The translations under genes and the position numbers were made by a program. Below are positions 1 to 64,000 of a DNA stretch of 64,000 nucleotides, piece by piece. Below the pieces are notes generated by a model that was not told the origin of the DNA, made no database searches, and saw only the letters and a program-made list of their open reading frames with translations. Location of the stretch: assembly GCA_035403225.1 (NCBI GenBank), contig DAONET010000001.1:52281-116280 (forward strand), written 5' to 3'. Numbering within the stretch: position 1 is the stretch's first letter; the number at the start of each line of letters is the position of its first letter. Source of the DNA: Bacteroidales bacterium. GTDB lineage: Bacteria > Bacteroidota > Bacteroidia > Bacteroidales > FEN-979.

Positions 1-143
1 GCGGCATTTGCCACCACCCCGATCTTAGAACCCTTCAGCAGCTTGAGGTATTGACCTGTATTCCCCGCGCCGGGAATAACCTGGGCGCTGCCATGGAAAA
101 CGGGCAGCAACAGTAATCCGATGAAAAAAAGTTTACGTAACAT
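1..143 (-). CDS. 5' fragment of a DUF1343/NamZ-like (exo-beta-N-acetylmuramidase family) secreted protein; continues beyond the window start
   Basis: The reverse-strand ATG at 143..141 translates to MLRKLFFIGLLLLPVFHGSAQVIPGAGNTGQYLKLLKGSKIGVVANA. This is a signal peptide followed by the GA..YL.LLKG..[IV]G.V.N pattern I associate with DUF1343 N-termini. It is truncated, so it is absent from the ORF track. Confidence 0.45.
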   Translation of the reverse strand, partial: MLRKLFFIGLLLLPVFHGSAQVIPGAGNTGQYLKLLKGSKIGVVANA

Positions 144-235
144 AATCAACCTTTACTGCTGCAAAGTTCAACTTTTTTTTGCCGGGTAGACGCTATCCCG
201 TATTTTTTTGAGTTCTTTGCAGTAAAGATCCGTCA

Positions 236-1456
236 TTGAACACAGAATATTTCATTGCCAGGCGAATGGTTTCACGGGGAAGGACAGGCTTTTCCCGCCC
301 TATCGTGTACATTTCGGTCGTCAGCATTGCGTTGGGACTGGCTGTCATGTTCATGTCGATCGTGATCCTGACAGGGTTTCAAAAGGCAATCCGGGAGAAG
401 GTAATTGGTTTTGGCGGGCACATCCAGGTCTCTCATTTCGACCTGACCCAATCGCTGGAGCCCATCCCCCTGACCATCACCCCGGGAATGATGGACTCGC
501 TACGCCGTATCGACGGGGTAACTCATCTGCAGATATTTTCCACCAAAGCAGGCATCATCAAAGCCCATGGAGAGATCCAGGGAGTGGTGCTGAAAGGGGT
601 AGGTCCCGATTACGACTGGTCGTTCTTCCGTGATAAAATGGTTTCAGGGAATGTCTGCTCCATCCCCGATACCGGGAAAAGCGACCAGGTCATCCTGTCG
701 AAGACCATGGCAGACCTGCTGAAACTCAAGACCGGCGACAATCTCCGGATGTATTTCATCTCGGGCGAGAATGTGCTGGGACGGAAGTTTCTCATCTCCG
801 GGATTTACAATTCGGGGATGGAAGATTTTGATAAAATGTATGTGATCGGCGACATCCGTCACATCCAGAAAATAAACCGGTGGGAACCCAACCAGGTCGG
901 CGGGGTTGAGATCCTGATCAATGATTTCGACCGGCTGGACCAGATCGGTGACGAAGTGTACCGCAACATCGGGTATTCCATGAACTCCTCGACCATTCGT
1001 CAGCTATACCCCCAGATCTTCGACTGGCTTGACCTGCAAGACATGAATGTCGTCATCATCCTTGTGCTGATGATCATGGTCTCGGGCATCACCATGATCT
1101 CCACCCTGCTGATCATGGTTCTGGAACGAACCCGCATGATAGGTGTCCTCAAGGCTCTCGGGATGCGAAACAAAGGAATCCGGAAGATCTTCCTGTACAA
1201 CTCGGTCTTTATCACCGGCGCCGGTGTCATCCTGGGAAATATCATCGGCTTCACCCTTTCGATCCTGCAACTCCGTTTCGGTTTCCTCAAACTACCGGTT
1301 GAATCGTATTATGTCTCGGTGGTTCCGATTAACCTGAACTGGTTTCACCTCCTGACCCTCAATGTAGCCACGATGGTAGTATGTTTTCTGATGCTCATCA
1401 TCCCATCGATGATCGTCACCCGGGTGACGCCGGTAAAAGCGATCCGGTTCGATTGA
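236..1456 (+). CDS. FtsX/LolC/LolE-family ABC transporter permease (lipoprotein-release-like)
   Basis: 406-aa ORF with a TTG start. It has the N-terminal FIARR..SR motif plus TM1, a large periplasmic loop, and a C-terminal 3-TM FtsX domain (ERTRMIGVLKALGMRNKGIRKIF). Confidence 0.8.
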   Translation: MNTEYFIARRMVSRGRTGFSRPIVYISVVSIALGLAVMFMSIVILTGFQKAIREKVIGFGGHIQVSHFDLTQSLEPIPLTITPGMMDSLRRIDGVTHLQIFSTKAGIIKAHGEIQGVVLKGVGPDYDWSFFRDKMVSGNVCSIPDTGKSDQVILSKTMADLLKLKTGDNLRMYFISGENVLGRKFLISGIYNSGMEDFDKMYVIGDIRHIQKINRWEPNQVGGVEILINDFDRLDQIGDEVYRNIGYSMNSSTIRQLYPQIFDWLDLQDMNVVIILVLMIMVSGITMISTLLIMVLERTRMIGVLKALGMRNKGIRKIFLYNSVFITGAGVILGNIIGFTLSILQLRFGFLKLPVESYYVSVVPINLNWFHLLTLNVATMVVCFLMLIIPSMIVTRVTPVKAIRFD

Positions 1457-1462
1457 GAAGGA

Positions 1463-2173
1463 TTATTTCCCGGCCCTGACGTGAAGGCCGCATTCGCGCT
1501 TTGTTCCCTCTTCCCACCACCATCTTCCCGACCGGGTATCTTCTCCCGTCTCCACAGCTCTTGTGCAGGGTTGACATCCGATGCTGGGGTACTTTTTATC
1601 ATGCAACGGGTTATACGGAACCTTGTTTTCACGGATATATTCCCATACCTGTTCATCCGTCCAGGTAAGCAAGGGATAGACCTTCAGCACGTCGTGTTCT
1701 TCATCCCATTCAGCAAGTTCTAACCCGGAACGGTTCTCGGATTGTTCATGCCGAAGCCCGCAGATCCATATCTCCGCATCTTTCAGGGCCTTCTTCAGCG
1801 GCTCTGTTTTGCGGACAGCACAGCATAGTTGCCGGTTTGCGAGGCTATCATAAAACAGGTTGATCCCCTTTTCCGTCACCATTTTCTGAAGAGAAACCGC
1901 ATCGGGATAATAAACTTCGATAGGATATTGGTATTTTTTTACGGTGATATCCAGCAACTCATAGGTTTCGGGGAAGAGTCTTCCGGTATCGAGGGTAAAT
2001 ATCCTGACAGGCAGTTTCCGCTCAACGATCATGTGGGTGATCACCTGGTCATCGGCGCCCAGACTTGTGGAAAATACGGTCTTCCCCGGGTACCTGGCTG
2101 AAAAAAATTCCAGTATCTCGGCGGGAGAAAGGTGTCTCAATTCTTCGTTGTAATTCATCATGTTCGTCGGCAT
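1463..2173 (-). CDS. cysH: Assimilatory (P)APS reductase CysH, Fe-S (APS reductase) type
   Basis: 236 aa with a PAPS-reductase fold and the C-terminal ECGLH signature. A CC pair (RQLCCAVRK) plus CxxC (GCQPCT) is typical of the 4Fe-4S APS-reductase subgroup. Confidence 0.85.
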   Translation of the reverse strand: MPTNMMNYNEELRHLSPAEILEFFSARYPGKTVFSTSLGADDQVITHMIVERKLPVRIFTLDTGRLFPETYELLDITVKKYQYPIEVYYPDAVSLQKMVTEKGINLFYDSLANRQLCCAVRKTEPLKKALKDAEIWICGLRHEQSENRSGLELAEWDEEHDVLKVYPLLTWTDEQVWEYIRENKVPYNPLHDKKYPSIGCQPCTRAVETGEDTRSGRWWWEEGTKRECGLHVRAGK

Positions 2174-2191
2174 GTTCCCATCTTTCTATTG

Positions 2192-2199
2192 CAAAATTA
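2192..2199 (-). promoter_or_regulatory. Bacteroidota -7 promoter box TAATTTTG for cysH
   Basis: The reverse complement of caaaatta matches TAnnTTTG, 18 nt upstream of the cysH start codon. Confidence 0.5.
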
Positions 2200-2211
2200 C
2201 AGAAAAGAAGA

Positions 2212-2219
2212 TACTTTTG
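2212..2219 (+). promoter_or_regulatory. Bacteroidota -7 promoter box TACTTTTG for mpl
   Basis: Exact TAnnTTTG match, 17 nt upstream of ATG 2237. Confidence 0.55.
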
Positions 2220-2236
2220 AACCATAACCCCATACT

Positions 2237-3577
2237 ATGAACGTACACTTCATCGCCATCGGCGGAAGCGCCATGCACAACCTGGCCATCGCCCTTCATC
2301 ATAAAGGATATACCGTCACCGGATCGGATGACGAAATCTTTGAGCCATCCAAGACACGGTTGGCTTCGCTCGGCCTTCTTCCGCCCACGGAAGGCTGGGA
2401 TCCGTCGCGTATTCATCCCGGGCTTGACGCTGTGATCCTTGGCATGCACGCGAAGAAAGACAATCCCGAATTGATGAGGGCCGTCGAACTGGGTCTGAAG
2501 ATCTTCTCATACCCTGAATATCTGTATGAACAGTCGAAGAACAAACAGCGGATCGTTATCGGCGGGAGTCATGGCAAAACGACCATCACCGCAATGATCC
2601 TGCATGTCCTGAAAGCGAATAACGTGGATTGCGATTACATGGTCGGCGCTCAGCTGGAAGGGTTCGACGTGATGGTGAAACTCACGGAAGAGGCTCCTTA
2701 TATGATCATCGAAGGAGATGAATACCTCACCTCCCCCATCGATCCGCGTCCGAAGTTCCATCTCTACAAGCCGGATATCGCCCTGCTGAGTGGCATCGGA
2801 TGGGATCATATCAATGTTTTCCCCACCTTCGAAAACTACGTGGAACAGTTTACGACGTTCATCGGGAAGATCACTCCGGGAGGGTCACTGATCTTCTGTG
2901 AGAACGATCCCGTGCTGAAATCCATTGCGCTGGACACGCGCGACGACATTGAGAACCTCCCGTACGGTCTGCCCGATTTTGTGGTGGAAAACGGCGTCAC
3001 CAGCGTGCTGAAGGGGAGTAAACGATATCCCTTGCAGATCTTTGGAAAACACAACCTCATGAACATGGAAGGAGCGCGGCTGGTGTGTCTTCACCTGGGC
3101 ATCACCAACGAAGCTTTCATGAACGCGATCACTACCTTCAAAGGAGCGTCCAAACGGCTTGAGCTGATCAGGAAAGATGACGATGTCACTATTTTCAAGG
3201 ATTTCGCTCATGCTCCTTCCAAGGTTCAGGCCACCATCAATGCCGTGAAAGAGCAATATCCCGGACAAAAACTTATTGCGTGCCTGGAGTTGCACACCTA
3301 CAGCAGTCTGAGTGAAGGATTTCTGTCCCATTATTCCGGGTCGATGGATCAGGCCGACCGGGCCCTTGTCTATTTCAATCCCCATGCTCTCCGGTTAAAG
3401 CGACTTCCCGATATCACGGCAGAGCAGATCAGGGAAGGTTTTCAGCGCAACGACCTGGAAGTATACAATGACTCCTCGCAGCTGCAGCAACGCCTCCGCG
3501 AGGAGCATAAAAATGGTAACATCTTTCTGATGATGAGTTCCGGCGATTTCGACGGAATGAACCTGGCTATTCTTTAG
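2237..3577 (+). CDS. mpl: Mur ligase family protein, Mpl-like UDP-N-acetylmuramate:tripeptide ligase
   Basis: 446 aa. It has an N-terminal Rossmann-type [10 protein letters not shown] motif, the Mur ligase P-loop GGSHGKTT, and central and C-terminal Mur ligase domains. Confidence 0.7.
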
Positions 3578-5253
3578 CTGTTCATAGAGATCAGGAACTC
3601 CTCGTTGGTATTGGTGAATTTCATCTTTTCCTTGAGGAATTCCATGGCTTCAAGCGGGTTCATATCGGCCAGGTGGTTCCGGAGGATCCAGATACGCTGG
3701 AGGACATCCTTTTCAAGCAGGAGATCTTCGCGGCGGGTGCTGGAAGCGACGATATCGACAGCCGGCCAGATACGTTTATTGGAGAGTTTCCGGTCGAGCT
3801 GGAGTTCCATGTTCCCGGTACCTTTGAATTCTTCGAAGATGACTTCGTCCATTTTAGATCCGGTGTCGATCAGGGCAGTGGCGATAATGGTCAGTGAGCC
3901 GCCGTTTTCGATCTGACGGGCTGCGCCAAAGAACCGTTTCGGCTTTTGCAGTGCGTTGGCTTCCACCCCGCCTGATAGTACCTTACCCGATGCAGGAGCC
4001 ACGGTGTTGTAGGCGCGGGCCAGACGGGTGATGGAGTCAAGCAGGATGACCACATCGTGTCCGCATTCCACCAGCCGTTTTGCTTTTTCCAGCACGATGT
4101 TCGAGATACGGGCATGGCGTTCGGCCGGTTCATCAAAGGTAGAGGCGATCACTTCCGCCTTAACACTCCGTTGCATGTCGGTCACTTCTTCCGGACGTTC
4201 ATCAATCAGAAGTACGATCATGTAAACATCGGGATGATTCGCGGCAATGGCGTTGGCGATCTCTTTCAGGAGGACCGTCTTACCGGTTTTCGGCTGAGCG
4301 ACGATCAATCCGCGCTGGCCGAAGCCGATGGGAGCAAACATGTCGATGATACGGGTTGACATGGAATCCTGTTTGTGACCTGTCAGCCGGAATTTTTTCA
4401 TCGGGAAGAGCGGGGTCAAAAAATCGAAGGGGATCCTGTCCCTGACTTCTTCGGGGGTGCGGCCGTTGATCAGGTCAACCTTGATGAGGGGAAAATATTT
4501 TTCGCCTTCTTTCGGCGGACGAATCGTTCCCCGAACGGTGTCTCCGGTTTTCAGTCCGAAGAGTTTGATCTGGGACTGTGACACATAAATATCATCGGGG
4601 GAATTGAGGTAGTTGTAATCGGAAGAGCGAAGGAATCCGTAGCCGTCCTGCATGATCTCGAGGACGCCTTCGCTGGTGATGATCCCGTCGAATTCAAACG
4701 AATATTCTTCGCGTTTGGGTTCCTGGGGTTTTCTTGGGAACTCACGATGACCGTGACGTTCTTCACTTTGCGGAGCCGGATGCGGCGTTTGGACAGGTTT
4801 TTCCTGAACTTCGGGCGTCACCGGTGCGGCAGGAACGACCTCTGCTGTTTCTTCGATCACCGGTTCGACCGGCAAAACTTCGGCAGCCGGTTTATGATTG
4901 TTCTCAAACAAATCAAACGAGGCAACAGGTTCCGCCATTTTGGGCGCAGGTGGTTCAACAGGTGCAGGCTTGGGGGTTTCCGGCAACGGCGTCACCTGCC
5001 GATCCTGAACCGGTTTGGGTCTCGGTTCTTCTTTACGGGGTCTGCCCGGTCTCCGGTGTGGGCGAAAGTCTTTTTTATTCTCCCTCTTTTCTGTATCCAG
5101 AACCTCCTGTGGTGGATTAAGTGCCTGGAAATCAAGGATTTTGTATATCAGCTCTTGTTTATCGAGCCGATCTACCTTCGGGATATTAAGTTTTCTGGCT
5201 ATCTCACGGATTTCGGACAGCTCCATCCCGTCTAAGGAAATAATGTTGTACAT
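3574..5253 (-). CDS. rho: Transcription termination factor Rho with a ~140-aa N-terminal insertion domain
   Basis: 559 aa. It has the Rho_N helix bundle ([15 protein letters not shown]), the OB-fold RNA-binding motif ([14 protein letters not shown]), Walker A (QPKTGKT) and Walker B ([14 protein letters not shown]). A P/E/K-rich insert separates the N-terminal bundle from the OB fold. Confidence 0.95.
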
Positions 5254-5320
5254 TTAATAAGGGTTATGATTATTATGGAAAGAAAATATGGGGGACCTAT
5301 AAATGAGGAAAATCTCGGGA

Positions 5321-5328
5321 CAAAGATA
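5321..5328 (-). promoter_or_regulatory. Bacteroidota -7 promoter box TATCTTTG for rho
   Basis: The reverse complement of caaagata matches TAnnTTTG, 67 nt upstream of the rho ATG. This implies a moderately long leader. Confidence 0.5.
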
Positions 5329-5401
5329 TGAAATAATCCGTAAACTTCAAACTTTCTGAAATCTTTTCTAATTTCGCAACAAAGAAAGTAAACGTAAAAA
5401 T

Positions 5402-5878
5402 ATGATCCAGCGTATTCAAACCCTCTATCTTTTTCTGGCTGTTGTTGCCGGTATTTTATTGTTTTTCTTCCCGATAGCCACCTTTTATAATGATCTGACC
5501 GGAAATTACCGGTTTTTGATTACTGGTATAGAGTCGATGGATCCGACGCCGAAAATCAATTTCAGTTTCTGGTTCACTTCGCCGTTATGGTTTATTAACG
5601 GAGCCATGATCATTTTGACGCTTATCACCATCTTCCTTTATAAAAACAGGATCTTGCAGATGCGCATGGTAGCTTTCGACATCCTGTGTAATATTCTGAT
5701 CATTGTGATGGTCTTTTTCTTCTATACCAATAAAATTGAAGAATATACACAGATTGAAGCCAGTTTCCGTCACATCGGGGTGATCTTTCCCTTACTCTCC
5801 CTGATTTTCCTGGTGCTGGCCAATCAAGGTATCCGCAAGGATATTTCGAAAGTGAAAGCAGCCGACCGGTTGCGTTGA
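5402..5878 (+). CDS. DUF4293-like small integral membrane protein
   Basis: 158 aa with 4-5 predicted TM helices. The N-terminus MIQRIQTLYLFLA and the position beside rho match my recollection of the Bacteroidota DUF4293 family. Confidence 0.55.
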   Translation: MIQRIQTLYLFLAVVAGILLFFFPIATFYNDLTGNYRFLITGIESMDPTPKINFSFWFTSPLWFINGAMIILTLITIFLYKNRILQMRMVAFDILCNILIIVMVFFFYTNKIEEYTQIEASFRHIGVIFPLLSLIFLVLANQGIRKDISKVKAADRLR

Positions 5879-5886
5879 TGCTGTTT

Positions 5887-6381
5887 TTATTTTCTGGGGA
5901 TATCGATCACTTCCATTTCTTTCATCTGATCACCGTCGATCACGAACCTGACGGCGGTAATGGATTGATGGAATCCCGAATTCCCGGCAGCTCCCGGATT
6001 AACGGTCAGCATAGCGTATTTACGGTCATACATGACTTTCAGAATATGTGAATGACCGCAAACGAATAACTTCGGCCGAACGGTTTCGATGATTGATTTG
6101 GCCTTCCGGTCGTAACGTCCGGGGTAACCGCCGATATGGATCATCACCACTTTTACACCCTCCACGGTAAAGACGAGGCTCTCGCGGCAGGCGAACCGTA
6201 TTTCTTTCCCGTCCATGTTCCCATACACTGCCCGCAGTGGTTTCAGGGCGGCCAGCTGGTCATGGATCCCGATATCTCCGATGTCTCCCGCATGCCAGAT
6301 CTCATCCACGGGGGTAAAAAAATTGAGCACGCCGGGATTCAGCGAGCCATGCGTGTCAGATAATATTCCGATCCTTTTCAT
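5887..6381 (-). CDS. YfcE/MJ0936-type metallophosphoesterase
   Basis: Metallophosphatase motifs are present: ILSDTHG, AGDIGD, GNMDG, GHSH. I chose the start at MKRIGILSD (6381) rather than the track start at 6417, because a TTCCTTTG promoter-like box lies inside the longer version. Confidence 0.8.
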   Translation of the reverse strand: MKRIGILSDTHGSLNPGVLNFFTPVDEIWHAGDIGDIGIHDQLAALKPLRAVYGNMDGKEIRFACRESLVFTVEGVKVVMIHIGGYPGRYDRKAKSIIETVRPKLFVCGHSHILKVMYDRKYAMLTVNPGAAGNSGFHQSITAVRFVIDGDQMKEMEVIDIPRK

Positions 6382-6501
6382 AATAAATTTTGCTGCGCAA
6401 AGGAACAAAAGGTTCACCGAACCGGCGTCATTGTGAATAAAATTATTCTGAAGAAACCGGCGAATTACTAATTTTACACATCGATCAATTCCATTCCCGC
6501 G

Positions 6502-7830
6502 ATGTCTGAAATATTACTCATCATCATCCTGGTTGTCATGGTGACAGCCTTTGTCCTTTTATTGTTCCGGATTAAGCCCGCGAAGGTGGACACCTCTGCA
6601 ATCTCCGGACTGGAAACAGAGAAAAAGGTCCTGGAAGAACGGCTCCGGATGACGGAAGAGCAGTCGGGCGTACAGGCCGCCACGGTGAAAGAAAAAGAGT
6701 CGCACATCAATGAACTGAACGGGGTCATTTCACGGAAAGAGGCGGAATTGAGCGCCCTGAAAGAAAAATATTCACAATATCGTTCCGAAGTAGAAAGCCT
6801 GCAGGAAAGATTTAAAATTGAATTCAAGAACCTGGCAAATGATATCCTGGAGGAAAAAACGCAGAAATTCACCGACCAGAACCGTACGCGCCTGGATGAG
6901 ATACTGAAGCCTCTCGGGGAAAAGATCCGTGAATTTGAGAAGAAGGTAGATGACACTTACGATAAAGAGTCAAAACAACGTTTTTCGCTGGAAAAAGAGA
7001 TCCAGCGGCTGGCAGAAATGAACCAACAGATCAGCACGGAGGCCAATAACCTCACCAAGGCGCTGAAGGGACAAGCCAAGACGCAAGGCAACTGGGGAGA
7101 AATGATCCTGGAAAGCATCCTCGAAAAATCGGGGTTGGTCAGGGACCGGGAATATTTTGTCCAGGCATCGTTCACCAACGAACATGGCCGGCGGATGCAA
7201 CCCGATGTCATCATCGCCTATCCCGGCGACCGTCAGGTGGTGATCGACGCCAAGGTATCGCTCAATGCTTATGAACGATACGCCTCGGCCGAAACAAAAG
7301 AGGAACAGGACGCTGCTGCACGCGACCATCTTATTTCCGTCAAAAACCATATCAACGAACTAAGCGGGAAGAACTACCAGGATCTGTACCAACTCCGCAC
7401 GCTCGATTTTGTGATGATGTTTATGCCGGTCGAGCCCGCTTACATGCTGGCCATGCAGCAGGATCCGTCATTATGGTCTACCGCCTACGACAAGCGTATC
7501 CTGCTCATCAGCCCCACCAACCTTATCACGGCCGTGAGGATGATCGCCAACCTGTGGCGGGTGGAGTATCAGAATAAAAATGCCCAGGAAATTGCCCGCC
7601 AGAGCGGTGATCTGTTTGATAAGTTTGTCAATTTTGTGGACGACCTGACCGACATCGGGAAAAAGATCGATGCCACGAAACAGAGCTATGAATCGGCCCA
7701 GAACAAACTGATCTCCGGGAAAGGAAACCTGGTGAGAAGAGCGGAAAAGATCCGTGAACTCGGCGCGAAGACTTCCAAGGAGTTCCCGAAGAGTCTGACG
7801 GATAAAATGGAAGAAGAACCAACATCATAA
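6502..7830 (+). CDS. rmuC: DNA recombination protein RmuC
   Basis: 442 aa with an N-terminal TM helix, a long coiled coil, and the C-terminal RmuC nuclease-like domain (PDVIIAYPGDRQVVIDAKVSL..MFMP.E). Confidence 0.9.
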   Translation: MSEILLIIILVVMVTAFVLLLFRIKPAKVDTSAISGLETEKKVLEERLRMTEEQSGVQAATVKEKESHINELNGVISRKEAELSALKEKYSQYRSEVESLQERFKIEFKNLANDILEEKTQKFTDQNRTRLDEILKPLGEKIREFEKKVDDTYDKESKQRFSLEKEIQRLAEMNQQISTEANNLTKALKGQAKTQGNWGEMILESILEKSGLVRDREYFVQASFTNEHGRRMQPDVIIAYPGDRQVVIDAKVSLNAYERYASAETKEEQDAAARDHLISVKNHINELSGKNYQDLYQLRTLDFVMMFMPVEPAYMLAMQQDPSLWSTAYDKRILLISPTNLITAVRMIANLWRVEYQNKNAQEIARQSGDLFDKFVNFVDDLTDIGKKIDATKQSYESAQNKLISGKGNLVRRAEKIRELGAKTSKEFPKSLTDKMEEEPTS

Positions 7831-7845
7831 TAAAAACCGGATAAT

Positions 7846-8586
7846 TTGAAACAAAAAAACTTCATTTTCGGCATCCGCCCGGTGATCGAGGCGATCCTTT
7901 CAGGGAAAGAGATAGAGAAGCTCCTTCTTCAGAAAGGACTGAGGGGCGAGGGATTTCGTGAGTTGTTCAAACTCTGCCAGGAACTGGAAATTCATTTTCA
8001 GTTTGTTCCTGCAGAAAAGCTGAACGCTCTCTCGAAACAAAACCACCAGGGAGTCATCGCCTATATTTCAGATGTAGTCTACCAACGGCTGGAAGACATC
8101 ATCCCGTTTGTCTATGAGCAGGGGCGTCCGCCGCTGATCCTCATCCTCGACCGCATCACGGATGTGAGGAATATGGGAGCCATTGCCCGGACGGCCGAAT
8201 GTGCCGGGGTGGATGCGCTGGTGGTCCCTGTTCAGGGATCCGCCCAGATCAACTCCGAAGCCATCAAAACCTCGGCCGGTGCGCTGTACAAGCTTCCGGT
8301 ATGCCGCAGCCGTAACCTGAAAGACGAGCTCCAGCTCCTGAAAGCGAGCGGTGTCCGGATTATCGCAGCCACCGAGAAAGGAGAAAAGGAGCATACCGAT
8401 GTGGATATGTCGGGCCCGGTAGCGATCATCCTGGGGAACGAAGGAACCGGCATTGCGAAAGAGCTGCTGACGCTGGCCGATGAACAAGTCTTCATCCCCG
8501 TTCTCGGCGAGATCGGATCACTCAATGTCAGCGTTGCCACCGGAGTGATCCTGTACGAGGCCGTGAGACAACGCCGACCTGAATAA
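7846..8586 (+). CDS. rlmB: 23S rRNA (Gm2251) 2'-O-methyltransferase RlmB / SpoU-TrmH family
   Basis: 246 aa with a TTG start. It has an N-terminal SpoU substrate-binding domain (IFGIRPVIEAI) and the SpoU methylase motifs (LDRITDVRNMGAIARTAE, ILGNEGTGI, IPVLGEIGSLNVSVA). Confidence 0.8.
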   Translation: MKQKNFIFGIRPVIEAILSGKEIEKLLLQKGLRGEGFRELFKLCQELEIHFQFVPAEKLNALSKQNHQGVIAYISDVVYQRLEDIIPFVYEQGRPPLILILDRITDVRNMGAIARTAECAGVDALVVPVQGSAQINSEAIKTSAGALYKLPVCRSRNLKDELQLLKASGVRIIAATEKGEKEHTDVDMSGPVAIILGNEGTGIAKELLTLADEQVFIPVLGEIGSLNVSVATGVILYEAVRQRRPE

Positions 8587-8593
8587 TCAACCC

Positions 8594-8797
8594 ATGTACA
8601 TCCTTAAAATACAAGGTACCGATAAAATACCCGATTTCGTTCAGATACGTGACGATCGTTTTAAGCTGATCGCTTATTTCAAGGTCAGCAGTCCCCGCAG
8701 AGCCCTTAAGCGGTGCGGTCTGGAAGAAAAGGCCGGCATGGTGATGGAGATCGTGCACACCCTGCCGTACGGGAAAATCCGTAAACTTGATTTATAA
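8594..8797 (+). CDS. Hypothetical small protein (67 aa)
   Basis: This is the only ORF filling the 222-nt gap between rlmB and ftsE. It has an ATG start, and its stop lies 11 nt before the ftsE ATG. I recognise no family motif. Confidence 0.3.
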   Translation: MYILKIQGTDKIPDFVQIRDDRFKLIAYFKVSSPRRALKRCGLEEKAGMVMEIVHTLPYGKIRKLDL

Positions 8798-8808
8798 CTA
8801 CCTTTCTT

Positions 8809-9483
8809 ATGGAAAAAGAGCTCATCATTCTCCTCGATAAAGTGTCTGTTTACCAGAACGAGAACCTGATCCTTGCCAACGTCTCGCTGACCGTCGGCAA
8901 AGGAGAGTTCGTTTATATGATCGGTAAGACCGGGAGCGGGAAAAGCAGTCTCCTCCGGATCCTGTATGCCGACCTGCCGGTGAAAAACGGGGTTGCCGGT
9001 GTCGCCGGCTACGACCTGCGCAAGCTGAAAAAACGCGACATCCCCTATCTGAGAAGGAAGCTCGGGATCGTCTTTCAGGATTTTCAACTTCTCATGGACC
9101 GTACCGTGAACGAGAATCTCTTGTTCGTGATGAAAGCCACCGGATGGAAAGACAAGGTCATGATGCAGGAGAAACTGATGGAATTGCTGGCGAAAGTCGA
9201 CCTGGCTACCAAAGGGAACAAGATGCCCCATCAGTTATCGGGCGGGGAGCAACAGCGGGTAGCTATCGCCCGGGCGCTGGTCAATGACCCGGAGGTCATC
9301 CTGGCAGACGAGCCGACAGGAAACCTGGATCCGGAAAGTTCTGAAGATATCATCAGCCTGTTGATGGACATCGCAAAAACAGGGCGGGCTGTAATCGTGG
9401 CAACCCACGACTACAGCCTGCTCAATAAATACCCTTCCCGAACGATCAGTTGCGAGAACGGCGTGGTAGTTTCAATCAATTAG
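8809..9483 (+). CDS. ftsE: FtsE-like ABC transporter ATP-binding protein
   Basis: 224 aa with Walker [10 protein letters not shown], the ABC signature LSGGEQQRV and Walker [12 protein letters not shown]. Size and sequence are typical of FtsE. Confidence 0.8.
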
Positions 9484-10481
9484 TTTCCGAGAGTGGCCAC
9501 CATGACCGCCTTGATGGTATGCAGGCGGTTTTCGGCTTCATCGAATACGATGGAAGCAGGGGACTCAAACACCTCTTCGGTCACTTCCAGACCATCCAGG
9601 TTGAATTTTTTATAGATGTCCTTTCCCACTTCGGTATCTGTGTTGTGGAACGAAGGAAGACAATGCAGGAACTTAACATCCGGGTTACCGGTTTTGTCAA
9701 GCATAGCCTTGTTCACCTGGTAAGGGAGCATATCCTTAATACGGGCTTCCCACAGTTCGGGAGCTTCGCCCATGGATACCCACACATCGGTATAGATGAA
9801 GTCAACACCTTTCACGGCTTCCGAAACATCCTCGGTGATGGTGATTTTGGCGCCGGTTTCTTTGGCAATGGCCCGGCATTTTTCCACTAATTCGGGATCC
9901 GGCCAGTATTTTTTCGGGGCGGCAGCACGGTAGTCCATACCCATCTTGGCAGCGCCGACCATCAGTGAATTACCCATATTGAAACGGGCATCGCCGCAAT
10001 AAACGAACGACATCTGGTTCAGGGGTTTATTGGAATGTTCCATCATGGTCATAAAATCGGCCAGGATCTGTGTCGGATGAAATTCATTGGTCAAACCGTT
10101 CCAAACGGGCACTCCGGCATATTTGGCCAGTTCTTCCACAATAGCTTGTCCGAAACCGCGGTATTCGATCCCGTCGTACATACGTCCCAGCACCCGGGCG
10201 GTATCCCGCATGGTCTCTTTTTTCCCGATATGCGAACCTTCGGGTCCCAGATAGGTGACATTAGCTCCCTGATCGTAAGCGGCGACCTCAAAAGAACAAC
10301 GGGTCCGGGTAGAAGCCTTCTCGAAGATCAGGGCAACGTTCTTGCCTTTCAAACGGGGTTGTTCCGTTCCCGTATATTTTGCCTTCTTCAGGTCGATAGC
10401 CAGGTCCAGCAAAAATTTAATTTCCTGCGGAGTAAAATCAAGCAGTTTCAAAAAATTCCTGTTTCTCAGATTAATTGCCAT
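9480..10481 (-). CDS. argF: Ornithine carbamoyltransferase (classical ArgF/ArgI/ArcB type)
   Basis: 333 aa with the carbamoyl-phosphate motif STRTR, HPTQ, the ornithine-binding DVWVSMG and HCLP. Confidence 0.95.
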
Positions 10482-10515
10482 AATATGCTAATTTAAAAGG
10501 GTTTGTATTCTGGTG

Positions 10516-10523
10516 CAAAAGTA
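10516..10523 (-). promoter_or_regulatory. Bacteroidota -7 promoter box TACTTTTG for argF
   Basis: The reverse complement of caaaagta matches TAnnTTTG, 34 nt upstream of the argF ATG. Confidence 0.55.
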
Positions 10524-10529
10524 GTGCTT

Positions 10530-11726
10530 TTATTCTGATTTCACGGTATCATTTGTACGTTGATAGGGTCTCAGTCCGAAGGTGGGCATCATGGCGTAGA
10601 TGAACTCGACCAGGTCGGACCGGAACTTTTCGTATTCCACATAATCCTTGTGAAGGCAATAGGCCTGTATCTCGACCGGGATCCCGTGTTCTTCGGGTTG
10701 AAGTTCCCGCGCCAATACGTACATCTGCGGGTTCACCTCCGGACGGTTTTTCAGGGTATATACCAGGTACCGGCGGAAAACACCCAGGTTGGTAAGCCCG
10801 AAGGGATTCCGGAGAAGATCTTCCGGCAGCTCGATCCCTTTCAGGTTATCCAGAAACTGCTGATCAACCAACGTGATCGAATTAACGTCGACATGAAACG
10901 AACGTTTCAGGTGCCGGCCTCCGTTTTCATGCATCTGACGCCAGTTCTGAAAAGATCCCGTAATGAATGAGTACGTCGGTACCGTCGCGATCGAATTATC
11001 AAAATTGCGGATCTTGACAATCACCAAAGAGATATCGGTAACAATGCCATCTACATCAAAAGAAGGCATGGTGATCCAGTCGCCGTTTTGCAGCATATTG
11101 TTTCCGGAGATCTGCACCCCTGCCACAAATCCCAGGATGCTGTCGCGGAAGATCAACAGAAGGATGGCGGAAACAGCTCCCAGTCCGGCCAGGATCGTGA
11201 TGGGCGATTGCCCCAGCAAAACCGAAACCACAATGATCCCGGCGATCACCATCGCAACGATCTTGGCGATTTGGATATAGCTCTTGATTGGCTTGGAAGT
11301 GGAACTTTTTGAATCGCTGAGGATATGATAAGAAGCATTCAGGAACGAATTGACTACAATGAGGATGATCAAGGTCATGAATACTTTCAACCCCATATCG
11401 ATGTACCGGATAGCATCGGGATATTGCCGGATGAGAACGGGGTGCCCCATTTTCAGGATCAGGGCAGGAACGATCATGGCAAGCCGGGAAAAGACTTTAT
11501 GCTCATAGAGATAATCATCCCATTGGCTGCGTGATCGTTTGATCAGCCTGATCAATATTCGGTTGATGATGAACTTCAGAATATAATACACCACGATGGA
11601 GGAAGCCAGCAGGAAGATGAGTGACGAAAAGTCGGCGAAGTAGAGGGCCCATTTTTCTCCCATCCCCCAATTTATCAGGTGATCCAGTAGACGATCGTGG
11701 AACGTCAGCGCGCGATAAGGGGTCAT
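10530..11726 (-). CDS. Mechanosensitive ion channel family protein (MscS-like)
   Basis: 398 aa with N-terminal TM helices, then an MscS pore and beta domain (ILLLIFRDSILGFVAGVQISGNNMLQNGDWITMPSFDVDGIVTDISL..VKIRNFDNSI). Confidence 0.85.
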   Translation of the reverse strand: MTPYRALTFHDRLLDHLINWGMGEKWALYFADFSSLIFLLASSIVVYYILKFIINRILIRLIKRSRSQWDDYLYEHKVFSRLAMIVPALILKMGHPVLIRQYPDAIRYIDMGLKVFMTLIILIVVNSFLNASYHILSDSKSSTSKPIKSYIQIAKIVAMVIAGIIVVSVLLGQSPITILAGLGAVSAILLLIFRDSILGFVAGVQISGNNMLQNGDWITMPSFDVDGIVTDISLVIVKIRNFDNSIATVPTYSFITGSFQNWRQMHENGGRHLKRSFHVDVNSITLVDQQFLDNLKGIELPEDLLRNPFGLTNLGVFRRYLVYTLKNRPEVNPQMYVLARELQPEEHGIPVEIQAYCLHKDYVEYEKFRSDLVEFIYAMMPTFGLRPYQRTNDTVKSE

Positions 11727-11735
11727 ATGATTATT

Positions 11736-12629
11736 TTAAGGAATGATCACATTTAACGATAAAGGCAACACTTTAACCATGATTTTTCTGTCTGTCTTCC
11801 ACGGGTCTCCGTCGAGGTGGACATCTTTTCCCCGTGCCCGTGTGACCTGGAATTCTGTGGCTCGAAAGATCTCTACGTAACTCGTTTTATGGAATTGCTT
11901 CAGAAAAAAAGCCGGGGTAATAAACACCAGCCGGTACCATGGTATTTTTTTTACGATGCAGATATCGATGAACCCATCGTCGAGACGGGCAACCGGGTCT
12001 ACGCTGGCGTTGTTCCCAAACTGATTGGAATTGGCGAAACTGATGAACAGCGCCTTCCGGGTGTATTCCTTTCCATTGGCGCTGATGACGTACTTCCGTT
12101 GTTTGTATCCGAAGTAGGCAGGAACAACGATCTGGGCATAGGTCTGGAAGCCGCGCGTACCGATCCTGGCAAACTTTTTCGCCACATACGCATCAAACCC
12201 CACTCCCGCCACGCTGACAAATAAGCGGCCGTTCAGTGTTCCTGTATCGATCGTATGCCGTTTACCGCGTAAAATGATCCTGATGGATTTTCTGAAATGG
12301 AAAGGGATGTGCAGGTGATGAGCCAGACCGTTCCCCGAGCCGGTAGGAATAATCCCCATGGCCGCATTGGTGCCGACAAGCCCACGCGCCACTTCGTTCA
12401 CCGTGCCGTCGCCACCCACAGCAACCACGGTATCGACACCGCGGGCGACTGCTTCCCGGCTCAGCTCTTCCGCATGTCCGGGATGGGTAGTCATGATTAC
12501 CTCCGTGTGGATCCCGGTACCGGCTGTCTCCCTGGCGACGATCTCACCCAGGCTCTTTTGCCGCCCTTTACCGGAAATGGGGTTTACGATAAAAACAATT
12601 TTCTTCGGTTCGGTTTTTCCTGTTTCCAT
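11736..12629 (-). CDS. Diacylglycerol-kinase-catalytic-domain lipid kinase (YegS/BmrU/DgkB family)
   Basis: DAGK_cat motifs are present: IVNPISGKG and VVAVGGDGTVNEV. I prefer the start at METGKTEPKK (12629), 1 nt after the upstream stop. The track start at 12656 would overlap the upstream gene by 26 nt. Confidence 0.85.
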   Translation of the reverse strand: METGKTEPKKIVFIVNPISGKGRQKSLGEIVARETAGTGIHTEVIMTTHPGHAEELSREAVARGVDTVVAVGGDGTVNEVARGLVGTNAAMGIIPTGSGNGLAHHLHIPFHFRKSIRIILRGKRHTIDTGTLNGRLFVSVAGVGFDAYVAKKFARIGTRGFQTYAQIVVPAYFGYKQRKYVISANGKEYTRKALFISFANSNQFGNNASVDPVARLDDGFIDICIVKKIPWYRLVFITPAFFLKQFHKTSYVEIFRATEFQVTRARGKDVHLDGDPWKTDRKIMVKVLPLSLNVIIP

Positions 12630-12630
12630 G

Positions 12631-14595
12631 TCATTCAACAATGAGTCTGTTTTCAATCATCCGGTTATTATATTGCTGCAGATATGCCTTGAGGAATAAC
12701 TCCTGCTCTTTCTGTGATTTCTCCCCTTTCCCGGCAAGATTATGCTGTTGCAGGGGGTCTTTTTTCAGGTTGAAGAAAGCCGTAGTGCGGGTTCCGTCTG
12801 ACTCGAGGCTGTAACCTCCGCGAATAAGGGTGTACATCCCGCCCACATAGTTGACGGAAAACCCTTCGGAACGGTTGTCCAGCAGGTTATTCCCAAAGGC
12901 AAGGAAAGGTCTGTTATAACCCAGGTACCCCAGAATTGTCGGCATGATGTCGGTCTGCTGGGCGATTTTCGATGATTTCCCGTGAAGGTCGCTACCGGGT
13001 TTATAAAAGATCAATGGAATCGCAAACTGGCCGGCATGCGTATTATAATAAGCATAGTATCCTTCGGAAGTATGATCGGCCGTAATCACGAACAGGGTAT
13101 TAAAGAACCAGTTTTCATGCCGGATGGTATGAAAGAAACGGGCCAGGGAATAATCGGAGTACTGCACCACCTGTTGAATTGGCAGGTTCCCCTTGTTAAA
13201 CTGGTGGGCATATTTCCCGGGTAACTCGTAAGGATGATGAGAGGAGAGCGAAAAGAAGGCGACCATGAAAGGCTGTCGCATCGCGTTTGTCTTCTGAGCC
13301 ATGAACTGCATGAACTCTTCATCACGGATCCCCCATTTTCCGTCGAAATCATTATCATTACCGTATTCGGTCCGGCCAAAATAATTTCTGAACCCGATCT
13401 CGGGCATATAGGTTTCATAATCCATGATGCCGTTGGTGCCGCCATGGAAGAAGGCGGTCTGGTAACCACAGCGTTTCAGCAACCCGGCCAGACCCGGCAT
13501 TTTGTTCGCTGCATACGAAGACTGAAGCATGGGTTGATCCATCAGGCAAGGGATTCCGGAAAGGATGGCCGGGATTCCCTGAATGGACGTCTTCCCGTTA
13601 GCGTATGCCTGGAACGTAAGACTGTGCCCGATGAGCGAATCCAGAAACGGGGTATATCCTTCATAGGCGCCATTGCCCAGATCGCGGTTCAACGCCCCGA
13701 TATGCTCCTTCGAAAAACTTTCCATGACGATGACCATCACGTTCAACGGTTGAAGGGTATCTGTGGTGGCCGGATGGTATGGGGTGTAGATCTCCGCCAG
13801 TTCTTTTTCCGAAGAAAACCATGTCTTCCTGACAATGGGCTCTTCTTTGTATGACTTGATTATTGAAAAAGGCGTGTTGGTCAGTAACGGAATGTATTTT
13901 GCCGAGACATACCTGGCAGGTGTATGCAGGTTGATGGTCCTTTTGTGCCATCCGCCGCGGATGCCGATCACAGAGATCAGGATGGCGAGGATGAACAGGA
14001 AAGACTGGCTCACATAATAACTCTGCTGATTTCCCTTTCCCTTGTTGGCAGGGAGTGACGTTTTCATCCGCGTGCAGACCCAGATCAGCAAGGCTGTGAA
14101 ACCAAGCCAGGTCAGCGCTACCGGCCAGAAATCCTTCATAAACTGAGGGATCAGGGTATTAAAATCGCCGCCTACCTCCAGGTACCGGAAGATATCCCAG
14201 GTCATTCTTTTCAGGGTAAAACGAAAATAAACCGAATCGACGAAGTTTGCCATCAATCCGATAGCATTGAAGGAATAGAACAGGGTATTGACTATTCCGA
14301 GGTACGCGTTGCTGTATCTGAATTTGAAAGGCAGAAAGCAAAGCACGATAACCGGCAGGTTGATGGCCATCACCGCTGAAAAATCGAACAACACCCCTCT
14401 GAGGAAGATCCTGAAAAGTTCGCCGGTGCCAAGGTCATTAAAATATCTCAGGTTGAACAGCCAAAAGGCGATGCGGGAAAGAAAGAAGAGGAGCATGACC
14501 ACGGCCAGCCTGATGGTGATCACCATGGGAAGCGGGAATCCTTTGCCGGTCGGTTTTTTCTTTTTTGAAGCGGGTCTTTTTCGTGCAGTTGCCAT
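12631..14595 (-). CDS. LTA synthase / OpgB-like membrane phosphoglycerol-transferase family protein (sulfatase-fold)
   Basis: 654 aa with about 5 N-terminal TM helices followed by an extracytoplasmic alkaline-phosphatase/sulfatase-type domain (VIVMESFSKEHIG ... ITADHTSEG). Confidence 0.75.
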   Translation of the reverse strand: MATARKRPASKKKKPTGKGFPLPMVITIRLAVVMLLFFLSRIAFWLFNLRYFNDLGTGELFRIFLRGVLFDFSAVMAINLPVIVLCFLPFKFRYSNAYLGIVNTLFYSFNAIGLMANFVDSVYFRFTLKRMTWDIFRYLEVGGDFNTLIPQFMKDFWPVALTWLGFTALLIWVCTRMKTSLPANKGKGNQQSYYVSQSFLFILAILISVIGIRGGWHKRTINLHTPARYVSAKYIPLLTNTPFSIIKSYKEEPIVRKTWFSSEKELAEIYTPYHPATTDTLQPLNVMVIVMESFSKEHIGALNRDLGNGAYEGYTPFLDSLIGHSLTFQAYANGKTSIQGIPAILSGIPCLMDQPMLQSSYAANKMPGLAGLLKRCGYQTAFFHGGTNGIMDYETYMPEIGFRNYFGRTEYGNDNDFDGKWGIRDEEFMQFMAQKTNAMRQPFMVAFFSLSSHHPYELPGKYAHQFNKGNLPIQQVVQYSDYSLARFFHTIRHENWFFNTLFVITADHTSEGYYAYYNTHAGQFAIPLIFYKPGSDLHGKSSKIAQQTDIMPTILGYLGYNRPFLAFGNNLLDNRSEGFSVNYVGGMYTLIRGGYSLESDGTRTTAFFNLKKDPLQQHNLAGKGEKSQKEQELFLKAYLQQYNNRMIENRLIVE

Positions 14596-14612
14596 AGAAT
14601 TATCTGTTGCTG

Positions 14613-14620
14613 CAAAGGTA
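14613..14620 (-). promoter_or_regulatory. Bacteroidota -7 promoter box TACCTTTG for the LtaS-like operon
   Basis: The reverse complement of caaaggta matches TAnnTTTG, 17 nt upstream of the start at 14595. Confidence 0.55.
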
Positions 14621-14672
14621 CAAGGTTATGCGAATATGCATACTCAACCCGGGAATTCGTATAAAATTTATC

Positions 14673-14680
14673 TACCTTTG
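14673..14680 (+). promoter_or_regulatory. Bacteroidota -7 promoter box TACCTTTG for citDE-citF
   Basis: Exact TAnnTTTG match, 45 nt upstream of ATG 14726. This supports the shorter start over the 14288 track start. Confidence 0.55.
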
Positions 14681-14725
14681 AACTTTCATTTTTTATTCAA
14701 ATCTGACATCAATATCCGACCGACC

Positions 14726-15946
14726 ATGGGAACCATTGTAACAACCGGTAATAAAGGAAAAGGAGTCCGATCGGACTGCTTTATCACCCTTGAACTGACC
14801 GATCAGGGAGGGATGCTGCTGCAGGTTGAATCCAAGGTAGCGGCCTTGTATGGAACCGACATCCGCAAGAAGATCACCGAAATGATGAATTTCTTCGGAA
14901 TTGTGAATGCCACCGTACATATAGAAGACTCCGGCGCTCTGACGCCAGTCATTGCCGCCCGTCTGGAAGCAGCGATCCATAAAGCCACCAAAACCGACAA
15001 AGAGTATCTGATCCCTATGCTTGAGGAGAACAAATACGTCACCACGCGTGACCGTAACCGTTTCTCACGTCTCTATCTGCCCGGCAACACACCGAGTCTG
15101 ATGATCAATGCCGGGATCCACAAACCCGACGGCATCATTCTCGATCTGGAAGACGCGGTAGCTCCCGACAAGAAAGACGAAGCGCGGTTTATGGTACGCA
15201 ATGCCCTCCGCGGGATCGATTTTTATGGCGCTGAGCGCATGGTGCGTATCAACCAGGGAGAACGGGGACTCGATGACCTCGACTATGTCATCCCTCATAA
15301 CGTCAACCTCATCCTGCTGCCCAAATGCGAAAGTCCGGAGCAGGTACATGCCGTCAACGACAAGATTAAAAAGATCAAAAAGAAGACAAAGCAGGACGAT
15401 CCGGTGTGGATCATGCCAATCATCGAAAGCGCGTTGGGCGCCATCCGTGCAGCGGCTATTGCCACAGCAGCCGATAATGTGTCCTCACTGGCCATCGGTC
15501 TCGAGGATTACACCGCCGATATCGGCACCCGCCGTACTCCCGAAGGGAACGAGTCGTTTGTGGCCCGCAACATGGTGGTGATGGCAGCCCGTGCTGCCGG
15601 TATCCAGCCCATCGACTCTGTCTTCTCCGACGTAGGTGACATGGAAGGGTTACGGCAGAACGTGCTCCGTTCCAAAGCCCTCGGCTTCGACGGGATGGGA
15701 TGCATCCACCCGCGTCAGATCCGCGTCATCCACGACACCTTCGCTCCCACCCCCGACGAGATCGCCAAAGCCCAGAAGATCGTCCACGCCTTCGACGTGG
15801 CGCAGGAACGGGGCCTCGGCGTCGTATCGCTCGGCACCAAGATGATTGATCCACCGGTGGTGAAAAGAGCCTTTAATACCATCAACCTTGCTGTTAAAAT
15901 GAATAAACTTGACGAAAACTGGAGGGAAACCTATGAGCAAGTATGA
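14726..15946 (+). CDS. citDE: Citrate lyase acyl-carrier (gamma, CitD) fused to citryl-CoA lyase (beta, CitE)
   Basis: The first ~95 aa align by eye to CitD: GVRSDCFITLEL matches the TLESGDVMIRI region carrying the prosthetic-group Ser, and DSGALTPVIAARLEAAI is also CitD-like. The rest is HpcH/CitE (LDLEDAV, IESALG, GLEDY, GVVSLGTKMIDPP). The track ORF extends upstream to 14288 through the promoter and the LtaS-like gene, and I discounted that extension. Confidence 0.85.
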   Translation: MGTIVTTGNKGKGVRSDCFITLELTDQGGMLLQVESKVAALYGTDIRKKITEMMNFFGIVNATVHIEDSGALTPVIAARLEAAIHKATKTDKEYLIPMLEENKYVTTRDRNRFSRLYLPGNTPSLMINAGIHKPDGIILDLEDAVAPDKKDEARFMVRNALRGIDFYGAERMVRINQGERGLDDLDYVIPHNVNLILLPKCESPEQVHAVNDKIKKIKKKTKQDDPVWIMPIIESALGAIRAAAIATAADNVSSLAIGLEDYTADIGTRRTPEGNESFVARNMVVMAARAAGIQPIDSVFSDVGDMEGLRQNVLRSKALGFDGMGCIHPRQIRVIHDTFAPTPDEIAKAQKIVHAFDVAQERGLGVVSLGTKMIDPPVVKRAFNTINLAVKMNKLDENWRETYEQV

Positions 15947-17495
15947 TAAATTAGAGAAGAATGCCGCCGGACGAGTGGTCCCGACGGTCATCAACGGACG
16001 TCCGGCCATCCCTTTCCAGGGTATCGGAAAATATAAACCCACGGGGTACAAAGCTGCCCCGAAGATCGTTTCCTGTGCCGACTTCCCGGAAGACGGAAAC
16101 AAAGTCGTACCAAATCTCAAGGAGGCCCTCATCAAAGCCGGGCTCCGCGACGGGATGACCATCTCTACCCACCACCATTTCCGCAATGGCGACCTGGTGG
16201 CCGGTCAGATCTTCGATATTGCTCACGAAATGGGGGTTAAAGACCTGATGTGGTTCCCTTCCGCTTCGTTCCCCTGCCATGAGCCCATGACCAAATACCT
16301 CGATGACGGCACCATCAATCGTATTGAAGGCAGTATGAACGGAGCCCTGGGCCGCTTTACCTCCGAAGGAAAGATGCACGGGCTGGGTATCCTCCGCTCT
16401 CACGGTGGCCGTTACCAGTCCGTCCAGGACGGCGAAGTCCACATCGACATTGCCGTCATCGCAGCTCCCACCGCCGACCCGTTCGGCAACTGCAACGGAG
16501 TGAACGGACCTACCGCCTGCGGGCTGCTGGGCTTTGCCCTGGCCGATGCGCAGTACGCCGATAAAGTCATTGTGGTCACCGACAACCTGATTCCTTTCCC
16601 CTGCCTGCCCTGGCAGATACACGGTAATTATGTGGATTATGTCGTCGTTACCGACCAGCTTGGCATTCCGGAAAAGATTGTCAGCGGCACCACCGAGATC
16701 ACTAAAAGTCCCGACCGTCTGCTGTTAGCCGAATGGTCGGCACAGTTCTGCGATGAAGCCGGCCTCATTCACGACGGTTTTTCATTCCAGGCCGGTGCAG
16801 GAGGGACAGCCCTTTCCATCGGAATATACTTCGCCGACATTCTTCGCGAACGCGGCTGGAAAGCACGCTTTGCCCGTGGCGGAAGCAACAAATACCTGGT
16901 GAAAATGCTGGAAGAGGGACTGGTGGAATACATCCTCGACGGACAGACCTTCGATCTCGAAGGAGTTCGCTCCATGCGCGAGAACCCGACTCATACATGG
17001 ACAAGTCCTTTCACCAGCTACAATTACCATGGGAAAGGGAACTTCGCCTCCCTGATCGATATTGTCATCCTGGGAGCCACCGAAGTCGACGTGAACTTCA
17101 ACGCCAACGTGGTCACTCACTCCGACGGCTATCTGCTTCATGGTATCGGCGGATTTCAGAACTGTCTCTTCGGCAAAACCGTCATCCTGCCCATCCCGCT
17201 GTTCCGCGACCGCATCCCGGTAATCCGCGATGAAGTCACCACTCTCTGCGGACCGGGAGAACTGATCGACGTGATCGTCACCGAACGTGGCATCGCCATC
17301 AACCCGCGGCGCACCGATCTCATTGAAAAGATGAAGAACTCCAAACTGCCCATCCGCCCCATTGAAGAGTTGAAAGCGGAAGCGGAAAAGATATGCGGAG
17401 TGCCGGAGAAGCCTAAGTTCAGCGACGAGATCGTGGCCGTGGTCAAATGGGTCGACGGCACTGTCCTCGACAGCATTCGCAGAGTGATCAGCTAA
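15933..17495 (+). CDS. citF: Citrate lyase alpha subunit (citrate CoA-transferase, CitF)
   Basis: About 520 aa with the typical CitF N-terminus (NAAGR.VP..I.G....PF.G). The ATG at 15933 follows a GGAGGG box (15921..15926) and overlaps the citDE end by 14 nt. Confidence 0.9.
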   Translation: MSKYDKLEKNAAGRVVPTVINGRPAIPFQGIGKYKPTGYKAAPKIVSCADFPEDGNKVVPNLKEALIKAGLRDGMTISTHHHFRNGDLVAGQIFDIAHEMGVKDLMWFPSASFPCHEPMTKYLDDGTINRIEGSMNGALGRFTSEGKMHGLGILRSHGGRYQSVQDGEVHIDIAVIAAPTADPFGNCNGVNGPTACGLLGFALADAQYADKVIVVTDNLIPFPCLPWQIHGNYVDYVVVTDQLGIPEKIVSGTTEITKSPDRLLLAEWSAQFCDEAGLIHDGFSFQAGAGGTALSIGIYFADILRERGWKARFARGGSNKYLVKMLEEGLVEYILDGQTFDLEGVRSMRENPTHTWTSPFTSYNYHGKGNFASLIDIVILGATEVDVNFNANVVTHSDGYLLHGIGGFQNCLFGKTVILPIPLFRDRIPVIRDEVTTLCGPGELIDVIVTERGIAINPRRTDLIEKMKNSKLPIRPIEELKAEAEKICGVPEKPKFSDEIVAVVKWVDGTVLDSIRRVIS

Positions 17496-17505
17496 CGGGA
17501 ATATT

Positions 17506-19416
17506 TTGACCATACAGCAGATACTCCTGAAATACTGGGGGTATGCTTCTTTCCGCCCGCTGCAGGAAGATATCATTGAATCGGTGCTGGCGGGAAAAGA
17601 CACACTGGCCCTGTTGCCAACCGGGGGAGGAAAATCCATCACATTCCAGGTACCCGCGTTGGCCAGAGAAGGGTTATGCCTGGTCGTCTCCCCGCTGATC
17701 GCCCTGATGAAAGACCAGGTCGACCGGCTGCGCAGCATGGGTATCCCCGCAGCCGCCCTCCACTCGGGTATGTATCCTGAAGAGATGGACCGCGTCATCT
17801 CGAATGCCAAATACGGGAACACCAAACTGCTGTATGTCTCCCCCGAACGACTGGTCACTACCAACATGCGATTGGGCCTCGAGCAGATGAAGGTCAACCT
17901 GATCGCCGTAGACGAAGCCCACTGCATTTCCCAATGGGGATACGATTTCAGACCACCTTATCTCCAGATTGCCGAGATACGGGCGTACCTCCCCGGCATC
18001 CCGGTGCTGGCCCTTACCGCCACCGCCACCCCGCAGGTGATGACCGATATCCAGGAAAAGCTGAAATTCAAAAACGGACAAGTCTTTCAGCGAACCTTTG
18101 AACGGGAAAACCTCACTTACGTAGTCATCCGGGATGAAGACAAGCTCAACCGGCTGCTCCGGATCGCACGCAAACTCAATGGCAGCGGAGTGGTGTACGT
18201 ACGAAACCGGAAACAGACCCGCGAAATTGCCATGTTCCTGAAAAAACAGGGTGTCAGTGCCGACTTTTATCATGCAGGACTCGATCAGAAGACACGGTCG
18301 GACCGTCAACAGAGCTGGACCCTTGGCAAGACCTCGGTGATTGTTTCCACGAATGCTTTCGGGATGGGAATCGACAAACCCGATGTCCGGTTTGTCGTCC
18401 ACCTCGATCTTCCCAATTGCATAGAAGCCTATTTCCAGGAAGCAGGACGCGGAGGCAGGGACGGAAAACCAGCCTGGGCCGTTCTCCTGCTCGAAAAGGC
18501 CGACATCCTGAATGCCCGCCATCAGCTGGAGCAGGAGTATCCCGAACTGTCAATGATCCGTTCTGTCTACCAGGCTCTCGGTAATTATTACCAGCTTCCC
18601 GTCGGTACCGGTAAAGATGAGACTTTTGACTTCGACCTGTTCCGGTTTTCAGCTCAACATGGGTTCCAGCCCCTGGTGGCGTTCAATTCCTTAAAATTTC
18701 TTGAAAAAGAGGGGTATATCCTTCTCTCCGATGCGGTGAAAAATCCTTCCAAAATCTATATAAAAGCCAACAAAGAAGAGCTTTACCGTTTTCAGGTTGG
18801 CAACGAGCAGTACGACCTCCTCATCAAAGCCCTGCTGCGTTCTTACACAGGCATCATGACTGACTTTACCGAGATCAGTGAACAAGCCATTGGCACTAAG
18901 CTGGACATGACTCCCGAGCAGGTAGCCTCTGCGTTGATCTATCTTTCAAAAAACGGGTTGCTGGATTACCTGCCTCATTCCGACAAGCCACGGTTATCGT
19001 TTTCCACCGAACGGCTTGATGCCAAAGATCTGTACATCTCTCCTGAAAACTACCGGGACCGAAAAAAAGAAGCCGGTGAAAGGCTCGAAGCCATGATCCA
19101 TTATGCGGAATCGACGCACAAATGCCGGAGCCAGTTGCTGCTGTCGTACTTCGGTGAGACAAACAGCAAACGATGCGGCAAATGCGATGTATGCATCGAC
19201 CGGAATAAACTCAGCCTCAACGAAGCCGAATTCGACCAGGTGACCGACATCATCAAGCCGCTGCTGAAAGAAAAACCCTGTTCCCTGGAACAGCTGGCAG
19301 AAGCAGCGAACCCGATCCCGGATGACAAAGTGATCCGGGTGGTTCAATGGCTGATCGATTCGGGGAAAATCATCCCTCTTGACGACGGCAATCTGCGCTG
19401 GAAGAAGGCTGATTGA
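17506..19416 (+). CDS. recQ: ATP-dependent DNA helicase RecQ
   Basis: 636 aa with a TTG start. RecQ motifs are present: FRPLQ, LPTGGGKS, DEAHCISQWGYDFRP, TATA, and the zinc-binding C-x-C-D-x-C region. Confidence 0.95.
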   Translation: MTIQQILLKYWGYASFRPLQEDIIESVLAGKDTLALLPTGGGKSITFQVPALAREGLCLVVSPLIALMKDQVDRLRSMGIPAAALHSGMYPEEMDRVISNAKYGNTKLLYVSPERLVTTNMRLGLEQMKVNLIAVDEAHCISQWGYDFRPPYLQIAEIRAYLPGIPVLALTATATPQVMTDIQEKLKFKNGQVFQRTFERENLTYVVIRDEDKLNRLLRIARKLNGSGVVYVRNRKQTREIAMFLKKQGVSADFYHAGLDQKTRSDRQQSWTLGKTSVIVSTNAFGMGIDKPDVRFVVHLDLPNCIEAYFQEAGRGGRDGKPAWAVLLLEKADILNARHQLEQEYPELSMIRSVYQALGNYYQLPVGTGKDETFDFDLFRFSAQHGFQPLVAFNSLKFLEKEGYILLSDAVKNPSKIYIKANKEELYRFQVGNEQYDLLIKALLRSYTGIMTDFTEISEQAIGTKLDMTPEQVASALIYLSKNGLLDYLPHSDKPRLSFSTERLDAKDLYISPENYRDRKKEAGERLEAMIHYAESTHKCRSQLLLSYFGETNSKRCGKCDVCIDRNKLSLNEAEFDQVTDIIKPLLKEKPCSLEQLAEAANPIPDDKVIRVVQWLIDSGKIIPLDDGNLRWKKAD

Positions 19417-19458
19417 GAAAAAAACAATAACTTCACAGCCCGAAATCAAATCCGTTGT

Positions 19459-21111
19459 ATGTCAAACTCCCGGCTTAACGTATGGTTCTTCTTCCTTCTC
19501 CTCCTGTCTGCTTTCTCTTTCGCTGCTTTCAATGGCCGGTTACATCTGTTCGACTGGGATGAAATAAACTTCGCAGAATCAGCCCGGGAAATGATCGTTA
19601 CCGGTGATTACATGACCGTACGGATCGATTACCTCCCTTTCTGGGAAAAGCCCCCCCTCTTTATCTGGATGCAGGCGTTTTCGATGAAGGTTTTCGGGGT
19701 TAATGAATTCGCTGCCCGCTTTCCAAACACCATCGCCGGGATTCTTTCACTGGCGGTATTGTTCCTGGCCGGAAAAAGATTCTTTGACCGCCGCTTTGGG
19801 ATGATCTGGTGCCTTACTTATGTTGTCAGTTTCCTGCCCTTCCTGTATTTCAAATCCAGCCTGATCGATCCCTGGTTCAACCTCTTTATCTTTTCCGGGA
19901 TCCTTTACTTCATCTGCTATCTCGAAAATCGCAGCAAGCGCGCCATGTTGATCTCTTCGGCGGTGTTGATCGGCCTGGCCGTGCTCACCAAAGGGCCGGC
20001 AGCCTTGTTGATCTCCCTGCTTACTGCCGGTATCTTTTTCCTTTTGGTTCGTTTCCGCGGATTTATCAGATTGAAAGACATATTAATATGGTGTGGCATC
20101 TTCGTCATCACCGGTGGGTTCTGGTTTATTCTGATGATCTTGCAAGGAAAGTTCGATACCATCGTGGACTTCATCGTATACCAGGCTCGCCTGTTCAGCA
20201 CTGAAGATGCAGGGCACGGGGGATTTCCCCTGTATCATGTAGTCGTCCTGCTGATCGGCGTCTTCCCCGCTTCCATCATCGCCATCCCCGGATTTTTTAA
20301 AAACCGGACAACGGAAGAAAGTCAGCACAACTTCCGGAAATGGATGCTGATCCTGTTCTGGGTAGTCCTGATCCTGTTCAGCATCGTCAAAACCAAGATC
20401 GTTCACTATTCATCTCTCTGTTACTTCCCGCTCACGTTCATGGCTGCCCTGGAAATCCATTACCTGCTTGATCATAAAAAGTTATTTTCCCGAGGTCTTC
20501 GTATCATCCTTCTCGTGATGATGGGGATATGGGGGCTTTTCTCACTGGCCGCTCCTTTGGCGATGGGTCCTGGGAAAGATCACTTGCTGACACTGCTCGC
20601 GAAAAGCGACGCTGCCACCCTGTCCATGCTGGGCGCCGACGTCACCTGGCCCTGGTACACGATGATCCCCGGAGTGATCCTGATCCTGACCATGGGCTTG
20701 TTCATTTTTTACAGAAGACATCTCCGGAATCAACTGATCGTCCTGGCCGCAGGATCTTTCCTTTTTATCAACACCGGCATATGGTTTTTCACTCCCCGGG
20801 TGGAAGGATACTCTCAACGAGCCAACATTGAGTTCTTCGAGAGCCTGCAAGGGAAAGACGTTTATTTCCGCACGCTGGGAATCAAGAGCTATGCTCCTTA
20901 CTTCTATGCCCGGAAAGAACAGCCATCGGGCCCCAGGGAATACAGCAAGACCTGGCAGTTCTATGGGAATATTGACAAACCGGTGTACTGTTCCTTCAGC
21001 CTGAATAAAAAAGATGCCTATCTGAAGAAATATTTCAATCTGAAAGTATTATACGAAAAGAACGGATTCGTTTTTTGTGTCCGTAATCCTAACATACCCT
21101 CCCAGCCATGA
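19459..21111 (+). CDS. GT-C fold glycosyltransferase, family 39/83 (ArnT/PMT-like)
   Basis: 550 aa with more than 10 TM helices. The first periplasmic loop carries a DE motif (WDEINFAESAREM), as in ArnT/PMT-type polyprenyl-phosphate-sugar-dependent transferases. Confidence 0.75.
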   Translation: MSNSRLNVWFFFLLLLSAFSFAAFNGRLHLFDWDEINFAESAREMIVTGDYMTVRIDYLPFWEKPPLFIWMQAFSMKVFGVNEFAARFPNTIAGILSLAVLFLAGKRFFDRRFGMIWCLTYVVSFLPFLYFKSSLIDPWFNLFIFSGILYFICYLENRSKRAMLISSAVLIGLAVLTKGPAALLISLLTAGIFFLLVRFRGFIRLKDILIWCGIFVITGGFWFILMILQGKFDTIVDFIVYQARLFSTEDAGHGGFPLYHVVVLLIGVFPASIIAIPGFFKNRTTEESQHNFRKWMLILFWVVLILFSIVKTKIVHYSSLCYFPLTFMAALEIHYLLDHKKLFSRGLRIILLVMMGIWGLFSLAAPLAMGPGKDHLLTLLAKSDAATLSMLGADVTWPWYTMIPGVILILTMGLFIFYRRHLRNQLIVLAAGSFLFINTGIWFFTPRVEGYSQRANIEFFESLQGKDVYFRTLGIKSYAPYFYARKEQPSGPREYSKTWQFYGNIDKPVYCSFSLNKKDAYLKKYFNLKVLYEKNGFVFCVRNPNIPSQP

Positions 21112-21854
21112 TTCTTGGAAAAACCATAACCGTAGTGATGCCGGCATATAACGCCGGAAAGACCCTTGAACAGAATTACCACGAGATCCCTTTCGACATT
21201 GTTGACCAGGTGATCCTGGTCGATGATCACAGCACCGACAATACCGTGGAAGTTGCCCAAAAACTCGGGATCAGGCACATCATCCAACATGAAGCCAACA
21301 AAGGATATGGCGGAAACCAGAAGTCTTGTTACAACCGTGCGCTGGAACTCAATTCCGATATTGTCATCATGCTTCATCCCGATTACCAGTATACGCCGAA
21401 GCTGATTGCCTCCATGGGTTATCTCATCGCCAACAACGTTTACGAAGTGGTACTGGGTTCGCGGATCCTCGGGAAAGGCGCGCTGAAAGGAGGCATGCCG
21501 TTGTACAAATACATTGCCAACCGGCTACTGACGTTCACGCAGAATATCCTGATGAACCAGAAGCTTTCGGAATACCATACCGGATACCGGGCTTTCAGCC
21601 GGAATGTCCTTGAAAAGGTCAATTACAACATCAATGATGATGATTTCATTTTCGACAATCAGATGCTGGCCCAGATTCTCTATGCCGGGTTCGAGATTGC
21701 CGAAATCACCTGTCCGACCCGCTATTTCGAAGAAGCTTCTTCCATCAGCTTCAAACGAAGTGTCAAATACGGATTGGGCGTGCTGCGTGTCTCCTTTTCT
21801 TATTTCCTCCAGAAAATGGGCATCGCCCGGTTCAAAATTTTTCAGCCCAAATGA
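21108..21854 (+). CDS. GT2 polyprenol-phosphate glycosyltransferase (ArnC/GtrB/DPM1-like)
   Basis: 248 aa with the GT-A motifs VVMPAYNAG and LVDDHSTD. Its start overlaps the GT39 stop in ATGA (21108..21111). Confidence 0.8.
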   Translation: MILGKTITVVMPAYNAGKTLEQNYHEIPFDIVDQVILVDDHSTDNTVEVAQKLGIRHIIQHEANKGYGGNQKSCYNRALELNSDIVIMLHPDYQYTPKLIASMGYLIANNVYEVVLGSRILGKGALKGGMPLYKYIANRLLTFTQNILMNQKLSEYHTGYRAFSRNVLEKVNYNINDDDFIFDNQMLAQILYAGFEIAEITCPTRYFEEASSISFKRSVKYGLGVLRVSFSYFLQKMGIARFKIFQPK

Positions 21855-21889
21855 TCACCCGGAAATATCCATCTTTAACTTTTTAACCC

Positions 21890-22489
21890 TTGGTACTTCC
21901 ACACAGTTTCTACAATCGTCCCGATGTCGTTGGCATCGCCCGTGAATTACTGGGCAAATATCTCTGCACCCGGTTTGACGGAGTGGTCACTGCCGGGATG
22001 ATCACGGAAACTGAAGCCTATGCCGGAGTTATCGACAAAGCATCGCATGCCTGGAACGGACGCCGGACAGCCCGCACGGAGATCATGTACCGGCGGGCAG
22101 GCACTGCTTATGTTTATCTCTGTTATGGGATCCATTCGCTCTTCAATGTCGTCACCAACCGGGAAGGCATCCCGCATGCCATTCTCATCCGTGCCATAAT
22201 TTCTTCGGAAGGTCGGGCGACGATGATGCAGCGCATGGGGAAAACGAAACCAGGCGACGGCCTTATCAGCGGGCCGGGAAAAGTCACCAGGGCGCTGGGG
22301 ATCCACTACGCCATGACCGGGGCTGACCTCACCCGGGAGCCATCCGGCCGGAAAGAAGACGGGATCTGGATTGAAGACCGGAAAACAGACCTTTCGGAAT
22401 ACACGATAGAGGCGACACCCCGTATCGGAGTTGATTACGCCGGTGAGGATGCAACCCTCCCCTATCGTTTCCTGCTGAGCAAAAAATAA
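21890..22489 (+). CDS. mpg: DNA-3-methyladenine glycosylase (Mpg/AAG family)
   Basis: 199 aa with FY.R....VA..LLGK, ITE.EAY and the PGK..ALGI motifs of the AAG family. Confidence 0.85.
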   Translation: MVLPHSFYNRPDVVGIARELLGKYLCTRFDGVVTAGMITETEAYAGVIDKASHAWNGRRTARTEIMYRRAGTAYVYLCYGIHSLFNVVTNREGIPHAILIRAIISSEGRATMMQRMGKTKPGDGLISGPGKVTRALGIHYAMTGADLTREPSGRKEDGIWIEDRKTDLSEYTIEATPRIGVDYAGEDATLPYRFLLSKK

Positions 22490-22518
22490 AGGCGCCCTCG
22501 GGGAGAGAACGCCTTTAT
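22481..22518 (-). terminator. Intrinsic terminator of hup (hairpin plus U-run on the minus strand)
   Basis: A 9-bp stem ataaaggcg (22486..22494) / cgcctttat (22510..22518) encloses a 15-nt loop. On the minus strand the hairpin is followed by TTTTTT (plus-strand A-run 22481..22486). It overlaps the mpg stop codon. Confidence 0.65.
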
Positions 22519-22535
22519 AAAGGAAGTTATGGTTC

Positions 22536-22808
22536 TTACTTTGCTTTCTTGGCTAAAGCAGCACCAGCTTTGAACTTCACGACTTTCTTGGCGGGAATCT
22601 TTATTTCCTTACCATTCTGAGGATTGCGTCCTTTGCGTGCGGCTCTCTTGGAAACAGAGAAAGAACCAAAATCTACTAACGCAACTCTTTCGCCTTTTGA
22701 AAGAGCTTTGGTCGTAGCTTCAACAAAACCTTCCAGAGCTTTCTTGGCATCTGCTTTGGTTAACTTTGCATGCGAAGCAATTGCTTCGATTAACTGAGCC
22801 TTGTTCAT
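22536..22808 (-). CDS. hup: HU family DNA-binding protein
   Basis: 90 aa: MNKAQLIEAIA...FGSF.V..RAAR.GRNPQ.G..I.I. Confidence 0.95.
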   Translation of the reverse strand: MNKAQLIEAIASHAKLTKADAKKALEGFVEATTKALSKGERVALVDFGSFSVSKRAARKGRNPQNGKEIKIPAKKVVKFKAGAALAKKAK

Positions 22809-22849
22809 TTTTTTTCTTTTTTTAGTTAATACTCATTTTAAGAACCTCA

Positions 22850-22857
22850 CAAATATA
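22850..22857 (-). promoter_or_regulatory. Bacteroidota -7 promoter box TATATTTG for hup
   Basis: The reverse complement of caaatata matches TAnnTTTG, 41 nt upstream of the hup ATG. Confidence 0.55.
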
Positions 22858-22968
22858 CACATTCTACAACGGTTGTCAAGTGTTTAGCGTCGAAAACCGT
22901 TGAAAATGTTAATAAAAGGGCGTTTTTGTTGAAAAATGGGGACCTGTATCGCTGATTCTGTGCACTTT

Positions 22969-23925
22969 TCAGCCTATCATCCTTCCAAATCCATTCAGAA
23001 ATTCCCTGATATTCATGACCCGTCGACCGGAAGGTTGTATCTCGGAGATGTCGACATATCCGTTTTTGGCGGAAATGCGAAGGAAGGTTTTATGGTCGGT
23101 CAGAACTGTTCCCTCCTCCGCCGCATCCGGATCGGTAAGCATGGATGCACGAAGGATTTTGACAGAGATGGCATGTCCGTCGTTCAGGGTGATGGTCGTG
23201 AAAGCGCCCGGATAAGGGCTCATGCCGCGGATGAGGTTAAACACATCGTTCACCTCTTTTGACCAGTCGATCCGGGCATCATCCCGGGTAAACTTCGGGG
23301 CAGGCTTCAGTTTCATTCCTTCCGTGATCAACCCGTGCTGAGAAATGGCGGAGATGTTTCCTTCAGCCACGGCAGTAACCGTTTTCACGACCAGTCCGGC
23401 CCCGATTTCCATCAGCCGGTCATGTAGCTCTCCGGCCGTTTCCCCGGGTCCTATCGGTGTCCGTTCCGAAAAGAGGATCTTCCCCGTATCGATTTTCTCT
23501 TCCAGCAGAAAAGTGGTCACCCCGGTTTCCTTCTCCCCGTTGATGACCGACCAGTTGATGGGAGCCGCCCCCCGGTACTGAGGTAACAGAGAGGCGTGCA
23601 GGTTGAACGTCCCCAGCGGCGGTAACGACCATATCTGCCGGGGCATCATGCGAAAAGCCACGACCACTTGCAGGTCGGGTTTCAATGAACACAATTCCTC
23701 CTGAAAAGCAGGGTCTTTCAGGCTGACCGGTTGCAATACTTTTAACCCCCGGGACACAGCATACTGTTTGACCGGCGAACCGGTCATTTTAAGCCCCCTC
23801 CCGGCCGGTTTGTCGGGAGCGGTGACCACAGCCACCACCGGGAAACCATCTTCTGTCAGACGAGCTAAAGAAGCAACAGCAAAATCGGGAGTACCATAAA
23901 AGATAATGCGGGGGAAATCGGACAT
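22969..23925 (-). CDS. fmt: Methionyl-tRNA formyltransferase
   Basis: 318 aa with IIFYGTPDFAV, the SLLPQYRGAAPI (HxSLLPxxRG-type) formyltransferase motif, and a C-terminal Fmt domain. Confidence 0.95.
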   Translation of the reverse strand: MSDFPRIIFYGTPDFAVASLARLTEDGFPVVAVVTAPDKPAGRGLKMTGSPVKQYAVSRGLKVLQPVSLKDPAFQEELCSLKPDLQVVVAFRMMPRQIWSLPPLGTFNLHASLLPQYRGAAPINWSVINGEKETGVTTFLLEEKIDTGKILFSERTPIGPGETAGELHDRLMEIGAGLVVKTVTAVAEGNISAISQHGLITEGMKLKPAPKFTRDDARIDWSKEVNDVFNLIRGMSPYPGAFTTITLNDGHAISVKILRASMLTDPDAAEEGTVLTDHKTFLRISAKNGYVDISEIQPSGRRVMNIREFLNGFGRMIG

Positions 23926-23941
23926 GCAGTAATATTTGGCA

Positions 23942-23949
23942 CAAAGATA
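23942..23949 (-). promoter_or_regulatory. Bacteroidota -7 promoter box TATCTTTG for fmt
   Basis: The reverse complement of caaagata matches TAnnTTTG, 16 nt upstream of the fmt ATG. Confidence 0.5.
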
Positions 23950-23989
23950 TGAAACAAAAACACTGAAGAAAGAAGAAGGAAAATCAGGG

Positions 23990-24027
23990 TAAAAAAAAAG
24001 GGCTGCCTTTTATTGGAGACAGCCCTT
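23990..24027 (-). terminator. Intrinsic terminator downstream of the TPR gene
   Basis: An 8-bp stem aagggctg (23998..24005) / cagccctt (24020..24027). Read on the minus strand, it is followed by a ~10-nt U-run (plus-strand A-run 23990..23999). Confidence 0.75.
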
Positions 24028-24045
24028 CTGATTATAAAAGAACGA

Positions 24046-24738
24046 TTATTTCTTCAGCATGCCTTCCATGAAGGCAATACTTTTATCAATATCCTGAGAT
24101 TCAAATGACTGCGGGTAATTTTTCTTGATCAGCGTATAATACTCGAGCGCTTTTTGGTAGTTCTTCCCGATTTCATACACCTGGGCTGCCTTCATGTAAA
24201 ACAGCGGAGAGGTAAATTGGTTATTGACCATTTCTGCGGCTTTGATGTAATACTCGATGGCTTTATCGGGTTGATTGAGTTCGAGGTATGCATCGCCGAT
24301 TCCGCCTTTGGCCATCGGGCCTACCACGTAATCTTTGCATTTAAACTTTTCAAGATAGTCGATTGCTTTCTGGTACTGACCCATTTTCAGGTAACAGATT
24401 CCGGTGTAATATTTCGACAGATTGGCCGATTTGGTCATGTTATACTGGCTCATGATATCCAGGAATCCCGGGTAATTTCCATCCCCGTTCAGGGCTAATT
24501 TCAGGGAATCCATTTCGAAATACTTTTCTGCCATGAACATCTGCCTCTGCGCTTCAATTTCGCGCGGCTGGAGATAATACTTGCGGAAGCCGAAAAAACC
24601 AAGAACAACGACAATAAGTACCCCGATAACGATCAGGATCACTTTTTGATTTTTTTCAATAAACTGTTCGGTTTTACCAAATGCTTCTTCAACAGTCTGA
24701 ATGGTGCCTTCTGTTTTATCAGGTTGCTTCTTTGACAT
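24046..24738 (-). CDS. Membrane-anchored tetratricopeptide-repeat protein (YfgM-like architecture)
   Basis: 230 aa with a single N-terminal TM helix (ILIVIGVLIVVVLGFFGF) followed by TPR-like repeats (MGQYQKAIDYLEKF, LNQPDKAIEYYIKA, GKNYQKALEYYTLI). Confidence 0.7.
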   Translation of the reverse strand: MSKKQPDKTEGTIQTVEEAFGKTEQFIEKNQKVILIVIGVLIVVVLGFFGFRKYYLQPREIEAQRQMFMAEKYFEMDSLKLALNGDGNYPGFLDIMSQYNMTKSANLSKYYTGICYLKMGQYQKAIDYLEKFKCKDYVVGPMAKGGIGDAYLELNQPDKAIEYYIKAAEMVNNQFTSPLFYMKAAQVYEIGKNYQKALEYYTLIKKNYPQSFESQDIDKSIAFMEGMLKK

Positions 24739-24804
24739 GCTTACATTTTTTGAGATGCAAAGGTAAATTTTTTCTTTGAATTAAGTCACATGGGCTCATT
24801 TTTT

Positions 24805-24812
24805 TACTTTTG
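24805..24812 (+). promoter_or_regulatory. Bacteroidota -7 promoter box TACTTTTG for the TrmH-family gene
   Basis: Exact TAnnTTTG match, 18 nt upstream of ATG 24831. The track start at 24810 lies inside this box. Confidence 0.55.
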
Positions 24813-24830
24813 CGACACATATATAAATTA

Positions 24831-25559
24831 ATGAAACGCATTATCAAAGATGTTTTCGAAGCTGACAGGGAGACCCGGCGACGTCTGCTGGAGTATCTGG
24901 AGACGCTGATCACGGAGAACCGCAAGCAGAAATTCGGTGAAGTGCTGGCAGGGAGAACCCGTCATATCACCATTGTACTGGAAGACATTTTCCAGCCTCA
25001 TAATGCCAGCGCGGTGCTAAGGACTTGCGACTGTTTCGGGATTCAGGATGTTCATATCATCGAGAATAAAAACAAGTACGAGGTGAATCCCGATGTCGCG
25101 CTGGGTTCATCCAAATGGCTCTCATTATTTAAATACAACCATTCGGAGAACAACACAGCCGCCTGCCTGAATCACCTGAAGGAACAGGGTTACCGGATCA
25201 TTGCCACGACGCCTCACCAGGATGACTACACGCCGGCCACCCTGCCTCTTGATCCCAAATTCGCGCTGGTTTTCGGCACAGAGCTCGACGGGTTGACTCC
25301 CACGGCGATGGACCTCGCCGACGGCTTTGTCAAAATTCCCATGTTCGGTTTTACCGAGAGTCTGAACATCAGCGTTTCTGCTGCCATTTTCCTCCACACT
25401 CTTTCCAACAGGCTGAGGGAACGGGATAATTTCTGGCATCTTTCCGAAGAAGAATATCTGAAGGTAAGGCTGGAATGGGCGCTGCAATCGGTGAAACGAT
25501 CAGACCTGATCGCTGCCGAATTCCTTGAAAAACAATCAAGGTCAGGGAATAACCAATAA
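24831..25559 (+). CDS. TrmH/SpoU family RNA 2'-O-methyltransferase
   Basis: SpoU motifs are present: LEDIFQPHNASAVLRTCDCFG, VFGTELDGL, IPMFGFTESLNISVSAAI. The start is set at MKRIIKDVF (24831). Confidence 0.8.
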   Translation: MKRIIKDVFEADRETRRRLLEYLETLITENRKQKFGEVLAGRTRHITIVLEDIFQPHNASAVLRTCDCFGIQDVHIIENKNKYEVNPDVALGSSKWLSLFKYNHSENNTAACLNHLKEQGYRIIATTPHQDDYTPATLPLDPKFALVFGTELDGLTPTAMDLADGFVKIPMFGFTESLNISVSAAIFLHTLSNRLRERDNFWHLSEEEYLKVRLEWALQSVKRSDLIAAEFLEKQSRSGNNQ

Positions 25560-25570
25560 CCTTTTTTTCC

Positions 25571-25578
25571 TATATTTG
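25571..25578 (+). promoter_or_regulatory. Bacteroidota -7 promoter box TATATTTG for the THX gene
   Basis: Exact TAnnTTTG match, 29 nt upstream of ATG 25608. Confidence 0.55.
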
Positions 25579-25607
25579 CGATAACCGATTAAAAAAATCA
25601 TTCAACT

Positions 25608-25949
25608 ATGGGAAAAGGAGATAAAAAGTCAAAACGAGGCAAGATCATCATAGGGTCCTATGGTGTCAGAAGGCCCAGCCGTAAAAAACAAGTTGCAGTT
25701 CCCTCCGTAAAAACAGTTGAGGAAAAGCCGAAGAAGGCCCCCAAAGTAACAGAAGAACCTGTTGAAGTTCCCGTCGTCGCCGTTGAGCAACCCAAGACCG
25801 TGGAAAAGAAGCCCCGGAAAGCCCCTGTGAAGAAGGTGGCGGAAGGGGAAGCCGAAAAGCCAAAGGCAGCGGCAAAAACCAGGAAGAAAGCCACTCCTCC
25901 GAGTGAAACCCTCTTTGATCAACCCGTGGAACCCACCCCCGAGCAATAA
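25608..25949 (+). CDS. 30S ribosomal protein THX homologue with a long Lys/Pro/Glu-rich C-terminal extension
   Basis: The N-terminus MGKGDKKSKRGKIIIGSYGVRRPSRKK closely matches the Thermus/Bacteroidota THX peptide (MGKGD.R.RRGK...G.YG..RPRKK). The remaining ~85 aa are low-complexity K/P/E/V/A. Confidence 0.7.
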   Translation: MGKGDKKSKRGKIIIGSYGVRRPSRKKQVAVPSVKTVEEKPKKAPKVTEEPVEVPVVAVEQPKTVEKKPRKAPVKKVAEGEAEKPKAAAKTRKKATPPSETLFDQPVEPTPEQ

Positions 25950-25971
25950 CAATCCGAACTAAGGAAAAAGA

Positions 25972-26006
25972 CGTCTGGAACAGGCTCTGCCTTTCCAGAC
26001 GCTTTT
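25972..26006 (+). terminator. Intrinsic terminator after the THX gene
   Basis: A 9-bp stem cgtctggaa (25972..25980) / ttccagacg (25993..26001) with a 12-nt loop, then c-TTTT (26003..26006). Confidence 0.6.
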
Positions 26007-26010
26007 GTAT

Positions 26011-26643
26011 ATGAGCCAGACCATCGAAAAATATTTCCCGCAGATCACCCCTTTGCAGCAGCAGCAGTTTGATGCCCTGCCCGGCCTGTATTCCGAATGG
26101 AATGCAAAAATCAACGTGATCTCCCGCCAGGACATCGGTCAACTGGAGATCCGGCATGTCCTGCATTCCCTGTCTATCGCCAACACCATCCGGTTTGCAC
26201 CCGGGACCAGCATCCTGGATATCGGCACCGGTGGCGGCTTCCCCGGCATTCCTCTCGCGATCCTCTTCCCGGATGTCACCTTTGTGCTGGCCGACTCCAT
26301 CGGAAAGAAGGTGCGCGTCGTGGAGGAAATCGCCCGCGCCCTCGCCCTTACCAATGTCAAAGCCATTCGGACACGCGTCGAGAACATGGAAGGCCGGTTC
26401 GATTTTATCACCGGGCGGGCCGTCGCTTCTCTCCCCGATTTCCTTCACTTTGCCGCAGGTCACCTCTCGAAAAAGTCATTCAACGACCTCCCCAACGGAA
26501 TCCTTTATCTCAAAGGAGGTGAAATGGATGATGAGCTAAAACTGATCCGGGGGAAAGTAACTGTTTTCAATATATCCGACTGGTTTTCAGAACCTTTTTT
26601 TGAGACCAAGAAACTGATCTACATCCAACCTTTCAAACTTTAA
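26011..26643 (+). CDS. rsmG: 16S rRNA (guanine527-N7)-methyltransferase RsmG (GidB)
   Basis: GidB motifs are present: ISR.....I..RHVLHSL and LDIGTGGGFPGIPLAI. The start is set at ATG 26011 (MSQTIEKYF), because the track start at 26005 sits in the terminator U-run. Confidence 0.9.
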   Translation: MSQTIEKYFPQITPLQQQQFDALPGLYSEWNAKINVISRQDIGQLEIRHVLHSLSIANTIRFAPGTSILDIGTGGGFPGIPLAILFPDVTFVLADSIGKKVRVVEEIARALALTNVKAIRTRVENMEGRFDFITGRAVASLPDFLHFAAGHLSKKSFNDLPNGILYLKGGEMDDELKLIRGKVTVFNISDWFSEPFFETKKLIYIQPFKL

Positions 26644-26707
26644 GAAAAAAGTTGTTACTTAGCTGAAATTTTTCATTTATTGCAACCAACAAAATCAATA
26701 GAAACTT

Positions 26708-28783
26708 ATGGCTGATCAGAAAAAATTTGTTCCGTTTGTCTCCGCGGAAACGAATATGAAAGAATTCACGCTCAAAGCCTTACTTATCGGTTTGGTCTTT
26801 GCCGTGGTTCTTGGAGCCGCAAACGCCTACCTGGGTCTGAAAGCAGGGATGACGATTGCCGCCACTTACCCGGCTGCTGTCCTGGGTATGGCAATGTTGC
26901 GTCTTCTGAAAGGAAATATCCTGGAAGAGAACCTAACCCGTACAGTCGGATCAATCGGAGAATCCGTAGCTGCCGGAGCCATTTTCACGCTCCCCGCCTT
27001 TTATATCTCCGGTATATGGCCCGATTTCCTCACCGCCGGGCATTACATTACCTCCTCGCTGATTCTTATTGCCGGGGGTATCCTGGGTATCATGTTCGTG
27101 GCATTACTGAGAAGGGTAATGGTCGAAGACGCTGAGCTTCCTTTCCCTGAATCAGTGGCTGCTGCCGAAATTCACAAAGCCGGTCAGTCGGGATCAGGCG
27201 GATCAAAATTCCTGTTCTGGGCCATGGCCATGGGCGGATTGATCAAGATCCTCGGCGAATTGAGGCTTTTCAAATACCTGTGGGAAAAATTCGTCACTTT
27301 CGGACAACAAGTCATCTCCGGTACCATTTTCAAAGGACAGGGCGGTATGTTACTGAGCTCTCCGGGTGTTAGTCCCGCCTACATGGGAGTTGGTTACATC
27401 ATCGGACCTAGACTGGGTGCGCTGAACTTCTCCGGCGGTTTGCTGGCCTGGGGTTTGCTGGCTCCCATGATCCTTTATTTCCTGGTTCCTAACCTCGACT
27501 TTGCCGCATGGGCTTCATTCCTGATGAGTAATGACGCCACGTTGACGCAGGAAGCTGCCATGGCAAAAGTCACCAACCCGATGTATCAGATCGACCAGGT
27601 GTGGCGTTATATCGTTCGCCCCATCGCCATTGGCGGGATGCTCGTGAGCGCTGCCTTCACCCTGTATAAGATGAGAAAGAGCCTCATCACGGGAGTCGGA
27701 CGTTCTATTTCCGACGTGAAGAAAGCCGCCTCCGGCTCCACCTCTTCCATGCCCCGCACCGAAAAAGATATCAGTTTCTCCTGGATTATGGTCGGCATCC
27801 TGGCTGTTGCCATCATGACCTTCTCCATATCTTATTTCATCTTCGACGCCAGTATCATCATCTCGGTGGTAGCTGCGACCGTCATGATCGTCCTGGCCTT
27901 CTTCTTTGCTGCCGTTTCCGGGTACCTGGTGGGTATCATGGGATCGAGCAATAACCCCATCAGCGGGCTTACCCTCACTGCCTTGGTTGTGACGGCCCTG
28001 ATCCTCGTCGGATTAGGCGTACAGGGCAATGCAGGAGTTGCTACCGTCCTTGGTGTGGCTGCCATCGTTTGCGTGGCTGCTGCCGTTGCCGGTGAAATGC
28101 TGCAGGACCTCAAAGCCGGACATATCCTCGGTGGTACTCCCTGGCGTATGCAGATCGGTGACATCATCGGTGTAATCCTCGCCGGCGCTGTCATGTTCGT
28201 CGTCCTCGCTTACCTGAACGAAGGCGATATCGCCAGTGGCAGGAACCTCGGTTACCAGGGCGGTTTCGGAAGCAAAAACCTTTCCGCTCCGCAAGCCGGT
28301 CTGATGGCCATCCTCTCCCGCGGTATCGTGGAAGGCGCTATGGCATGGCCGCTGATCATCACCGGTATGCTGATGGGCGTTGCGTTCATCCTCATGCAAA
28401 TCAAGAGCCCGATGCTGGTATCGGTTGGTATGTATCTCCCCATTGAAACCACCTTCGCCATCTTCGTCGGCGGTATCATCAAGGGCGGTGTTGATCACTT
28501 CAAAGAAAAGAGAAAACTGAACGAGGCACAGAAAGTCAGGGTTGAAAATACCGGTGTCCTGCTTGCTTCCGGTCTTATTGCCGGTGAAGCACTGATGGGA
28601 CTGCTGATCGCCATCCTTGCCGCCTTCGGCATCTTCCTCTATGACTACTTCTCCTTCTTCAAAAACCCGACGTTCCTGATCAGTCTTATCGTAATCGCAC
28701 TGGTGGCCTATGTCCTCATCCGTGTGCCGTTGAAAGCAGCCGGCAAACCCGATGAACCCGCACCGCCTTCGGCAGGAATGTAA
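26708..28783 (+). CDS. OPT family oligopeptide transporter
   Basis: 691 aa with about 16 TM helices. Characteristic OPT segments are present: EFTLKALLIGLVFAVVLGAANAYLGLKAGMT, GSSNNPISG, QDLKAGHILG. Confidence 0.9.
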   Translation: MADQKKFVPFVSAETNMKEFTLKALLIGLVFAVVLGAANAYLGLKAGMTIAATYPAAVLGMAMLRLLKGNILEENLTRTVGSIGESVAAGAIFTLPAFYISGIWPDFLTAGHYITSSLILIAGGILGIMFVALLRRVMVEDAELPFPESVAAAEIHKAGQSGSGGSKFLFWAMAMGGLIKILGELRLFKYLWEKFVTFGQQVISGTIFKGQGGMLLSSPGVSPAYMGVGYIIGPRLGALNFSGGLLAWGLLAPMILYFLVPNLDFAAWASFLMSNDATLTQEAAMAKVTNPMYQIDQVWRYIVRPIAIGGMLVSAAFTLYKMRKSLITGVGRSISDVKKAASGSTSSMPRTEKDISFSWIMVGILAVAIMTFSISYFIFDASIIISVVAATVMIVLAFFFAAVSGYLVGIMGSSNNPISGLTLTALVVTALILVGLGVQGNAGVATVLGVAAIVCVAAAVAGEMLQDLKAGHILGGTPWRMQIGDIIGVILAGAVMFVVLAYLNEGDIASGRNLGYQGGFGSKNLSAPQAGLMAILSRGIVEGAMAWPLIITGMLMGVAFILMQIKSPMLVSVGMYLPIETTFAIFVGGIIKGGVDHFKEKRKLNEAQKVRVENTGVLLASGLIAGEALMGLLIAILAAFGIFLYDYFSFFKNPTFLISLIVIALVAYVLIRVPLKAAGKPDEPAPPSAGM

Positions 28784-28786
28784 GGT

Positions 28787-29167
28787 ATGAAGCTGTCAGA
28801 ACGTAAACGATTCCTTAAAAAGGCAAATACACTTGACCTTACCCCTTTGCGCCTTCTCGACCACACGGCCGGAGAAGGCGCAAAGGTTTCTTTATTGTTC
28901 CCCCGGTTCCAGGGGACCATCTGGAAACCATTGCTCCAGAACAGTGTTCGGAGAAAATTTATCCCCATCAAACTGGATGAGTTCGGTTCAGCTGTCTGGC
29001 TGCTGATTGACGGCAACACCCCGGTAGGCGGTATCAGTCAGAAACTCTGCGAACTCTTCCCCGAAAAACTGGTTCCCGGAGAAGATACCGATGACCGGGT
29101 GGCCAAATTCATCTTCCTGCTGTACAACCAACGGTACATCTCCTTCAAAGAATTTCAGGAGAAATAA
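28787..29167 (+). CDS. PqqD-family (RRE-like) small protein
   Basis: 126 aa, starting 3 nt after the OPT stop. The core LDEFGSAVWLLIDGNTPVGGISQKLCELFPE....DTDDRVAKFIFLLYNQRYI aligns by eye with PqqD (LNETAAAILELVDGRRDV..I...L.ERFPE...VDDDVVEFL......KWI). Confidence 0.6.
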   Translation: MKLSERKRFLKKANTLDLTPLRLLDHTAGEGAKVSLLFPRFQGTIWKPLLQNSVRRKFIPIKLDEFGSAVWLLIDGNTPVGGISQKLCELFPEKLVPGEDTDDRVAKFIFLLYNQRYISFKEFQEK

Positions 29168-29248
29168 ATAACCGGATGAATTTTCGTACCTTTATACCGT
29201 TGTGTCATCACACAAAATCGTTTTATATTACTTTTTAAGACTATTAAT

Positions 29249-30709
29249 ATGAGCAAAGACATTTTAAATCTTCAACCCGCATCGTTGTGGAAGAATTTCT
29301 ACAGCCTGACCCAAATCCCCCGCCCTTCCAAGAAGGAAGAGAAAGTCAGGGATTTCATCGCTGATTTTGGCAAAAAACTGGGATTAGAAACCATCGTTGA
29401 CGAAGTCGGCAACGTGATCATCCGCAAACCGGCCACTCCCGGTATGGAAAACCGCAAAGGTGCCATCCTGCAGGGACATATCGACATGGTTCCTCAGAAG
29501 AACAGCGACGTTGTTCATGATTTCGAAAAAGATCCCATCGACGCATGGGTGGATGGTGATTGGGTTAAAGCCCGCGGGACGACCCTCGGCGCCGACAATG
29601 GTATCGGAGCGGCCGCTGCCATGGCCATTCTGGAATCCAAAGATATTCCTCACGGACCGGTAGAAGCTCTCTTCACCATTGATGAAGAAACGGGCATGAC
29701 CGGAGCATTCGGACTGAAAGCCGGTATTCTCAAAGGCGACATTCTGATGAATATGGATTCGGAGACCGAAGGAGAACTTTACATCGGTTGCGCCGGCGGC
29801 ACCAACGCCAATATTCGCTTTGCCTATTCAGAAGTACCCGTTCCTGCCGGCATGATCGCCTTCAAACTGAGTGTCACCGGCCTTAAAGGCGGACACAGTG
29901 GCGTGGATATCCCCCTTGAAAGAGGTAATTCCAACAAGATTCTGAACCGGTTCATGTGGCACGCTGAAAGGAAACACGGACTCAGACTGGCTTCCATCGA
30001 TGGCGGCAGCCTTCGGAATGCCATACCGCGCGAATCCTTCGCTATCGTGGTCATCCCGGGAGACAAAAAAAGTGATTTCCTGAAATGTCTGGAAAAATTC
30101 CAGGGTATCGTGAAGAAAGAACTCATGACGGTTGATCCTGAGTTGAAGGTCGAAGCGGTCGCCACCGACATGCCGAAAGCCCTGATTGACGAAGATACCC
30201 AAAAACGGTTTTTGAATGCCGTTTATGGCTGTCCCAATGGCGTCATGAGAATGAGCAACGATATGGCCGGACTGGTAGAAACGTCCACAAACCTGGCCAT
30301 TATTAAATCGGAAAACGGGAATATCCGTCTCCAGTGCCTGCTCCGCAGCTCTGTTGATTCAGCCAAATCAGACCTGGAACAGATGATGCAGTCGGTATTC
30401 GAACTGGCCGGCGCCGAAGTGATTTTTGATGGTCAGTACCCGGGCTGGAAACCGAATCCTGCTTCACCCATCCTGAAGACCATGCAGGAAATCTACCAGA
30501 AAAAATGGGGCAAGGTCCCCGAAATCCGCGCTATCCATGCAGGCCTTGAATGTGGCTTGATGGGAGGCGTTTACCCGAACTGGGATATGATCTCCTTCGG
30601 CCCGACTATCTGCAATCCCCATTCTCCGGATGAAAGAGTCGGCATCGAATCTGTCCAAAAATTCTGGGATTTTCTTGTAGATACCCTGAAAAATTTCCCT
30701 CAAAAGTGA
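29249..30709 (+). CDS. pepD: Aminoacyl-histidine dipeptidase PepD (peptidase M20C)
   Basis: 486 aa with the PepD N-terminus (L.P..LW..F..L..IPRPS..E) and M20 metal-binding motifs (LQGHIDMV, GADNGIG, DEETGMTGA). Confidence 0.9.
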   Translation: MSKDILNLQPASLWKNFYSLTQIPRPSKKEEKVRDFIADFGKKLGLETIVDEVGNVIIRKPATPGMENRKGAILQGHIDMVPQKNSDVVHDFEKDPIDAWVDGDWVKARGTTLGADNGIGAAAAMAILESKDIPHGPVEALFTIDEETGMTGAFGLKAGILKGDILMNMDSETEGELYIGCAGGTNANIRFAYSEVPVPAGMIAFKLSVTGLKGGHSGVDIPLERGNSNKILNRFMWHAERKHGLRLASIDGGSLRNAIPRESFAIVVIPGDKKSDFLKCLEKFQGIVKKELMTVDPELKVEAVATDMPKALIDEDTQKRFLNAVYGCPNGVMRMSNDMAGLVETSTNLAIIKSENGNIRLQCLLRSSVDSAKSDLEQMMQSVFELAGAEVIFDGQYPGWKPNPASPILKTMQEIYQKKWGKVPEIRAIHAGLECGLMGGVYPNWDMISFGPTICNPHSPDERVGIESVQKFWDFLVDTLKNFPQK

Positions 30710-30768
30710 TTCTTTGCAGAGAAAATCGGTTCAGATAAATCCTTTTTTGCTTTTTTAAAAATAATTAG

Positions 30769-30776
30769 TACTTTTG
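30769..30776 (+). promoter_or_regulatory. Bacteroidota -7 promoter box TACTTTTG for rpmH
   Basis: Exact TAnnTTTG match, 19 nt upstream of ATG 30796. Confidence 0.6.
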
Positions 30777-30795
30777 CAACCCAAAATTCACGATA

Positions 30796-30957
30796 ATGAC
30801 AAAGAGAACGTTTCAGCCATCAAACCGAAAAAGAAAAAACAAGCATGGTTTCCGTGAACGGATGGCGACTGCCAACGGGCGTAAAGTATTGGCTTCGAGA
30901 AGAGCAAAAGGAAGAAAAAAGCTAACCGTTTCGGACGAACAGATGGATACCAAATAA
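30796..30957 (+). CDS. rpmH: 50S ribosomal protein L34
   Basis: Hand translation gives [53 protein letters not shown] (53 aa), the canonical L34 sequence. It falls below the 60-aa cutoff of the ORF track. The antisense ORFs 30788..30988 and 30813..31640 are spurious. Confidence 0.92.
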
Positions 30958-31049
30958 TTTCGACGTCTGAACGGATGGCAATATCCATTTTTTAAGCAAT
31001 TTTGTAAAGAAAAGAAGATACACAATATCTTCTTTTCTTGTTTTACGAA

Positions 31050-33518
31050 ATGTCCATTCAAAACCGAACCATGAAAAACCTGTCCTTTAAAAAGTGCCTT
31101 CCTTACCTGGCAGCGATTGTGATCTTCCTGGTCATAACCATCGTATATCTGTCTCCCTTGCTCGAAGGCAAGCAGATATTGCAAAGCGATATCATGAATT
31201 TCAAGGGGATGTCGAAAGAGATTCAGGATTTCAGGCAAAATACGGGCCAGGAACCACTCTGGACCAACTCTATGTTCGGCGGCATGCCCTCCTACCAGAT
31301 CTCTACCAGTTACCAGGGCAACAAGATTGGATTTCTTGAAAAAGTGATGACCCTGGGACTTCCTCATCCGGCTAATATCCTGTTTCTTTATTTCGCCGGT
31401 TTTTTCATTCTTCTCCTGGTAATGGGCGTGAATCCCTGGCTGGCCATCGCCGGTTCGATCGGGTTTGCCTTTTCGTCGTACTTCTTCATCATCATCGACG
31501 CCGGGCATAATTCCAAGGCATTTGCCATCGGGTTCATCGCGCCGGTCATAGCCGGCATCATTCTCACCATGCGAAAAAAATACCTGTGGGGAGGATTGCT
31601 GACCGCCATATTCCTTTCGCTCGAAATAAAGATGAACCACCCCCAGATCACCTACTACCTCCTGATGATCGTGCTGGTGTACGGCATCTTTACATTGATT
31701 GACGCCTTACGGAATAAATGGTTTAAACCGTTCCTGACCGCTTTGGGGGTACTGTGTGTGGCAGCCATTCTGGCCGTGGCCACCAATATTACAAGTCTCT
31801 GGGCCACGTGGGAATATGGAAAATACACGATCCGCGCCAAGTCGGAACTCACCGACGACCAGCACAACAAAACCAGCGGACTGGATAAAGATTATGTGAC
31901 AGGCTGGAGTTACGGCATCGGAGAAACCATGACCTTGCTGATCCCGGATTTTTACGGCGGATCGAGCAGCGCGAAAGTCGGGCAGCATTCAGCCATCGTC
32001 AAAGCGATGGAACAGAACAACATCCCGAAAGAAACCATCGACAGTTTCACCAGTCAACCGCTGCCGTTCCTTTACTGGGGAGGTCAACCATTTACTTCCG
32101 GACCTGTTTACGTGGGCGCCATTATTGTTTTCCTGTTTTTCCTGGGACTGTTTATCGTCAGAGGTCCGACCAAATGGTGGCTTCTTACCGTCACAATTCT
32201 TTCCATCGTTCTGGCCTGGGGGCATAATTTCATGGCGGTGACTGATTTCTTCCTTACTTACATCCCCGGGTACAACAAATTCCGGGCGGTAACCATGATC
32301 CTGGTCATCGCCGAATTTGCCATGCCATTGCTCGGGATCCTGGCCCTGAAAGAGTTTTTCAACGAGAACGCCGATCGCAAAATTCTGATGCGCGGAGTGA
32401 AATATGCTGCCGGAATCACCGGTATCCTGGCGCTGGTTTTTGCCGTCATACCGGGAGCTTTCCTCTCGTTCAACGGGCCCAACGACGCACGCTTTGCCCA
32501 ACAGCTTCCCGACTGGCTTATGCAAGGTATTCATGACGAACGCCTGCGGCTGGTCAAGCTGGACGCCCTCCGTTCGCTGGTGTTCATCCTTCTGGCCGCG
32601 GGGACCCTGCTCCTTTTCTATTATAACAAGCTGAAGAAAGGTTACGTGATCGCCATGCTGACCATCTTCCTGCTGGCGGATATGTACACCATCGACCGCC
32701 GTTACCTCAACGATGATAACTTTACCTCAAAGACCAAAGTCGATAAGCCCTTCACACCATCACCGGCCGACGAGTTGATCCTGAAAGATAAAGATCCGGA
32801 TTTCAGGGTATTCAACCTCACCGTCAATCCTTTTATGGATGCCAGCACCTCCTATTTCCATAAATCCATCGGAGGCTATCATGGTGCCAAACTGAGAAGG
32901 TATCAGGAACTTATCGATAAGCAGATCTCGAAGAACAACATGGCTGTTCTTAACATGTTGAACACCAAATACTTCATTGTTCCCGGAGAAAACCAGGTTC
33001 CGACCGTTCAGGTAAATGTAGGAGCCCTCGGCAATGCATGGTTTGTTACTCATTATCAATTAGTTGACAATGCCGATCAGGAGATCAGTGCCATGGATCA
33101 CTTTAACCCTGCCGACACAGCGATCATTGACAAAAAGTTCGCTTCTCTGCTTTCGGGATATCAGGGCGGAAGAGACAGTCTTGACGAGATCACCCTCACC
33201 AAGTACCAGCCCAATCATCTCTGGTACAAGTACAAAGCCACCGGGAAAAGCCTGGCTGTATTCTCCGAGATCTATTATCCCAAAGGTTGGAACGCCTATG
33301 TTGACGGAACCCTGACGCCTCATTTCCGTGCCAATTACGTTCTCAGGGCTATGGTTCTGCCTGCCGGGCAGCATGAGCTCGAATTCCGCTTTGAGCCTGC
33401 CGTGTATAAAGTAGGTGAAAAGATATCACTGGCATCTTCCATCCTTCTTTGGGTGTTAGTGGCCGGCGCCGGGTGTTATGAGCTGTTCAGGGCGATGAAG
33501 GCGAGAAAGAAAGAATGA
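31050..33518 (+). CDS. YfhO-family GT-C membrane glycosyltransferase-like protein
   Basis: About 820 aa with many TM helices. The N-terminal region L.G....Q.D......G...E......G.EPLWTNSMFGGMPSYQIS is typical of Bacteroidota YfhO-family proteins. The start is ambiguous (31038 TTG, 31050 ATG or 31071 ATG). Confidence 0.7.
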   Translation: MSIQNRTMKNLSFKKCLPYLAAIVIFLVITIVYLSPLLEGKQILQSDIMNFKGMSKEIQDFRQNTGQEPLWTNSMFGGMPSYQISTSYQGNKIGFLEKVMTLGLPHPANILFLYFAGFFILLLVMGVNPWLAIAGSIGFAFSSYFFIIIDAGHNSKAFAIGFIAPVIAGIILTMRKKYLWGGLLTAIFLSLEIKMNHPQITYYLLMIVLVYGIFTLIDALRNKWFKPFLTALGVLCVAAILAVATNITSLWATWEYGKYTIRAKSELTDDQHNKTSGLDKDYVTGWSYGIGETMTLLIPDFYGGSSSAKVGQHSAIVKAMEQNNIPKETIDSFTSQPLPFLYWGGQPFTSGPVYVGAIIVFLFFLGLFIVRGPTKWWLLTVTILSIVLAWGHNFMAVTDFFLTYIPGYNKFRAVTMILVIAEFAMPLLGILALKEFFNENADRKILMRGVKYAAGITGILALVFAVIPGAFLSFNGPNDARFAQQLPDWLMQGIHDERLRLVKLDALRSLVFILLAAGTLLLFYYNKLKKGYVIAMLTIFLLADMYTIDRRYLNDDNFTSKTKVDKPFTPSPADELILKDKDPDFRVFNLTVNPFMDASTSYFHKSIGGYHGAKLRRYQELIDKQISKNNMAVLNMLNTKYFIVPGENQVPTVQVNVGALGNAWFVTHYQLVDNADQEISAMDHFNPADTAIIDKKFASLLSGYQGGRDSLDEITLTKYQPNHLWYKYKATGKSLAVFSEIYYPKGWNAYVDGTLTPHFRANYVLRAMVLPAGQHELEFRFEPAVYKVGEKISLASSILLWVLVAGAGCYELFRAMKARKKE

Positions 33519-34816
33519 AAAAAGCGCTGATTATCACCTATTACTGGCCTCCCAGCGGGGGTGCCGGCGTTCAGCGTTGGCTGAAATTCGTTAAATATTT
33601 CCGTGATTTCGGTTGGGAACCGGTGATTTATACCCCTGAGAATCCGGAATATCCCGAATCGGATTCCTCCCTGGAAAAAGACATTCCACGTGACCTTGAA
33701 GTAATCAAACGTCCTATCTGGGAGCCTTATAACCTGTATAAAAAGTTTTTAGGCAGAAATAAAGAGGACAAGATCAATGCGGCCTTCACTTCCGAGAAAA
33801 AGCAGAATTCGATGCTGGAAGGCATTTCGGTGTGGATACGGGGGAACTTCTTCATCCCCGATGCCCGGAGATTCTGGATCAGGCCATCGGTGAAGTTTTT
33901 ACGGAACTACCTGTCGGCTCACCCTGTTGATGCGATCATTTCAACCGGACCTCCGCACTCCATGCATCTTATCGCCTCACAGCTTTCTGCGGAGTTGAAG
34001 TTGCCGTGGCTGGCCGATTTCAGAGATCCATGGACAAACATTGATTTTTACAAAGACCTGAAGTTATCCTTTCTCTCGGACCATAAACACCGGAGGCTGG
34101 AGAAAAAAGTACTTACCAAAGCCACCCGGGTTACCGTGATCGGCCAGGGGATGGCCAAAGATTTCGATAAAATCGTTCCGAGGACGTACGATGTCATCAC
34201 CAATGGTTTTGATCCGGATGATATTGCCCCGGCAGACGGGTCAGTTCCCGACAAAAAATTTTCCATCGCTCATATCGGTACTCTTTCCGGTTCCAGAAAC
34301 CCGGTGTCGTTATGGGCTGCCCTGAAAGAATTGGTTCATGAGATCCCCTCTCTTGCTGCTGATCTGGAGATAAAACTAGTGGGGAAGGTGGATTTTTCCG
34401 TTCTCCGGTCAGCAGAAGAGTCGGGTCTCAGCAGGTACCTCTCCAGGATCCCTTATCTTCCGCACAACGAAGTAGTCATTTGCCAACAGCAGTCGCAGGT
34501 GCTGCTTCTTATCATCAACAATACGCCCAATGCGGGCATGATCCTTACCGGAAAGTTTTTCGAATACCTGGCAGCCGGGAGACCGATTTTATGTCTCGGT
34601 CCTGAAAACGGTGATGCAGCAACGATCCTGCGCGAGACCGGCGCGGGGTTGATCGCCGGGTTTGGGGATGTCAACACGATGAAGCAAAACGTTCTCCGTC
34701 TTTATCAACAATATAAAGAGGGCATCTCCCTCCAGCGGAATCCTGCCATTGACCGTTATTCCCGTAAGGAACTTACCCGGCAGATGACCGATATCCTGGC
34801 AGAGATATCGCGTTAA
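33515..34816 (+). CDS. GT-B glycosyltransferase (family 4/1-like)
   Basis: 433 aa with an N-terminal ALIITYYWPPSGGAGVQR motif and a C-terminal GT1-type E-x7-E-like region (GKFFEYLAAGRPIL). Its ATG overlaps the YfhO stop in ATGA (33515..33518). Confidence 0.7.
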   Translation: MKKALIITYYWPPSGGAGVQRWLKFVKYFRDFGWEPVIYTPENPEYPESDSSLEKDIPRDLEVIKRPIWEPYNLYKKFLGRNKEDKINAAFTSEKKQNSMLEGISVWIRGNFFIPDARRFWIRPSVKFLRNYLSAHPVDAIISTGPPHSMHLIASQLSAELKLPWLADFRDPWTNIDFYKDLKLSFLSDHKHRRLEKKVLTKATRVTVIGQGMAKDFDKIVPRTYDVITNGFDPDDIAPADGSVPDKKFSIAHIGTLSGSRNPVSLWAALKELVHEIPSLAADLEIKLVGKVDFSVLRSAEESGLSRYLSRIPYLPHNEVVICQQQSQVLLLIINNTPNAGMILTGKFFEYLAAGRPILCLGPENGDAATILRETGAGLIAGFGDVNTMKQNVLRLYQQYKEGISLQRNPAIDRYSRKELTRQMTDILAEISR

Positions 34817-34882
34817 GGGAAAACACGCGTGAAAAACGAGCCTGTCGGACATTATTGAGTTGATTCTTTCTATCTTTGCCAT

Positions 34883-35275
34883 GCAACAGTTTGTTCTGTC
34901 GTTCCGGCAGTGATGCCGGGAAGGAAAGTCGGGACAACAAAGAGCGCCATGCTTCCTAACGGGAAGGTTCTGCGGATATAAAGGCCGCGGAAACAGATAG
35001 TGCCACAGAAAACAACCGCCCCGGGCGACCGGGGTAAGGGTGAAAACGCGGTGTAAGAGACCACGGGGCCTGCTGGTGACAGCCGGTCGGGGTAAACCTC
35101 ATGGGTTGAAAGACCAAGTATATTCCGGACTCTTCGGAGCCGGGTTGCTCGCCCGGTCCCCGCAAGGGGAGCCGGAAGGGGTAGGTCGCTAAAGCCGTCT
35201 GGTGACAGCCGGTGCAGATAAATGACAGAAGTCCCGGCTCGCCGGGAAACAGGATCCTGCTTACAGAACTGTTGC
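34883..35275 (+). ncRNA. rnpB: RNase P RNA, bacterial type A
   Basis: The P1 helix pairs gcaacagtt (34883..) with aactgttgc (..35275). Conserved blocks are present: GGAAGGAAAGTCGGGAC (P4 5' strand), GCCACAGAAAACA, GGGTAAGGGTGAAAACGCGGTGTAAGAGACCAC, GGGTAAACC, and GACAGAAGTCCCGGCT (P4 3' strand). It is followed by a T-run. The antisense ORFs 34870..35064 and 34956..35333 are spurious. Confidence 0.9.
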
Positions 35276-35292
35276 TTTTTTTAACTGAAAAG

Positions 35293-36348
35293 ATGAAAAT
35301 CCTCACTATCGTCGGGGCCAGACCCCAGTTCATTAAGGCAGCCGCCGTCTCCCGTGTCCTCAGAAAGGTCCCGGGGGTTCAGGAGCTTCTGCTCCATACG
35401 GGCCAGCATTATGATGCCAACATGTCGAAGGTCTTTTTTGATGAGTTGAGCATCCCCGAACCGGATTTCAACCTCGGTGTCGGGTCGGGATCCCATGGCG
35501 TACAGACAGCCCGTATGCTCGAAGGCATTGAGGCGATCATTCAGCAAGAGAAACCAGACTGGACGATGGTATACGGCGACACCAACTCCACCCTGGCCGG
35601 AGCCCTGGCGGCCGTTAAACTGCATATTCCCGTCGCCCATGTCGAAGCCGGACTTCGCAGTTTCAACCGGACCATGCCGGAAGAGATCAACCGCATCGTG
35701 ACCGACCGGGTAGCCGACCTGCTCTTTGCCCCCACCCTTACGGCCGTTTCACACCTGGAACACGAGGGGCTCGCTGATATCACTCGTTTCACCGGAGATG
35801 TGATGTACGACAGCGTTTTGTTTTATTCGGGGCTGGTGGAACAGAATCCCGGGAAATATGCAGTCACCGACATTCCGGCAGATTATTTCCTCGCCACTGT
35901 CCATCGGGCCGAGAACACCGACCATCCGGAGAATCTGACCTCCATCCTGCAAGCCTTCGGCGCCATCCAGGCCCCTGTCGTTTTCCCGGTGCATCCGCGC
36001 ACCCGTAAAATCCTCGCCGATCGGTTCGCCCTTCCGGCCAACCTCATCATGATCGAGCCGGTGGGGTACCTCGAAATGCTCTGGCTGACCATGAACTGCC
36101 GTAAGGTCCTGACCGATTCGGGCGGATTGCAGAAAGAAGCGTATTTCCTTCGGAAACCCTGCATCACGTTACGTACCGAAACTGAATGGACAGAGACCCT
36201 GCACGACGGCTGGAATATCGTCACGGGCCCTCAGACTGCCGCCATCGTCGAAGCTGCCCAGGCTCACTGCCCCACCGCTCCCTCGCGGGATTCTTTCGGC
36301 ACCGGGAATGCAGCCAGCGTCATCACCGGTCTGTTGACCCGGGAATGA
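35293..36348 (+). CDS. wecB: UDP-N-acetylglucosamine 2-epimerase (non-hydrolysing)
   Basis: The start at MKILTIVGARPQFIKAAAVSR is the typical epimerase_2 N-terminus. Further motifs: HTGQHYD, GDTNSTLAGALAA, HVEAGLRS, PEEINR. The track ORF start at 35212 lies inside rnpB. Confidence 0.9.
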   Translation: MKILTIVGARPQFIKAAAVSRVLRKVPGVQELLLHTGQHYDANMSKVFFDELSIPEPDFNLGVGSGSHGVQTARMLEGIEAIIQQEKPDWTMVYGDTNSTLAGALAAVKLHIPVAHVEAGLRSFNRTMPEEINRIVTDRVADLLFAPTLTAVSHLEHEGLADITRFTGDVMYDSVLFYSGLVEQNPGKYAVTDIPADYFLATVHRAENTDHPENLTSILQAFGAIQAPVVFPVHPRTRKILADRFALPANLIMIEPVGYLEMLWLTMNCRKVLTDSGGLQKEAYFLRKPCITLRTETEWTETLHDGWNIVTGPQTAAIVEAAQAHCPTAPSRDSFGTGNAASVITGLLTRE

Positions 36349-36476
36349 CCCCGGAAATCCTCTGTCCCCGGCCCGTTTCAGCACCCTGAAACAAGTTCCG
36401 GAATTTGTCCACAAATTGTTAATAAAATAGCTGATTTTACTGATGTTTTCTCCGGATTTCGTATTGATTTTTTTTG

Positions 36477-36484
36477 TACCTTTG
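36477..36484 (+). promoter_or_regulatory. Bacteroidota -7 promoter box TACCTTTG for gyrB
   Basis: Exact TAnnTTTG match, 33 nt upstream of ATG 36518. Confidence 0.55.
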
Positions 36485-36490
36485 TTTTAA

Positions 36491-38479
<1,989 letters not shown>

Positions 38480-38509
38480 TTGACTTGCTGACCATATTGG
38501 AACAATTTT

Positions 38510-38517
38510 TATATTTG
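38510..38517 (+). promoter_or_regulatory. Bacteroidota -7 promoter box TATATTTG for the efflux operon
   Basis: Exact TAnnTTTG match, 19 nt upstream of ATG 38537. Confidence 0.55.
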
Positions 38518-38536
38518 CGTTCCTAATATAACTTTC

Positions 38537-39898
38537 ATGTCAACCAAAAAGTACATCTATCTCTTTGGCGGGATTCTCGTAATCGCTGTCATACTCTATT
38601 TTATCTTTGCCAAACCTGCACAAACAGGACAGGTATCCGTGAAAGTCAAAAAGGGCAAGTTCCCTATTGAAGTGACGACTACGGGAGAGTTGATCGCCAA
38701 ACGGTCGGAAAAAATCTACGGTCCTGAAGGACTGCGCCAGATCCAGATCTGGCAGGTCAAAATCTCTGATATCATTCCCGATGGTACTGTCGTTGATTCA
38801 GGCGATTATGTCGCCACCCTCGATCGTACCGAGATCTCCAACAAGATCAAAGATGAAGAGACGAACCTGGAAAAACTCGAATCTCAAATGACCAAAACCA
38901 GGCTGGATACCTCTCTGACACTCCGCAGTGCCAGGGATGAACTGGTCAACCTCGCCTTCAACCTGGAACAGAAAAAAATCGAGCTTGAACAATCAAAGTA
39001 TGAACCACCTGCCACCATCCGGCAGGTACAGATCGAACTTGAAAAGGGGCAGCGTGGACTGGAACAGGCACAGGAGAATTATAAGCTCCGCCTGAAAAAA
39101 GCTGTAGCCGATATGGTGGAAGTCTCGGCTTCCTACAACCAGGCTAAACGCAAGCTTGAACAATTCAGGAGCGTGCTGGGATCCTTCACAGTTTCTGCTC
39201 CCAAGTCGGGGATGGTGATCTACAAAAGAAACTGGGACGGCAATAAACAGGGAATAGGCTCAACAGTCAGTTCCTGGGATAATATTATCGCCGAACTTCC
39301 CGATCTTTCCGAGATGATCTCCAAGACGTATGTCAACGAAATCGACATCAGTAAGATCAAAGTCGGCCAGCCCGTAACGATCGGAATCGATGCCTTCCCA
39401 GAGAAAAAATTCACCGGAAAGGTCACCATGGTGGCTAACATCGGGGAACAGCTGCAGAGCACCAACGCCAAAGTCTTTGAGGTGAACATCCTCATTAAAG
39501 AGTTCGACTCCATCCTCCGTCCTGCCATGACAACCAAGAATACCATCATCACGGCGATCATTGACAGCGTATTGTTCGTACCCATCGAAGGGATCTTCAA
39601 TGAAGATTCCATTTCCTTTGTTTACAAAAAAGATGGAGCCGGCATTGTGAAACAGCAAGTGGTGGTAGGCATGAGCAACGACAATGAGATCATCGTCCGG
39701 GCCGGGTTGACAGAAGACGATGAGATTTTCCTGGTTCCTCCCAAGGACTCGGAAAAAATGAAATTGAAAAAACTTGATCCATCCATTCTGAAGAAATTTG
39801 ACACCCCTGGTGCACAAGCTCCTTCAAAGAATGACTCCAACGTCAAAAAACCCCTGCCAGGTCCCCCACCCACCGGAAGGAAGAATAAGCGTTCATAA
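38537..39898 (+). CDS. HlyD/MacA-type periplasmic adaptor (membrane fusion) protein
   Basis: 453 aa with an N-terminal TM anchor, a long coiled-coil hairpin, then a beta-barrel domain (GQPVTIGIDAFPEKKFTGKVTMVA). Confidence 0.8.
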   Translation: MSTKKYIYLFGGILVIAVILYFIFAKPAQTGQVSVKVKKGKFPIEVTTTGELIAKRSEKIYGPEGLRQIQIWQVKISDIIPDGTVVDSGDYVATLDRTEISNKIKDEETNLEKLESQMTKTRLDTSLTLRSARDELVNLAFNLEQKKIELEQSKYEPPATIRQVQIELEKGQRGLEQAQENYKLRLKKAVADMVEVSASYNQAKRKLEQFRSVLGSFTVSAPKSGMVIYKRNWDGNKQGIGSTVSSWDNIIAELPDLSEMISKTYVNEIDISKIKVGQPVTIGIDAFPEKKFTGKVTMVANIGEQLQSTNAKVFEVNILIKEFDSILRPAMTTKNTIITAIIDSVLFVPIEGIFNEDSISFVYKKDGAGIVKQQVVVGMSNDNEIIVRAGLTEDDEIFLVPPKDSEKMKLKKLDPSILKKFDTPGAQAPSKNDSNVKKPLPGPPPTGRKNKRS

Positions 39899-39915
39899 TT
39901 AATCAACTTTAATTA

Positions 39916-41310
39916 TTGCCTGTGTTTCAGCGTTATCTTTACATTCTGAACATCTCCCTGGAAGCGGTTTTTCTCAACAAATTCCGTTCAGTGCTCACGG
40001 CGTTGGGCATCATCTTCGGAGTATCGGCCGTGATTGCCATGATGGCGATCGGCAATGGAGCCAAGAAAGAAATCCTTGACCAGATGAAGCTTGTCGGGGT
40101 CAATAATATCATCATCATGCCGATTTCGGACAAGAATAAAAGCGCTTCCGGCGAAAGCAGCAGTAGTAGTTCGGAGTCGACAGAGAGCACCCAGCAGAAC
40201 GATGATAAAGCCCCTAAAAAGTTCTCTCCCGGCCTGACCCTGAAGGATGCGGAAAGCATCAAACAGATCATCCCCACCGTCGATCGCGTTTCTCCTGAAG
40301 TGATTTACAACGTAGATGTGATCAAGGACGGCGTAAGATCGCCCCTGAAGCTTTCAGGCGTCACCCCTGACTTCTTTTACGTATTCAACCTGGATCTTCA
40401 ATCGGGAGAGATGTTCAATGAAGAACAGCTCCGGGATGGCAAACCGGTGTGCATCATCGGCCCTACCCTGCAGTCGAAATTCTTCCCCAAAGAAAACCCG
40501 ATCGGAAAAGAAATCAAATGCGGCAATATCTGGCTTCGCGTGATCGGCGTGCTGAAGAAAAGGGATGTTTCGCAGTCTTCCATTAATGACCTGGGAATAT
40601 CTGATTATAACAATTCGATCTATGCTCCCATCCAGACACTTTTCCGGAGGTACAAAGACCGGGCCTTGATTACCGCCTCCACGATCAGCGGACAGGGAGG
40701 GGTGATTTACAGCGGCAATTATGCGATTGCCTTTGGAGGAGAAGAAACAGGCATTGAAAAGAACCAGATCGACAAGATTGTAGTCCAGGTGAAAGAATCC
40801 TCCCAAATAACCGCCACCACAGAGATCCTGAAAAAAATGATCAACCGTCGTCACGTGGGAGTGAAAGATGTGGAAATAAAAGTCCCGGAATTATTACTGA
40901 AACAGGAACAACGGACCAAAGACATCTTTAACATCGTGTTGGGAGCCATTGCCGGCATCTCGTTGCTGGTCGGCGGTATCGGGATCATGAACATCATGCT
41001 GGCCTCTGTCATGGAAAGGATCAAAGAGATCGGCATCCGCCAGGCCATCGGAGCTACCAAACGCGATATCAAACTGCAGTTTCTGACCGAAGCCACCCTG
41101 TTAAGTATCACCGGTGGTCTCATCGGGATCATCTTCGGTCTCGCTCTGTCGAAAATCATTATGGAGGTGAGCGGGATTCTCACGATTATCTCTCCGCTTT
41201 CCATCATTATCTCTTTTGGTGTTTCAGCATCCGTTGGGATCATCTTTGGTTATATGCCCGCCAACAGGGCTGCCCGGCAAGATCCGGTCATCTCGTTACG
41301 ATATGAATAA
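39916..41310 (+). CDS. MacB/FtsX-type ABC transporter permease (no fused ATPase)
   Basis: 464 aa with a TTG start. It has a MacB_PCD-like periplasmic domain between TM1 and TM2, and a C-terminal FtsX domain (ERIKEIGIRQAIGATKRDI...PANRAARQDPV..LRYE). A Ser-rich insert (SASGESSSSSSESTEST) is present. Confidence 0.8.
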   Translation: MPVFQRYLYILNISLEAVFLNKFRSVLTALGIIFGVSAVIAMMAIGNGAKKEILDQMKLVGVNNIIIMPISDKNKSASGESSSSSSESTESTQQNDDKAPKKFSPGLTLKDAESIKQIIPTVDRVSPEVIYNVDVIKDGVRSPLKLSGVTPDFFYVFNLDLQSGEMFNEEQLRDGKPVCIIGPTLQSKFFPKENPIGKEIKCGNIWLRVIGVLKKRDVSQSSINDLGISDYNNSIYAPIQTLFRRYKDRALITASTISGQGGVIYSGNYAIAFGGEETGIEKNQIDKIVVQVKESSQITATTEILKKMINRRHVGVKDVEIKVPELLLKQEQRTKDIFNIVLGAIAGISLLVGGIGIMNIMLASVMERIKEIGIRQAIGATKRDIKLQFLTEATLLSITGGLIGIIFGLALSKIIMEVSGILTIISPLSIIISFGVSASVGIIFGYMPANRAARQDPVISLRYE

Positions 41311-41329
41311 TTTTTAACGGACCCATCTC

Positions 41330-42847
41330 ATGAAAGGAATAAAATCTCTCGTGTCACTCGTCGTATTGTCGCTGGTTTCCTGCACAGTTTCCGCCCAGGT
41401 TCAGCAACGGATTCTGAAGTTGGAAGATGCCATTTCCATCGCCCAGAGCCAATCACCCGACGCCCTGAAAACCCGGCAAACATTCCGGAGCAGTTTCTGG
41501 GAATACAAATCGTTCCGGGCCCAATACCTCCCGTCGATGAGCGCCGATGCTACCGTTCCCTTGCTTCAGCGCGCCATCAACACCTATTATACCGAAGACG
41601 GAAAGGTCAAATACGTCCGCCAGGAGTACCTTAACAACAATGCCGAGTTATCCATCTCACAGCGGCTGGGCTTCACCGGTGGATCCATCTACCTAAACTC
41701 CGGACTAGGCAGAATTGACGACCTCCCCATCACCGATTCGACGTTCTCCTATACCTCTACGCCCATTTATATCGGAATCCGTCAACCGATCTTCCAGTTT
41801 AACGCTTATCGCTGGGACAGAAAGATCAAACCTCTCCAGTATGAACAAGCTAAAAAAGAGTACCTGGAAGGACTTGAACAAATCTCGATCAATGCCACCA
41901 CCTATTTTTTCAATCTTCTCAGCGCTCAGATCCAAAAAAAGATTGCAGAGGCCACCATGTCAAATTACGATACGCTGTACCGTATTGCCAAAGGACGTTA
42001 TCAGCTGGGCAAGATCGCGGAAAATGACCTTCTCTCGCTGGAGCTGAATTATCTTAGCGCTCAGGCAAAGCTCGAAACGGCCTCTATCGACCTCGACATG
42101 GCTCTTTTCCGTTTCAGGTCGTACCTGAGAATCAAAGACACCATCCCCGTCATGTTGATTCCTCCGACAAATATCCATTTCTTTACAGTCAACCCCTTAG
42201 AGGCGGTCGATTTTGCAAAAACCAATTCTTCCTCCTTCATCGATTACGAAACACGAATCCTGCAAGCTGCCCGTGACGTGCGACAGGCCAAGATGGACGG
42301 CCGATTTGATGCCAACCTCTCAGCAGGATACGGGCTGAACAAGACGGCTGTTTATAACGAGTATACCCACACCTCTCCTACTATCGAGGATGTTTATAAG
42401 AATCCTGAAGAATCGCAACAAGTTTCTCTTACTTTATCCATCCCGATCTATGACTGGGGAGTAGCCCGCGGGCAGATCAAGATCGCCGAAGCACAGCAGG
42501 AAATCGTGCTGAATGAAGTGGAACAAGAGAAAATCGATTTCGAACGAAACCTGTATATCAAAGTCCTTCAGTTCAACATGCAGGAAAACCAGCTCCGTAT
42601 CGCAGCCAAATCAGATACTGTGGCCCGGAAAACCTATGAAGTGGTGAAAGGCCGCTACCTGATCGGCAAGCCCGTGACTATCCTGGAGCTGAACGACGCA
42701 CAGATCAATACCGACAATGCGCAACTCCAATTCTACAATGCCCTGGAAACATACTGGACCAATTATTTTCAACTTCGGAAACTGACGCTTTTCGATTTCG
42801 GCAACAACAGACCGATCATGTTCAACATAAAAGATATTCAGTTGTAA
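41330..42847 (+). CDS. TolC-family outer membrane efflux protein
   Basis: 505 aa with a signal peptide, the N-terminal L.L.DAI..A...SPD motif, and two OEP repeats. Confidence 0.85.
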   Translation: MKGIKSLVSLVVLSLVSCTVSAQVQQRILKLEDAISIAQSQSPDALKTRQTFRSSFWEYKSFRAQYLPSMSADATVPLLQRAINTYYTEDGKVKYVRQEYLNNNAELSISQRLGFTGGSIYLNSGLGRIDDLPITDSTFSYTSTPIYIGIRQPIFQFNAYRWDRKIKPLQYEQAKKEYLEGLEQISINATTYFFNLLSAQIQKKIAEATMSNYDTLYRIAKGRYQLGKIAENDLLSLELNYLSAQAKLETASIDLDMALFRFRSYLRIKDTIPVMLIPPTNIHFFTVNPLEAVDFAKTNSSSFIDYETRILQAARDVRQAKMDGRFDANLSAGYGLNKTAVYNEYTHTSPTIEDVYKNPEESQQVSLTLSIPIYDWGVARGQIKIAEAQQEIVLNEVEQEKIDFERNLYIKVLQFNMQENQLRIAAKSDTVARKTYEVVKGRYLIGKPVTILELNDAQINTDNAQLQFYNALETYWTNYFQLRKLTLFDFGNNRPIMFNIKDIQL

Positions 42848-42908
42848 AAAACGGTGATCCAGTAAGAAAAAATTTTTATTTTTATTTATACTATTTCTAA
42901 ATAAGCAT

Positions 42909-42916
42909 TATCTTTG
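42909..42916 (+). promoter_or_regulatory. Bacteroidota -7 promoter box TATCTTTG for the peroxiredoxin gene
   Basis: Exact TAnnTTTG match, 33 nt upstream of ATG 42950. Confidence 0.55.
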
Positions 42917-42949
42917 CTGAAAATTTGTATAACCTAAAAAGTAAAGATC

Positions 42950-43582
42950 ATGTCAGTACTTGTTGGAAAAAAGGCCCCGGTTTTCGAAGCTGATGCAGTC
43001 GTCAACGGTGGCGAGTTCACAGAGAAGTATTCCCTGGAACAATTCCTGGGGAAAAAGTATGTAATTTTCTTTTTCTATCCTCTTGATTTCACGTTTGTTT
43101 GTCCTACGGAGCTGATTGCTTTCCAGGAGAAACTTTCGGAATTTGAGCAACGCAATTGTGCCGTAGTAGCCTGCTCGGTTGATTCGAAGTTTTCGCACTG
43201 GGCCTGGCTGAACACCGAGAGGAACAAAGGGGGCATTAAGGGTGTCACCTACCCGATAGTATCGGATATTACGAAGACGATATCGGCGAATTACGATGTC
43301 CTGGCCGGTAATTATTACACGAACGAAGAGGGAGAGCTTGGCTTCCAGGGTGATGCCGTTGCCTATCGCGGGCTGTTCCTCATCGACAAAAACGGGATTG
43401 TTCGTCACCAGATTGTCAACGATCTTCCGTTAGGCCGTAGCATCGACGAAGCTCTCCGCATGTTGGATGCGCTGATTTTCAACGAAGAGAACGGTGAGGT
43501 TTGTCCTGCTAACTGGCACAAAGGGGAGTCAGGGATGAAAGAAACCGCCGAAGGAGTGGCCAGTTATCTGTCAAGTCACTAA
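42950..43582 (+). CDS. Typical 2-Cys peroxiredoxin (AhpC/Tsa family)
   Basis: 210 aa with the peroxidatic Cys in FFFYPLDFTFVCPTE and the resolving Cys in GEVCPANW. Confidence 0.9.
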   Translation: MSVLVGKKAPVFEADAVVNGGEFTEKYSLEQFLGKKYVIFFFYPLDFTFVCPTELIAFQEKLSEFEQRNCAVVACSVDSKFSHWAWLNTERNKGGIKGVTYPIVSDITKTISANYDVLAGNYYTNEEGELGFQGDAVAYRGLFLIDKNGIVRHQIVNDLPLGRSIDEALRMLDALIFNEENGEVCPANWHKGESGMKETAEGVASYLSSH

Positions 43583-44355
43583 ATCTCAAGTTTTTTGGCT
43601 TCTTTCCAAAAAACGTCCATTTCGGCCAATGACATTTCCTGGAGGGGCTTTTGCCCCTCTTTTGCTTTTTCTTCGATAAACTGAAAACGCTTGATGAATT
43701 TGCGGTTGGTATGTTCGAGCGCGTCTTCGGGATTTACATCGATGAAGCGGGCGTAGTTGACGATGGCGAAGAGGAGGTCGCCCAATTCATTTTCGCGTTC
43801 TTCGCGGCTCAACCCTGTTTTCACGGCCTCTCTCAATTCTTTCAGCTCTTCCGTCACCTTATCCCAAACCTCATCGGCATTATCCCAGTCGAAACCCACG
43901 CCGCTGGCTTTTTCCTGAATCCGGTATGCTTTGACCACCGCGGGGAGCGATCCCGGGACACCGGAAAGGACCGAGCGGTTGCCTTTTTCCTTTAGTTTGA
44001 TCTTCTCCCAGTTATCCTTTACTTCTTTGGCGCTGTTGACCACCACATCTCCAAAAATATGAGGGTGGCGATAGATTAGTTTCTCGTTAATGCTATCAAT
44101 CACATCCCTGATATCAAAACTACCTGTCTCCGAACCGATTTTAGCATAAAATACCAAGTGAAGCATCAGGTCGCCCAGTTCCTTCTTAATGCCCTCCATG
44201 TCTTTTTCAATAATGGCATCAGACAGCTCATAAGTCTCCTCAATAGTAAGGTATCGCAGGCTTTCCAGGGTCTGTTTCTTATCCCATGGACATTTAGCCC
44301 GAAGTTCATCCATAATCTCAAGCAACCTTTTAAAGGCTTCCGTTTTCTCTTTCAT
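43579..44355 (-). CDS. mazG: Nucleoside triphosphate pyrophosphohydrolase MazG
   Basis: 258 aa with tandem MazG domains (CPWDKKQT..SL....IEE.YE, EELGDLL). Confidence 0.9.
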   Translation of the reverse strand: MKEKTEAFKRLLEIMDELRAKCPWDKKQTLESLRYLTIEETYELSDAIIEKDMEGIKKELGDLMLHLVFYAKIGSETGSFDIRDVIDSINEKLIYRHPHIFGDVVVNSAKEVKDNWEKIKLKEKGNRSVLSGVPGSLPAVVKAYRIQEKASGVGFDWDNADEVWDKVTEELKELREAVKTGLSREERENELGDLLFAIVNYARFIDVNPEDALEHTNRKFIKRFQFIEEKAKEGQKPLQEMSLAEMDVFWKEAKKLEI

Positions 44356-44416
44356 TGAACCTGTTTTCTACAAAATTACGGATTTATCCTCATCTTTGTA
44401 ACCTTAACAAATCCTT

Positions 44417-45604
44417 GTGCCCACTGCATCATTCACCACCGGACCGCGTCCTGCCAAAGTTTGTTGCCTGTTGTTTCTGGTGATATTATGCCGGTATCAG
44501 GTCATGGCTCAGGGAGAGCACAAACTTTTCAATCAGAATCTCTATATAGAAAGCAAGGCCTATTACGGGTTTCTGTATGCCCATCACCTGGAGTTGGAGC
44601 GGTACAACGCACATTTTCCGGCGTTTGAGCTGAATGTTCAACAACTTACTTTCGGGAAGCATGAATGGGAACGTGCCTTTAATTATCCGATCATCGGCGT
44701 CGGATTATGGTATTCGTCGTTAGGCGGTTCCGACGAGATAGGACGGGCTTTTGCGCTCATGCCGTACATCAACTTCCCGTTGTTTAAGGAGAATAATTTC
44801 AGTTTCAATTTCCGCTTTGCCATCGGTCCCGGTTATCTGACGAACCGGTTTAACCGGATCTCCAACTTCAAGAACCTGGCCATTGGCTCGCATCTGAATG
44901 CAGCCGTCAACATGATGTTTGAAGCCCGTTATCGTGTCAACACCTATTTTTCCACCTCTGCCGGCATCTGCCTGCAACATTTCTCCAACGGATCATTGAA
45001 AATGCCCAATTACGGGTTGAATGCCCCGATGTTGAGCCTGGGATTGAGTTTCAAACCGGCCCGGGAAAACAGGTTTATCTCCGACCGTTTCTACCCTCCG
45101 GTGGAGCCCTACTCGGCCATTCTCACTCATTCCATTGAATTTGACGTCGGCGTTTCGGCCGGATACAAGAATATGAAGGAGGTGCTCGGTAAGAATTATT
45201 ACGTGTTTCATGTTTACGAGAACACTTTTTACCGGGTAAGCCGGAAAAGCAAATGGGGTATCGGCTTGGATGCATCTTATGATCCTTCGCATATTGATAT
45301 TCTGAAGAAGAAGGGGACCATCGTCGAGAACAACACGGAAATAATCCGTCCGGGCATCAATGCGGCTTATCAGTTGGTTCTCTCGCGTGTCGGTTTCATC
45401 TTCAACATCGGGGCATACCTCGGTGGAGCGGAACGCAGTAATGGTCCGCTGTATGAAAAGATTTCTGTCCAGTATCAGTTCTCCGACGACTTTTTTGCCA
45501 ATGTCATGCTGAAAGTTCATTTCGGAAGGGCCGATTACATCGGGTGGGGAATTGGTTATAAATTTGATTGGACGTTTGATAAGGGAAAAGCGCATAAACC
45601 ATGA
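44417..45604 (+). CDS. PagL-like acyloxyacyl hydrolase / lipid A 3-O-deacylase family outer-membrane protein
   Basis: 395 aa with beta-barrel-like alternating sequence and a His-x-Ser-Asn-Gly motif (LQHFSNGSLKMPNYGLN) resembling the PagL catalytic His/Ser strand. The GTG start is uncertain. Confidence 0.55.
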   Translation: MPTASFTTGPRPAKVCCLLFLVILCRYQVMAQGEHKLFNQNLYIESKAYYGFLYAHHLELERYNAHFPAFELNVQQLTFGKHEWERAFNYPIIGVGLWYSSLGGSDEIGRAFALMPYINFPLFKENNFSFNFRFAIGPGYLTNRFNRISNFKNLAIGSHLNAAVNMMFEARYRVNTYFSTSAGICLQHFSNGSLKMPNYGLNAPMLSLGLSFKPARENRFISDRFYPPVEPYSAILTHSIEFDVGVSAGYKNMKEVLGKNYYVFHVYENTFYRVSRKSKWGIGLDASYDPSHIDILKKKGTIVENNTEIIRPGINAAYQLVLSRVGFIFNIGAYLGGAERSNGPLYEKISVQYQFSDDFFANVMLKVHFGRADYIGWGIGYKFDWTFDKGKAHKP

Positions 45605-46341
45605 AACGTATTCCGCTATTCATCATCATGTTGATATTTTCCCTGGCTATGTTCAGCGGGTGTGAAAAATCATCGGAGAACTGCCTGAGCAACACCGGAA
45701 AGATCATTCGCCAGGTTCGTTTCCTGGAGCCGTTTGATTCGATCAGCATGAACGATAATGTGAACGTGATCCTTTCCTACGACTCAACTTGCGGGGTGAC
45801 TGTTGAAGCCGGAGAGCACATCATCGATGGCATCAAGACGGAGGTGTCGGACGGGAACCTGATCATCCACAATAACAATATCTGCAACTGGACGCGTGAT
45901 TACAGCAAGCCGATCAATGTTTATATCTCTTCGGATTACTTGTGGAAGATCCGCTATAATTCCTCGGGCGACCTGACTTCGGCCACCATTCTCCCCTACG
46001 ATTCCCTGAAGGTGGAAGTATGGGGAGGTTGCGGGACAATAGAATTGAGTCTGAACATCGTTCAGGGGTATTTCAGCGAGAACCTGGGCACTGCTGATTT
46101 CCGGCTTCACGGGAGTTGTGGTATATGCAATATTTATTCGGGAGAATATGGTCCTTTTCATTGTGAGGACCTCGACATCTCCTATTGCTTCATCACGTCG
46201 TCAGGTTCCAATGATTGCTGGGTGAATGCATCGAGGATTCTGGGAGCGACGATCACCTCCATCGGCAACGTGTACTACACCGGCCAGCCCGATTCCGTTT
46301 ATTCACACATCACGGGTGAAGGCCGTCTGATCCACTATTGA
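45601..46341 (+). CDS. Lipoprotein with DUF2807 / head GIN (autotransporter-adhesin-head-like) domain
   Basis: 246 aa with a lipobox (AMFSGC) and repetitive beta-solenoid-like GSGD/GSG segments. Its ATG overlaps the upstream stop in ATGA (45601..45604). Confidence 0.55.
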   Translation: MKRIPLFIIMLIFSLAMFSGCEKSSENCLSNTGKIIRQVRFLEPFDSISMNDNVNVILSYDSTCGVTVEAGEHIIDGIKTEVSDGNLIIHNNNICNWTRDYSKPINVYISSDYLWKIRYNSSGDLTSATILPYDSLKVEVWGGCGTIELSLNIVQGYFSENLGTADFRLHGSCGICNIYSGEYGPFHCEDLDISYCFITSSGSNDCWVNASRILGATITSIGNVYYTGQPDSVYSHITGEGRLIHY

Positions 46342-47817
46342 TCAGTATGCACGGGCAAAGAGCACCCGCTGAGTAGAAGGTCTTCCCGAATAGATGCACT
46401 TACCGTTTTCCTTGGGGTTATTCAGCGGGATAACACGGATAGTAGCCTTGGTTTCTTCTTTGATCTTCTCTTCGGTTTCCGTAGTGCCATCCCAATGGGC
46501 GGAGATAAAGCCGCCGGTGGTGTCGAGCGTACGTTTGAACTCTTCCCAGGTATCCACCCGGAAGGTATTGTTTTCCCGGAAGTCGTAAGCCTTGGCAAAC
46601 AGGTTTTTCTGAATCTGATCCAGCAGGTTCACGATCTTCTTTTCGATATCGGTAATCTGGAGGACATCTTTTTCGAGGGTATCGCGGCGGGCGACTTCCA
46701 CGGTGCCGCTTTCCAGGTCGCGGGGTCCCACCGTGATGCGGACAGGTACGCCTTTAAACTCATATTCGGAAAACTTCCAGCCGGGTTTATGGGTTTCCTG
46801 GTCATCGTATTTTACCCGGATACCTTTGGCTTCGAGTGCTTGTTTGACCGGGAGGATTTTTTCGGTAATAGCCGCCAGCTGATCGCTGGTTTTAAACACG
46901 GGTACGATAACAACCTGTACCGGTGCCAACTTCGGAGGCAGCACCAGTCCGTTATCATCAGAATGCGACATGATCAGTGCGCCCATCAACCGGGTACTTA
47001 CGCCCCAGGAGGTAGCCCATACATAATCCATCTGGTTATCCTGGTTGAGGAACTTCACATCGAAGGCCTTGGCAAAGTTTTGTCCCAAGAAGTGGCTGGT
47101 TCCGGCCTGCAGTGCTTTCCCGTCCTGCATCAGCGCTTCAATAGCATAGGTCTCGACAGCGCCGGCAAAGCGTTCATTCGGGCTCTTGATTCCTTTTATC
47201 ACCGGGATAGCCATCCAGTTTTCCACAAAATCGGCATAAACATTCAGCATGGTCTCTGCTTCTGCGATAGCTTCTTCCTTGGTGGCGTGTGCGGTATGGC
47301 CTTCCTGCCAGAGAAATTCTGCTGTCCGGAGGAACAATCTTGTCCTCATTTCCCAGCGAACCACGTTGGCCCATTGGTTGATCTTCAGGGGGAGGTCACG
47401 GTATGAATGGATCCAGTTTTTATAGGTATCCCAGATGATGGTTTCGGAGGTTGGTCTGACGATCAATTCTTCTTCCAGACGTGCATCTTCATCCACCACC
47501 ACTCCTTTTCCATCGGGAGATGTTTTGAGCCGGTAATGGGTCACTACGGCACATTCTTTGGCGAAGCCTTCTACATGATGAGCTTCGCGGCTGAAGAACG
47601 ATTTCGGGATGAAAATGGGGAAATAAGCGTTTGAGTGACCGGTGTCTTTAAACATTTTATCCAGGACACCCTGGATCTTTTCCCAGATAGCATAACCGTA
47701 AGGTTTGATGACCATACATCCTCTTACTGCCGAATTCTCGGCAAGGTCGGCCTTGATTACCAAGTCATTATACCATTGTGCGTAATTATCTGAGCGGGTA
47801 GATAAATCTTTAGCCAT
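46342..47817 (-). CDS. proS: Proline--tRNA ligase (archaeal/eukaryote-like type)
   Basis: 491 aa with class II aaRS motifs ([29 protein letters not shown]) and a C-terminal zinc-less ProRS-C domain ending in Y. Confidence 0.95.
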
Positions 47818-47869
47818 TTTACAGTTTGGTATGATATTTGCTGTTTTCTTATTACTTAAAAGAACAAGG

Positions 47870-47877
47870 CAAAATTA
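47870..47877 (-). promoter_or_regulatory. Bacteroidota -7 promoter box TAATTTTG for proS
   Basis: The reverse complement of caaaatta matches TAnnTTTG, 52 nt upstream of the proS ATG. Confidence 0.5.
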
Positions 47878-47924
47878 AACAAAATATGGGAGTCATTACT
47901 AAAATAAAGAGTACCAAAACATTC

Positions 47925-47932
47925 AAAGGAGG
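47925..47932 (+). promoter_or_regulatory. Shine-Dalgarno-like ribosome binding site AAAGGAGG
   Basis: Lies 7 nt upstream of ATG 47940, which supports 47940 as the true start of the low-complexity lipoprotein. The track start at 47838 (TTG) lies in the promoter region. Confidence 0.6.
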
Positions 47933-47939
47933 TATCATC

Positions 47940-49496
47940 ATGAACCGCATTGTTATCATTACCGTCACTTTACTGGGTCTTTCCCTGTCAGGATGCAAGA
48001 CACAGCAAAACACTGCCGGCGTGAATTACGATGATGCATATGTTAAAACATCCGTCACGCAGGATTATTCACGGCCAGCCACTACCACTCCCCAAGACGT
48101 AGTCACTGTAAATGATTCGACGGCAGCTGTCAAATCCGCCACTGTAGGTGAGGATTACAGCGATTATTCTTATTCATCGAGGGTCAAGCGTTTTCATAAT
48201 GCCGAGAAGGAAGCCGGGTACTTCGATCCTGTTTATACCGACACGGAGAATTACGACAACACGGCCACCAATGAATCCGACGCCGGATCTTCTTCTTCCC
48301 CGGATGTAAACATTTACCTGGGTACCGGTTGGGGTGGTTATTCTCCCTATACCACTATTGGTTTTTCCTATGGTTGGGGATATGACCCCTGGAACTATGG
48401 TTATTACGGATATCCTTATTCATACTGGTATTCCTCTTACTATTGGGATCCCTTCTTCTTCGGACACCATTACTATCCTTACTATTACCCGTATAATTAC
48501 TACGGATACTGGAACGGATACTGGAACGGTTATTGGGATGGTCATAACGAATACTGGGATCCTCACGGATGGGACGGCCATCATGGAGGCCCTGGTGAAG
48601 GAGGATATTACGGTCATCGTACCTTTGTAGGCAACGGCTCATCGGGGCATTACCGTCCTGATGTCTCTGCACGATTGAAACGTGCCAGCATCACCGGCAC
48701 TCCGGAGGGCAATGATGGCACTAAACCGAGAGTGCTGCCCAACGGCACCGGGAACAATCAGCGGGTAGATCCGACCAATGTCACCACTCAGCGGGCTGTT
48801 ACGGAAACACGCTCCAACACGGTTGAACGTTCAACAGGAACCACTACTCCGGCCCAGCGTTCCAATACGGCGGTGAGGACCAATACGAACAACCAGCAAC
48901 AGTATAAGTACACCCGTCCGTCCAGCGAACGTCAGGCCCCTGCCCAGAGACAGAATACCGGGTACCAGCGTCAGAACACCCAGCCGAATCCGAAGTACGC
49001 CAGACCGGGGACAGGACAGCAAGCTACCCGGACGACTACCGAGAACTACTCTTCTCCGCTTTACCGGCAGCCTAAATCCAGCCAGGAGTACCTGAGTCCG
49101 AGGTCACAGTCGACAACCACCCGCCAGACTTCAACCCAAGGTGTGAGAACCAATAGTCAGCAGAGACAGAGCACTCCCACCCAGGGGACGCAGAGAACCT
49201 ATACTACCCCGCAGAAGCAGAATGTGAACCCGGGGAACACTCCCGGCCGTAGTAATACTCCGGGATATTCGACCCCGCAGCGCCAGAACAATTCGGGATC
49301 TTCGAGAGGCAGTTACACTCCCTCCTCCCGTTCAGGCCAGAGTTATTCAACCCCGTCGCGGTCGGGTTCAACCAGGTCTTCCTATTCTGCTCCTTCACGG
49401 TCGGGCGGAAGTTCTTCATCAGCTCCGTCGCGCTCAGGCGGAAGTTCTTCTTCCCGTTCAAGTGGCAGCGGTTCATCCAACGGTCATAGAAAATAA
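47940..49496 (+). CDS. Extreme low-complexity lipoprotein (Tyr/Trp/Gly block plus basic Thr/Gln/Arg/Ser tail); function unknown
   Basis: The signal peptide MNRIVIITVTLLGLSLSGC carries the lipobox LSGC. The downstream sequence is compositionally extreme but retains an open frame for 518 codons. The tandem peptide repeats differ only at synonymous sites (see repeat features), which argues for real translation. Confidence 0.7.
   Translation: MNRIVIITVTLLGLSLSGCKTQQNTAGVNYDDAYVKTSVTQDYSRPATTTPQDVVTVNDSTAAVKSATVGEDYSDYSYSSRVKRFHNAEKEAGYFDPVYTDTENYDNTATNESDAGSSSSPDVNIYLGTGWGGYSPYTTIGFSYGWGYDPWNYGYYGYPYSYWYSSYYWDPFFFGHHYYPYYYPYNYYGYWNGYWNGYWDGHNEYWDPHGWDGHHGGPGEGGYYGHRTFVGNGSSGHYRPDVSARLKRASITGTPEGNDGTKPRVLPNGTGNNQRVDPTNVTTQRAVTETRSNTVERSTGTTTPAQRSNTAVRTNTNNQQQYKYTRPSSERQAPAQRQNTGYQRQNTQPNPKYARPGTGQQATRTTTENYSSPLYRQPKSSQEYLSPRSQSTTTRQTSTQGVRTNSQQRQSTPTQGTQRTYTTPQKQNVNPGNTPGRSNTPGYSTPQRQNNSGSSRGSYTPSSRSGQSYSTPSRSGSTRSSYSAPSRSGGSSSSAPSRSGGSSSSRSSGSGSSNGHRK
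48504..48539 (+). repeat. 3 x 12-nt in-frame tandem repeat encoding GYWN-GYWN-GYWD
   Basis: GGATACTGGAAC occurs twice perfectly (48504..48527), followed by the degenerate GGTTATTGGGAT. The repeat is codon-aligned with the 47940 frame. Confidence 0.9.
49389..49454 (+). repeat. 2 x 33-nt in-frame tandem repeat encoding APSRSGGSSSS twice
   Basis: The units 49389..49421 and 49422..49454 encode identical peptides but differ at 6 third-codon positions. More degenerate (S/T)PSRSG copies lie just upstream. Confidence 0.9.
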
Positions 49497-49512
49497 CTAA
49501 TATCATATCCGT

Positions 49513-50973
49513 ATGAAAAAACTTATTGCACTGTCGCTGACCTTATTGACCGCTGTCAGCCTTCATGCACAAGATTCCTGGGATGCCTTACGGTATTCCA
49601 GGATTTCTTTTAGCGGAACGAGCAGATATATAGGCCTTGGAGGATCTTCCGGAGCGGTGGGCGCCGATCTCTCCCTGCTGGCCACCAACCCGGCCGGACT
49701 CGGATTTTACAAAAGCTTCGAGTTTACGTTCACTCCCGGGGTTTCGGTCACTAACACCTGGTCGTCATACAATGACGCTCCGAAGAACAGAGATTATCAA
49801 TCGAATTTTGCCTTTAACAACATGGGATTCGTTTTTTCCTTCCCATCTAAAAAATCGGATTCAAAAAAAGGATTCCGGAACTTCAATATCGGTTTCGCCA
49901 TGAACCGTCAAAATGATTATAACAGCGCTACCCTCATCGCCGGCGACAACCATGCCAGTTCGCTGGTGAATGTTTTTACCGACGAGTTGAACCTTTCGGG
50001 AGTTTCGCAGCCTAATATCAGGGCTGCTTTCCCCTTCGATATCGGACTGGCTTATGACTGTCAGCTGATCTATTTCGACAGTCTCAACAACCAATATACC
50101 TGTGACATGCCCCAAGGAGGCGTTTATCAGGAGAAATCCATTATCACCAGCGGTTCTCTCACCGAGTATGACATCTCCGCAGGAGGGAATATCGCCGATA
50201 AAGTGTACATTGGTTTAACCATGGGGATAGCAAGTCTCCATTATGAGCAGGATAACTACTATTATGAATTTGATTCCGGTGATTCCATTCCTTACTTCAA
50301 GTCCATGAAGTATCAATATGGTTTCACCACCGGAGGAACCGGGATCAATTTCAAAGCCGGGGTCATTTACCGTCCGGTTGAATGGTTCAGAGCGGGTCTT
50401 GCCTTTCATTCTCCCACCTGGTATGCTGACATGGAAGACACTTATTCATCGGCCATGGCTGCACGGTACGACAGCATCCTGAATCCCGAAACGCAGTACT
50501 CGCCTTATGGATATTTCAATTATGAGATGAAAACGCCATACCGGGTGATTGGGAGTGTGGCATTCTTTATCGGACAGCGGGGTTTTATCAGCGGGGAGTA
50601 TGAGTACGTGAATTACAGCCAGGCTAAGTTCCATGATGAGGACGGGTCATTCCGTGAAGTGAACAAAGACATAAGTTCCAACTTCAAGGCTCCCCTCAAC
50701 TTCCGACTGGGAAGTGAATGGGTATTCGGACCATTCCGGGTCAGGGGCGGATTCGGATACAGCGGGAAGCCTGAAACATCGGGTATCACCGGGGTAAAAT
50801 ACACAGCCAGCTGCGGAGCAGGTTATTTCTCCAGGCATTTCTTCACCGATGTTGCTTATCAGTGGACGGGCATGAATGGAGAGTATTACCTGTATCAATC
50901 CGATCTGGTCAACGCAGCCGACATCTGGCAACAGAGTTCTTTAATCACCGCCACGCTCGGTTTCCGTCTTTAA
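49513..50973 (+). CDS. FadL/OmpP1/PorV-like outer-membrane beta-barrel protein
   Basis: 486 aa with the signal peptide (LTAVSLHAQ). The N-terminal plug-like motif RYIGLGGSSGAVGADLSLLATNPAGLGFY resembles FadL-family hatch regions. The rest has alternating beta-strand patterning. It starts 16 nt after the lipoprotein stop. Confidence 0.55.
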   Translation: MKKLIALSLTLLTAVSLHAQDSWDALRYSRISFSGTSRYIGLGGSSGAVGADLSLLATNPAGLGFYKSFEFTFTPGVSVTNTWSSYNDAPKNRDYQSNFAFNNMGFVFSFPSKKSDSKKGFRNFNIGFAMNRQNDYNSATLIAGDNHASSLVNVFTDELNLSGVSQPNIRAAFPFDIGLAYDCQLIYFDSLNNQYTCDMPQGGVYQEKSIITSGSLTEYDISAGGNIADKVYIGLTMGIASLHYEQDNYYYEFDSGDSIPYFKSMKYQYGFTTGGTGINFKAGVIYRPVEWFRAGLAFHSPTWYADMEDTYSSAMAARYDSILNPETQYSPYGYFNYEMKTPYRVIGSVAFFIGQRGFISGEYEYVNYSQAKFHDEDGSFREVNKDISSNFKAPLNFRLGSEWVFGPFRVRGGFGYSGKPETSGITGVKYTASCGAGYFSRHFFTDVAYQWTGMNGEYYLYQSDLVNAADIWQQSSLITATLGFRL

Positions 50974-52514
50974 CGAAGGTGTTTTTTCACCCTGTTCAAA
51001 CCAGCCCTGGCCTTCTGACCAAGGCTGGTTTTGTATTCCTTGTAATCCATGGAAAGGCAGAGACGGTAGCTGGAATCGGCTGATGCATATTCATGCTGCT
51101 GTTCGTGGATGATTCCCATCTGGAGCGCTGCTCCGGCGGCATAGTACTGTGGTAATCCCTGCCCATTTTTTACGGCCAGCCGGAAATTTGTCAAGGCACG
51201 CTGACTTTGTTGCAGCGACTGGTAAATCCGTCCAAGCCGGTAGTAATACTCGGCCAGGTCGCTTTTATTCCGGATATACTGTGTCAGGCTGTTATTGAGC
51301 AATGTCTGCAGTGCGCGCTGGTAATAACCTCCATCGAAAAGGAGCCGGGCTTTCAGGAGGGGTACACAAGGCATCAGCCCGGAGGAGGCTTCGCCGGCGG
51401 CTTGTTTGTCCTCATCCACTTCCAGACTTCCCTGTGACAAGGCCTGCCGTATATATTTGCGATACGAGGCGGTATCCCCGGCCAGCAGGGAAGCCCAGGC
51501 AATTTTCTGCCAGGAAGATTTGATGTAGTTGGTTCCCCTGAATCCGGCAAGGAATTTCCGGAATGAGCCGGCGGCACCGGGATCGAGGTTATTCAGGCGG
51601 GCTGTTCCGGCCTGGAAATCGAGGAAAGAAAGGCGGTAGTCGCTTTCATTTCCGCGGTGAGAGAGGACGGCCAATGCCCGGGCATTATGGCCCGTTTTCA
51701 GGTAGATATTGGCTTTTGCATAGATGACCAGCGGACTTTGTGCGTAAAGACGGAGGTCGGGGTCGGTGTCGAACTTGGCTATGACAGCCATGGCACAGTC
51801 CGGATTGTTCCGGAGATTGACATTAATCAGCGCCGCCACGATACATGCGGGGCTCTTCAGGGAACAGATGAAAGGGTCACCGCCCTGGTAGTCTATTATC
51901 CGCTGGATGTGGGCAGCGCCCTGTTCGATGTTGCCTCCCAGTCCGGCCATACTGGCGAGCCATTTATAGTTATCGGGAATGATTCCGGCGAGGACATTCA
52001 TGATCCCCAGTCCAAGCCGATCGGGCATGAAAGCCGGGTAGCGGGCATGGTTTTCTTTCAGCAGTTCGTTGGCTCTTTTCAGTTCGAGCCCGGCTGTGGC
52101 GTATTCCCGGAACTTCAACCTCGCGAAGGCCCATTGGATATTCAGGTCGGCGAGGCAGAAGCGATAATAGGGTGATGACTCCATACCTTTCGACAGCAGG
52201 TCGATCCGTTTTTTCATCAGATCACGGTGCTGGTTGAAATAGGACAGGTCTTCGCCGGTAAAAAGGATCAGGAAATCAATATAGTTTTCGATATAAACCG
52301 GTATCAGGTTATCCGGGTTAAGGATTTTTTCCTGGCGGAGTAGGTTTCCGGCTTCGTTAAAGCGGAACATCATCACGGCATCCCATGCCTGCCGGCAGAC
52401 AGGATTAAACTCATATTTCTGGCTACGGGCGGGAAGGTATAAAAGAACGAGGGCGCTTGTCAGGAAAAGGATCTTCCTGCAAAACGCCCCCGGATGTTGA
52501 ATAGAAAGGATCAT
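50970..52514 (-). CDS. Secreted all-helical TPR-like protein, function unknown
   Basis: 514 aa with an N-terminal signal or anchor (ILFLTSALVLLYLPARSQ) and helical-repeat character with TPR-like segments near the C-terminus (YYYRLGRIYQSLQQSQRAL). Its ATG overlaps the upstream Zn-ribbon gene stop by 4 nt. Confidence 0.55.
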   Translation of the reverse strand: MILSIQHPGAFCRKILFLTSALVLLYLPARSQKYEFNPVCRQAWDAVMMFRFNEAGNLLRQEKILNPDNLIPVYIENYIDFLILFTGEDLSYFNQHRDLMKKRIDLLSKGMESSPYYRFCLADLNIQWAFARLKFREYATAGLELKRANELLKENHARYPAFMPDRLGLGIMNVLAGIIPDNYKWLASMAGLGGNIEQGAAHIQRIIDYQGGDPFICSLKSPACIVAALINVNLRNNPDCAMAVIAKFDTDPDLRLYAQSPLVIYAKANIYLKTGHNARALAVLSHRGNESDYRLSFLDFQAGTARLNNLDPGAAGSFRKFLAGFRGTNYIKSSWQKIAWASLLAGDTASYRKYIRQALSQGSLEVDEDKQAAGEASSGLMPCVPLLKARLLFDGGYYQRALQTLLNNSLTQYIRNKSDLAEYYYRLGRIYQSLQQSQRALTNFRLAVKNGQGLPQYYAAGAALQMGIIHEQQHEYASADSSYRLCLSMDYKEYKTSLGQKARAGLNRVKKHLR

Positions 52515-53437
52515 TCTTTCACGATGTTGACGATATCGTCATCCACCAGGATCCTCCCGCAATATTCGCAAACGATGATTTTTTTATGCATTTTGATATC
52601 CAGCTGATGCTGAGGTGGAATCTTATTGAAGCAGCCGCCGCAAGCGTCGCGTTCGATCTGAACCACCGCCAGTCCGTTCCGTGCATTTTTCCGGATGCGG
52701 GTGTAGGCCGTAATCAACCTTTCTTCGATCATTTTCCGGTGCTGTTCCGACTGCGTCATCAGTTCCAGTTTTTCCTTTTCCGTCTCAGCAATAATATCAT
52801 CGAGTTCACCTTTCTTGATTTCGAGATCATTTTTGCGGTCCAGCAGATTTTTCTGATAAACTTCAATCTCGGTGTTTTTTGCCTGGAGGGAAGCCTCAAA
52901 CTCACGGATACGTTTTTCTGACAGTTGAATTTCGAGGTTCTGGAATTCGATCTCTTTGGAAAGAGAATCGTATTCGCGGTTGTTTCTGACATTCATCTGC
53001 TGTTCTTCGTAGCGTTTAATCATCGCATGGCTTTCCTTGATGGCAGTCTTTTTATCGGCGATGGATTTTTCGAGGCCCGAAGATTCTTCCTGATAGTTTT
53101 GGATACGGGTTTCGAGTCCGGCGATTTCATCTTCCAGGTCCTGCACTTCAAGGGGAAGTTCACCGCGGATGATCCGAATCCTGTCTATCTGTGAGTCAAT
53201 TTGTTGTAAGCTATATAGCGCAATCAGTTTTTTCTCGATGGTAATTTCAACCTTATCTTCAGCCGTCTCCGGTTTTCCCTTGGTCTGGAGAACCTCAATT
53301 TTTTCTTCCTTGACCTCCACTTTTTCAGGTTCCGCCTTTTTTGTCTTTTTCGGAGCCTCAGTTTCCTTTGCCGTTACCTTTTTTGCCAGTTTCTCCGGCT
53401 TTGATGTGGCTACAGGTTTGCTAACGGATTTCGCCAT
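52511..53437 (-). CDS. COG1579/DUF164 coiled-coil protein with C4 zinc-ribbon, carrying a K/E/P-rich N-terminal extension
   Basis: 308 aa with the C-terminal CGGC..(x22)..CEYCGRIL zinc ribbon, a central coiled coil, and the classical position directly downstream of nif3. The first ~65 aa are Lys/Glu/Pro-rich. Confidence 0.8.
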   Translation of the reverse strand: MAKSVSKPVATSKPEKLAKKVTAKETEAPKKTKKAEPEKVEVKEEKIEVLQTKGKPETAEDKVEITIEKKLIALYSLQQIDSQIDRIRIIRGELPLEVQDLEDEIAGLETRIQNYQEESSGLEKSIADKKTAIKESHAMIKRYEEQQMNVRNNREYDSLSKEIEFQNLEIQLSEKRIREFEASLQAKNTEIEVYQKNLLDRKNDLEIKKGELDDIIAETEKEKLELMTQSEQHRKMIEERLITAYTRIRKNARNGLAVVQIERDACGGCFNKIPPQHQLDIKMHKKIIVCEYCGRILVDDDIVNIVKE

Positions 53438-53448
53438 AAATAAGTCTT

Positions 53449-54543
53449 TTATAAATATTTAACAGGATTTTGTTCCTTTTCAGAAATTAAGACTGCAAAG
53501 TTAGGAAATTTTCTATTCAATATAGCAGAAATCAGTTCCTTCACCCATTGTTCACTTTCATAATGGCCAATATCTGCCAGCAGAAGAGACGATCTTGTAC
53601 CGGTAAAATCGTGATATTTCAGATCGCCGGTCAAGAAGGCGTCAGCGTCATTTTTAACAGCATCGGGGATGAGGAAGGAGCCGGAACCGCTGCACACCGC
53701 CACTTGCCGGATTTGCTGACCGGTGTGCTCTGAATGCCGGAGGACAGGGATGCCGAATGTTTCCTTCACCATTTCCAGAAATTTCCCGGCGGGCAACGGG
53801 ACATCCAATGTACCGATCATGCCGGATCCTGCCCTGGCAAATTCGTTGGCAAGCGGATAGATATCAAAAGCTACTTCTTCGTATGGGTGAGCTGTTTTCA
53901 GGGCAGTGATGAGTTTTCGTTCCAGATAGGAAGGGAAGATCACTTCGATCCTGACTTCGGGTTCCAAATGAAGTTCGTTCATATCGCCGACAAACGGGTT
54001 GGCTCCTTCAAGGGCCCGGAAAGTACCGGAGCCATCGGTATTGTAACTGCACGAGTCATAATTACCGATATGTCCGGCCCCTGTATCGAACAGTGCTTGT
54101 CTTACCCGGTCAGCATAGTCGTAAGGGCAGAAAGTAACCAGCTTAAGCAGCATATTTTTTTTCGGGGCCAGAATCCGGGTTTCTTTCAGTTTCAGGATAT
54201 CGCAAAGAAACTGGTTCAGTCCTGTCACCGAATTATCGAGGTTGGTGTGAATGGCATAGAGGTTGATCCCGTTGACCATGGCTTCCCGGATGATTTCGTA
54301 TTCGGGACTTCCGGTGAGTATCTTTTTCAATCCATGAAAGATGAACGGGTGATGGGATATCACCAGGTCACAGTGCTTTTCGACGGCTTCGCGGATCACT
54401 TCCGGGGTCAGATCGAGGCTCACCAGGGCGCTGGTAACGTCTGAAGCCGGGTCTCCGGTCAGCAACCCGGCGTTATCATAATCTTCCTGGAACGACAAAG
54501 GCGCCCATTTTTCCAGTTCCTGCAAGATCTCTTGTATTTTCAT
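53449..54543 (-). CDS. Nif3-like dinuclear metal centre protein (YbgI / GTP cyclohydrolase 1 type 2 family)
   Basis: 364 aa with the NIF3 motifs (DYDNAGLL, ISHHPFIFHG, YAIHTNLD, GSG) and the PII-like insert typical of the long form. Confidence 0.9.
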   Translation of the reverse strand: MKIQEILQELEKWAPLSFQEDYDNAGLLTGDPASDVTSALVSLDLTPEVIREAVEKHCDLVISHHPFIFHGLKKILTGSPEYEIIREAMVNGINLYAIHTNLDNSVTGLNQFLCDILKLKETRILAPKKNMLLKLVTFCPYDYADRVRQALFDTGAGHIGNYDSCSYNTDGSGTFRALEGANPFVGDMNELHLEPEVRIEVIFPSYLERKLITALKTAHPYEEVAFDIYPLANEFARAGSGMIGTLDVPLPAGKFLEMVKETFGIPVLRHSEHTGQQIRQVAVCSGSGSFLIPDAVKNDADAFLTGDLKYHDFTGTRSSLLLADIGHYESEQWVKELISAILNRKFPNFAVLISEKEQNPVKYL

Positions 54544-54571
54544 GATTCTTCTGATATAATCTCCGGCGCAT

Positions 54572-54579
54572 CAAATGTA
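54572..54579 (-). promoter_or_regulatory. Bacteroidota -7 promoter box TACATTTG for the nif3 operon
   Basis: The reverse complement of caaatgta matches TAnnTTTG, 28 nt upstream of the nif3 ATG. Confidence 0.5.
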
Positions 54580-54716
54580 GTCATGAAGGCGGAAAATTCC
54601 TATAAGAAAACGCGTCGATTCCTGTTTATAACATGTTGATAACTTACCCTCCTCTCTTCCGCCGGCCATCAAAAAAAACAAAATCTTTACTGAAGAGAAA
54701 AATCAATAGGAATCAG

Positions 54717-55118
54717 ATGAAAGAGCCATCAATTTTCATTATTGACAAAAATCCTTTGCAAGGCAATCTGGTGAAATACCAGTTGGCTGCAAATCGTTTT
54801 TTCGATGTATGGTTATTTGCATCGGTGGAAGAGTGCCTGTACCGTTTACGGAAGCAGTCGCCCGATTTCCTGATCACGGAGTACGAGTTGGGGGACTATA
54901 CCGGTGATGAGTTGCTCAGAATGTCGCAAAAAATCTCACCACGGACGCAGGTCATTTTCTTCACTTCTCACGATGACGCTGGTTTTGCAGCGTCGATGCT
55001 GGCTGCGGGAGCCAGGGATTACGTCGTAAAATCAGCCCGAATGGACAAGAGTATCAATGAATTAGCAACCAACATTGCGTACATCCATTCCGAAGCCCCC
55101 GTAAAAGAAGAAGAATAG
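54717..55118 (+). CDS. Stand-alone response-regulator receiver domain, atypical (Glu at the phospho-acceptor position)
   Basis: About 133 aa counted from MKEPSIFIIDKN. The CheY-like layout has conserved Thr (FFTSHD) and Lys (YVVKS), but the acidic pair is D-K and the D57-equivalent is E55 (LITEYELGD; codon GAG 54879..54881). Confidence 0.65.
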   Translation: MKEPSIFIIDKNPLQGNLVKYQLAANRFFDVWLFASVEECLYRLRKQSPDFLITEYELGDYTGDELLRMSQKISPRTQVIFFTSHDDAGFAASMLAAGARDYVVKSARMDKSINELATNIAYIHSEAPVKEEE

Positions 55119-55201
55119 AGCAAATATTTTAACCGGGGAAAATAAAATCATTAATTAGAATTTCATATCTTTTTTTTTTACTTTTACCGTGTTTTACAAG
55201 G

Positions 55202-56263
55202 ATGCGGCTGATACATTTTTTATTATTGCCCCTTTCATTTTGTTATGGGCTTTTGATGATGGTTCGTAACAAATTATATGACATCGGACTTTTCAGATCC
55301 GCATCATTCGATATTCCAATCATTTGTGTAGGAAATTTATCTGCCGGCGGCACGGGAAAGACGCCTCATATCGAGTATCTGATCAGGCTGTTGAAAGATC
55401 GTTTTATGGTTGCGACTCTAAGCCGGGGTTATGGTCGTGACAGTTCAGGTTATCTGGTCGCATCGAAATGTTCAAACTATAAATATATCGGTGATGAGCC
55501 CATGCAACTGATCAAGAAATTTCCCGATATAAAAGTAGCTGTTGACGCCAAACGGGAACATGGCATCCGTTCCCTGGTGAGCAAAAATCCCGGATTAAAT
55601 GTGATCCTTCTCGACGATGCCTTTCAGCACCGTTCCGTGAAGCCGGGTTTATCGATCCTGCTTACAGACTACCGCCATCTATACACCGAAGATCATGTCC
55701 TTCCTTCGGGCATGTTACGTGAATTTCCTTCCGGAGCCAAGCGGGCGGATATCATCATTGTCACCAAAACCCCCAAAGTATTTTCTCCCATTACCCGGCG
55801 GCGCATCATCGAGGAGTTGAAACCAACCCCCAGGCAACACCTGTTCTTTTCGTATATCCGGTATTGTGATCCCGTTGCGGCTTTTGATTATCCCATCCCC
55901 TTCCAGCATCGGTACTCGTACATCATTATTTTTTCGGGTATCGCGGATGACGAACCGCTGAGCGAGCATCTGGAGCGAAAATGCACGGAACTGGTCCGCA
56001 TGAAATTCCGGGATCATCATCCATACACCCTCGATGATGTTTTATCGATCCAGAAAAAATATGATGATCTGCCCACCCAGAAAAAAGCCATTGTAACCAC
56101 CGAAAAAGATTTGATGCGGCTGCGTTCACCGGAGTTCACCCAGATCCTGAAAACACTGCCGATCTTCTACATCCCCATCGTCATGGAGTTCCACGGAGCC
56201 GATGGAGAGCAGTTCGACAAAACGGTGCTGACGTACCTGGAGACATCCTCCAAGGGTCACTGA
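55202..56263 (+). CDS. lpxK: Tetraacyldisaccharide 4'-kinase
   Basis: 353 aa with an N-terminal membrane helix and the LpxK P-loop VGNLSAGGTGKTP. Confidence 0.9.
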   Translation: MRLIHFLLLPLSFCYGLLMMVRNKLYDIGLFRSASFDIPIICVGNLSAGGTGKTPHIEYLIRLLKDRFMVATLSRGYGRDSSGYLVASKCSNYKYIGDEPMQLIKKFPDIKVAVDAKREHGIRSLVSKNPGLNVILLDDAFQHRSVKPGLSILLTDYRHLYTEDHVLPSGMLREFPSGAKRADIIIVTKTPKVFSPITRRRIIEELKPTPRQHLFFSYIRYCDPVAAFDYPIPFQHRYSYIIIFSGIADDEPLSEHLERKCTELVRMKFRDHHPYTLDDVLSIQKKYDDLPTQKKAIVTTEKDLMRLRSPEFTQILKTLPIFYIPIVMEFHGADGEQFDKTVLTYLETSSKGH

Positions 56264-56757
56264 TGTCCTGGTATCACCCGGAGAACTTCCTGACCGACGG
56301 TCTTCAGTTTCCACTTATTTCCGATATGATACCGTTGCAGTTTCAAACTCTTTAACAGATACCCGGAGGCAATAAGTCCGGCCCCGATTCCCACGTACAG
56401 CGGGTCGATGACCGGCCGGTTATCGGTGAGGTTGTTGATGATCGTGATACCAATCAGCGTGAATCCTGCCGCAATGATGGTACCTCCCCTTCCCTTCCAC
56501 CGGGGATATGTCCTCCAAATGTATTTTACTTCGGTCAGGCGAATAGGGAACCTGCCATCAATCGTGAACCCGGAGTCGGAAACAGACGTGATCACAGCCG
56601 TCCGTGCAGCTGTGTCGGAAACAGTCTGAAAAATAATCTGTTCTCCGGGTTGGTAATAAAACCATTTTCCCGATCCCAGCTTTTCAAGCATCAGTATCTG
56701 CTGAGGAAAAAGAGAAAGGGTACAGAGCAAAAACGCAAGAGTCAGGATCGGCTTCAA
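56257..56757 (-). CDS. Hypothetical secreted/membrane protein
   Basis: 166 aa with a TTG start and a signal peptide (LAFLLCTLSLFPQQ). A small beta-rich domain is followed by two TM helices. It has its own TATCTTTG box upstream. Confidence 0.5.
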   Translation of the reverse strand: MKPILTLAFLLCTLSLFPQQILMLEKLGSGKWFYYQPGEQIIFQTVSDTAARTAVITSVSDSGFTIDGRFPIRLTEVKYIWRTYPRWKGRGGTIIAAGFTLIGITIINNLTDNRPVIDPLYVGIGAGLIASGYLLKSLKLQRYHIGNKWKLKTVGQEVLRVIPGHQ

Positions 56758-56775
56758 TGTCAGCGATTTTCAAAT

Positions 56776-56783
56776 CAAAGATA
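56776..56783 (-). promoter_or_regulatory. Bacteroidota -7 promoter box TATCTTTG for the 56257..56757 gene
   Basis: The reverse complement of caaagata matches TAnnTTTG, 18 nt upstream of the TTG start at 56757. Confidence 0.5.
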
Positions 56784-56821
56784 AACAATTTTCCGGGTCC
56801 TGATGTCCGGCAGGTTTTCAG

Positions 56822-56829
56822 TACCTTTG
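56822..56829 (+). promoter_or_regulatory. Possible -7 promoter box TACCTTTG for the LpxR-like gene
   Basis: Exact TAnnTTTG match, but only 8 nt upstream of ATG 56838. This would give a near-leaderless mRNA. Confidence 0.4.
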
Positions 56830-56837
56830 ACGCCTCA

Positions 56838-58133
56838 ATGAGACTGAGTTTAACCATATTACTATCGGCAGTAGTGTTGATCAGCTGCAACGGGCCAGCG
56901 CATCGGTCCGAGGATGATTTTTCGGATGATTTATCAAGACCTGAGATTATTTGGCCGGAAACACCCGGGATGATCAAGGCCGGGCATCATCCGGACAGTC
57001 TGTGTACACCATCCTCATTCATTGAAAGAGAGAAAAACCGGCCCCGGTCTGGTTCATTTTCCTCGCCGGAATCGGAGGAAATCGTGAAGCAAAGAGGTCC
57101 TGATACGTTGCTGATCAGGAAACTGAATCGTTTACGGGCGCTTCGGATCGAACCGGATCTGAACGAACCGTTAAGCCGGGATTACCTGTTCAGCCGGATT
57201 GAAAGCGACGGTTTCCCTTCGCTGATCGAACTCAGTCCTGAACGTTACTTTCAACTCCAGGTCGACAATGATCTTTTGGACAACACAGACCGTTTTTACA
57301 CCAATGGTGTCCGTCTGGAATACATCTGTCCGGCGTTTAGCAGTTCGCCGGTAAACAAGCTGATGCTTCCTTACTGGAGACCGGGCACCAACTATTATGG
57401 TCTGGCGCTGGTTCAGAATATGTACACCTCGTCCAAAACCAAAGTCGGTGGCATCCTGTACGGCGACCGTCCTTATGCCGCGTATCTGTATCTTTCGTCA
57501 TTTAAGATCACCAACGACCCGGTTCATCACCTCCGGCAAAGCAGTGAGATCCAATTGGGGATCCTCGGTCCGGCATCATTGGGAAGTACCATGCAGACCT
57601 GGTTTCATATGACCGTTCCGACGAACGATAAACCACTGGGGTGGGAGTATCAGATCGCCAATGATCTGTTGCTGAATTACCGGGTATCATACGATCTGGG
57701 GTTGATCTCTCATCCGTATGCCGAGCTTAATCTGACCGGAACAGCCATTGCGGGAACCGTTTACGACAAGATCAACGGCGGCCTCTGTTTCAGGACCGGC
57801 TTGCTGAATCCCTATTTTACCGAGTTGGGTTTCAGCAAGAAGCAGAAAAACCGGCGGGCCGGGATGAGGGATCTGCAGTGTTACTTTTATACCAAAGCAT
57901 CAGGCACCCTGGTAGGATACGATGCCACCCTGCAGGGAGGGGTATTCAACCACGAGAGCGTATACACGATCCCGGCCGACAGTCTCTCGCGGCTTCAGTT
58001 CGAAGGTTCGGCAGGCTTTGTTTTCACTTATGGCGGTGCCAGGCTGGATGTGGAGCAACACGCTATCAGTCCTGAGTTCCATGGTGGCTGGTGGCACTTT
58101 TGGATGGGAATCGGGCTGGGCTTCAGTTTCTGA
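56838..58133 (+). CDS. LpxR-family (DUF2219) lipid A deacylase-like outer-membrane lipoprotein with an N-terminal extension
   Basis: The start is chosen at MRLSLTILLSAVVLISC (lipobox LISC). The core motif VDNDLLDNTDRFYTNGVRLEY matches the LpxR DND...TDR.YT.G signature. About 140 aa precede the barrel. Confidence 0.65.
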   Translation: MRLSLTILLSAVVLISCNGPAHRSEDDFSDDLSRPEIIWPETPGMIKAGHHPDSLCTPSSFIEREKNRPRSGSFSSPESEEIVKQRGPDTLLIRKLNRLRALRIEPDLNEPLSRDYLFSRIESDGFPSLIELSPERYFQLQVDNDLLDNTDRFYTNGVRLEYICPAFSSSPVNKLMLPYWRPGTNYYGLALVQNMYTSSKTKVGGILYGDRPYAAYLYLSSFKITNDPVHHLRQSSEIQLGILGPASLGSTMQTWFHMTVPTNDKPLGWEYQIANDLLLNYRVSYDLGLISHPYAELNLTGTAIAGTVYDKINGGLCFRTGLLNPYFTELGFSKKQKNRRAGMRDLQCYFYTKASGTLVGYDATLQGGVFNHESVYTIPADSLSRLQFEGSAGFVFTYGGARLDVEQHAISPEFHGGWWHFWMGIGLGFSF

Positions 58134-58185
58134 ATTGTTCATAACTAATTCCATTCCTACCATTCTTTTGGAAGGTTTGATGTTT

Positions 58186-58193
58186 TACTTTTG
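58186..58193 (+). promoter_or_regulatory. Possible -7 promoter box TACTTTTG for dnaB
   Basis: Exact TAnnTTTG match ending 4 nt before ATG 58198. This suggests a leaderless dnaB mRNA if the box is functional. Confidence 0.4.
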
Positions 58194-58197
58194 AAAC

Positions 58198-59766
58198 ATG
58201 GAAGATCAAAATTATAAGTCAGCGGAGTCGCTGGGACAAGACAAAAGGCAACTATCTGAAGGACAAGGTCTAAGCAGAAAGAAACCCAGAAATCCCTCCC
58301 CCAACGAATCGTATTTTCAGTTCGGGAAAGTTCCTCCTCAGGCCATCGAGCTTGAAGAGGCGGTTCTCGGCGCGATGATGTTGGAAAAGGATGCGCTGAC
58401 AGAGGTGATCGAGATCCTGAGTCCGCAAGTGTTTTACAAGGAATCGCACCGGGTGATCTTTTCTGCGATTCAACGCTTGTTTGCAGACACAGAACCAATT
58501 GACATACTTACTGTTACAGAAGCCCTGAAGAAAAGCGGTGAGCTTGAAATGGCGGGAGGTCCGTATTACATCACCATGTTGACCAACCGGGTAGCCTCAG
58601 CGGCCAACATCGAGTATCATGCTCATATCATCTTACAGAAATACATACAGCGGGAGTTGATCAAGATCTCTTCGGAAGTGATCAAGGATGCTTACGAAGA
58701 CACGACCGATGTTTTCGACCTTCTCGACAAGGCAGAGAGCAACTTATTTCAGATCTCGGAAAGCAGTTTGCGGCGCACCTCCCGCACGATGCAAGCCCTG
58801 GTGAAAGAAGCCATTGAGGAGATTGCTGCCGGGCGTAAAAATGACGGGCATCTGAAGGGAGTGGGGACCGGGTTTAGTGAGTTGGACCGCATCACCGGCG
58901 GCTGGCAGAAATCCGATCTCATTATCATCGCTTCGCGTCCCGGTATGGGAAAGACCGCGTTGTCGCTGACCATGGCCCGGAATGCGGCTGTCGATTTTAA
59001 AAAACCCATCGCGGTATTTTCGCTGGAAATGTCCGCCGTGCAGCTGGTCACCAGGCTGATCTCCAGCGAAACCGGCATCAATGCCGAGAAGCTGAAGAAA
59101 GGGAACCTCAATGACATCGAGTGGCAGCATCTGAACAGCAAGATCACCACCCTGATCGATGCTCCGATTTTTATCGACGACACTCCGGCGTTGACGATTT
59201 TCGAGTTGCGTGCCAAGACCCGCCGGCTGAAAGCGCAGCACGACATTGATATGATCATCCTCGACTACCTGCAGTTGATGCAGGGAGGCGCCGAGCATAA
59301 AGGGAACCGTGAGCAGGAGATCAGCAGCATCTCCCGGTCGCTGAAAGCCCTGGCCAAGGAGCTCAACATCCCGATCATTGCTTTGTCACAGTTGAGCCGT
59401 GATGTGGAAAAAAGAGGGGGCACCAAAAAGCCGATCCTCTCCGACCTTCGTGAATCGGGTTCTATTGAGCAGGATGCCGACATGGTGCTTTTCATCTACC
59501 GGCCGGAGTATTACAAGATCGAGACGGACGAAAAGGGAGAATCCACCAACGGGACAGCTGAAATCAGCATTGCCAAGAACAGAAGCGGCGCCACAAAAGA
59601 CATCAAGCTGCGGTTCATTGCCCAATATGCGAAGTTTGCCGACTATTCCGACGAATATGATCCCTCGGACACTATTTCACCCAATACCTCGTTTGATGGG
59701 CAGGTACGTACACGAAATGTGATGTCGAGGATGGATGAAATTGACCATGAAGATCCGACTTTCTAA
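58198..59766 (+). CDS. dnaB: Replicative DNA helicase DnaB
   Basis: 522 aa with the N-terminal domain PPQAIELEEAVLGAMM, Walker A ASRPGMGKTA, and the motifs ISRSLKALAKELNIPIIALSQLSR and IEQDADMV. Confidence 0.95.
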   Translation: MEDQNYKSAESLGQDKRQLSEGQGLSRKKPRNPSPNESYFQFGKVPPQAIELEEAVLGAMMLEKDALTEVIEILSPQVFYKESHRVIFSAIQRLFADTEPIDILTVTEALKKSGELEMAGGPYYITMLTNRVASAANIEYHAHIILQKYIQRELIKISSEVIKDAYEDTTDVFDLLDKAESNLFQISESSLRRTSRTMQALVKEAIEEIAAGRKNDGHLKGVGTGFSELDRITGGWQKSDLIIIASRPGMGKTALSLTMARNAAVDFKKPIAVFSLEMSAVQLVTRLISSETGINAEKLKKGNLNDIEWQHLNSKITTLIDAPIFIDDTPALTIFELRAKTRRLKAQHDIDMIILDYLQLMQGGAEHKGNREQEISSISRSLKALAKELNIPIIALSQLSRDVEKRGGTKKPILSDLRESGSIEQDADMVLFIYRPEYYKIETDEKGESTNGTAEISIAKNRSGATKDIKLRFIAQYAKFADYSDEYDPSDTISPNTSFDGQVRTRNVMSRMDEIDHEDPTF

Positions 59767-61030
59767 ATATATCAAGACCCCGTTACTTCTCCTTTTCCTG
59801 TTCATGACGTTGTTTTCGAAAGGAGCCTATCTGCTTATCCCGATGGACAACACGCAGCAGAATCACCTGAAAGCCTATGGCATCGCGTATTGGGTGTTGA
59901 AGCAGGATGTAGAAGTGAGTTGGTTACTCAATTACCGGGGCGGCAGTTTCATGTTCCCGTATACCCAACCCTTTGAAGAGGAGTGTTCCATCCGCGGGGT
60001 CAGTTTTCAGGTAATCTCCGACGGGCAATCGGCCGCGATCCTGGATGAGATCGCCGATCCGCAGGTCAACATGGAGAATATCAAGCTTCACAAGGCGCCG
60101 CGCATTGCCGTATATTCACCCAAAAACAAGCAGCCGTGGGATGATGCCGTAACCCTGGCGCTGACCTATTCGGAGATCCCGTATGATGTGGTGTATGACG
60201 AAGAGATTATTTCGGGAGTACTCCCGATGTATGACTGGTTACACCTGCATCATGAAGATTTCACCGGGCAGTACGGAAAGTTCTGGGCTTCCTTTAAAAA
60301 CTATTCCTGGTACATTGATGATGTAAAAATCCAGGAAGACATGGCGGCGAAACTTGGTTTCAGCAAAGTTTCACAGATGAAACTGGCCGTCGCTCAGAAA
60401 ATCAGGGATTTCGTGGCCGGGGGCGGTTATCTATTCTCCATGTGCTCGGCGCCGGACAGTTATGATGTGGCCCTGGCCGCCGCAGGCATCGACATCTGCG
60501 ATGTCATGTTTGACGGCGATCCGCCGGATCCCAATGCGCAACAGAAACTGAATTACGACAATTGCTTCGCCTTCGAAAACTTCAAACTAAGTACCAATCC
60601 TTACGAATACGAAATCTCGTCCATCGACGTGACGGAAACGAGACCACGGTCGCTGACTCCGGCCACCGACTTCTTCACGCTGTTTGATTTTTCAGCAAAA
60701 TGGGATCCCGTCCCCACCATGTTGAACCAGGATCATGAGACCATCATCAAAGGTTTTATGGGGCAGACCACGGCTTTCAACAAAAAATACGTCAAGTCGT
60801 CGGTGCTGATTTTAGGGGAGAATAAATCGCTGAATGAAGCGCGGTATATTCATGGAGACTTTGGGAATGGCACCTGGACCTTTTTAGGAGGCCATGACCC
60901 GGAAGACTACCAGCACATGGTCGGAGACCCTCCTACCGATCTCAACCTTTATCCCAATTCACCCGGATACCGGTTGATTCTGAATAACGTACTTTTCCCT
61001 GCCGCCAAAAAGCAAAAGAGGAAGACCTGA
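59747..61030 (+). CDS. Conserved hypothetical secreted protein (family often mis-annotated as asparagine synthetase B in Bacteroidota; possibly GATase1-like fold)
   Basis: About 427 aa with the signal peptide (LLLLFLFMTLFSKGAYL). It overlaps the dnaB 3' end by 20 nt (32 nt if the 59735 ATG is used). The family assignment is from memory only. Confidence 0.55.
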   Translation: MKIRLSKYIKTPLLLLFLFMTLFSKGAYLLIPMDNTQQNHLKAYGIAYWVLKQDVEVSWLLNYRGGSFMFPYTQPFEEECSIRGVSFQVISDGQSAAILDEIADPQVNMENIKLHKAPRIAVYSPKNKQPWDDAVTLALTYSEIPYDVVYDEEIISGVLPMYDWLHLHHEDFTGQYGKFWASFKNYSWYIDDVKIQEDMAAKLGFSKVSQMKLAVAQKIRDFVAGGGYLFSMCSAPDSYDVALAAAGIDICDVMFDGDPPDPNAQQKLNYDNCFAFENFKLSTNPYEYEISSIDVTETRPRSLTPATDFFTLFDFSAKWDPVPTMLNQDHETIIKGFMGQTTAFNKKYVKSSVLILGENKSLNEARYIHGDFGNGTWTFLGGHDPEDYQHMVGDPPTDLNLYPNSPGYRLILNNVLFPAAKKQKRKT

Positions 61031-61033
61031 GTG

Positions 61034-61882
61034 TCAATGTTTGAGATAGGATGCTTTCATCCGCCATTGATAGGTAGTGGATCCGAAGTCGTAATAAACG
61101 CTGTCGTTGCATGATGTCAGGGCAGGAAAGCGGATATCGGAATTCATGATCTCAGCATCGGGCACAACCACCATGATCTTTCCCTGACGGGGCCAGGCGC
61201 ACCGGGAGGTATACACCGGGAACGCCACCGGGGTCTTTACGTCCGCCGAGAAAGAATGGCCTTTTGAGGAAATGCCTTCTGTCGTCCCCGTGAGCATGAT
61301 CAGTGACTGAAGCGGATATCCCGGCGCCGAGACAGGGACGCGGTATTCCAACCGGCTGCTGAACCGGATGACACCCGTGGTATCTTTATGAACGATCCCT
61401 TCCTTCACCGTATTGACGAACAGCAGGGAATCGTTTGTCATGCCGGCATTCACCAAACTGTCGTCGCCGGTAACGCTCATTCCGTCTTCTGCATAATCAA
61501 CGAAGGTGATGCTGATCGTCGTCCCGGTTGTATAAAAGTCACCGGAGAGGGTCATATCGACCCTGCCATACCTGAGGACGCTATCCGGGCCTGTTTCATT
61601 CAGGAAATAGAAACAATAGGTATTGGTTTGCGGGTTCAAGAGAACGCTGGCCCCATCGAACGAAGAATGGTAAGATTGTTGAAGCTCCTCATCATGGATG
61701 GCCCGTACCAGCATTCTGAAAGCGAAGGCGACCGGACGCTGGGCGATGATGAGGTCGTTGGCGGTATTCAGGTTCGGGTTCAGGTCAATGGATTCATTCT
61801 TCCGGCATGACATGAGGCATATCGTCGCGATGGCTATTACAGCCATGATACTTTTGCCCGGTAACTTACTTAACCCTGTCAT
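61034..61882 (-). CDS. Hypothetical lipoprotein
   Basis: 282 aa with a signal peptide and lipobox (IATICLMSC). It overlaps the folA 3' end by 17 nt on the same strand. I recognise no family motif. Confidence 0.55.
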   Translation of the reverse strand: MTGLSKLPGKSIMAVIAIATICLMSCRKNESIDLNPNLNTANDLIIAQRPVAFAFRMLVRAIHDEELQQSYHSSFDGASVLLNPQTNTYCFYFLNETGPDSVLRYGRVDMTLSGDFYTTGTTISITFVDYAEDGMSVTGDDSLVNAGMTNDSLLFVNTVKEGIVHKDTTGVIRFSSRLEYRVPVSAPGYPLQSLIMLTGTTEGISSKGHSFSADVKTPVAFPVYTSRCAWPRQGKIMVVVPDAEIMNSDIRFPALTSCNDSVYYDFGSTTYQWRMKASYLKH

Positions 61883-62354
61883 ACACGAGGTATGTATATT
61901 TAAATCCGACCCGTGGATCCGGGGGGCCTTCTGTGGAAGACACCAGGTCCCATTCCAGGGGATTCAGTTCCGGGAAGAAGACATCGCCTTGGAACTCCTG
62001 ATGGACAACAGTAAGATAAAGCCGGTCGCAAACAGGCAGAAACTGACGGTATATGGAGGCGCCGCCCATGACGAATGTTTCCTCGTCGGGGTTACACAGG
62101 GCGACAGCTTCGGGAATGGATCCGGCTACCTCAGCGCCATCAATCCGGTCTCCGGGGATATCGGAGATCACGATGTTGCGGCGGTTTGGCAGCGGGCGTT
62201 TGGGAAGGGATTCCCATGTTTTTTTACCCATGATCACGGGGTGACCCGAGGTGATCTTTTTAAACCGGATGAGGTCGTCGGGGATATGCCAGAGAAGCTG
62301 GTTGTTTTTCCCGATGGCGTTATTTTTTGCTATGGCTACGATGATGGAAATCAT
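61866..62354 (-). CDS. folA: Dihydrofolate reductase
   Basis: 162 aa with the DHFR motifs IVAIAKNNAIG, LPW, GHPVIMGKKTWES and FVMGGASIY. Confidence 0.92.
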   Translation of the reverse strand: MISIIVAIAKNNAIGKNNQLLWHIPDDLIRFKKITSGHPVIMGKKTWESLPKRPLPNRRNIVISDIPGDRIDGAEVAGSIPEAVALCNPDEETFVMGGASIYRQFLPVCDRLYLTVVHQEFQGDVFFPELNPLEWDLVSSTEGPPDPRVGFKYTYLVYDRVK

Positions 62355-62363
62355 GGGATCTGT

Positions 62364-63158
62364 TTAAACGGCAATTATTCCTTTGATATGGGGATGCGAC
62401 TGATAACCTGTCAGTTCAAAATCCTCATACCGGAAATCGAAGATACTCTTTATTTCCGGATTAATTTTCATGACAGGAAGCGGAAACGGAGTCCGGCTGA
62501 GTTGAAGTTTGACCTGGTCAATATGATTCAGGTAGATATGGGCATCGCCGAGGGTATGGATGAATTCCCCGGGTTTGAGGCCGGTTACCTGAGCCATCAT
62601 GAGTGTGAGGAGTGAGTAAGAAGCGATATTGAACGGCACGCCGAGAAAGATGTCGCAGCTACGTTGGTACATCTGGCAGGATAGTTCTCCATTAGCCACG
62701 TAGAACTGGAAAAGGAGATGGCAGGGTGGCAGCGCCATATCATCGAGTTGGGAGACATTCCAGGCGCTGACGATATGGCGGCGTGAATCCGGATCTTTGC
62801 GGATGGACTCCACCACCTGACTGATCTGGTCGATGTGGGTTCCGTCGTTCTTGGGCCAGTGTCGCCACTGGTATCCATACACCGGTCCCAATTCGCCATT
62901 TTCATCGGCCCATTCGTCCCAGATGCTCACTTTATGATCATGCAGGTATTGGATATTGGTTTCACCCCGAAGGAACCACAGCAATTCATGGAAAATAGAG
63001 CGCAGATGCAGTTTTTTGGTGGTGAGGACAGGAAATGTTTCCCGGAGGTCGAATCTCATCTGGTAGCCAAACACGCTGATGGTGCCTGTTCCTGTCCGGT
63101 CTTCCTTGCGGACTCCGTTCCTGAGCACATGATCAAGCAGGTCGAGGTATTGCTTCAT
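62364..63158 (-). CDS. thyA: Thymidylate synthase (ThyA)
   Basis: 264 aa: [11 protein letters not shown]....DRTGTGT.S.FG, with the active site PPCH..FQFYV. Confidence 0.97.
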
Positions 63159-63745
63159 AGTTGAATGTGTCGTTTTTTAAACTCGTCCCTGATCTGAGAA
63201 GCCTTTTCATAATCTTCGCCTTCGAGGGCCAGCCGGAGCATCTCCCGGAGTTCTGTTTCCGAAAAGTCTGACAGGTCGTCGGAAGAGGTGGGTGCCGGTT
63301 CGGTCCCGGCGTTTTCGGTGGAGGCATCTGTTTCTTCATCGACGGTGACGCCGGCCACGCGGAGGATACTTTCGTAGGTGTATACGGGGCAATTAAATCT
63401 CAGGGCCAGGGCGATGGCATCGGAAGTACGGGAATCGATTTCCTGTTCATTTTCTTCCTGACGGCAAACGAGTTTCGCGAAGAAAACGCCGTCCTGAAAT
63501 TTGTTGATCACCACTTCTGTCAAGCGGATATTAAAAGATCCCGCGAACGACCGAAAAAGATCATGTGTCAGGGGACGGGGTGTTTTGATCTTTTCCAGTT
63601 CGATAGCGATAGCCTGGGCTTCAAAACTCCCGATAATAATGGGCAGTCGCCGGCGTCCGTTCCATTCTTCCAGGATCAGAGCATAGGCGCCACTTTGCGA
63701 TTGGCTGTATTTCATCCCGATGATCTCAAGGCGGATCTTTTCCAT
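63155..63745 (-). CDS. Bifunctional nuclease (DUF151/BFN) family protein with a C-terminal UVR motif
   Basis: 196 aa with the BFN core ([14 protein letters not shown]...PRPLTHDL) and a UvrB/C-like helical hairpin ([25 protein letters not shown]). Its stop overlaps the thyA ATG by 4 nt. Confidence 0.8.
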
Positions 63746-63779
63746 GCGGTTATCCTGATTTCTTATAGCAAACCTACGG

Positions 63780-63787
63780 CAAATTTA
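63780..63787 (-). promoter_or_regulatory. Bacteroidota -7 promoter box TAAATTTG for the nuclease-thyA-folA operon
   Basis: The reverse complement of caaattta matches TAnnTTTG, 34 nt upstream of the ATG at 63745. Confidence 0.5.
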
Positions 63788-63839
63788 CCGATCAGACAAA
63801 TAGTGTGGAAAAATTCCGAACATGGTGTTTATTTGTTCT

Positions 63840-63847
63840 TAATTTTG
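63840..63847 (+). promoter_or_regulatory. Bacteroidota -7 promoter box TAATTTTG for the terminal partial gene
   Basis: Exact TAnnTTTG match, 28 nt upstream of ATG 63876. Confidence 0.5.
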
Positions 63848-63875
63848 CAATAACAACAATATAAAACCACCATTT

Positions 63876-64000
63876 ATGACCATGAAAAAACTAATCACTC
63901 TGATGGCAGCATTTTTTTTGCCATTCATGACTTTCGCGAGTGAAGCCGATCTGAAAATCCCCGAGCTGGGTGCTTCTCAAAACAACTTATTGTTGTTCGG
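63876..64000 (+). CDS. 5' fragment of a secreted/membrane protein; continues beyond the window end
   Basis: Hand translation gives MTMKKLITLMAAFFLPFMTFASEADLKIPELGASQNNLLLF, a signal-peptide-like N-terminus. It is too short to assign a family. Confidence 0.4.
   Translation, partial: MTMKKLITLMAAFFLPFMTFASEADLKIPELGASQNNLLLF

Follow-up and report, generated by a model that had tools for sequence, protein, structure and literature searches.

Known Lipoprotein-Barrel Pairs of the Outer Membrane

The outer-membrane biology of Bacteroidota has recently been shown to be unlike the E. coli paradigm, in that the BAM complex of this phylum has an essential, lipoprotein-binding barrel of the FadL fold. 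In this complex, the FadL homologue BamG binds the lipoprotein BamH, and the paralogues Bt1785/Bt1786 (BamG2/BamH2) constitute a putative operon (PMC12578637, PMC12611786). BamG carries a conserved N-terminal extension of about 10–12 residues through a lateral opening, and its loops contacting BamH are not conserved (PMC12578637); the lumen of the FadL fold is filled by its own N-terminal tail (PMC12611786). Orthologues of BamG are found by BlastP across Bacteroidota.

The gene pair described here lies in a 64,000-nucleotide stretch of DNA from a Bacteroidales bacterium, which is referred to as the window. The pair is rated as a new variation on the barrel-lipoprotein theme of Bacteroidota, with BamG-BamH as its nearest precedent. 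Like BamG-BamH, it combines a FadL-fold barrel with a lipoprotein, and the N-terminus of the barrel is strongly conserved. However, the window barrel has no detectable sequence relationship to BamG and is ~80–95 residues longer; its partner, unlike the folded, crescent-shaped scaffold BamH, is predicted to be disordered, with neither a PF14092 match nor a surface-export signal; and nothing ties the window pair to BamA. The original prediction knew of no characterized function for such a pairing: by sequence this pair is not BamG-BamH, but the association of a lipoprotein with a FadL-like barrel as such has that precedent.

Other known systems resemble single aspects of the pair. The hydrophobic-compound channels FadL, TodX, and TbuX (Toluene_X, PF03349) share the fold and the NPA motif with the window barrel, and relatives from its family pass the Pfam model, whereas the window barrel itself stays below the Pfam threshold, has a co-encoded partner, and lies beside proS rather than in a catabolic operon. 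Similarly, PorV and PorQ are FadL-like Bacteroidota barrels with protein partners that they retain at the outer membrane, and in the alignment PorV shares with the window barrel both a mature N-terminus that opens with QD... and the NPA motif; however, the structural match is far weaker, and the window partner is without a T9SS C-terminal domain. In enterobacteria, the lipoprotein RcsF, part of which is disordered, acts in complex with the outer-membrane barrels OmpA, OmpC, and OmpF; its linker is short, its signalling domain is folded, and its barrels are general porins. In contrast, nearly all of the ~500-residue window lipoprotein is predicted to be disordered, and its barrel is co-encoded and read as dedicated. 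Finally, the loop EL3 of Bacteroidota BamA, an extracellular, flexible, unresolved stretch of 38 residues rich in Tyr, Gly, and Asn, is a Tyr/Gly-rich flexible segment from the same phylum, as is the aromatic block of the window lipoprotein; EL3 belongs to a folded surface protein, whereas the block spans 100 residues of a separate, probably periplasm-facing protein.

Organization of the Gene Pair

The features of the locus are collected in Table 1. The lipoprotein gene starts with the ATG at 47940, behind the Shine-Dalgarno-like AAAGGAGG at 47924–47931, and the barrel ORF begins exactly 16 nt past its stop; the window sequence and its ORFs thereby agree with the lipobox, ribosome-binding site, and gene spacing given by the original prediction. 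The signal peptide of the barrel (residues 1–19) ends in ...SLHA ahead of QD. A promoter scan places a promoter-like site at 47876–47905 (+) in the spacer that separates the lipoprotein gene from proS, and no Rfam match was found in this spacer. A scan of the window sequence returned no terminator-like site between the two genes and one such site, by consensus match only, 34 nt beyond the barrel stop. In the loci measured, the genes are co-oriented and 16–126 nt apart, and the layout supports the reading of the lipoprotein and barrel genes as a compact two-gene unit.

Table 1. Features of the proS/lipoprotein/barrel locus (positions in the window).
Feature	Position	Strand	Basis
proS (prolyl-tRNA synthetase)	46342..47817	-	ORF list; orthologues with Pfam tRNA-synt_2b, HGTP_anticodon, ProRS-C_1
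Divergent spacer proS / lipoprotein gene	47818..47939	.	Promoter-like site 47876-47905 (+) and AAAGGAGG 47924-47931
Lipoprotein gene, 518 aa, extreme composition	47940..49496	+	ORF, homologues, alignments, AlphaFold
Signal peptide and lipobox LSGC, residues 1-19	47940..47996	+	Sequence
N-terminal polar/acidic region, residues 20-135	47997..48344	+	Alignments, AlphaFold
Aromatic/glycine block, residues 136-235	48345..48644	+	Composition, pLDDT 35-45
Cationic polar tail, residues 236-518	48645..49493	+	Composition, alignments
FadL-fold (predicted) outer-membrane barrel gene, 486 aa	49513..50973	+	AlphaFold, Foldseek, weak Toluene_X match
Terminator-like hairpin and T-run, inside 3' end of convergent TPR gene	51007..51028	+	Consensus match only
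Convergent TPR-repeat protein gene	50970..52514	-	Pfam TPR_8 and TPR_2; 4-nt overlap with barrel gene end

The Lipoprotein and Its Family

The N-terminus of the lipoprotein (MNRIVIITVTLLGLSLSGC) leads into the lipobox LSGC, the cysteine of which is Cys19; judged by this signal peptide and lipobox Cys, the window protein is a bacterial lipoprotein, and the Cys is not family-wide. Composition counts bear out the ~100-aa Tyr/Trp/Gly/His block and the long polar tail that had been pointed out earlier. Residues 136–235 consist of Y 26%, G 20%, W 9%, P 8%, and H 7%, with I/L/V/M residues numbering only 2, and the block contains GYWN three times, encoded by a 12-nt tandem repeat at 48502–48529. The tail (residues 236–518, 283 aa) is made up of S 18%, T 15%, R 11%, Q 10%, G 9%, P 8%, and N 8%, and its charged residues are 32 R and 7 K against 3 D and 6 E. 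This bias lies far outside chance: relative to 44 other long ORFs of the window, the peak Y+W content per 100-aa stretch reaches 38% versus a mean of 8.7% (sd 3.1, max 18%), and I/L/V/M residues account for 7.5% of the whole lipoprotein versus 26.3% (sd 3.6).

The AlphaFold model of the lipoprotein has a mean pLDDT of 49 and a pTM of 0.23, with values of 35–45 in the aromatic/glycine block, and the protein is probably disordered over almost its entire length, so that the disorder suggested by the original prediction stands as a prediction. The sole confidently modelled part comprises the helices 78–86 and 97–100 (pLDDT 85–88 at residues 80–100). The first ~130 residues had been called ordinary, which is not quite right; they are also aliphatic-poor and mostly of low confidence save for the short helix at ~78–100. 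The protein ends in a Ser/Gly-rich stretch with GHRK as its last residues. Neither a Pfam search at E ≤ 0.1 nor NCBIfam gave a match.

A total of 129 homologues were found, so the orthologues on which the original prediction depended do exist, and alignments indicate that the lipoprotein is a real family with conserved short motifs, new to Pfam and NCBIfam. The segment TQQ...DD(V/A)Y directly after the Cys is conserved, as is DYSYSSR(I/V)KRF...YFD..YT in the N-terminal region (residues ~73–100, nt 48156–48239), and D31, D32, Y34, Y78, F85, and Y94 are near-invariant. Among 80 orthologues, the DDVY motif is present in all 80 and a SRIKRF-type motif in 71; the aromatic block keeps a length of ~100 aa with medians of 37.5% Y/W/F and 21% G; and the net charge of the tail is maintained at a median of +25 (range +15 to +37), a value with which the polyanion binding suggested in the original prediction would be compatible. 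The tail contains the conserved motifs QQQYKYTRP, NPKYARP, and YSSPLYRQPKSSQEYLSPRSQ (residues 370–390, nt 49047–49109), followed by YS(T/A)PSRS repeats (residues ~469–505) and the terminal GHRK; in the same set, SSQEY-type, PRYxRP, and YSxPSRS motifs occur in 74, 74, and 75 members, respectively, and a basic C-terminus in 79. These short linear motifs persist at as little as ~25% overall identity. In some assemblies, gene callers split the lipoprotein gene, and these split calls, together with the missing domain-database coverage, cause the gene to be missed by routine annotation.

The lipid-anchor Cys, counted where it stands in a lipobox context or within 16 residues before the DDVY motif, is present in 71 of the 80 orthologues. 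The other nine have a signal-peptidase-I-type end (...SGSFA ahead of QQ) and still keep the segment that otherwise follows the Cys (QQNK...DDVYY). Surface lipoproteins of Bacteroidota carry at least two acidic residues in the six positions after the Cys (PMC12578637), an empirical orientation rule that was derived in other Bacteroidota. An acidic residue in these positions occurs in 0/71 lipidated orthologues (the window protein reads C-KTQQNT), which sets the family apart from the surface-exposed class and disfavors the surface display that had been entertained. Likewise, the Pfam search detected no T9SS C-terminal sorting domain (Por_Secre_tail, CHU_C), and the Ser/Gly-rich C-terminus with GHRK is not that of a T9SS cargo. 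Identification as BamH (PF14092) was also rejected, on the lack of a Pfam match at E ≤ 0.1, the pLDDT and pTM of the model, and the lack of the export signal. The absence of this signal from all 71 and of the Cys from 9/80 favor a periplasm-facing, barrel-docked partner over surface display.

The Barrel and Its Family

The second protein, expected from the start to be FadL-like, is modelled by AlphaFold with a pLDDT of 87.9 and a pTM of 0.81, and the model together with Foldseek predicts a FadL fold. Its strand pattern is read as 14 strands with short periplasmic turns, preceded by an N-terminal hatch-like helical segment with the NPA motif (residues 20–68, nt 49570–49716), and the secondary-structure string breaks at residues 136–137 in the third strand; in the FadL superfamily, this strand has a kink that forms a lateral opening, and hydrophobic substrates are transported. 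The best Foldseek matches in the PDB are the BamG chains 9hiv_F, 9n2d_B, and 9hjm_F (E 1e-18 to 2e-16) from three Bacteroidota BAM complexes, followed by E. coli FadL (3e-16) and TodX/TbuX (1e-14 to 1e-12), with a probability of 1.00 for FadL, TodX, TbuX, and BamG. The margin of BamG over FadL is small, and identity to the structures of both is 10–13%. The PorV chain 8gl6_F matches at a Foldseek E of 1.3e-5 (TM 0.33) and a profile E of 0.16; with this weak structural match and no NCBIfam match for PorV/PorQ, the T9SS barrels PorV/PorQ and PorP/SprF were discarded as identities.

Among 32 barrel sequences, N59 and P60 never vary and the conservation of A61 is 90% or higher; the NPA motif also occurs in the divergent set. 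The mature N-terminus QNExDALRYS...NPAG is conserved across the family; assuming cleavage after Ala19, N59/P60 correspond to mature positions 40–41 versus N33/P34 in E. coli FadL, which leaves ~7 extra, highly conserved residues ahead of the motif. Some conserved columns, such as those of PFDIGLAYD (residues ~174–182), also lie in what are read as the extracellular loops.

Against Pfam Toluene_X (PF03349), the barrel scores 13.5 bits, below the gathering cut-off of 29.7, and a match at E 3e-4 is seen in just 1 of 32 close relatives. Many relatives at 35–41% identity carry PF03349, so the family is recognized by Pfam and the window barrel itself is not; many are named OmpP1/FadL family transporter. 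The broader family profile matches the toluene channel TbuX at E 7e-5. By contrast with the Foldseek ranking, a search of all PDB chain sequences with two barrel-family profiles found no BamG chain at E ≤ 10, which argues for a separate branch of the FadL superfamily and against an orthologue of BamG (Bt4367, Fjoh_1412, or P. gingivalis BamG). The barrel belongs to a large unnamed FadL/OmpP1/TodX branch, with 6,496 cluster representatives at E ≤ 1e-3 (50%-identity clusters), set apart from BamG, PorV, and the characterized transporters.

Neighbourhood and Co-conservation

Gene order indicates that the pair is widespread in Bacteroidota next to proS, which lies directly upstream and divergent in 86/86 measurable loci and also in the distant loci L084–L090 and L092. 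Across the 86 loci, the divergent spacer measures 87–155 nt (median 120), and 80 have TAnnTTTG on its proS strand. Wherever a species-representative locus includes the DNA before the barrel gene, that gene is immediately preceded by a member of the lipoprotein family. The pair is kept in 8 of 9 distant contexts, where the barrels are 35–41% identical to that of the window, the downstream genes are unrelated, and proS and the pair stay while all other neighbours differ; the co-conservation called for by the original prediction thus survives a change of surroundings. The TPR gene is found in most Bacteroidales loci, has no match in 7 full-length loci, and is not called in L087, L089, L090, and L092, and is a frequent neighbour outside the core unit. 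The locus L088 also contains BamH as a separate gene. The locus L091 holds a recent barrel duplicate without a lipoprotein partner, set among ACP, hydrolase, and Rieske genes, from which the barrel is presumably able to work alone. The linkage to proS is as tight as that within the pair, so frozen synteny at a compact divergent promoter could explain part of the co-conservation.

Proposed Role and Alternative Explanations

As a possible reading, put forward tentatively, the two proteins would form a dedicated outer-membrane pair, in which a periplasm-facing disordered protein docks on the barrel and helps to organize or tether the envelope; we infer that the two bind physically, where the docking site lies, that the partner faces the periplasm, and what its tail binds. 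The disordered protein would be exported by Sec, would usually be lipid-anchored, and would face the periplasm, docking on the barrel by its conserved N-terminal segment (the post-Cys TQQ...DDVYY and the short DYSYSxRIKRF helix) on the model of BamH, which wedges its conserved N-terminus into the FadL-like BamG. With the barrel as the membrane anchor, the lipid would be dispensable, which may be why it is missing from some orthologues. Beneath the outer membrane, the Tyr/Trp/Gly block would reach out together with the Arg-rich polar tail of about 250 aa, and the two would either bind anionic material of the envelope, such as peptidoglycan or the head groups of phospholipids, or self-associate through Tyr/Trp-Arg contacts, with an organizing or tethering role in the envelope as the outcome. 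The loop-like segments of the barrel are conserved, unlike the BamH-binding loops of BamG, and could instead point to a cell-surface function or substrate binding.

The barrel represents a second, sequence-distinct, unnamed family of FadL-fold barrels with thousands of 50%-identity clusters, and its co-encoded partner, with about 500 residues, a 35–45% aromatic block, and a tail of +25, is unlike any characterized envelope protein. Should the two proteins form a complex, FadL-fold barrels would serve Bacteroidota as general platforms for protein docking, and the pair would be a tractable case in which a conserved disordered protein plays a structural part in the Gram-negative envelope.

Alternatively, the barrel may export or thread the disordered protein to the surface, where it would serve as an adhesin, a polyanion binder, or a sticky cationic matrix. 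RcsF passes through porins in a comparable way, secreted amyloid subunits cross dedicated barrels, and substrates threaded through narrow channels are typically disordered and hydrophobic-poor, a description that the chain fits; its strongly cationic tail and the conserved loop segments of the barrel agree with such a fate, and a dedicated exporter would also handle the orthologues without a lipid anchor. However, with no export signal in 71 orthologues, no Pfam match to a T9SS C-terminal domain, and a barrel that offers no obvious polypeptide conduit, because the FadL-fold lumen is filled by the N-terminal tail and the modelled hatch-like segment with NPA is retained, we regard this route as rather unlikely.

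An uptake channel of the FadL type for hydrophobic or aromatic molecules, with the aromatic-rich partner capturing or passing on the substrate, is about as doubtful. The invariant N59 and P60 of the hallmark NPA motif, the profile match to TbuX, the many relatives that pass Toluene_X and bear transporter names, and the classic catabolic setting of the duplicate L091 are all in keeping with it, and the 35%-aromatic block could bind hydrophobic ligands; yet no characterized FadL transporter with a protein partner was found, the neighbours of the pair are proS and housekeeping genes, with no link to any catabolic operon, and the long cationic tail with its linear motifs has no obvious part in handing on small molecules.

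Improbable, although suggested by the three top PDB matches, is a BAM-associated module in which the barrel, as a paralogue of BamG or a subunit like it, would sit next to BamA, with the disordered protein as a lineage-specific substitute for BamH. The strongly conserved mature N-terminus and the ~7 residues added before NPA are reminiscent of the BamG extension, and Bacteroidota BamA itself has the disordered Tyr/Gly/Asn-rich loop. Nevertheless, neither family profile retrieves a BamG chain at E ≤ 10, though the PDB fold library includes three; BamG orthologues, in contrast with this barrel, are BlastP-detectable phylum-wide; the Foldseek margin over FadL is small, with 10–13% identity throughout; and the barrel exceeds the BamG chains by the ~80–95 residues given above. 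Moreover, the partner is not folded and has neither the Pfam BamH match nor the export signal, and in L088 BamH has its own, separate gene.

More speculative, and quite improbable in our estimate, is a lipoprotein that behaves as a nucleoporin- or FUS-like gel or condensate tethered to a dedicated barrel. Nucleoporins and FUS exemplify sticker-and-spacer proteins; here, repeats of aromatic residues and glycine, together with a spacer rich in Arg and in Ser/Thr/Asn/Gln, would form the phase, which would act as a structural layer or selective filter beneath the outer membrane or at the channel mouth. If true, a conserved envelope component would act by disorder and multivalent Tyr/Trp-Arg contacts rather than by a fold.

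It is very unlikely that the genes are only neighbours kept by ancestral synteny beside the essential proS and have no functional link: the partner is no more constant as a neighbour than proS, rearrangements across the compact divergent spacer would be costly, and the barrel duplicate exists without a partner, but the genes are co-oriented, 16–126 nt apart, and without a terminator-like site between them in the window, the pairing outlasts complete gene turnover on both outer sides, and both products are envelope proteins.

Organization of the gene pair

The lipoprotein and the barrel probably work together, and their reading frames, the short gap between them and their export signals are as originally predicted (see table). 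In the window, the lipoprotein start codon is preceded by AAAGGAGG, and the product begins with MNRIVIITVTLLGLSLSGC. A window scan found no terminator-like site between the two genes and one 3' of the barrel gene, which agrees with a single unit, while a search of the spacer between the lipoprotein gene and the prolyl-tRNA synthetase gene (proS) for RNA elements gave no Rfam match at E ≤ 1. A second 486-aa reading frame in the window was rejected as a barrel paralogue, being an M20 peptidase with no similarity to the barrel.

Coordinates of the pair and of neighbouring or related features (L002, L003, L088 and L091 are related loci from other genomes or metagenomes)
Sequence	Feature	Positions	Strand	Remarks
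Window	Lipoprotein gene	47940..49496	+	ATG at 47940; 518 codons
Window	Barrel gene	49513..50973	+	486 codons; signal peptide; starts 16 nt after lipoprotein stop
Window	proS	46342..47817	-	Bounds pair on one side
Window	proS-lipoprotein spacer	47818..47939
Window	Tandem repeat in lipoprotein gene	48502..48529		Perfect, 12 nt, 2.3 copies
Window	TPR gene	50970..52514	-	514 aa; signal peptide; convergent with barrel gene, 4-nt overlap
Window	PagL-domain gene	44417..45604		395 aa
Window	DUF2807 lipoprotein gene	45601..46341		246 aa; overlaps PagL-domain gene end by 4 nt
Window	LpxK and LpxR genes	55202..56263; 56757..58133
Window	MacAB/TolC-type efflux operon	38537..42847		3' of gyrB
Window	M20 peptidase gene	29249..30709		486 aa
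L088	BamH-domain gene (PF14092)	11670..12980		~4 kb downstream of pair
L091	Barrel gene	5001..6545		514 aa
L002/L003	Split lipoprotein gene	4941..6014
L088	Split lipoprotein gene	4083..5979

Composition and predicted disorder of the lipoprotein

The composition of the lipoprotein is highly non-random and an extreme outlier among the long ORFs of the window: its peak Tyr + Trp content per 100 residues is 38%, versus 8.7 ± 3.1% in the 44 other long ORFs, and Ile, Leu, Val and Met make up 7.5% of it, versus 26.3 ± 3.6%. The predicted Tyr/Trp/Gly/His block followed by a polar tail is real: residues 136–235 hold 26% Tyr, 20% Gly, 9% Trp and 7% His, while in residues 236–518, composed mainly of Ser, Thr, Arg, Gln, Gly, Pro and Asn, basic residues outnumber acidic ones by 39 to 9. 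The sequence matches nothing in Pfam (E ≤ 0.1), NCBIfam or the PDB sequences; the source labels of two of its 129 homologues ("DUF5320 domain-containing protein" and "uncharacterized membrane protein YgcG") were taken as low-complexity artefacts, since the window lipoprotein itself matches no Pfam family at that threshold.

Alignments keep a single architecture down to ~25% identity. A signal peptide, with a lipobox in most members, is followed by a conserved TQQ...DD(V/A)YY segment, a DYSYSxRIKRF...YFDxxYT motif, an aromatic/Gly block of ~100 aa (median 37.5% Y/W/F, 21% G), a YYGxR motif and a tail of ~255 aa that is 66% S/T/N/Q/G/P, carries a net charge of +15 to +37 (median +25) and contains the islands QxxYxYxR, QPxPRYxRP and YSSPxYRQPKSSQEY together with repeated YSxPSRS; in 79 of 80 orthologues, a C-terminal Gly/Ser run closes with two or three basic residues. 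AlphaFold modelling from 59 sequences gave a pLDDT of 49 and a pTM of 0.23, and confidence was high for nothing but the signal peptide and one short helix (residues ~78–100). Low pLDDT by itself is not proof of disorder; combined with the unusual composition, however, it leaves little likelihood of a stable fold.

The aromatic block varies from 82 to 143 aa among orthologues, which suggests repeat expansion and contraction, and in the window a tandem repeat of ACGGATACTGGA encodes a GYWNGYWNGYW stretch. Low-complexity coding sequence of this kind is easily lost in annotation: in some assemblies from long reads (L002/L003 and L088), automated calls break the gene up, of which L002 in fact holds an intact 495-aa ORF and L088 appears truly frameshifted or mis-assembled.

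The idea of surface display in the original prediction, by which the disordered protein would be exported through or alongside the barrel, is disfavoured. The surface lipoproteins of the Bacteroidota BAM complex all carry at least two acidic residues in the six positions after the lipidated Cys (PMC12578637), whereas none of the 71 lipidated orthologues carries even one, and surface export is accordingly judged unlikely; in the other 9 of 80 orthologues, the Cys is absent and the signal peptide closes with ...SGSFA|QQ. What stands of that proposal is that the pair is conserved and dedicated and that one of its members is disordered.

Fold and family of the barrel

Against curated models, the sole match of the barrel is Toluene_X, at 13.5 bits versus a cut-off of 29.7 and hence below every threshold, and there is no match in NCBIfam or among PDB sequences. 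Its AlphaFold model, built from a 32-homologue alignment, is confident (pLDDT 87.9, pTM 0.81), and its strand pattern is read as a barrel of 14 strands, joined by short turns on the periplasmic side and long loops on the extracellular side and preceded by a helical segment at the N-terminus. Foldseek against the PDB bears out the expected FadL-like fold: the top matches are the BamG subunits from BAM complexes of B. thetaiotaomicron, F. johnsoniae and P. gingivalis (E 1.4e-18 to 2e-16), followed at a small margin by E. coli FadL (3e-16) and then by a P. aeruginosa FadL homologue, TbuX and TodX, with PorV far lower (1.3e-5) and the identity to FadL-type matches at 8–14% throughout. Pfam, NCBIfam, Foldseek and profile searches together ruled out the PorV/PorQ/PorP family for the barrel and T9SS cargo for its partner.

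Relatives at 35–41% identity are often above the Pfam Toluene_X threshold, some being named "OmpP1/FadL family transporter", which would suit a genuine channel of the FadL type assisted by an accessory protein; we nonetheless regard this reading as improbable. One barrel may have taken such a path: at L091, neither proS nor a partner lies nearby, the neighbours are acyl-carrier-protein, dienelactone-hydrolase-like and Rieske genes, and the protein shares 66% identity with the paired barrel at L092, a locus from the same metagenome. It has the look of a recently duplicated copy that was drawn into a catabolic or transport context.

Although BamG leads the structural matches, orthology to it was rejected on sequence. 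A profile of the close family retrieved no BamG or FadL chain from the PDB sequences even at E ≤ 10, and one of the divergent family retrieved TbuX (7e-5) and, marginally, PorV (0.16), again without BamG; since BlastP reportedly detects BamG orthologues in essentially all free-living Bacteroidota (PMC12578637), we conclude that the barrel belongs to a branch of its own within the FadL superfamily and is not the BamG orthologue. By exhaustive HMMER search of 50%-identity cluster representatives, this branch comprises 6,496 members at E ≤ 1e-3, of which 3,131 reach E ≤ 1e-30, with a length of ~480–500 aa in nearly all of the best 150 of the 6,496; the mature N-terminus (QNExDALRYS...GGTAR...GGAFGALGGD...NPAG) and its NPA motif are conserved throughout.

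Comparison with BamG–BamH and proposed function

The original prediction named no characterised function for such a pairing; BamG–BamH provides a precedent. Two papers from 2025 show that the Bacteroidota BAM complex contains BamG, a FadL homologue that is essential, threads its extended and conserved N-terminus through a lateral opening and binds the surface lipoprotein BamH, the conserved N-terminus of BamH being wedged into BamG; their paralogues Bt1785/Bt1786 form a putative operon (PMC12578637, PMC12611786). The docking of a lipoprotein on a FadL-fold barrel is therefore an established theme. Beyond these BAM papers, literature searches yielded nothing on a Tyr-rich disordered lipoprotein of Bacteroidota or such a FadL partner. 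A BAM-associated, BamG-like module is nevertheless a decidedly improbable identity for the pair: the barrel is longer than BamG and unrelated to it in sequence, and a BamH-like partner was ruled out because the lipoprotein has no PF14092 match, lacks the surface-export signal and is predicted to be disordered, in contrast to the folded scaffold of BamH. The BamH-domain gene at L088, a locus from a distant genome, shows that this genome has a separate BamH, and its closeness to the pair is probably coincidence. BamA of Bacteroidota has, as noted in one of the BAM papers, an unresolved Tyr/Gly/Asn-rich loop of unknown function, which parallels the lipoprotein in composition only.

For a lipoprotein and barrel that work together, we infer, in steps past fold, composition, conservation and gene linkage, a favoured mechanism that as a whole is tentative. 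By analogy with BamH on BamG, the disordered partner would dock on the barrel through its conserved N-terminal segment; it would face the periplasm, where its aromatic block and cationic tail might bind anionic envelope material or self-associate, and the outcome would be a part in organizing or tethering the envelope.

Co-conservation and neighbourhood

Co-conservation of the two genes in relatives, as predicted, was borne out. A scan with one genome per species examined the best 80 of 172 confirmed loci, all from Bacteroidales, Prolixibacteraceae or Lentimicrobiaceae-type MAGs; wherever the upstream DNA is covered, a lipoprotein-family ORF ends 17–72 nt 5' of the barrel gene, with proS upstream of it in divergent orientation. 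Synteny in the Bacteroidales clade extends over MazG, PagL, DUF2807, proS, the pair, TPR, Zn-ribbon, NIF3, response regulator and LpxK, and close-clade pairing alone is weak evidence because of this wider synteny. Distant contexts are the stronger test, three being reached via the most divergent lipoprotein homologues and five via barrels only 35–41% identical to that of the window: all eight keep the order proS(-), lipoprotein-family ORF(+), barrel(+), although the outer genes on both sides are varied or unrelated, and in the five contexts found from barrels the family HMM recognizes the upstream ORF at E 1e-62 to 3e-25. The duplicate at L091 is the one exception among the distant contexts. 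Mere synteny of two functionally untied genes is thereby very unlikely.

The adjacency of proS is itself constant, with a uniformly short spacer (87–155 nt in the window and 86 related loci), and it holds even in loci that have no other neighbour in common; the two genes may share a compact promoter region that, lying beside an essential gene, simply resists rearrangement and so freezes this arrangement.

The TPR gene is kept in most Bacteroidales loci, has no match in 7 full-length loci and was not called in four distant ones; its product bears a faint, non-significant resemblance (E 0.098) to the T9SS lipoprotein PorW/SprE. Lipid A genes (PagL-domain, LpxK and LpxR) flank the pair, and a PAP2 phosphatase gene lies beside MazG in related loci. 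These envelope-remodelling surroundings are shared across the Bacteroidales clade and are not kept by distant carriers of the pair. The DUF2807 domain ("putative auto-transporter adhesin head GIN domain") belongs to a lipoprotein whose gene remains joined to the PagL-domain gene in most related loci. The efflux operon, comprising an HlyD-family adaptor, a MacB-type permease and an outer-membrane factor, looks ordinary.
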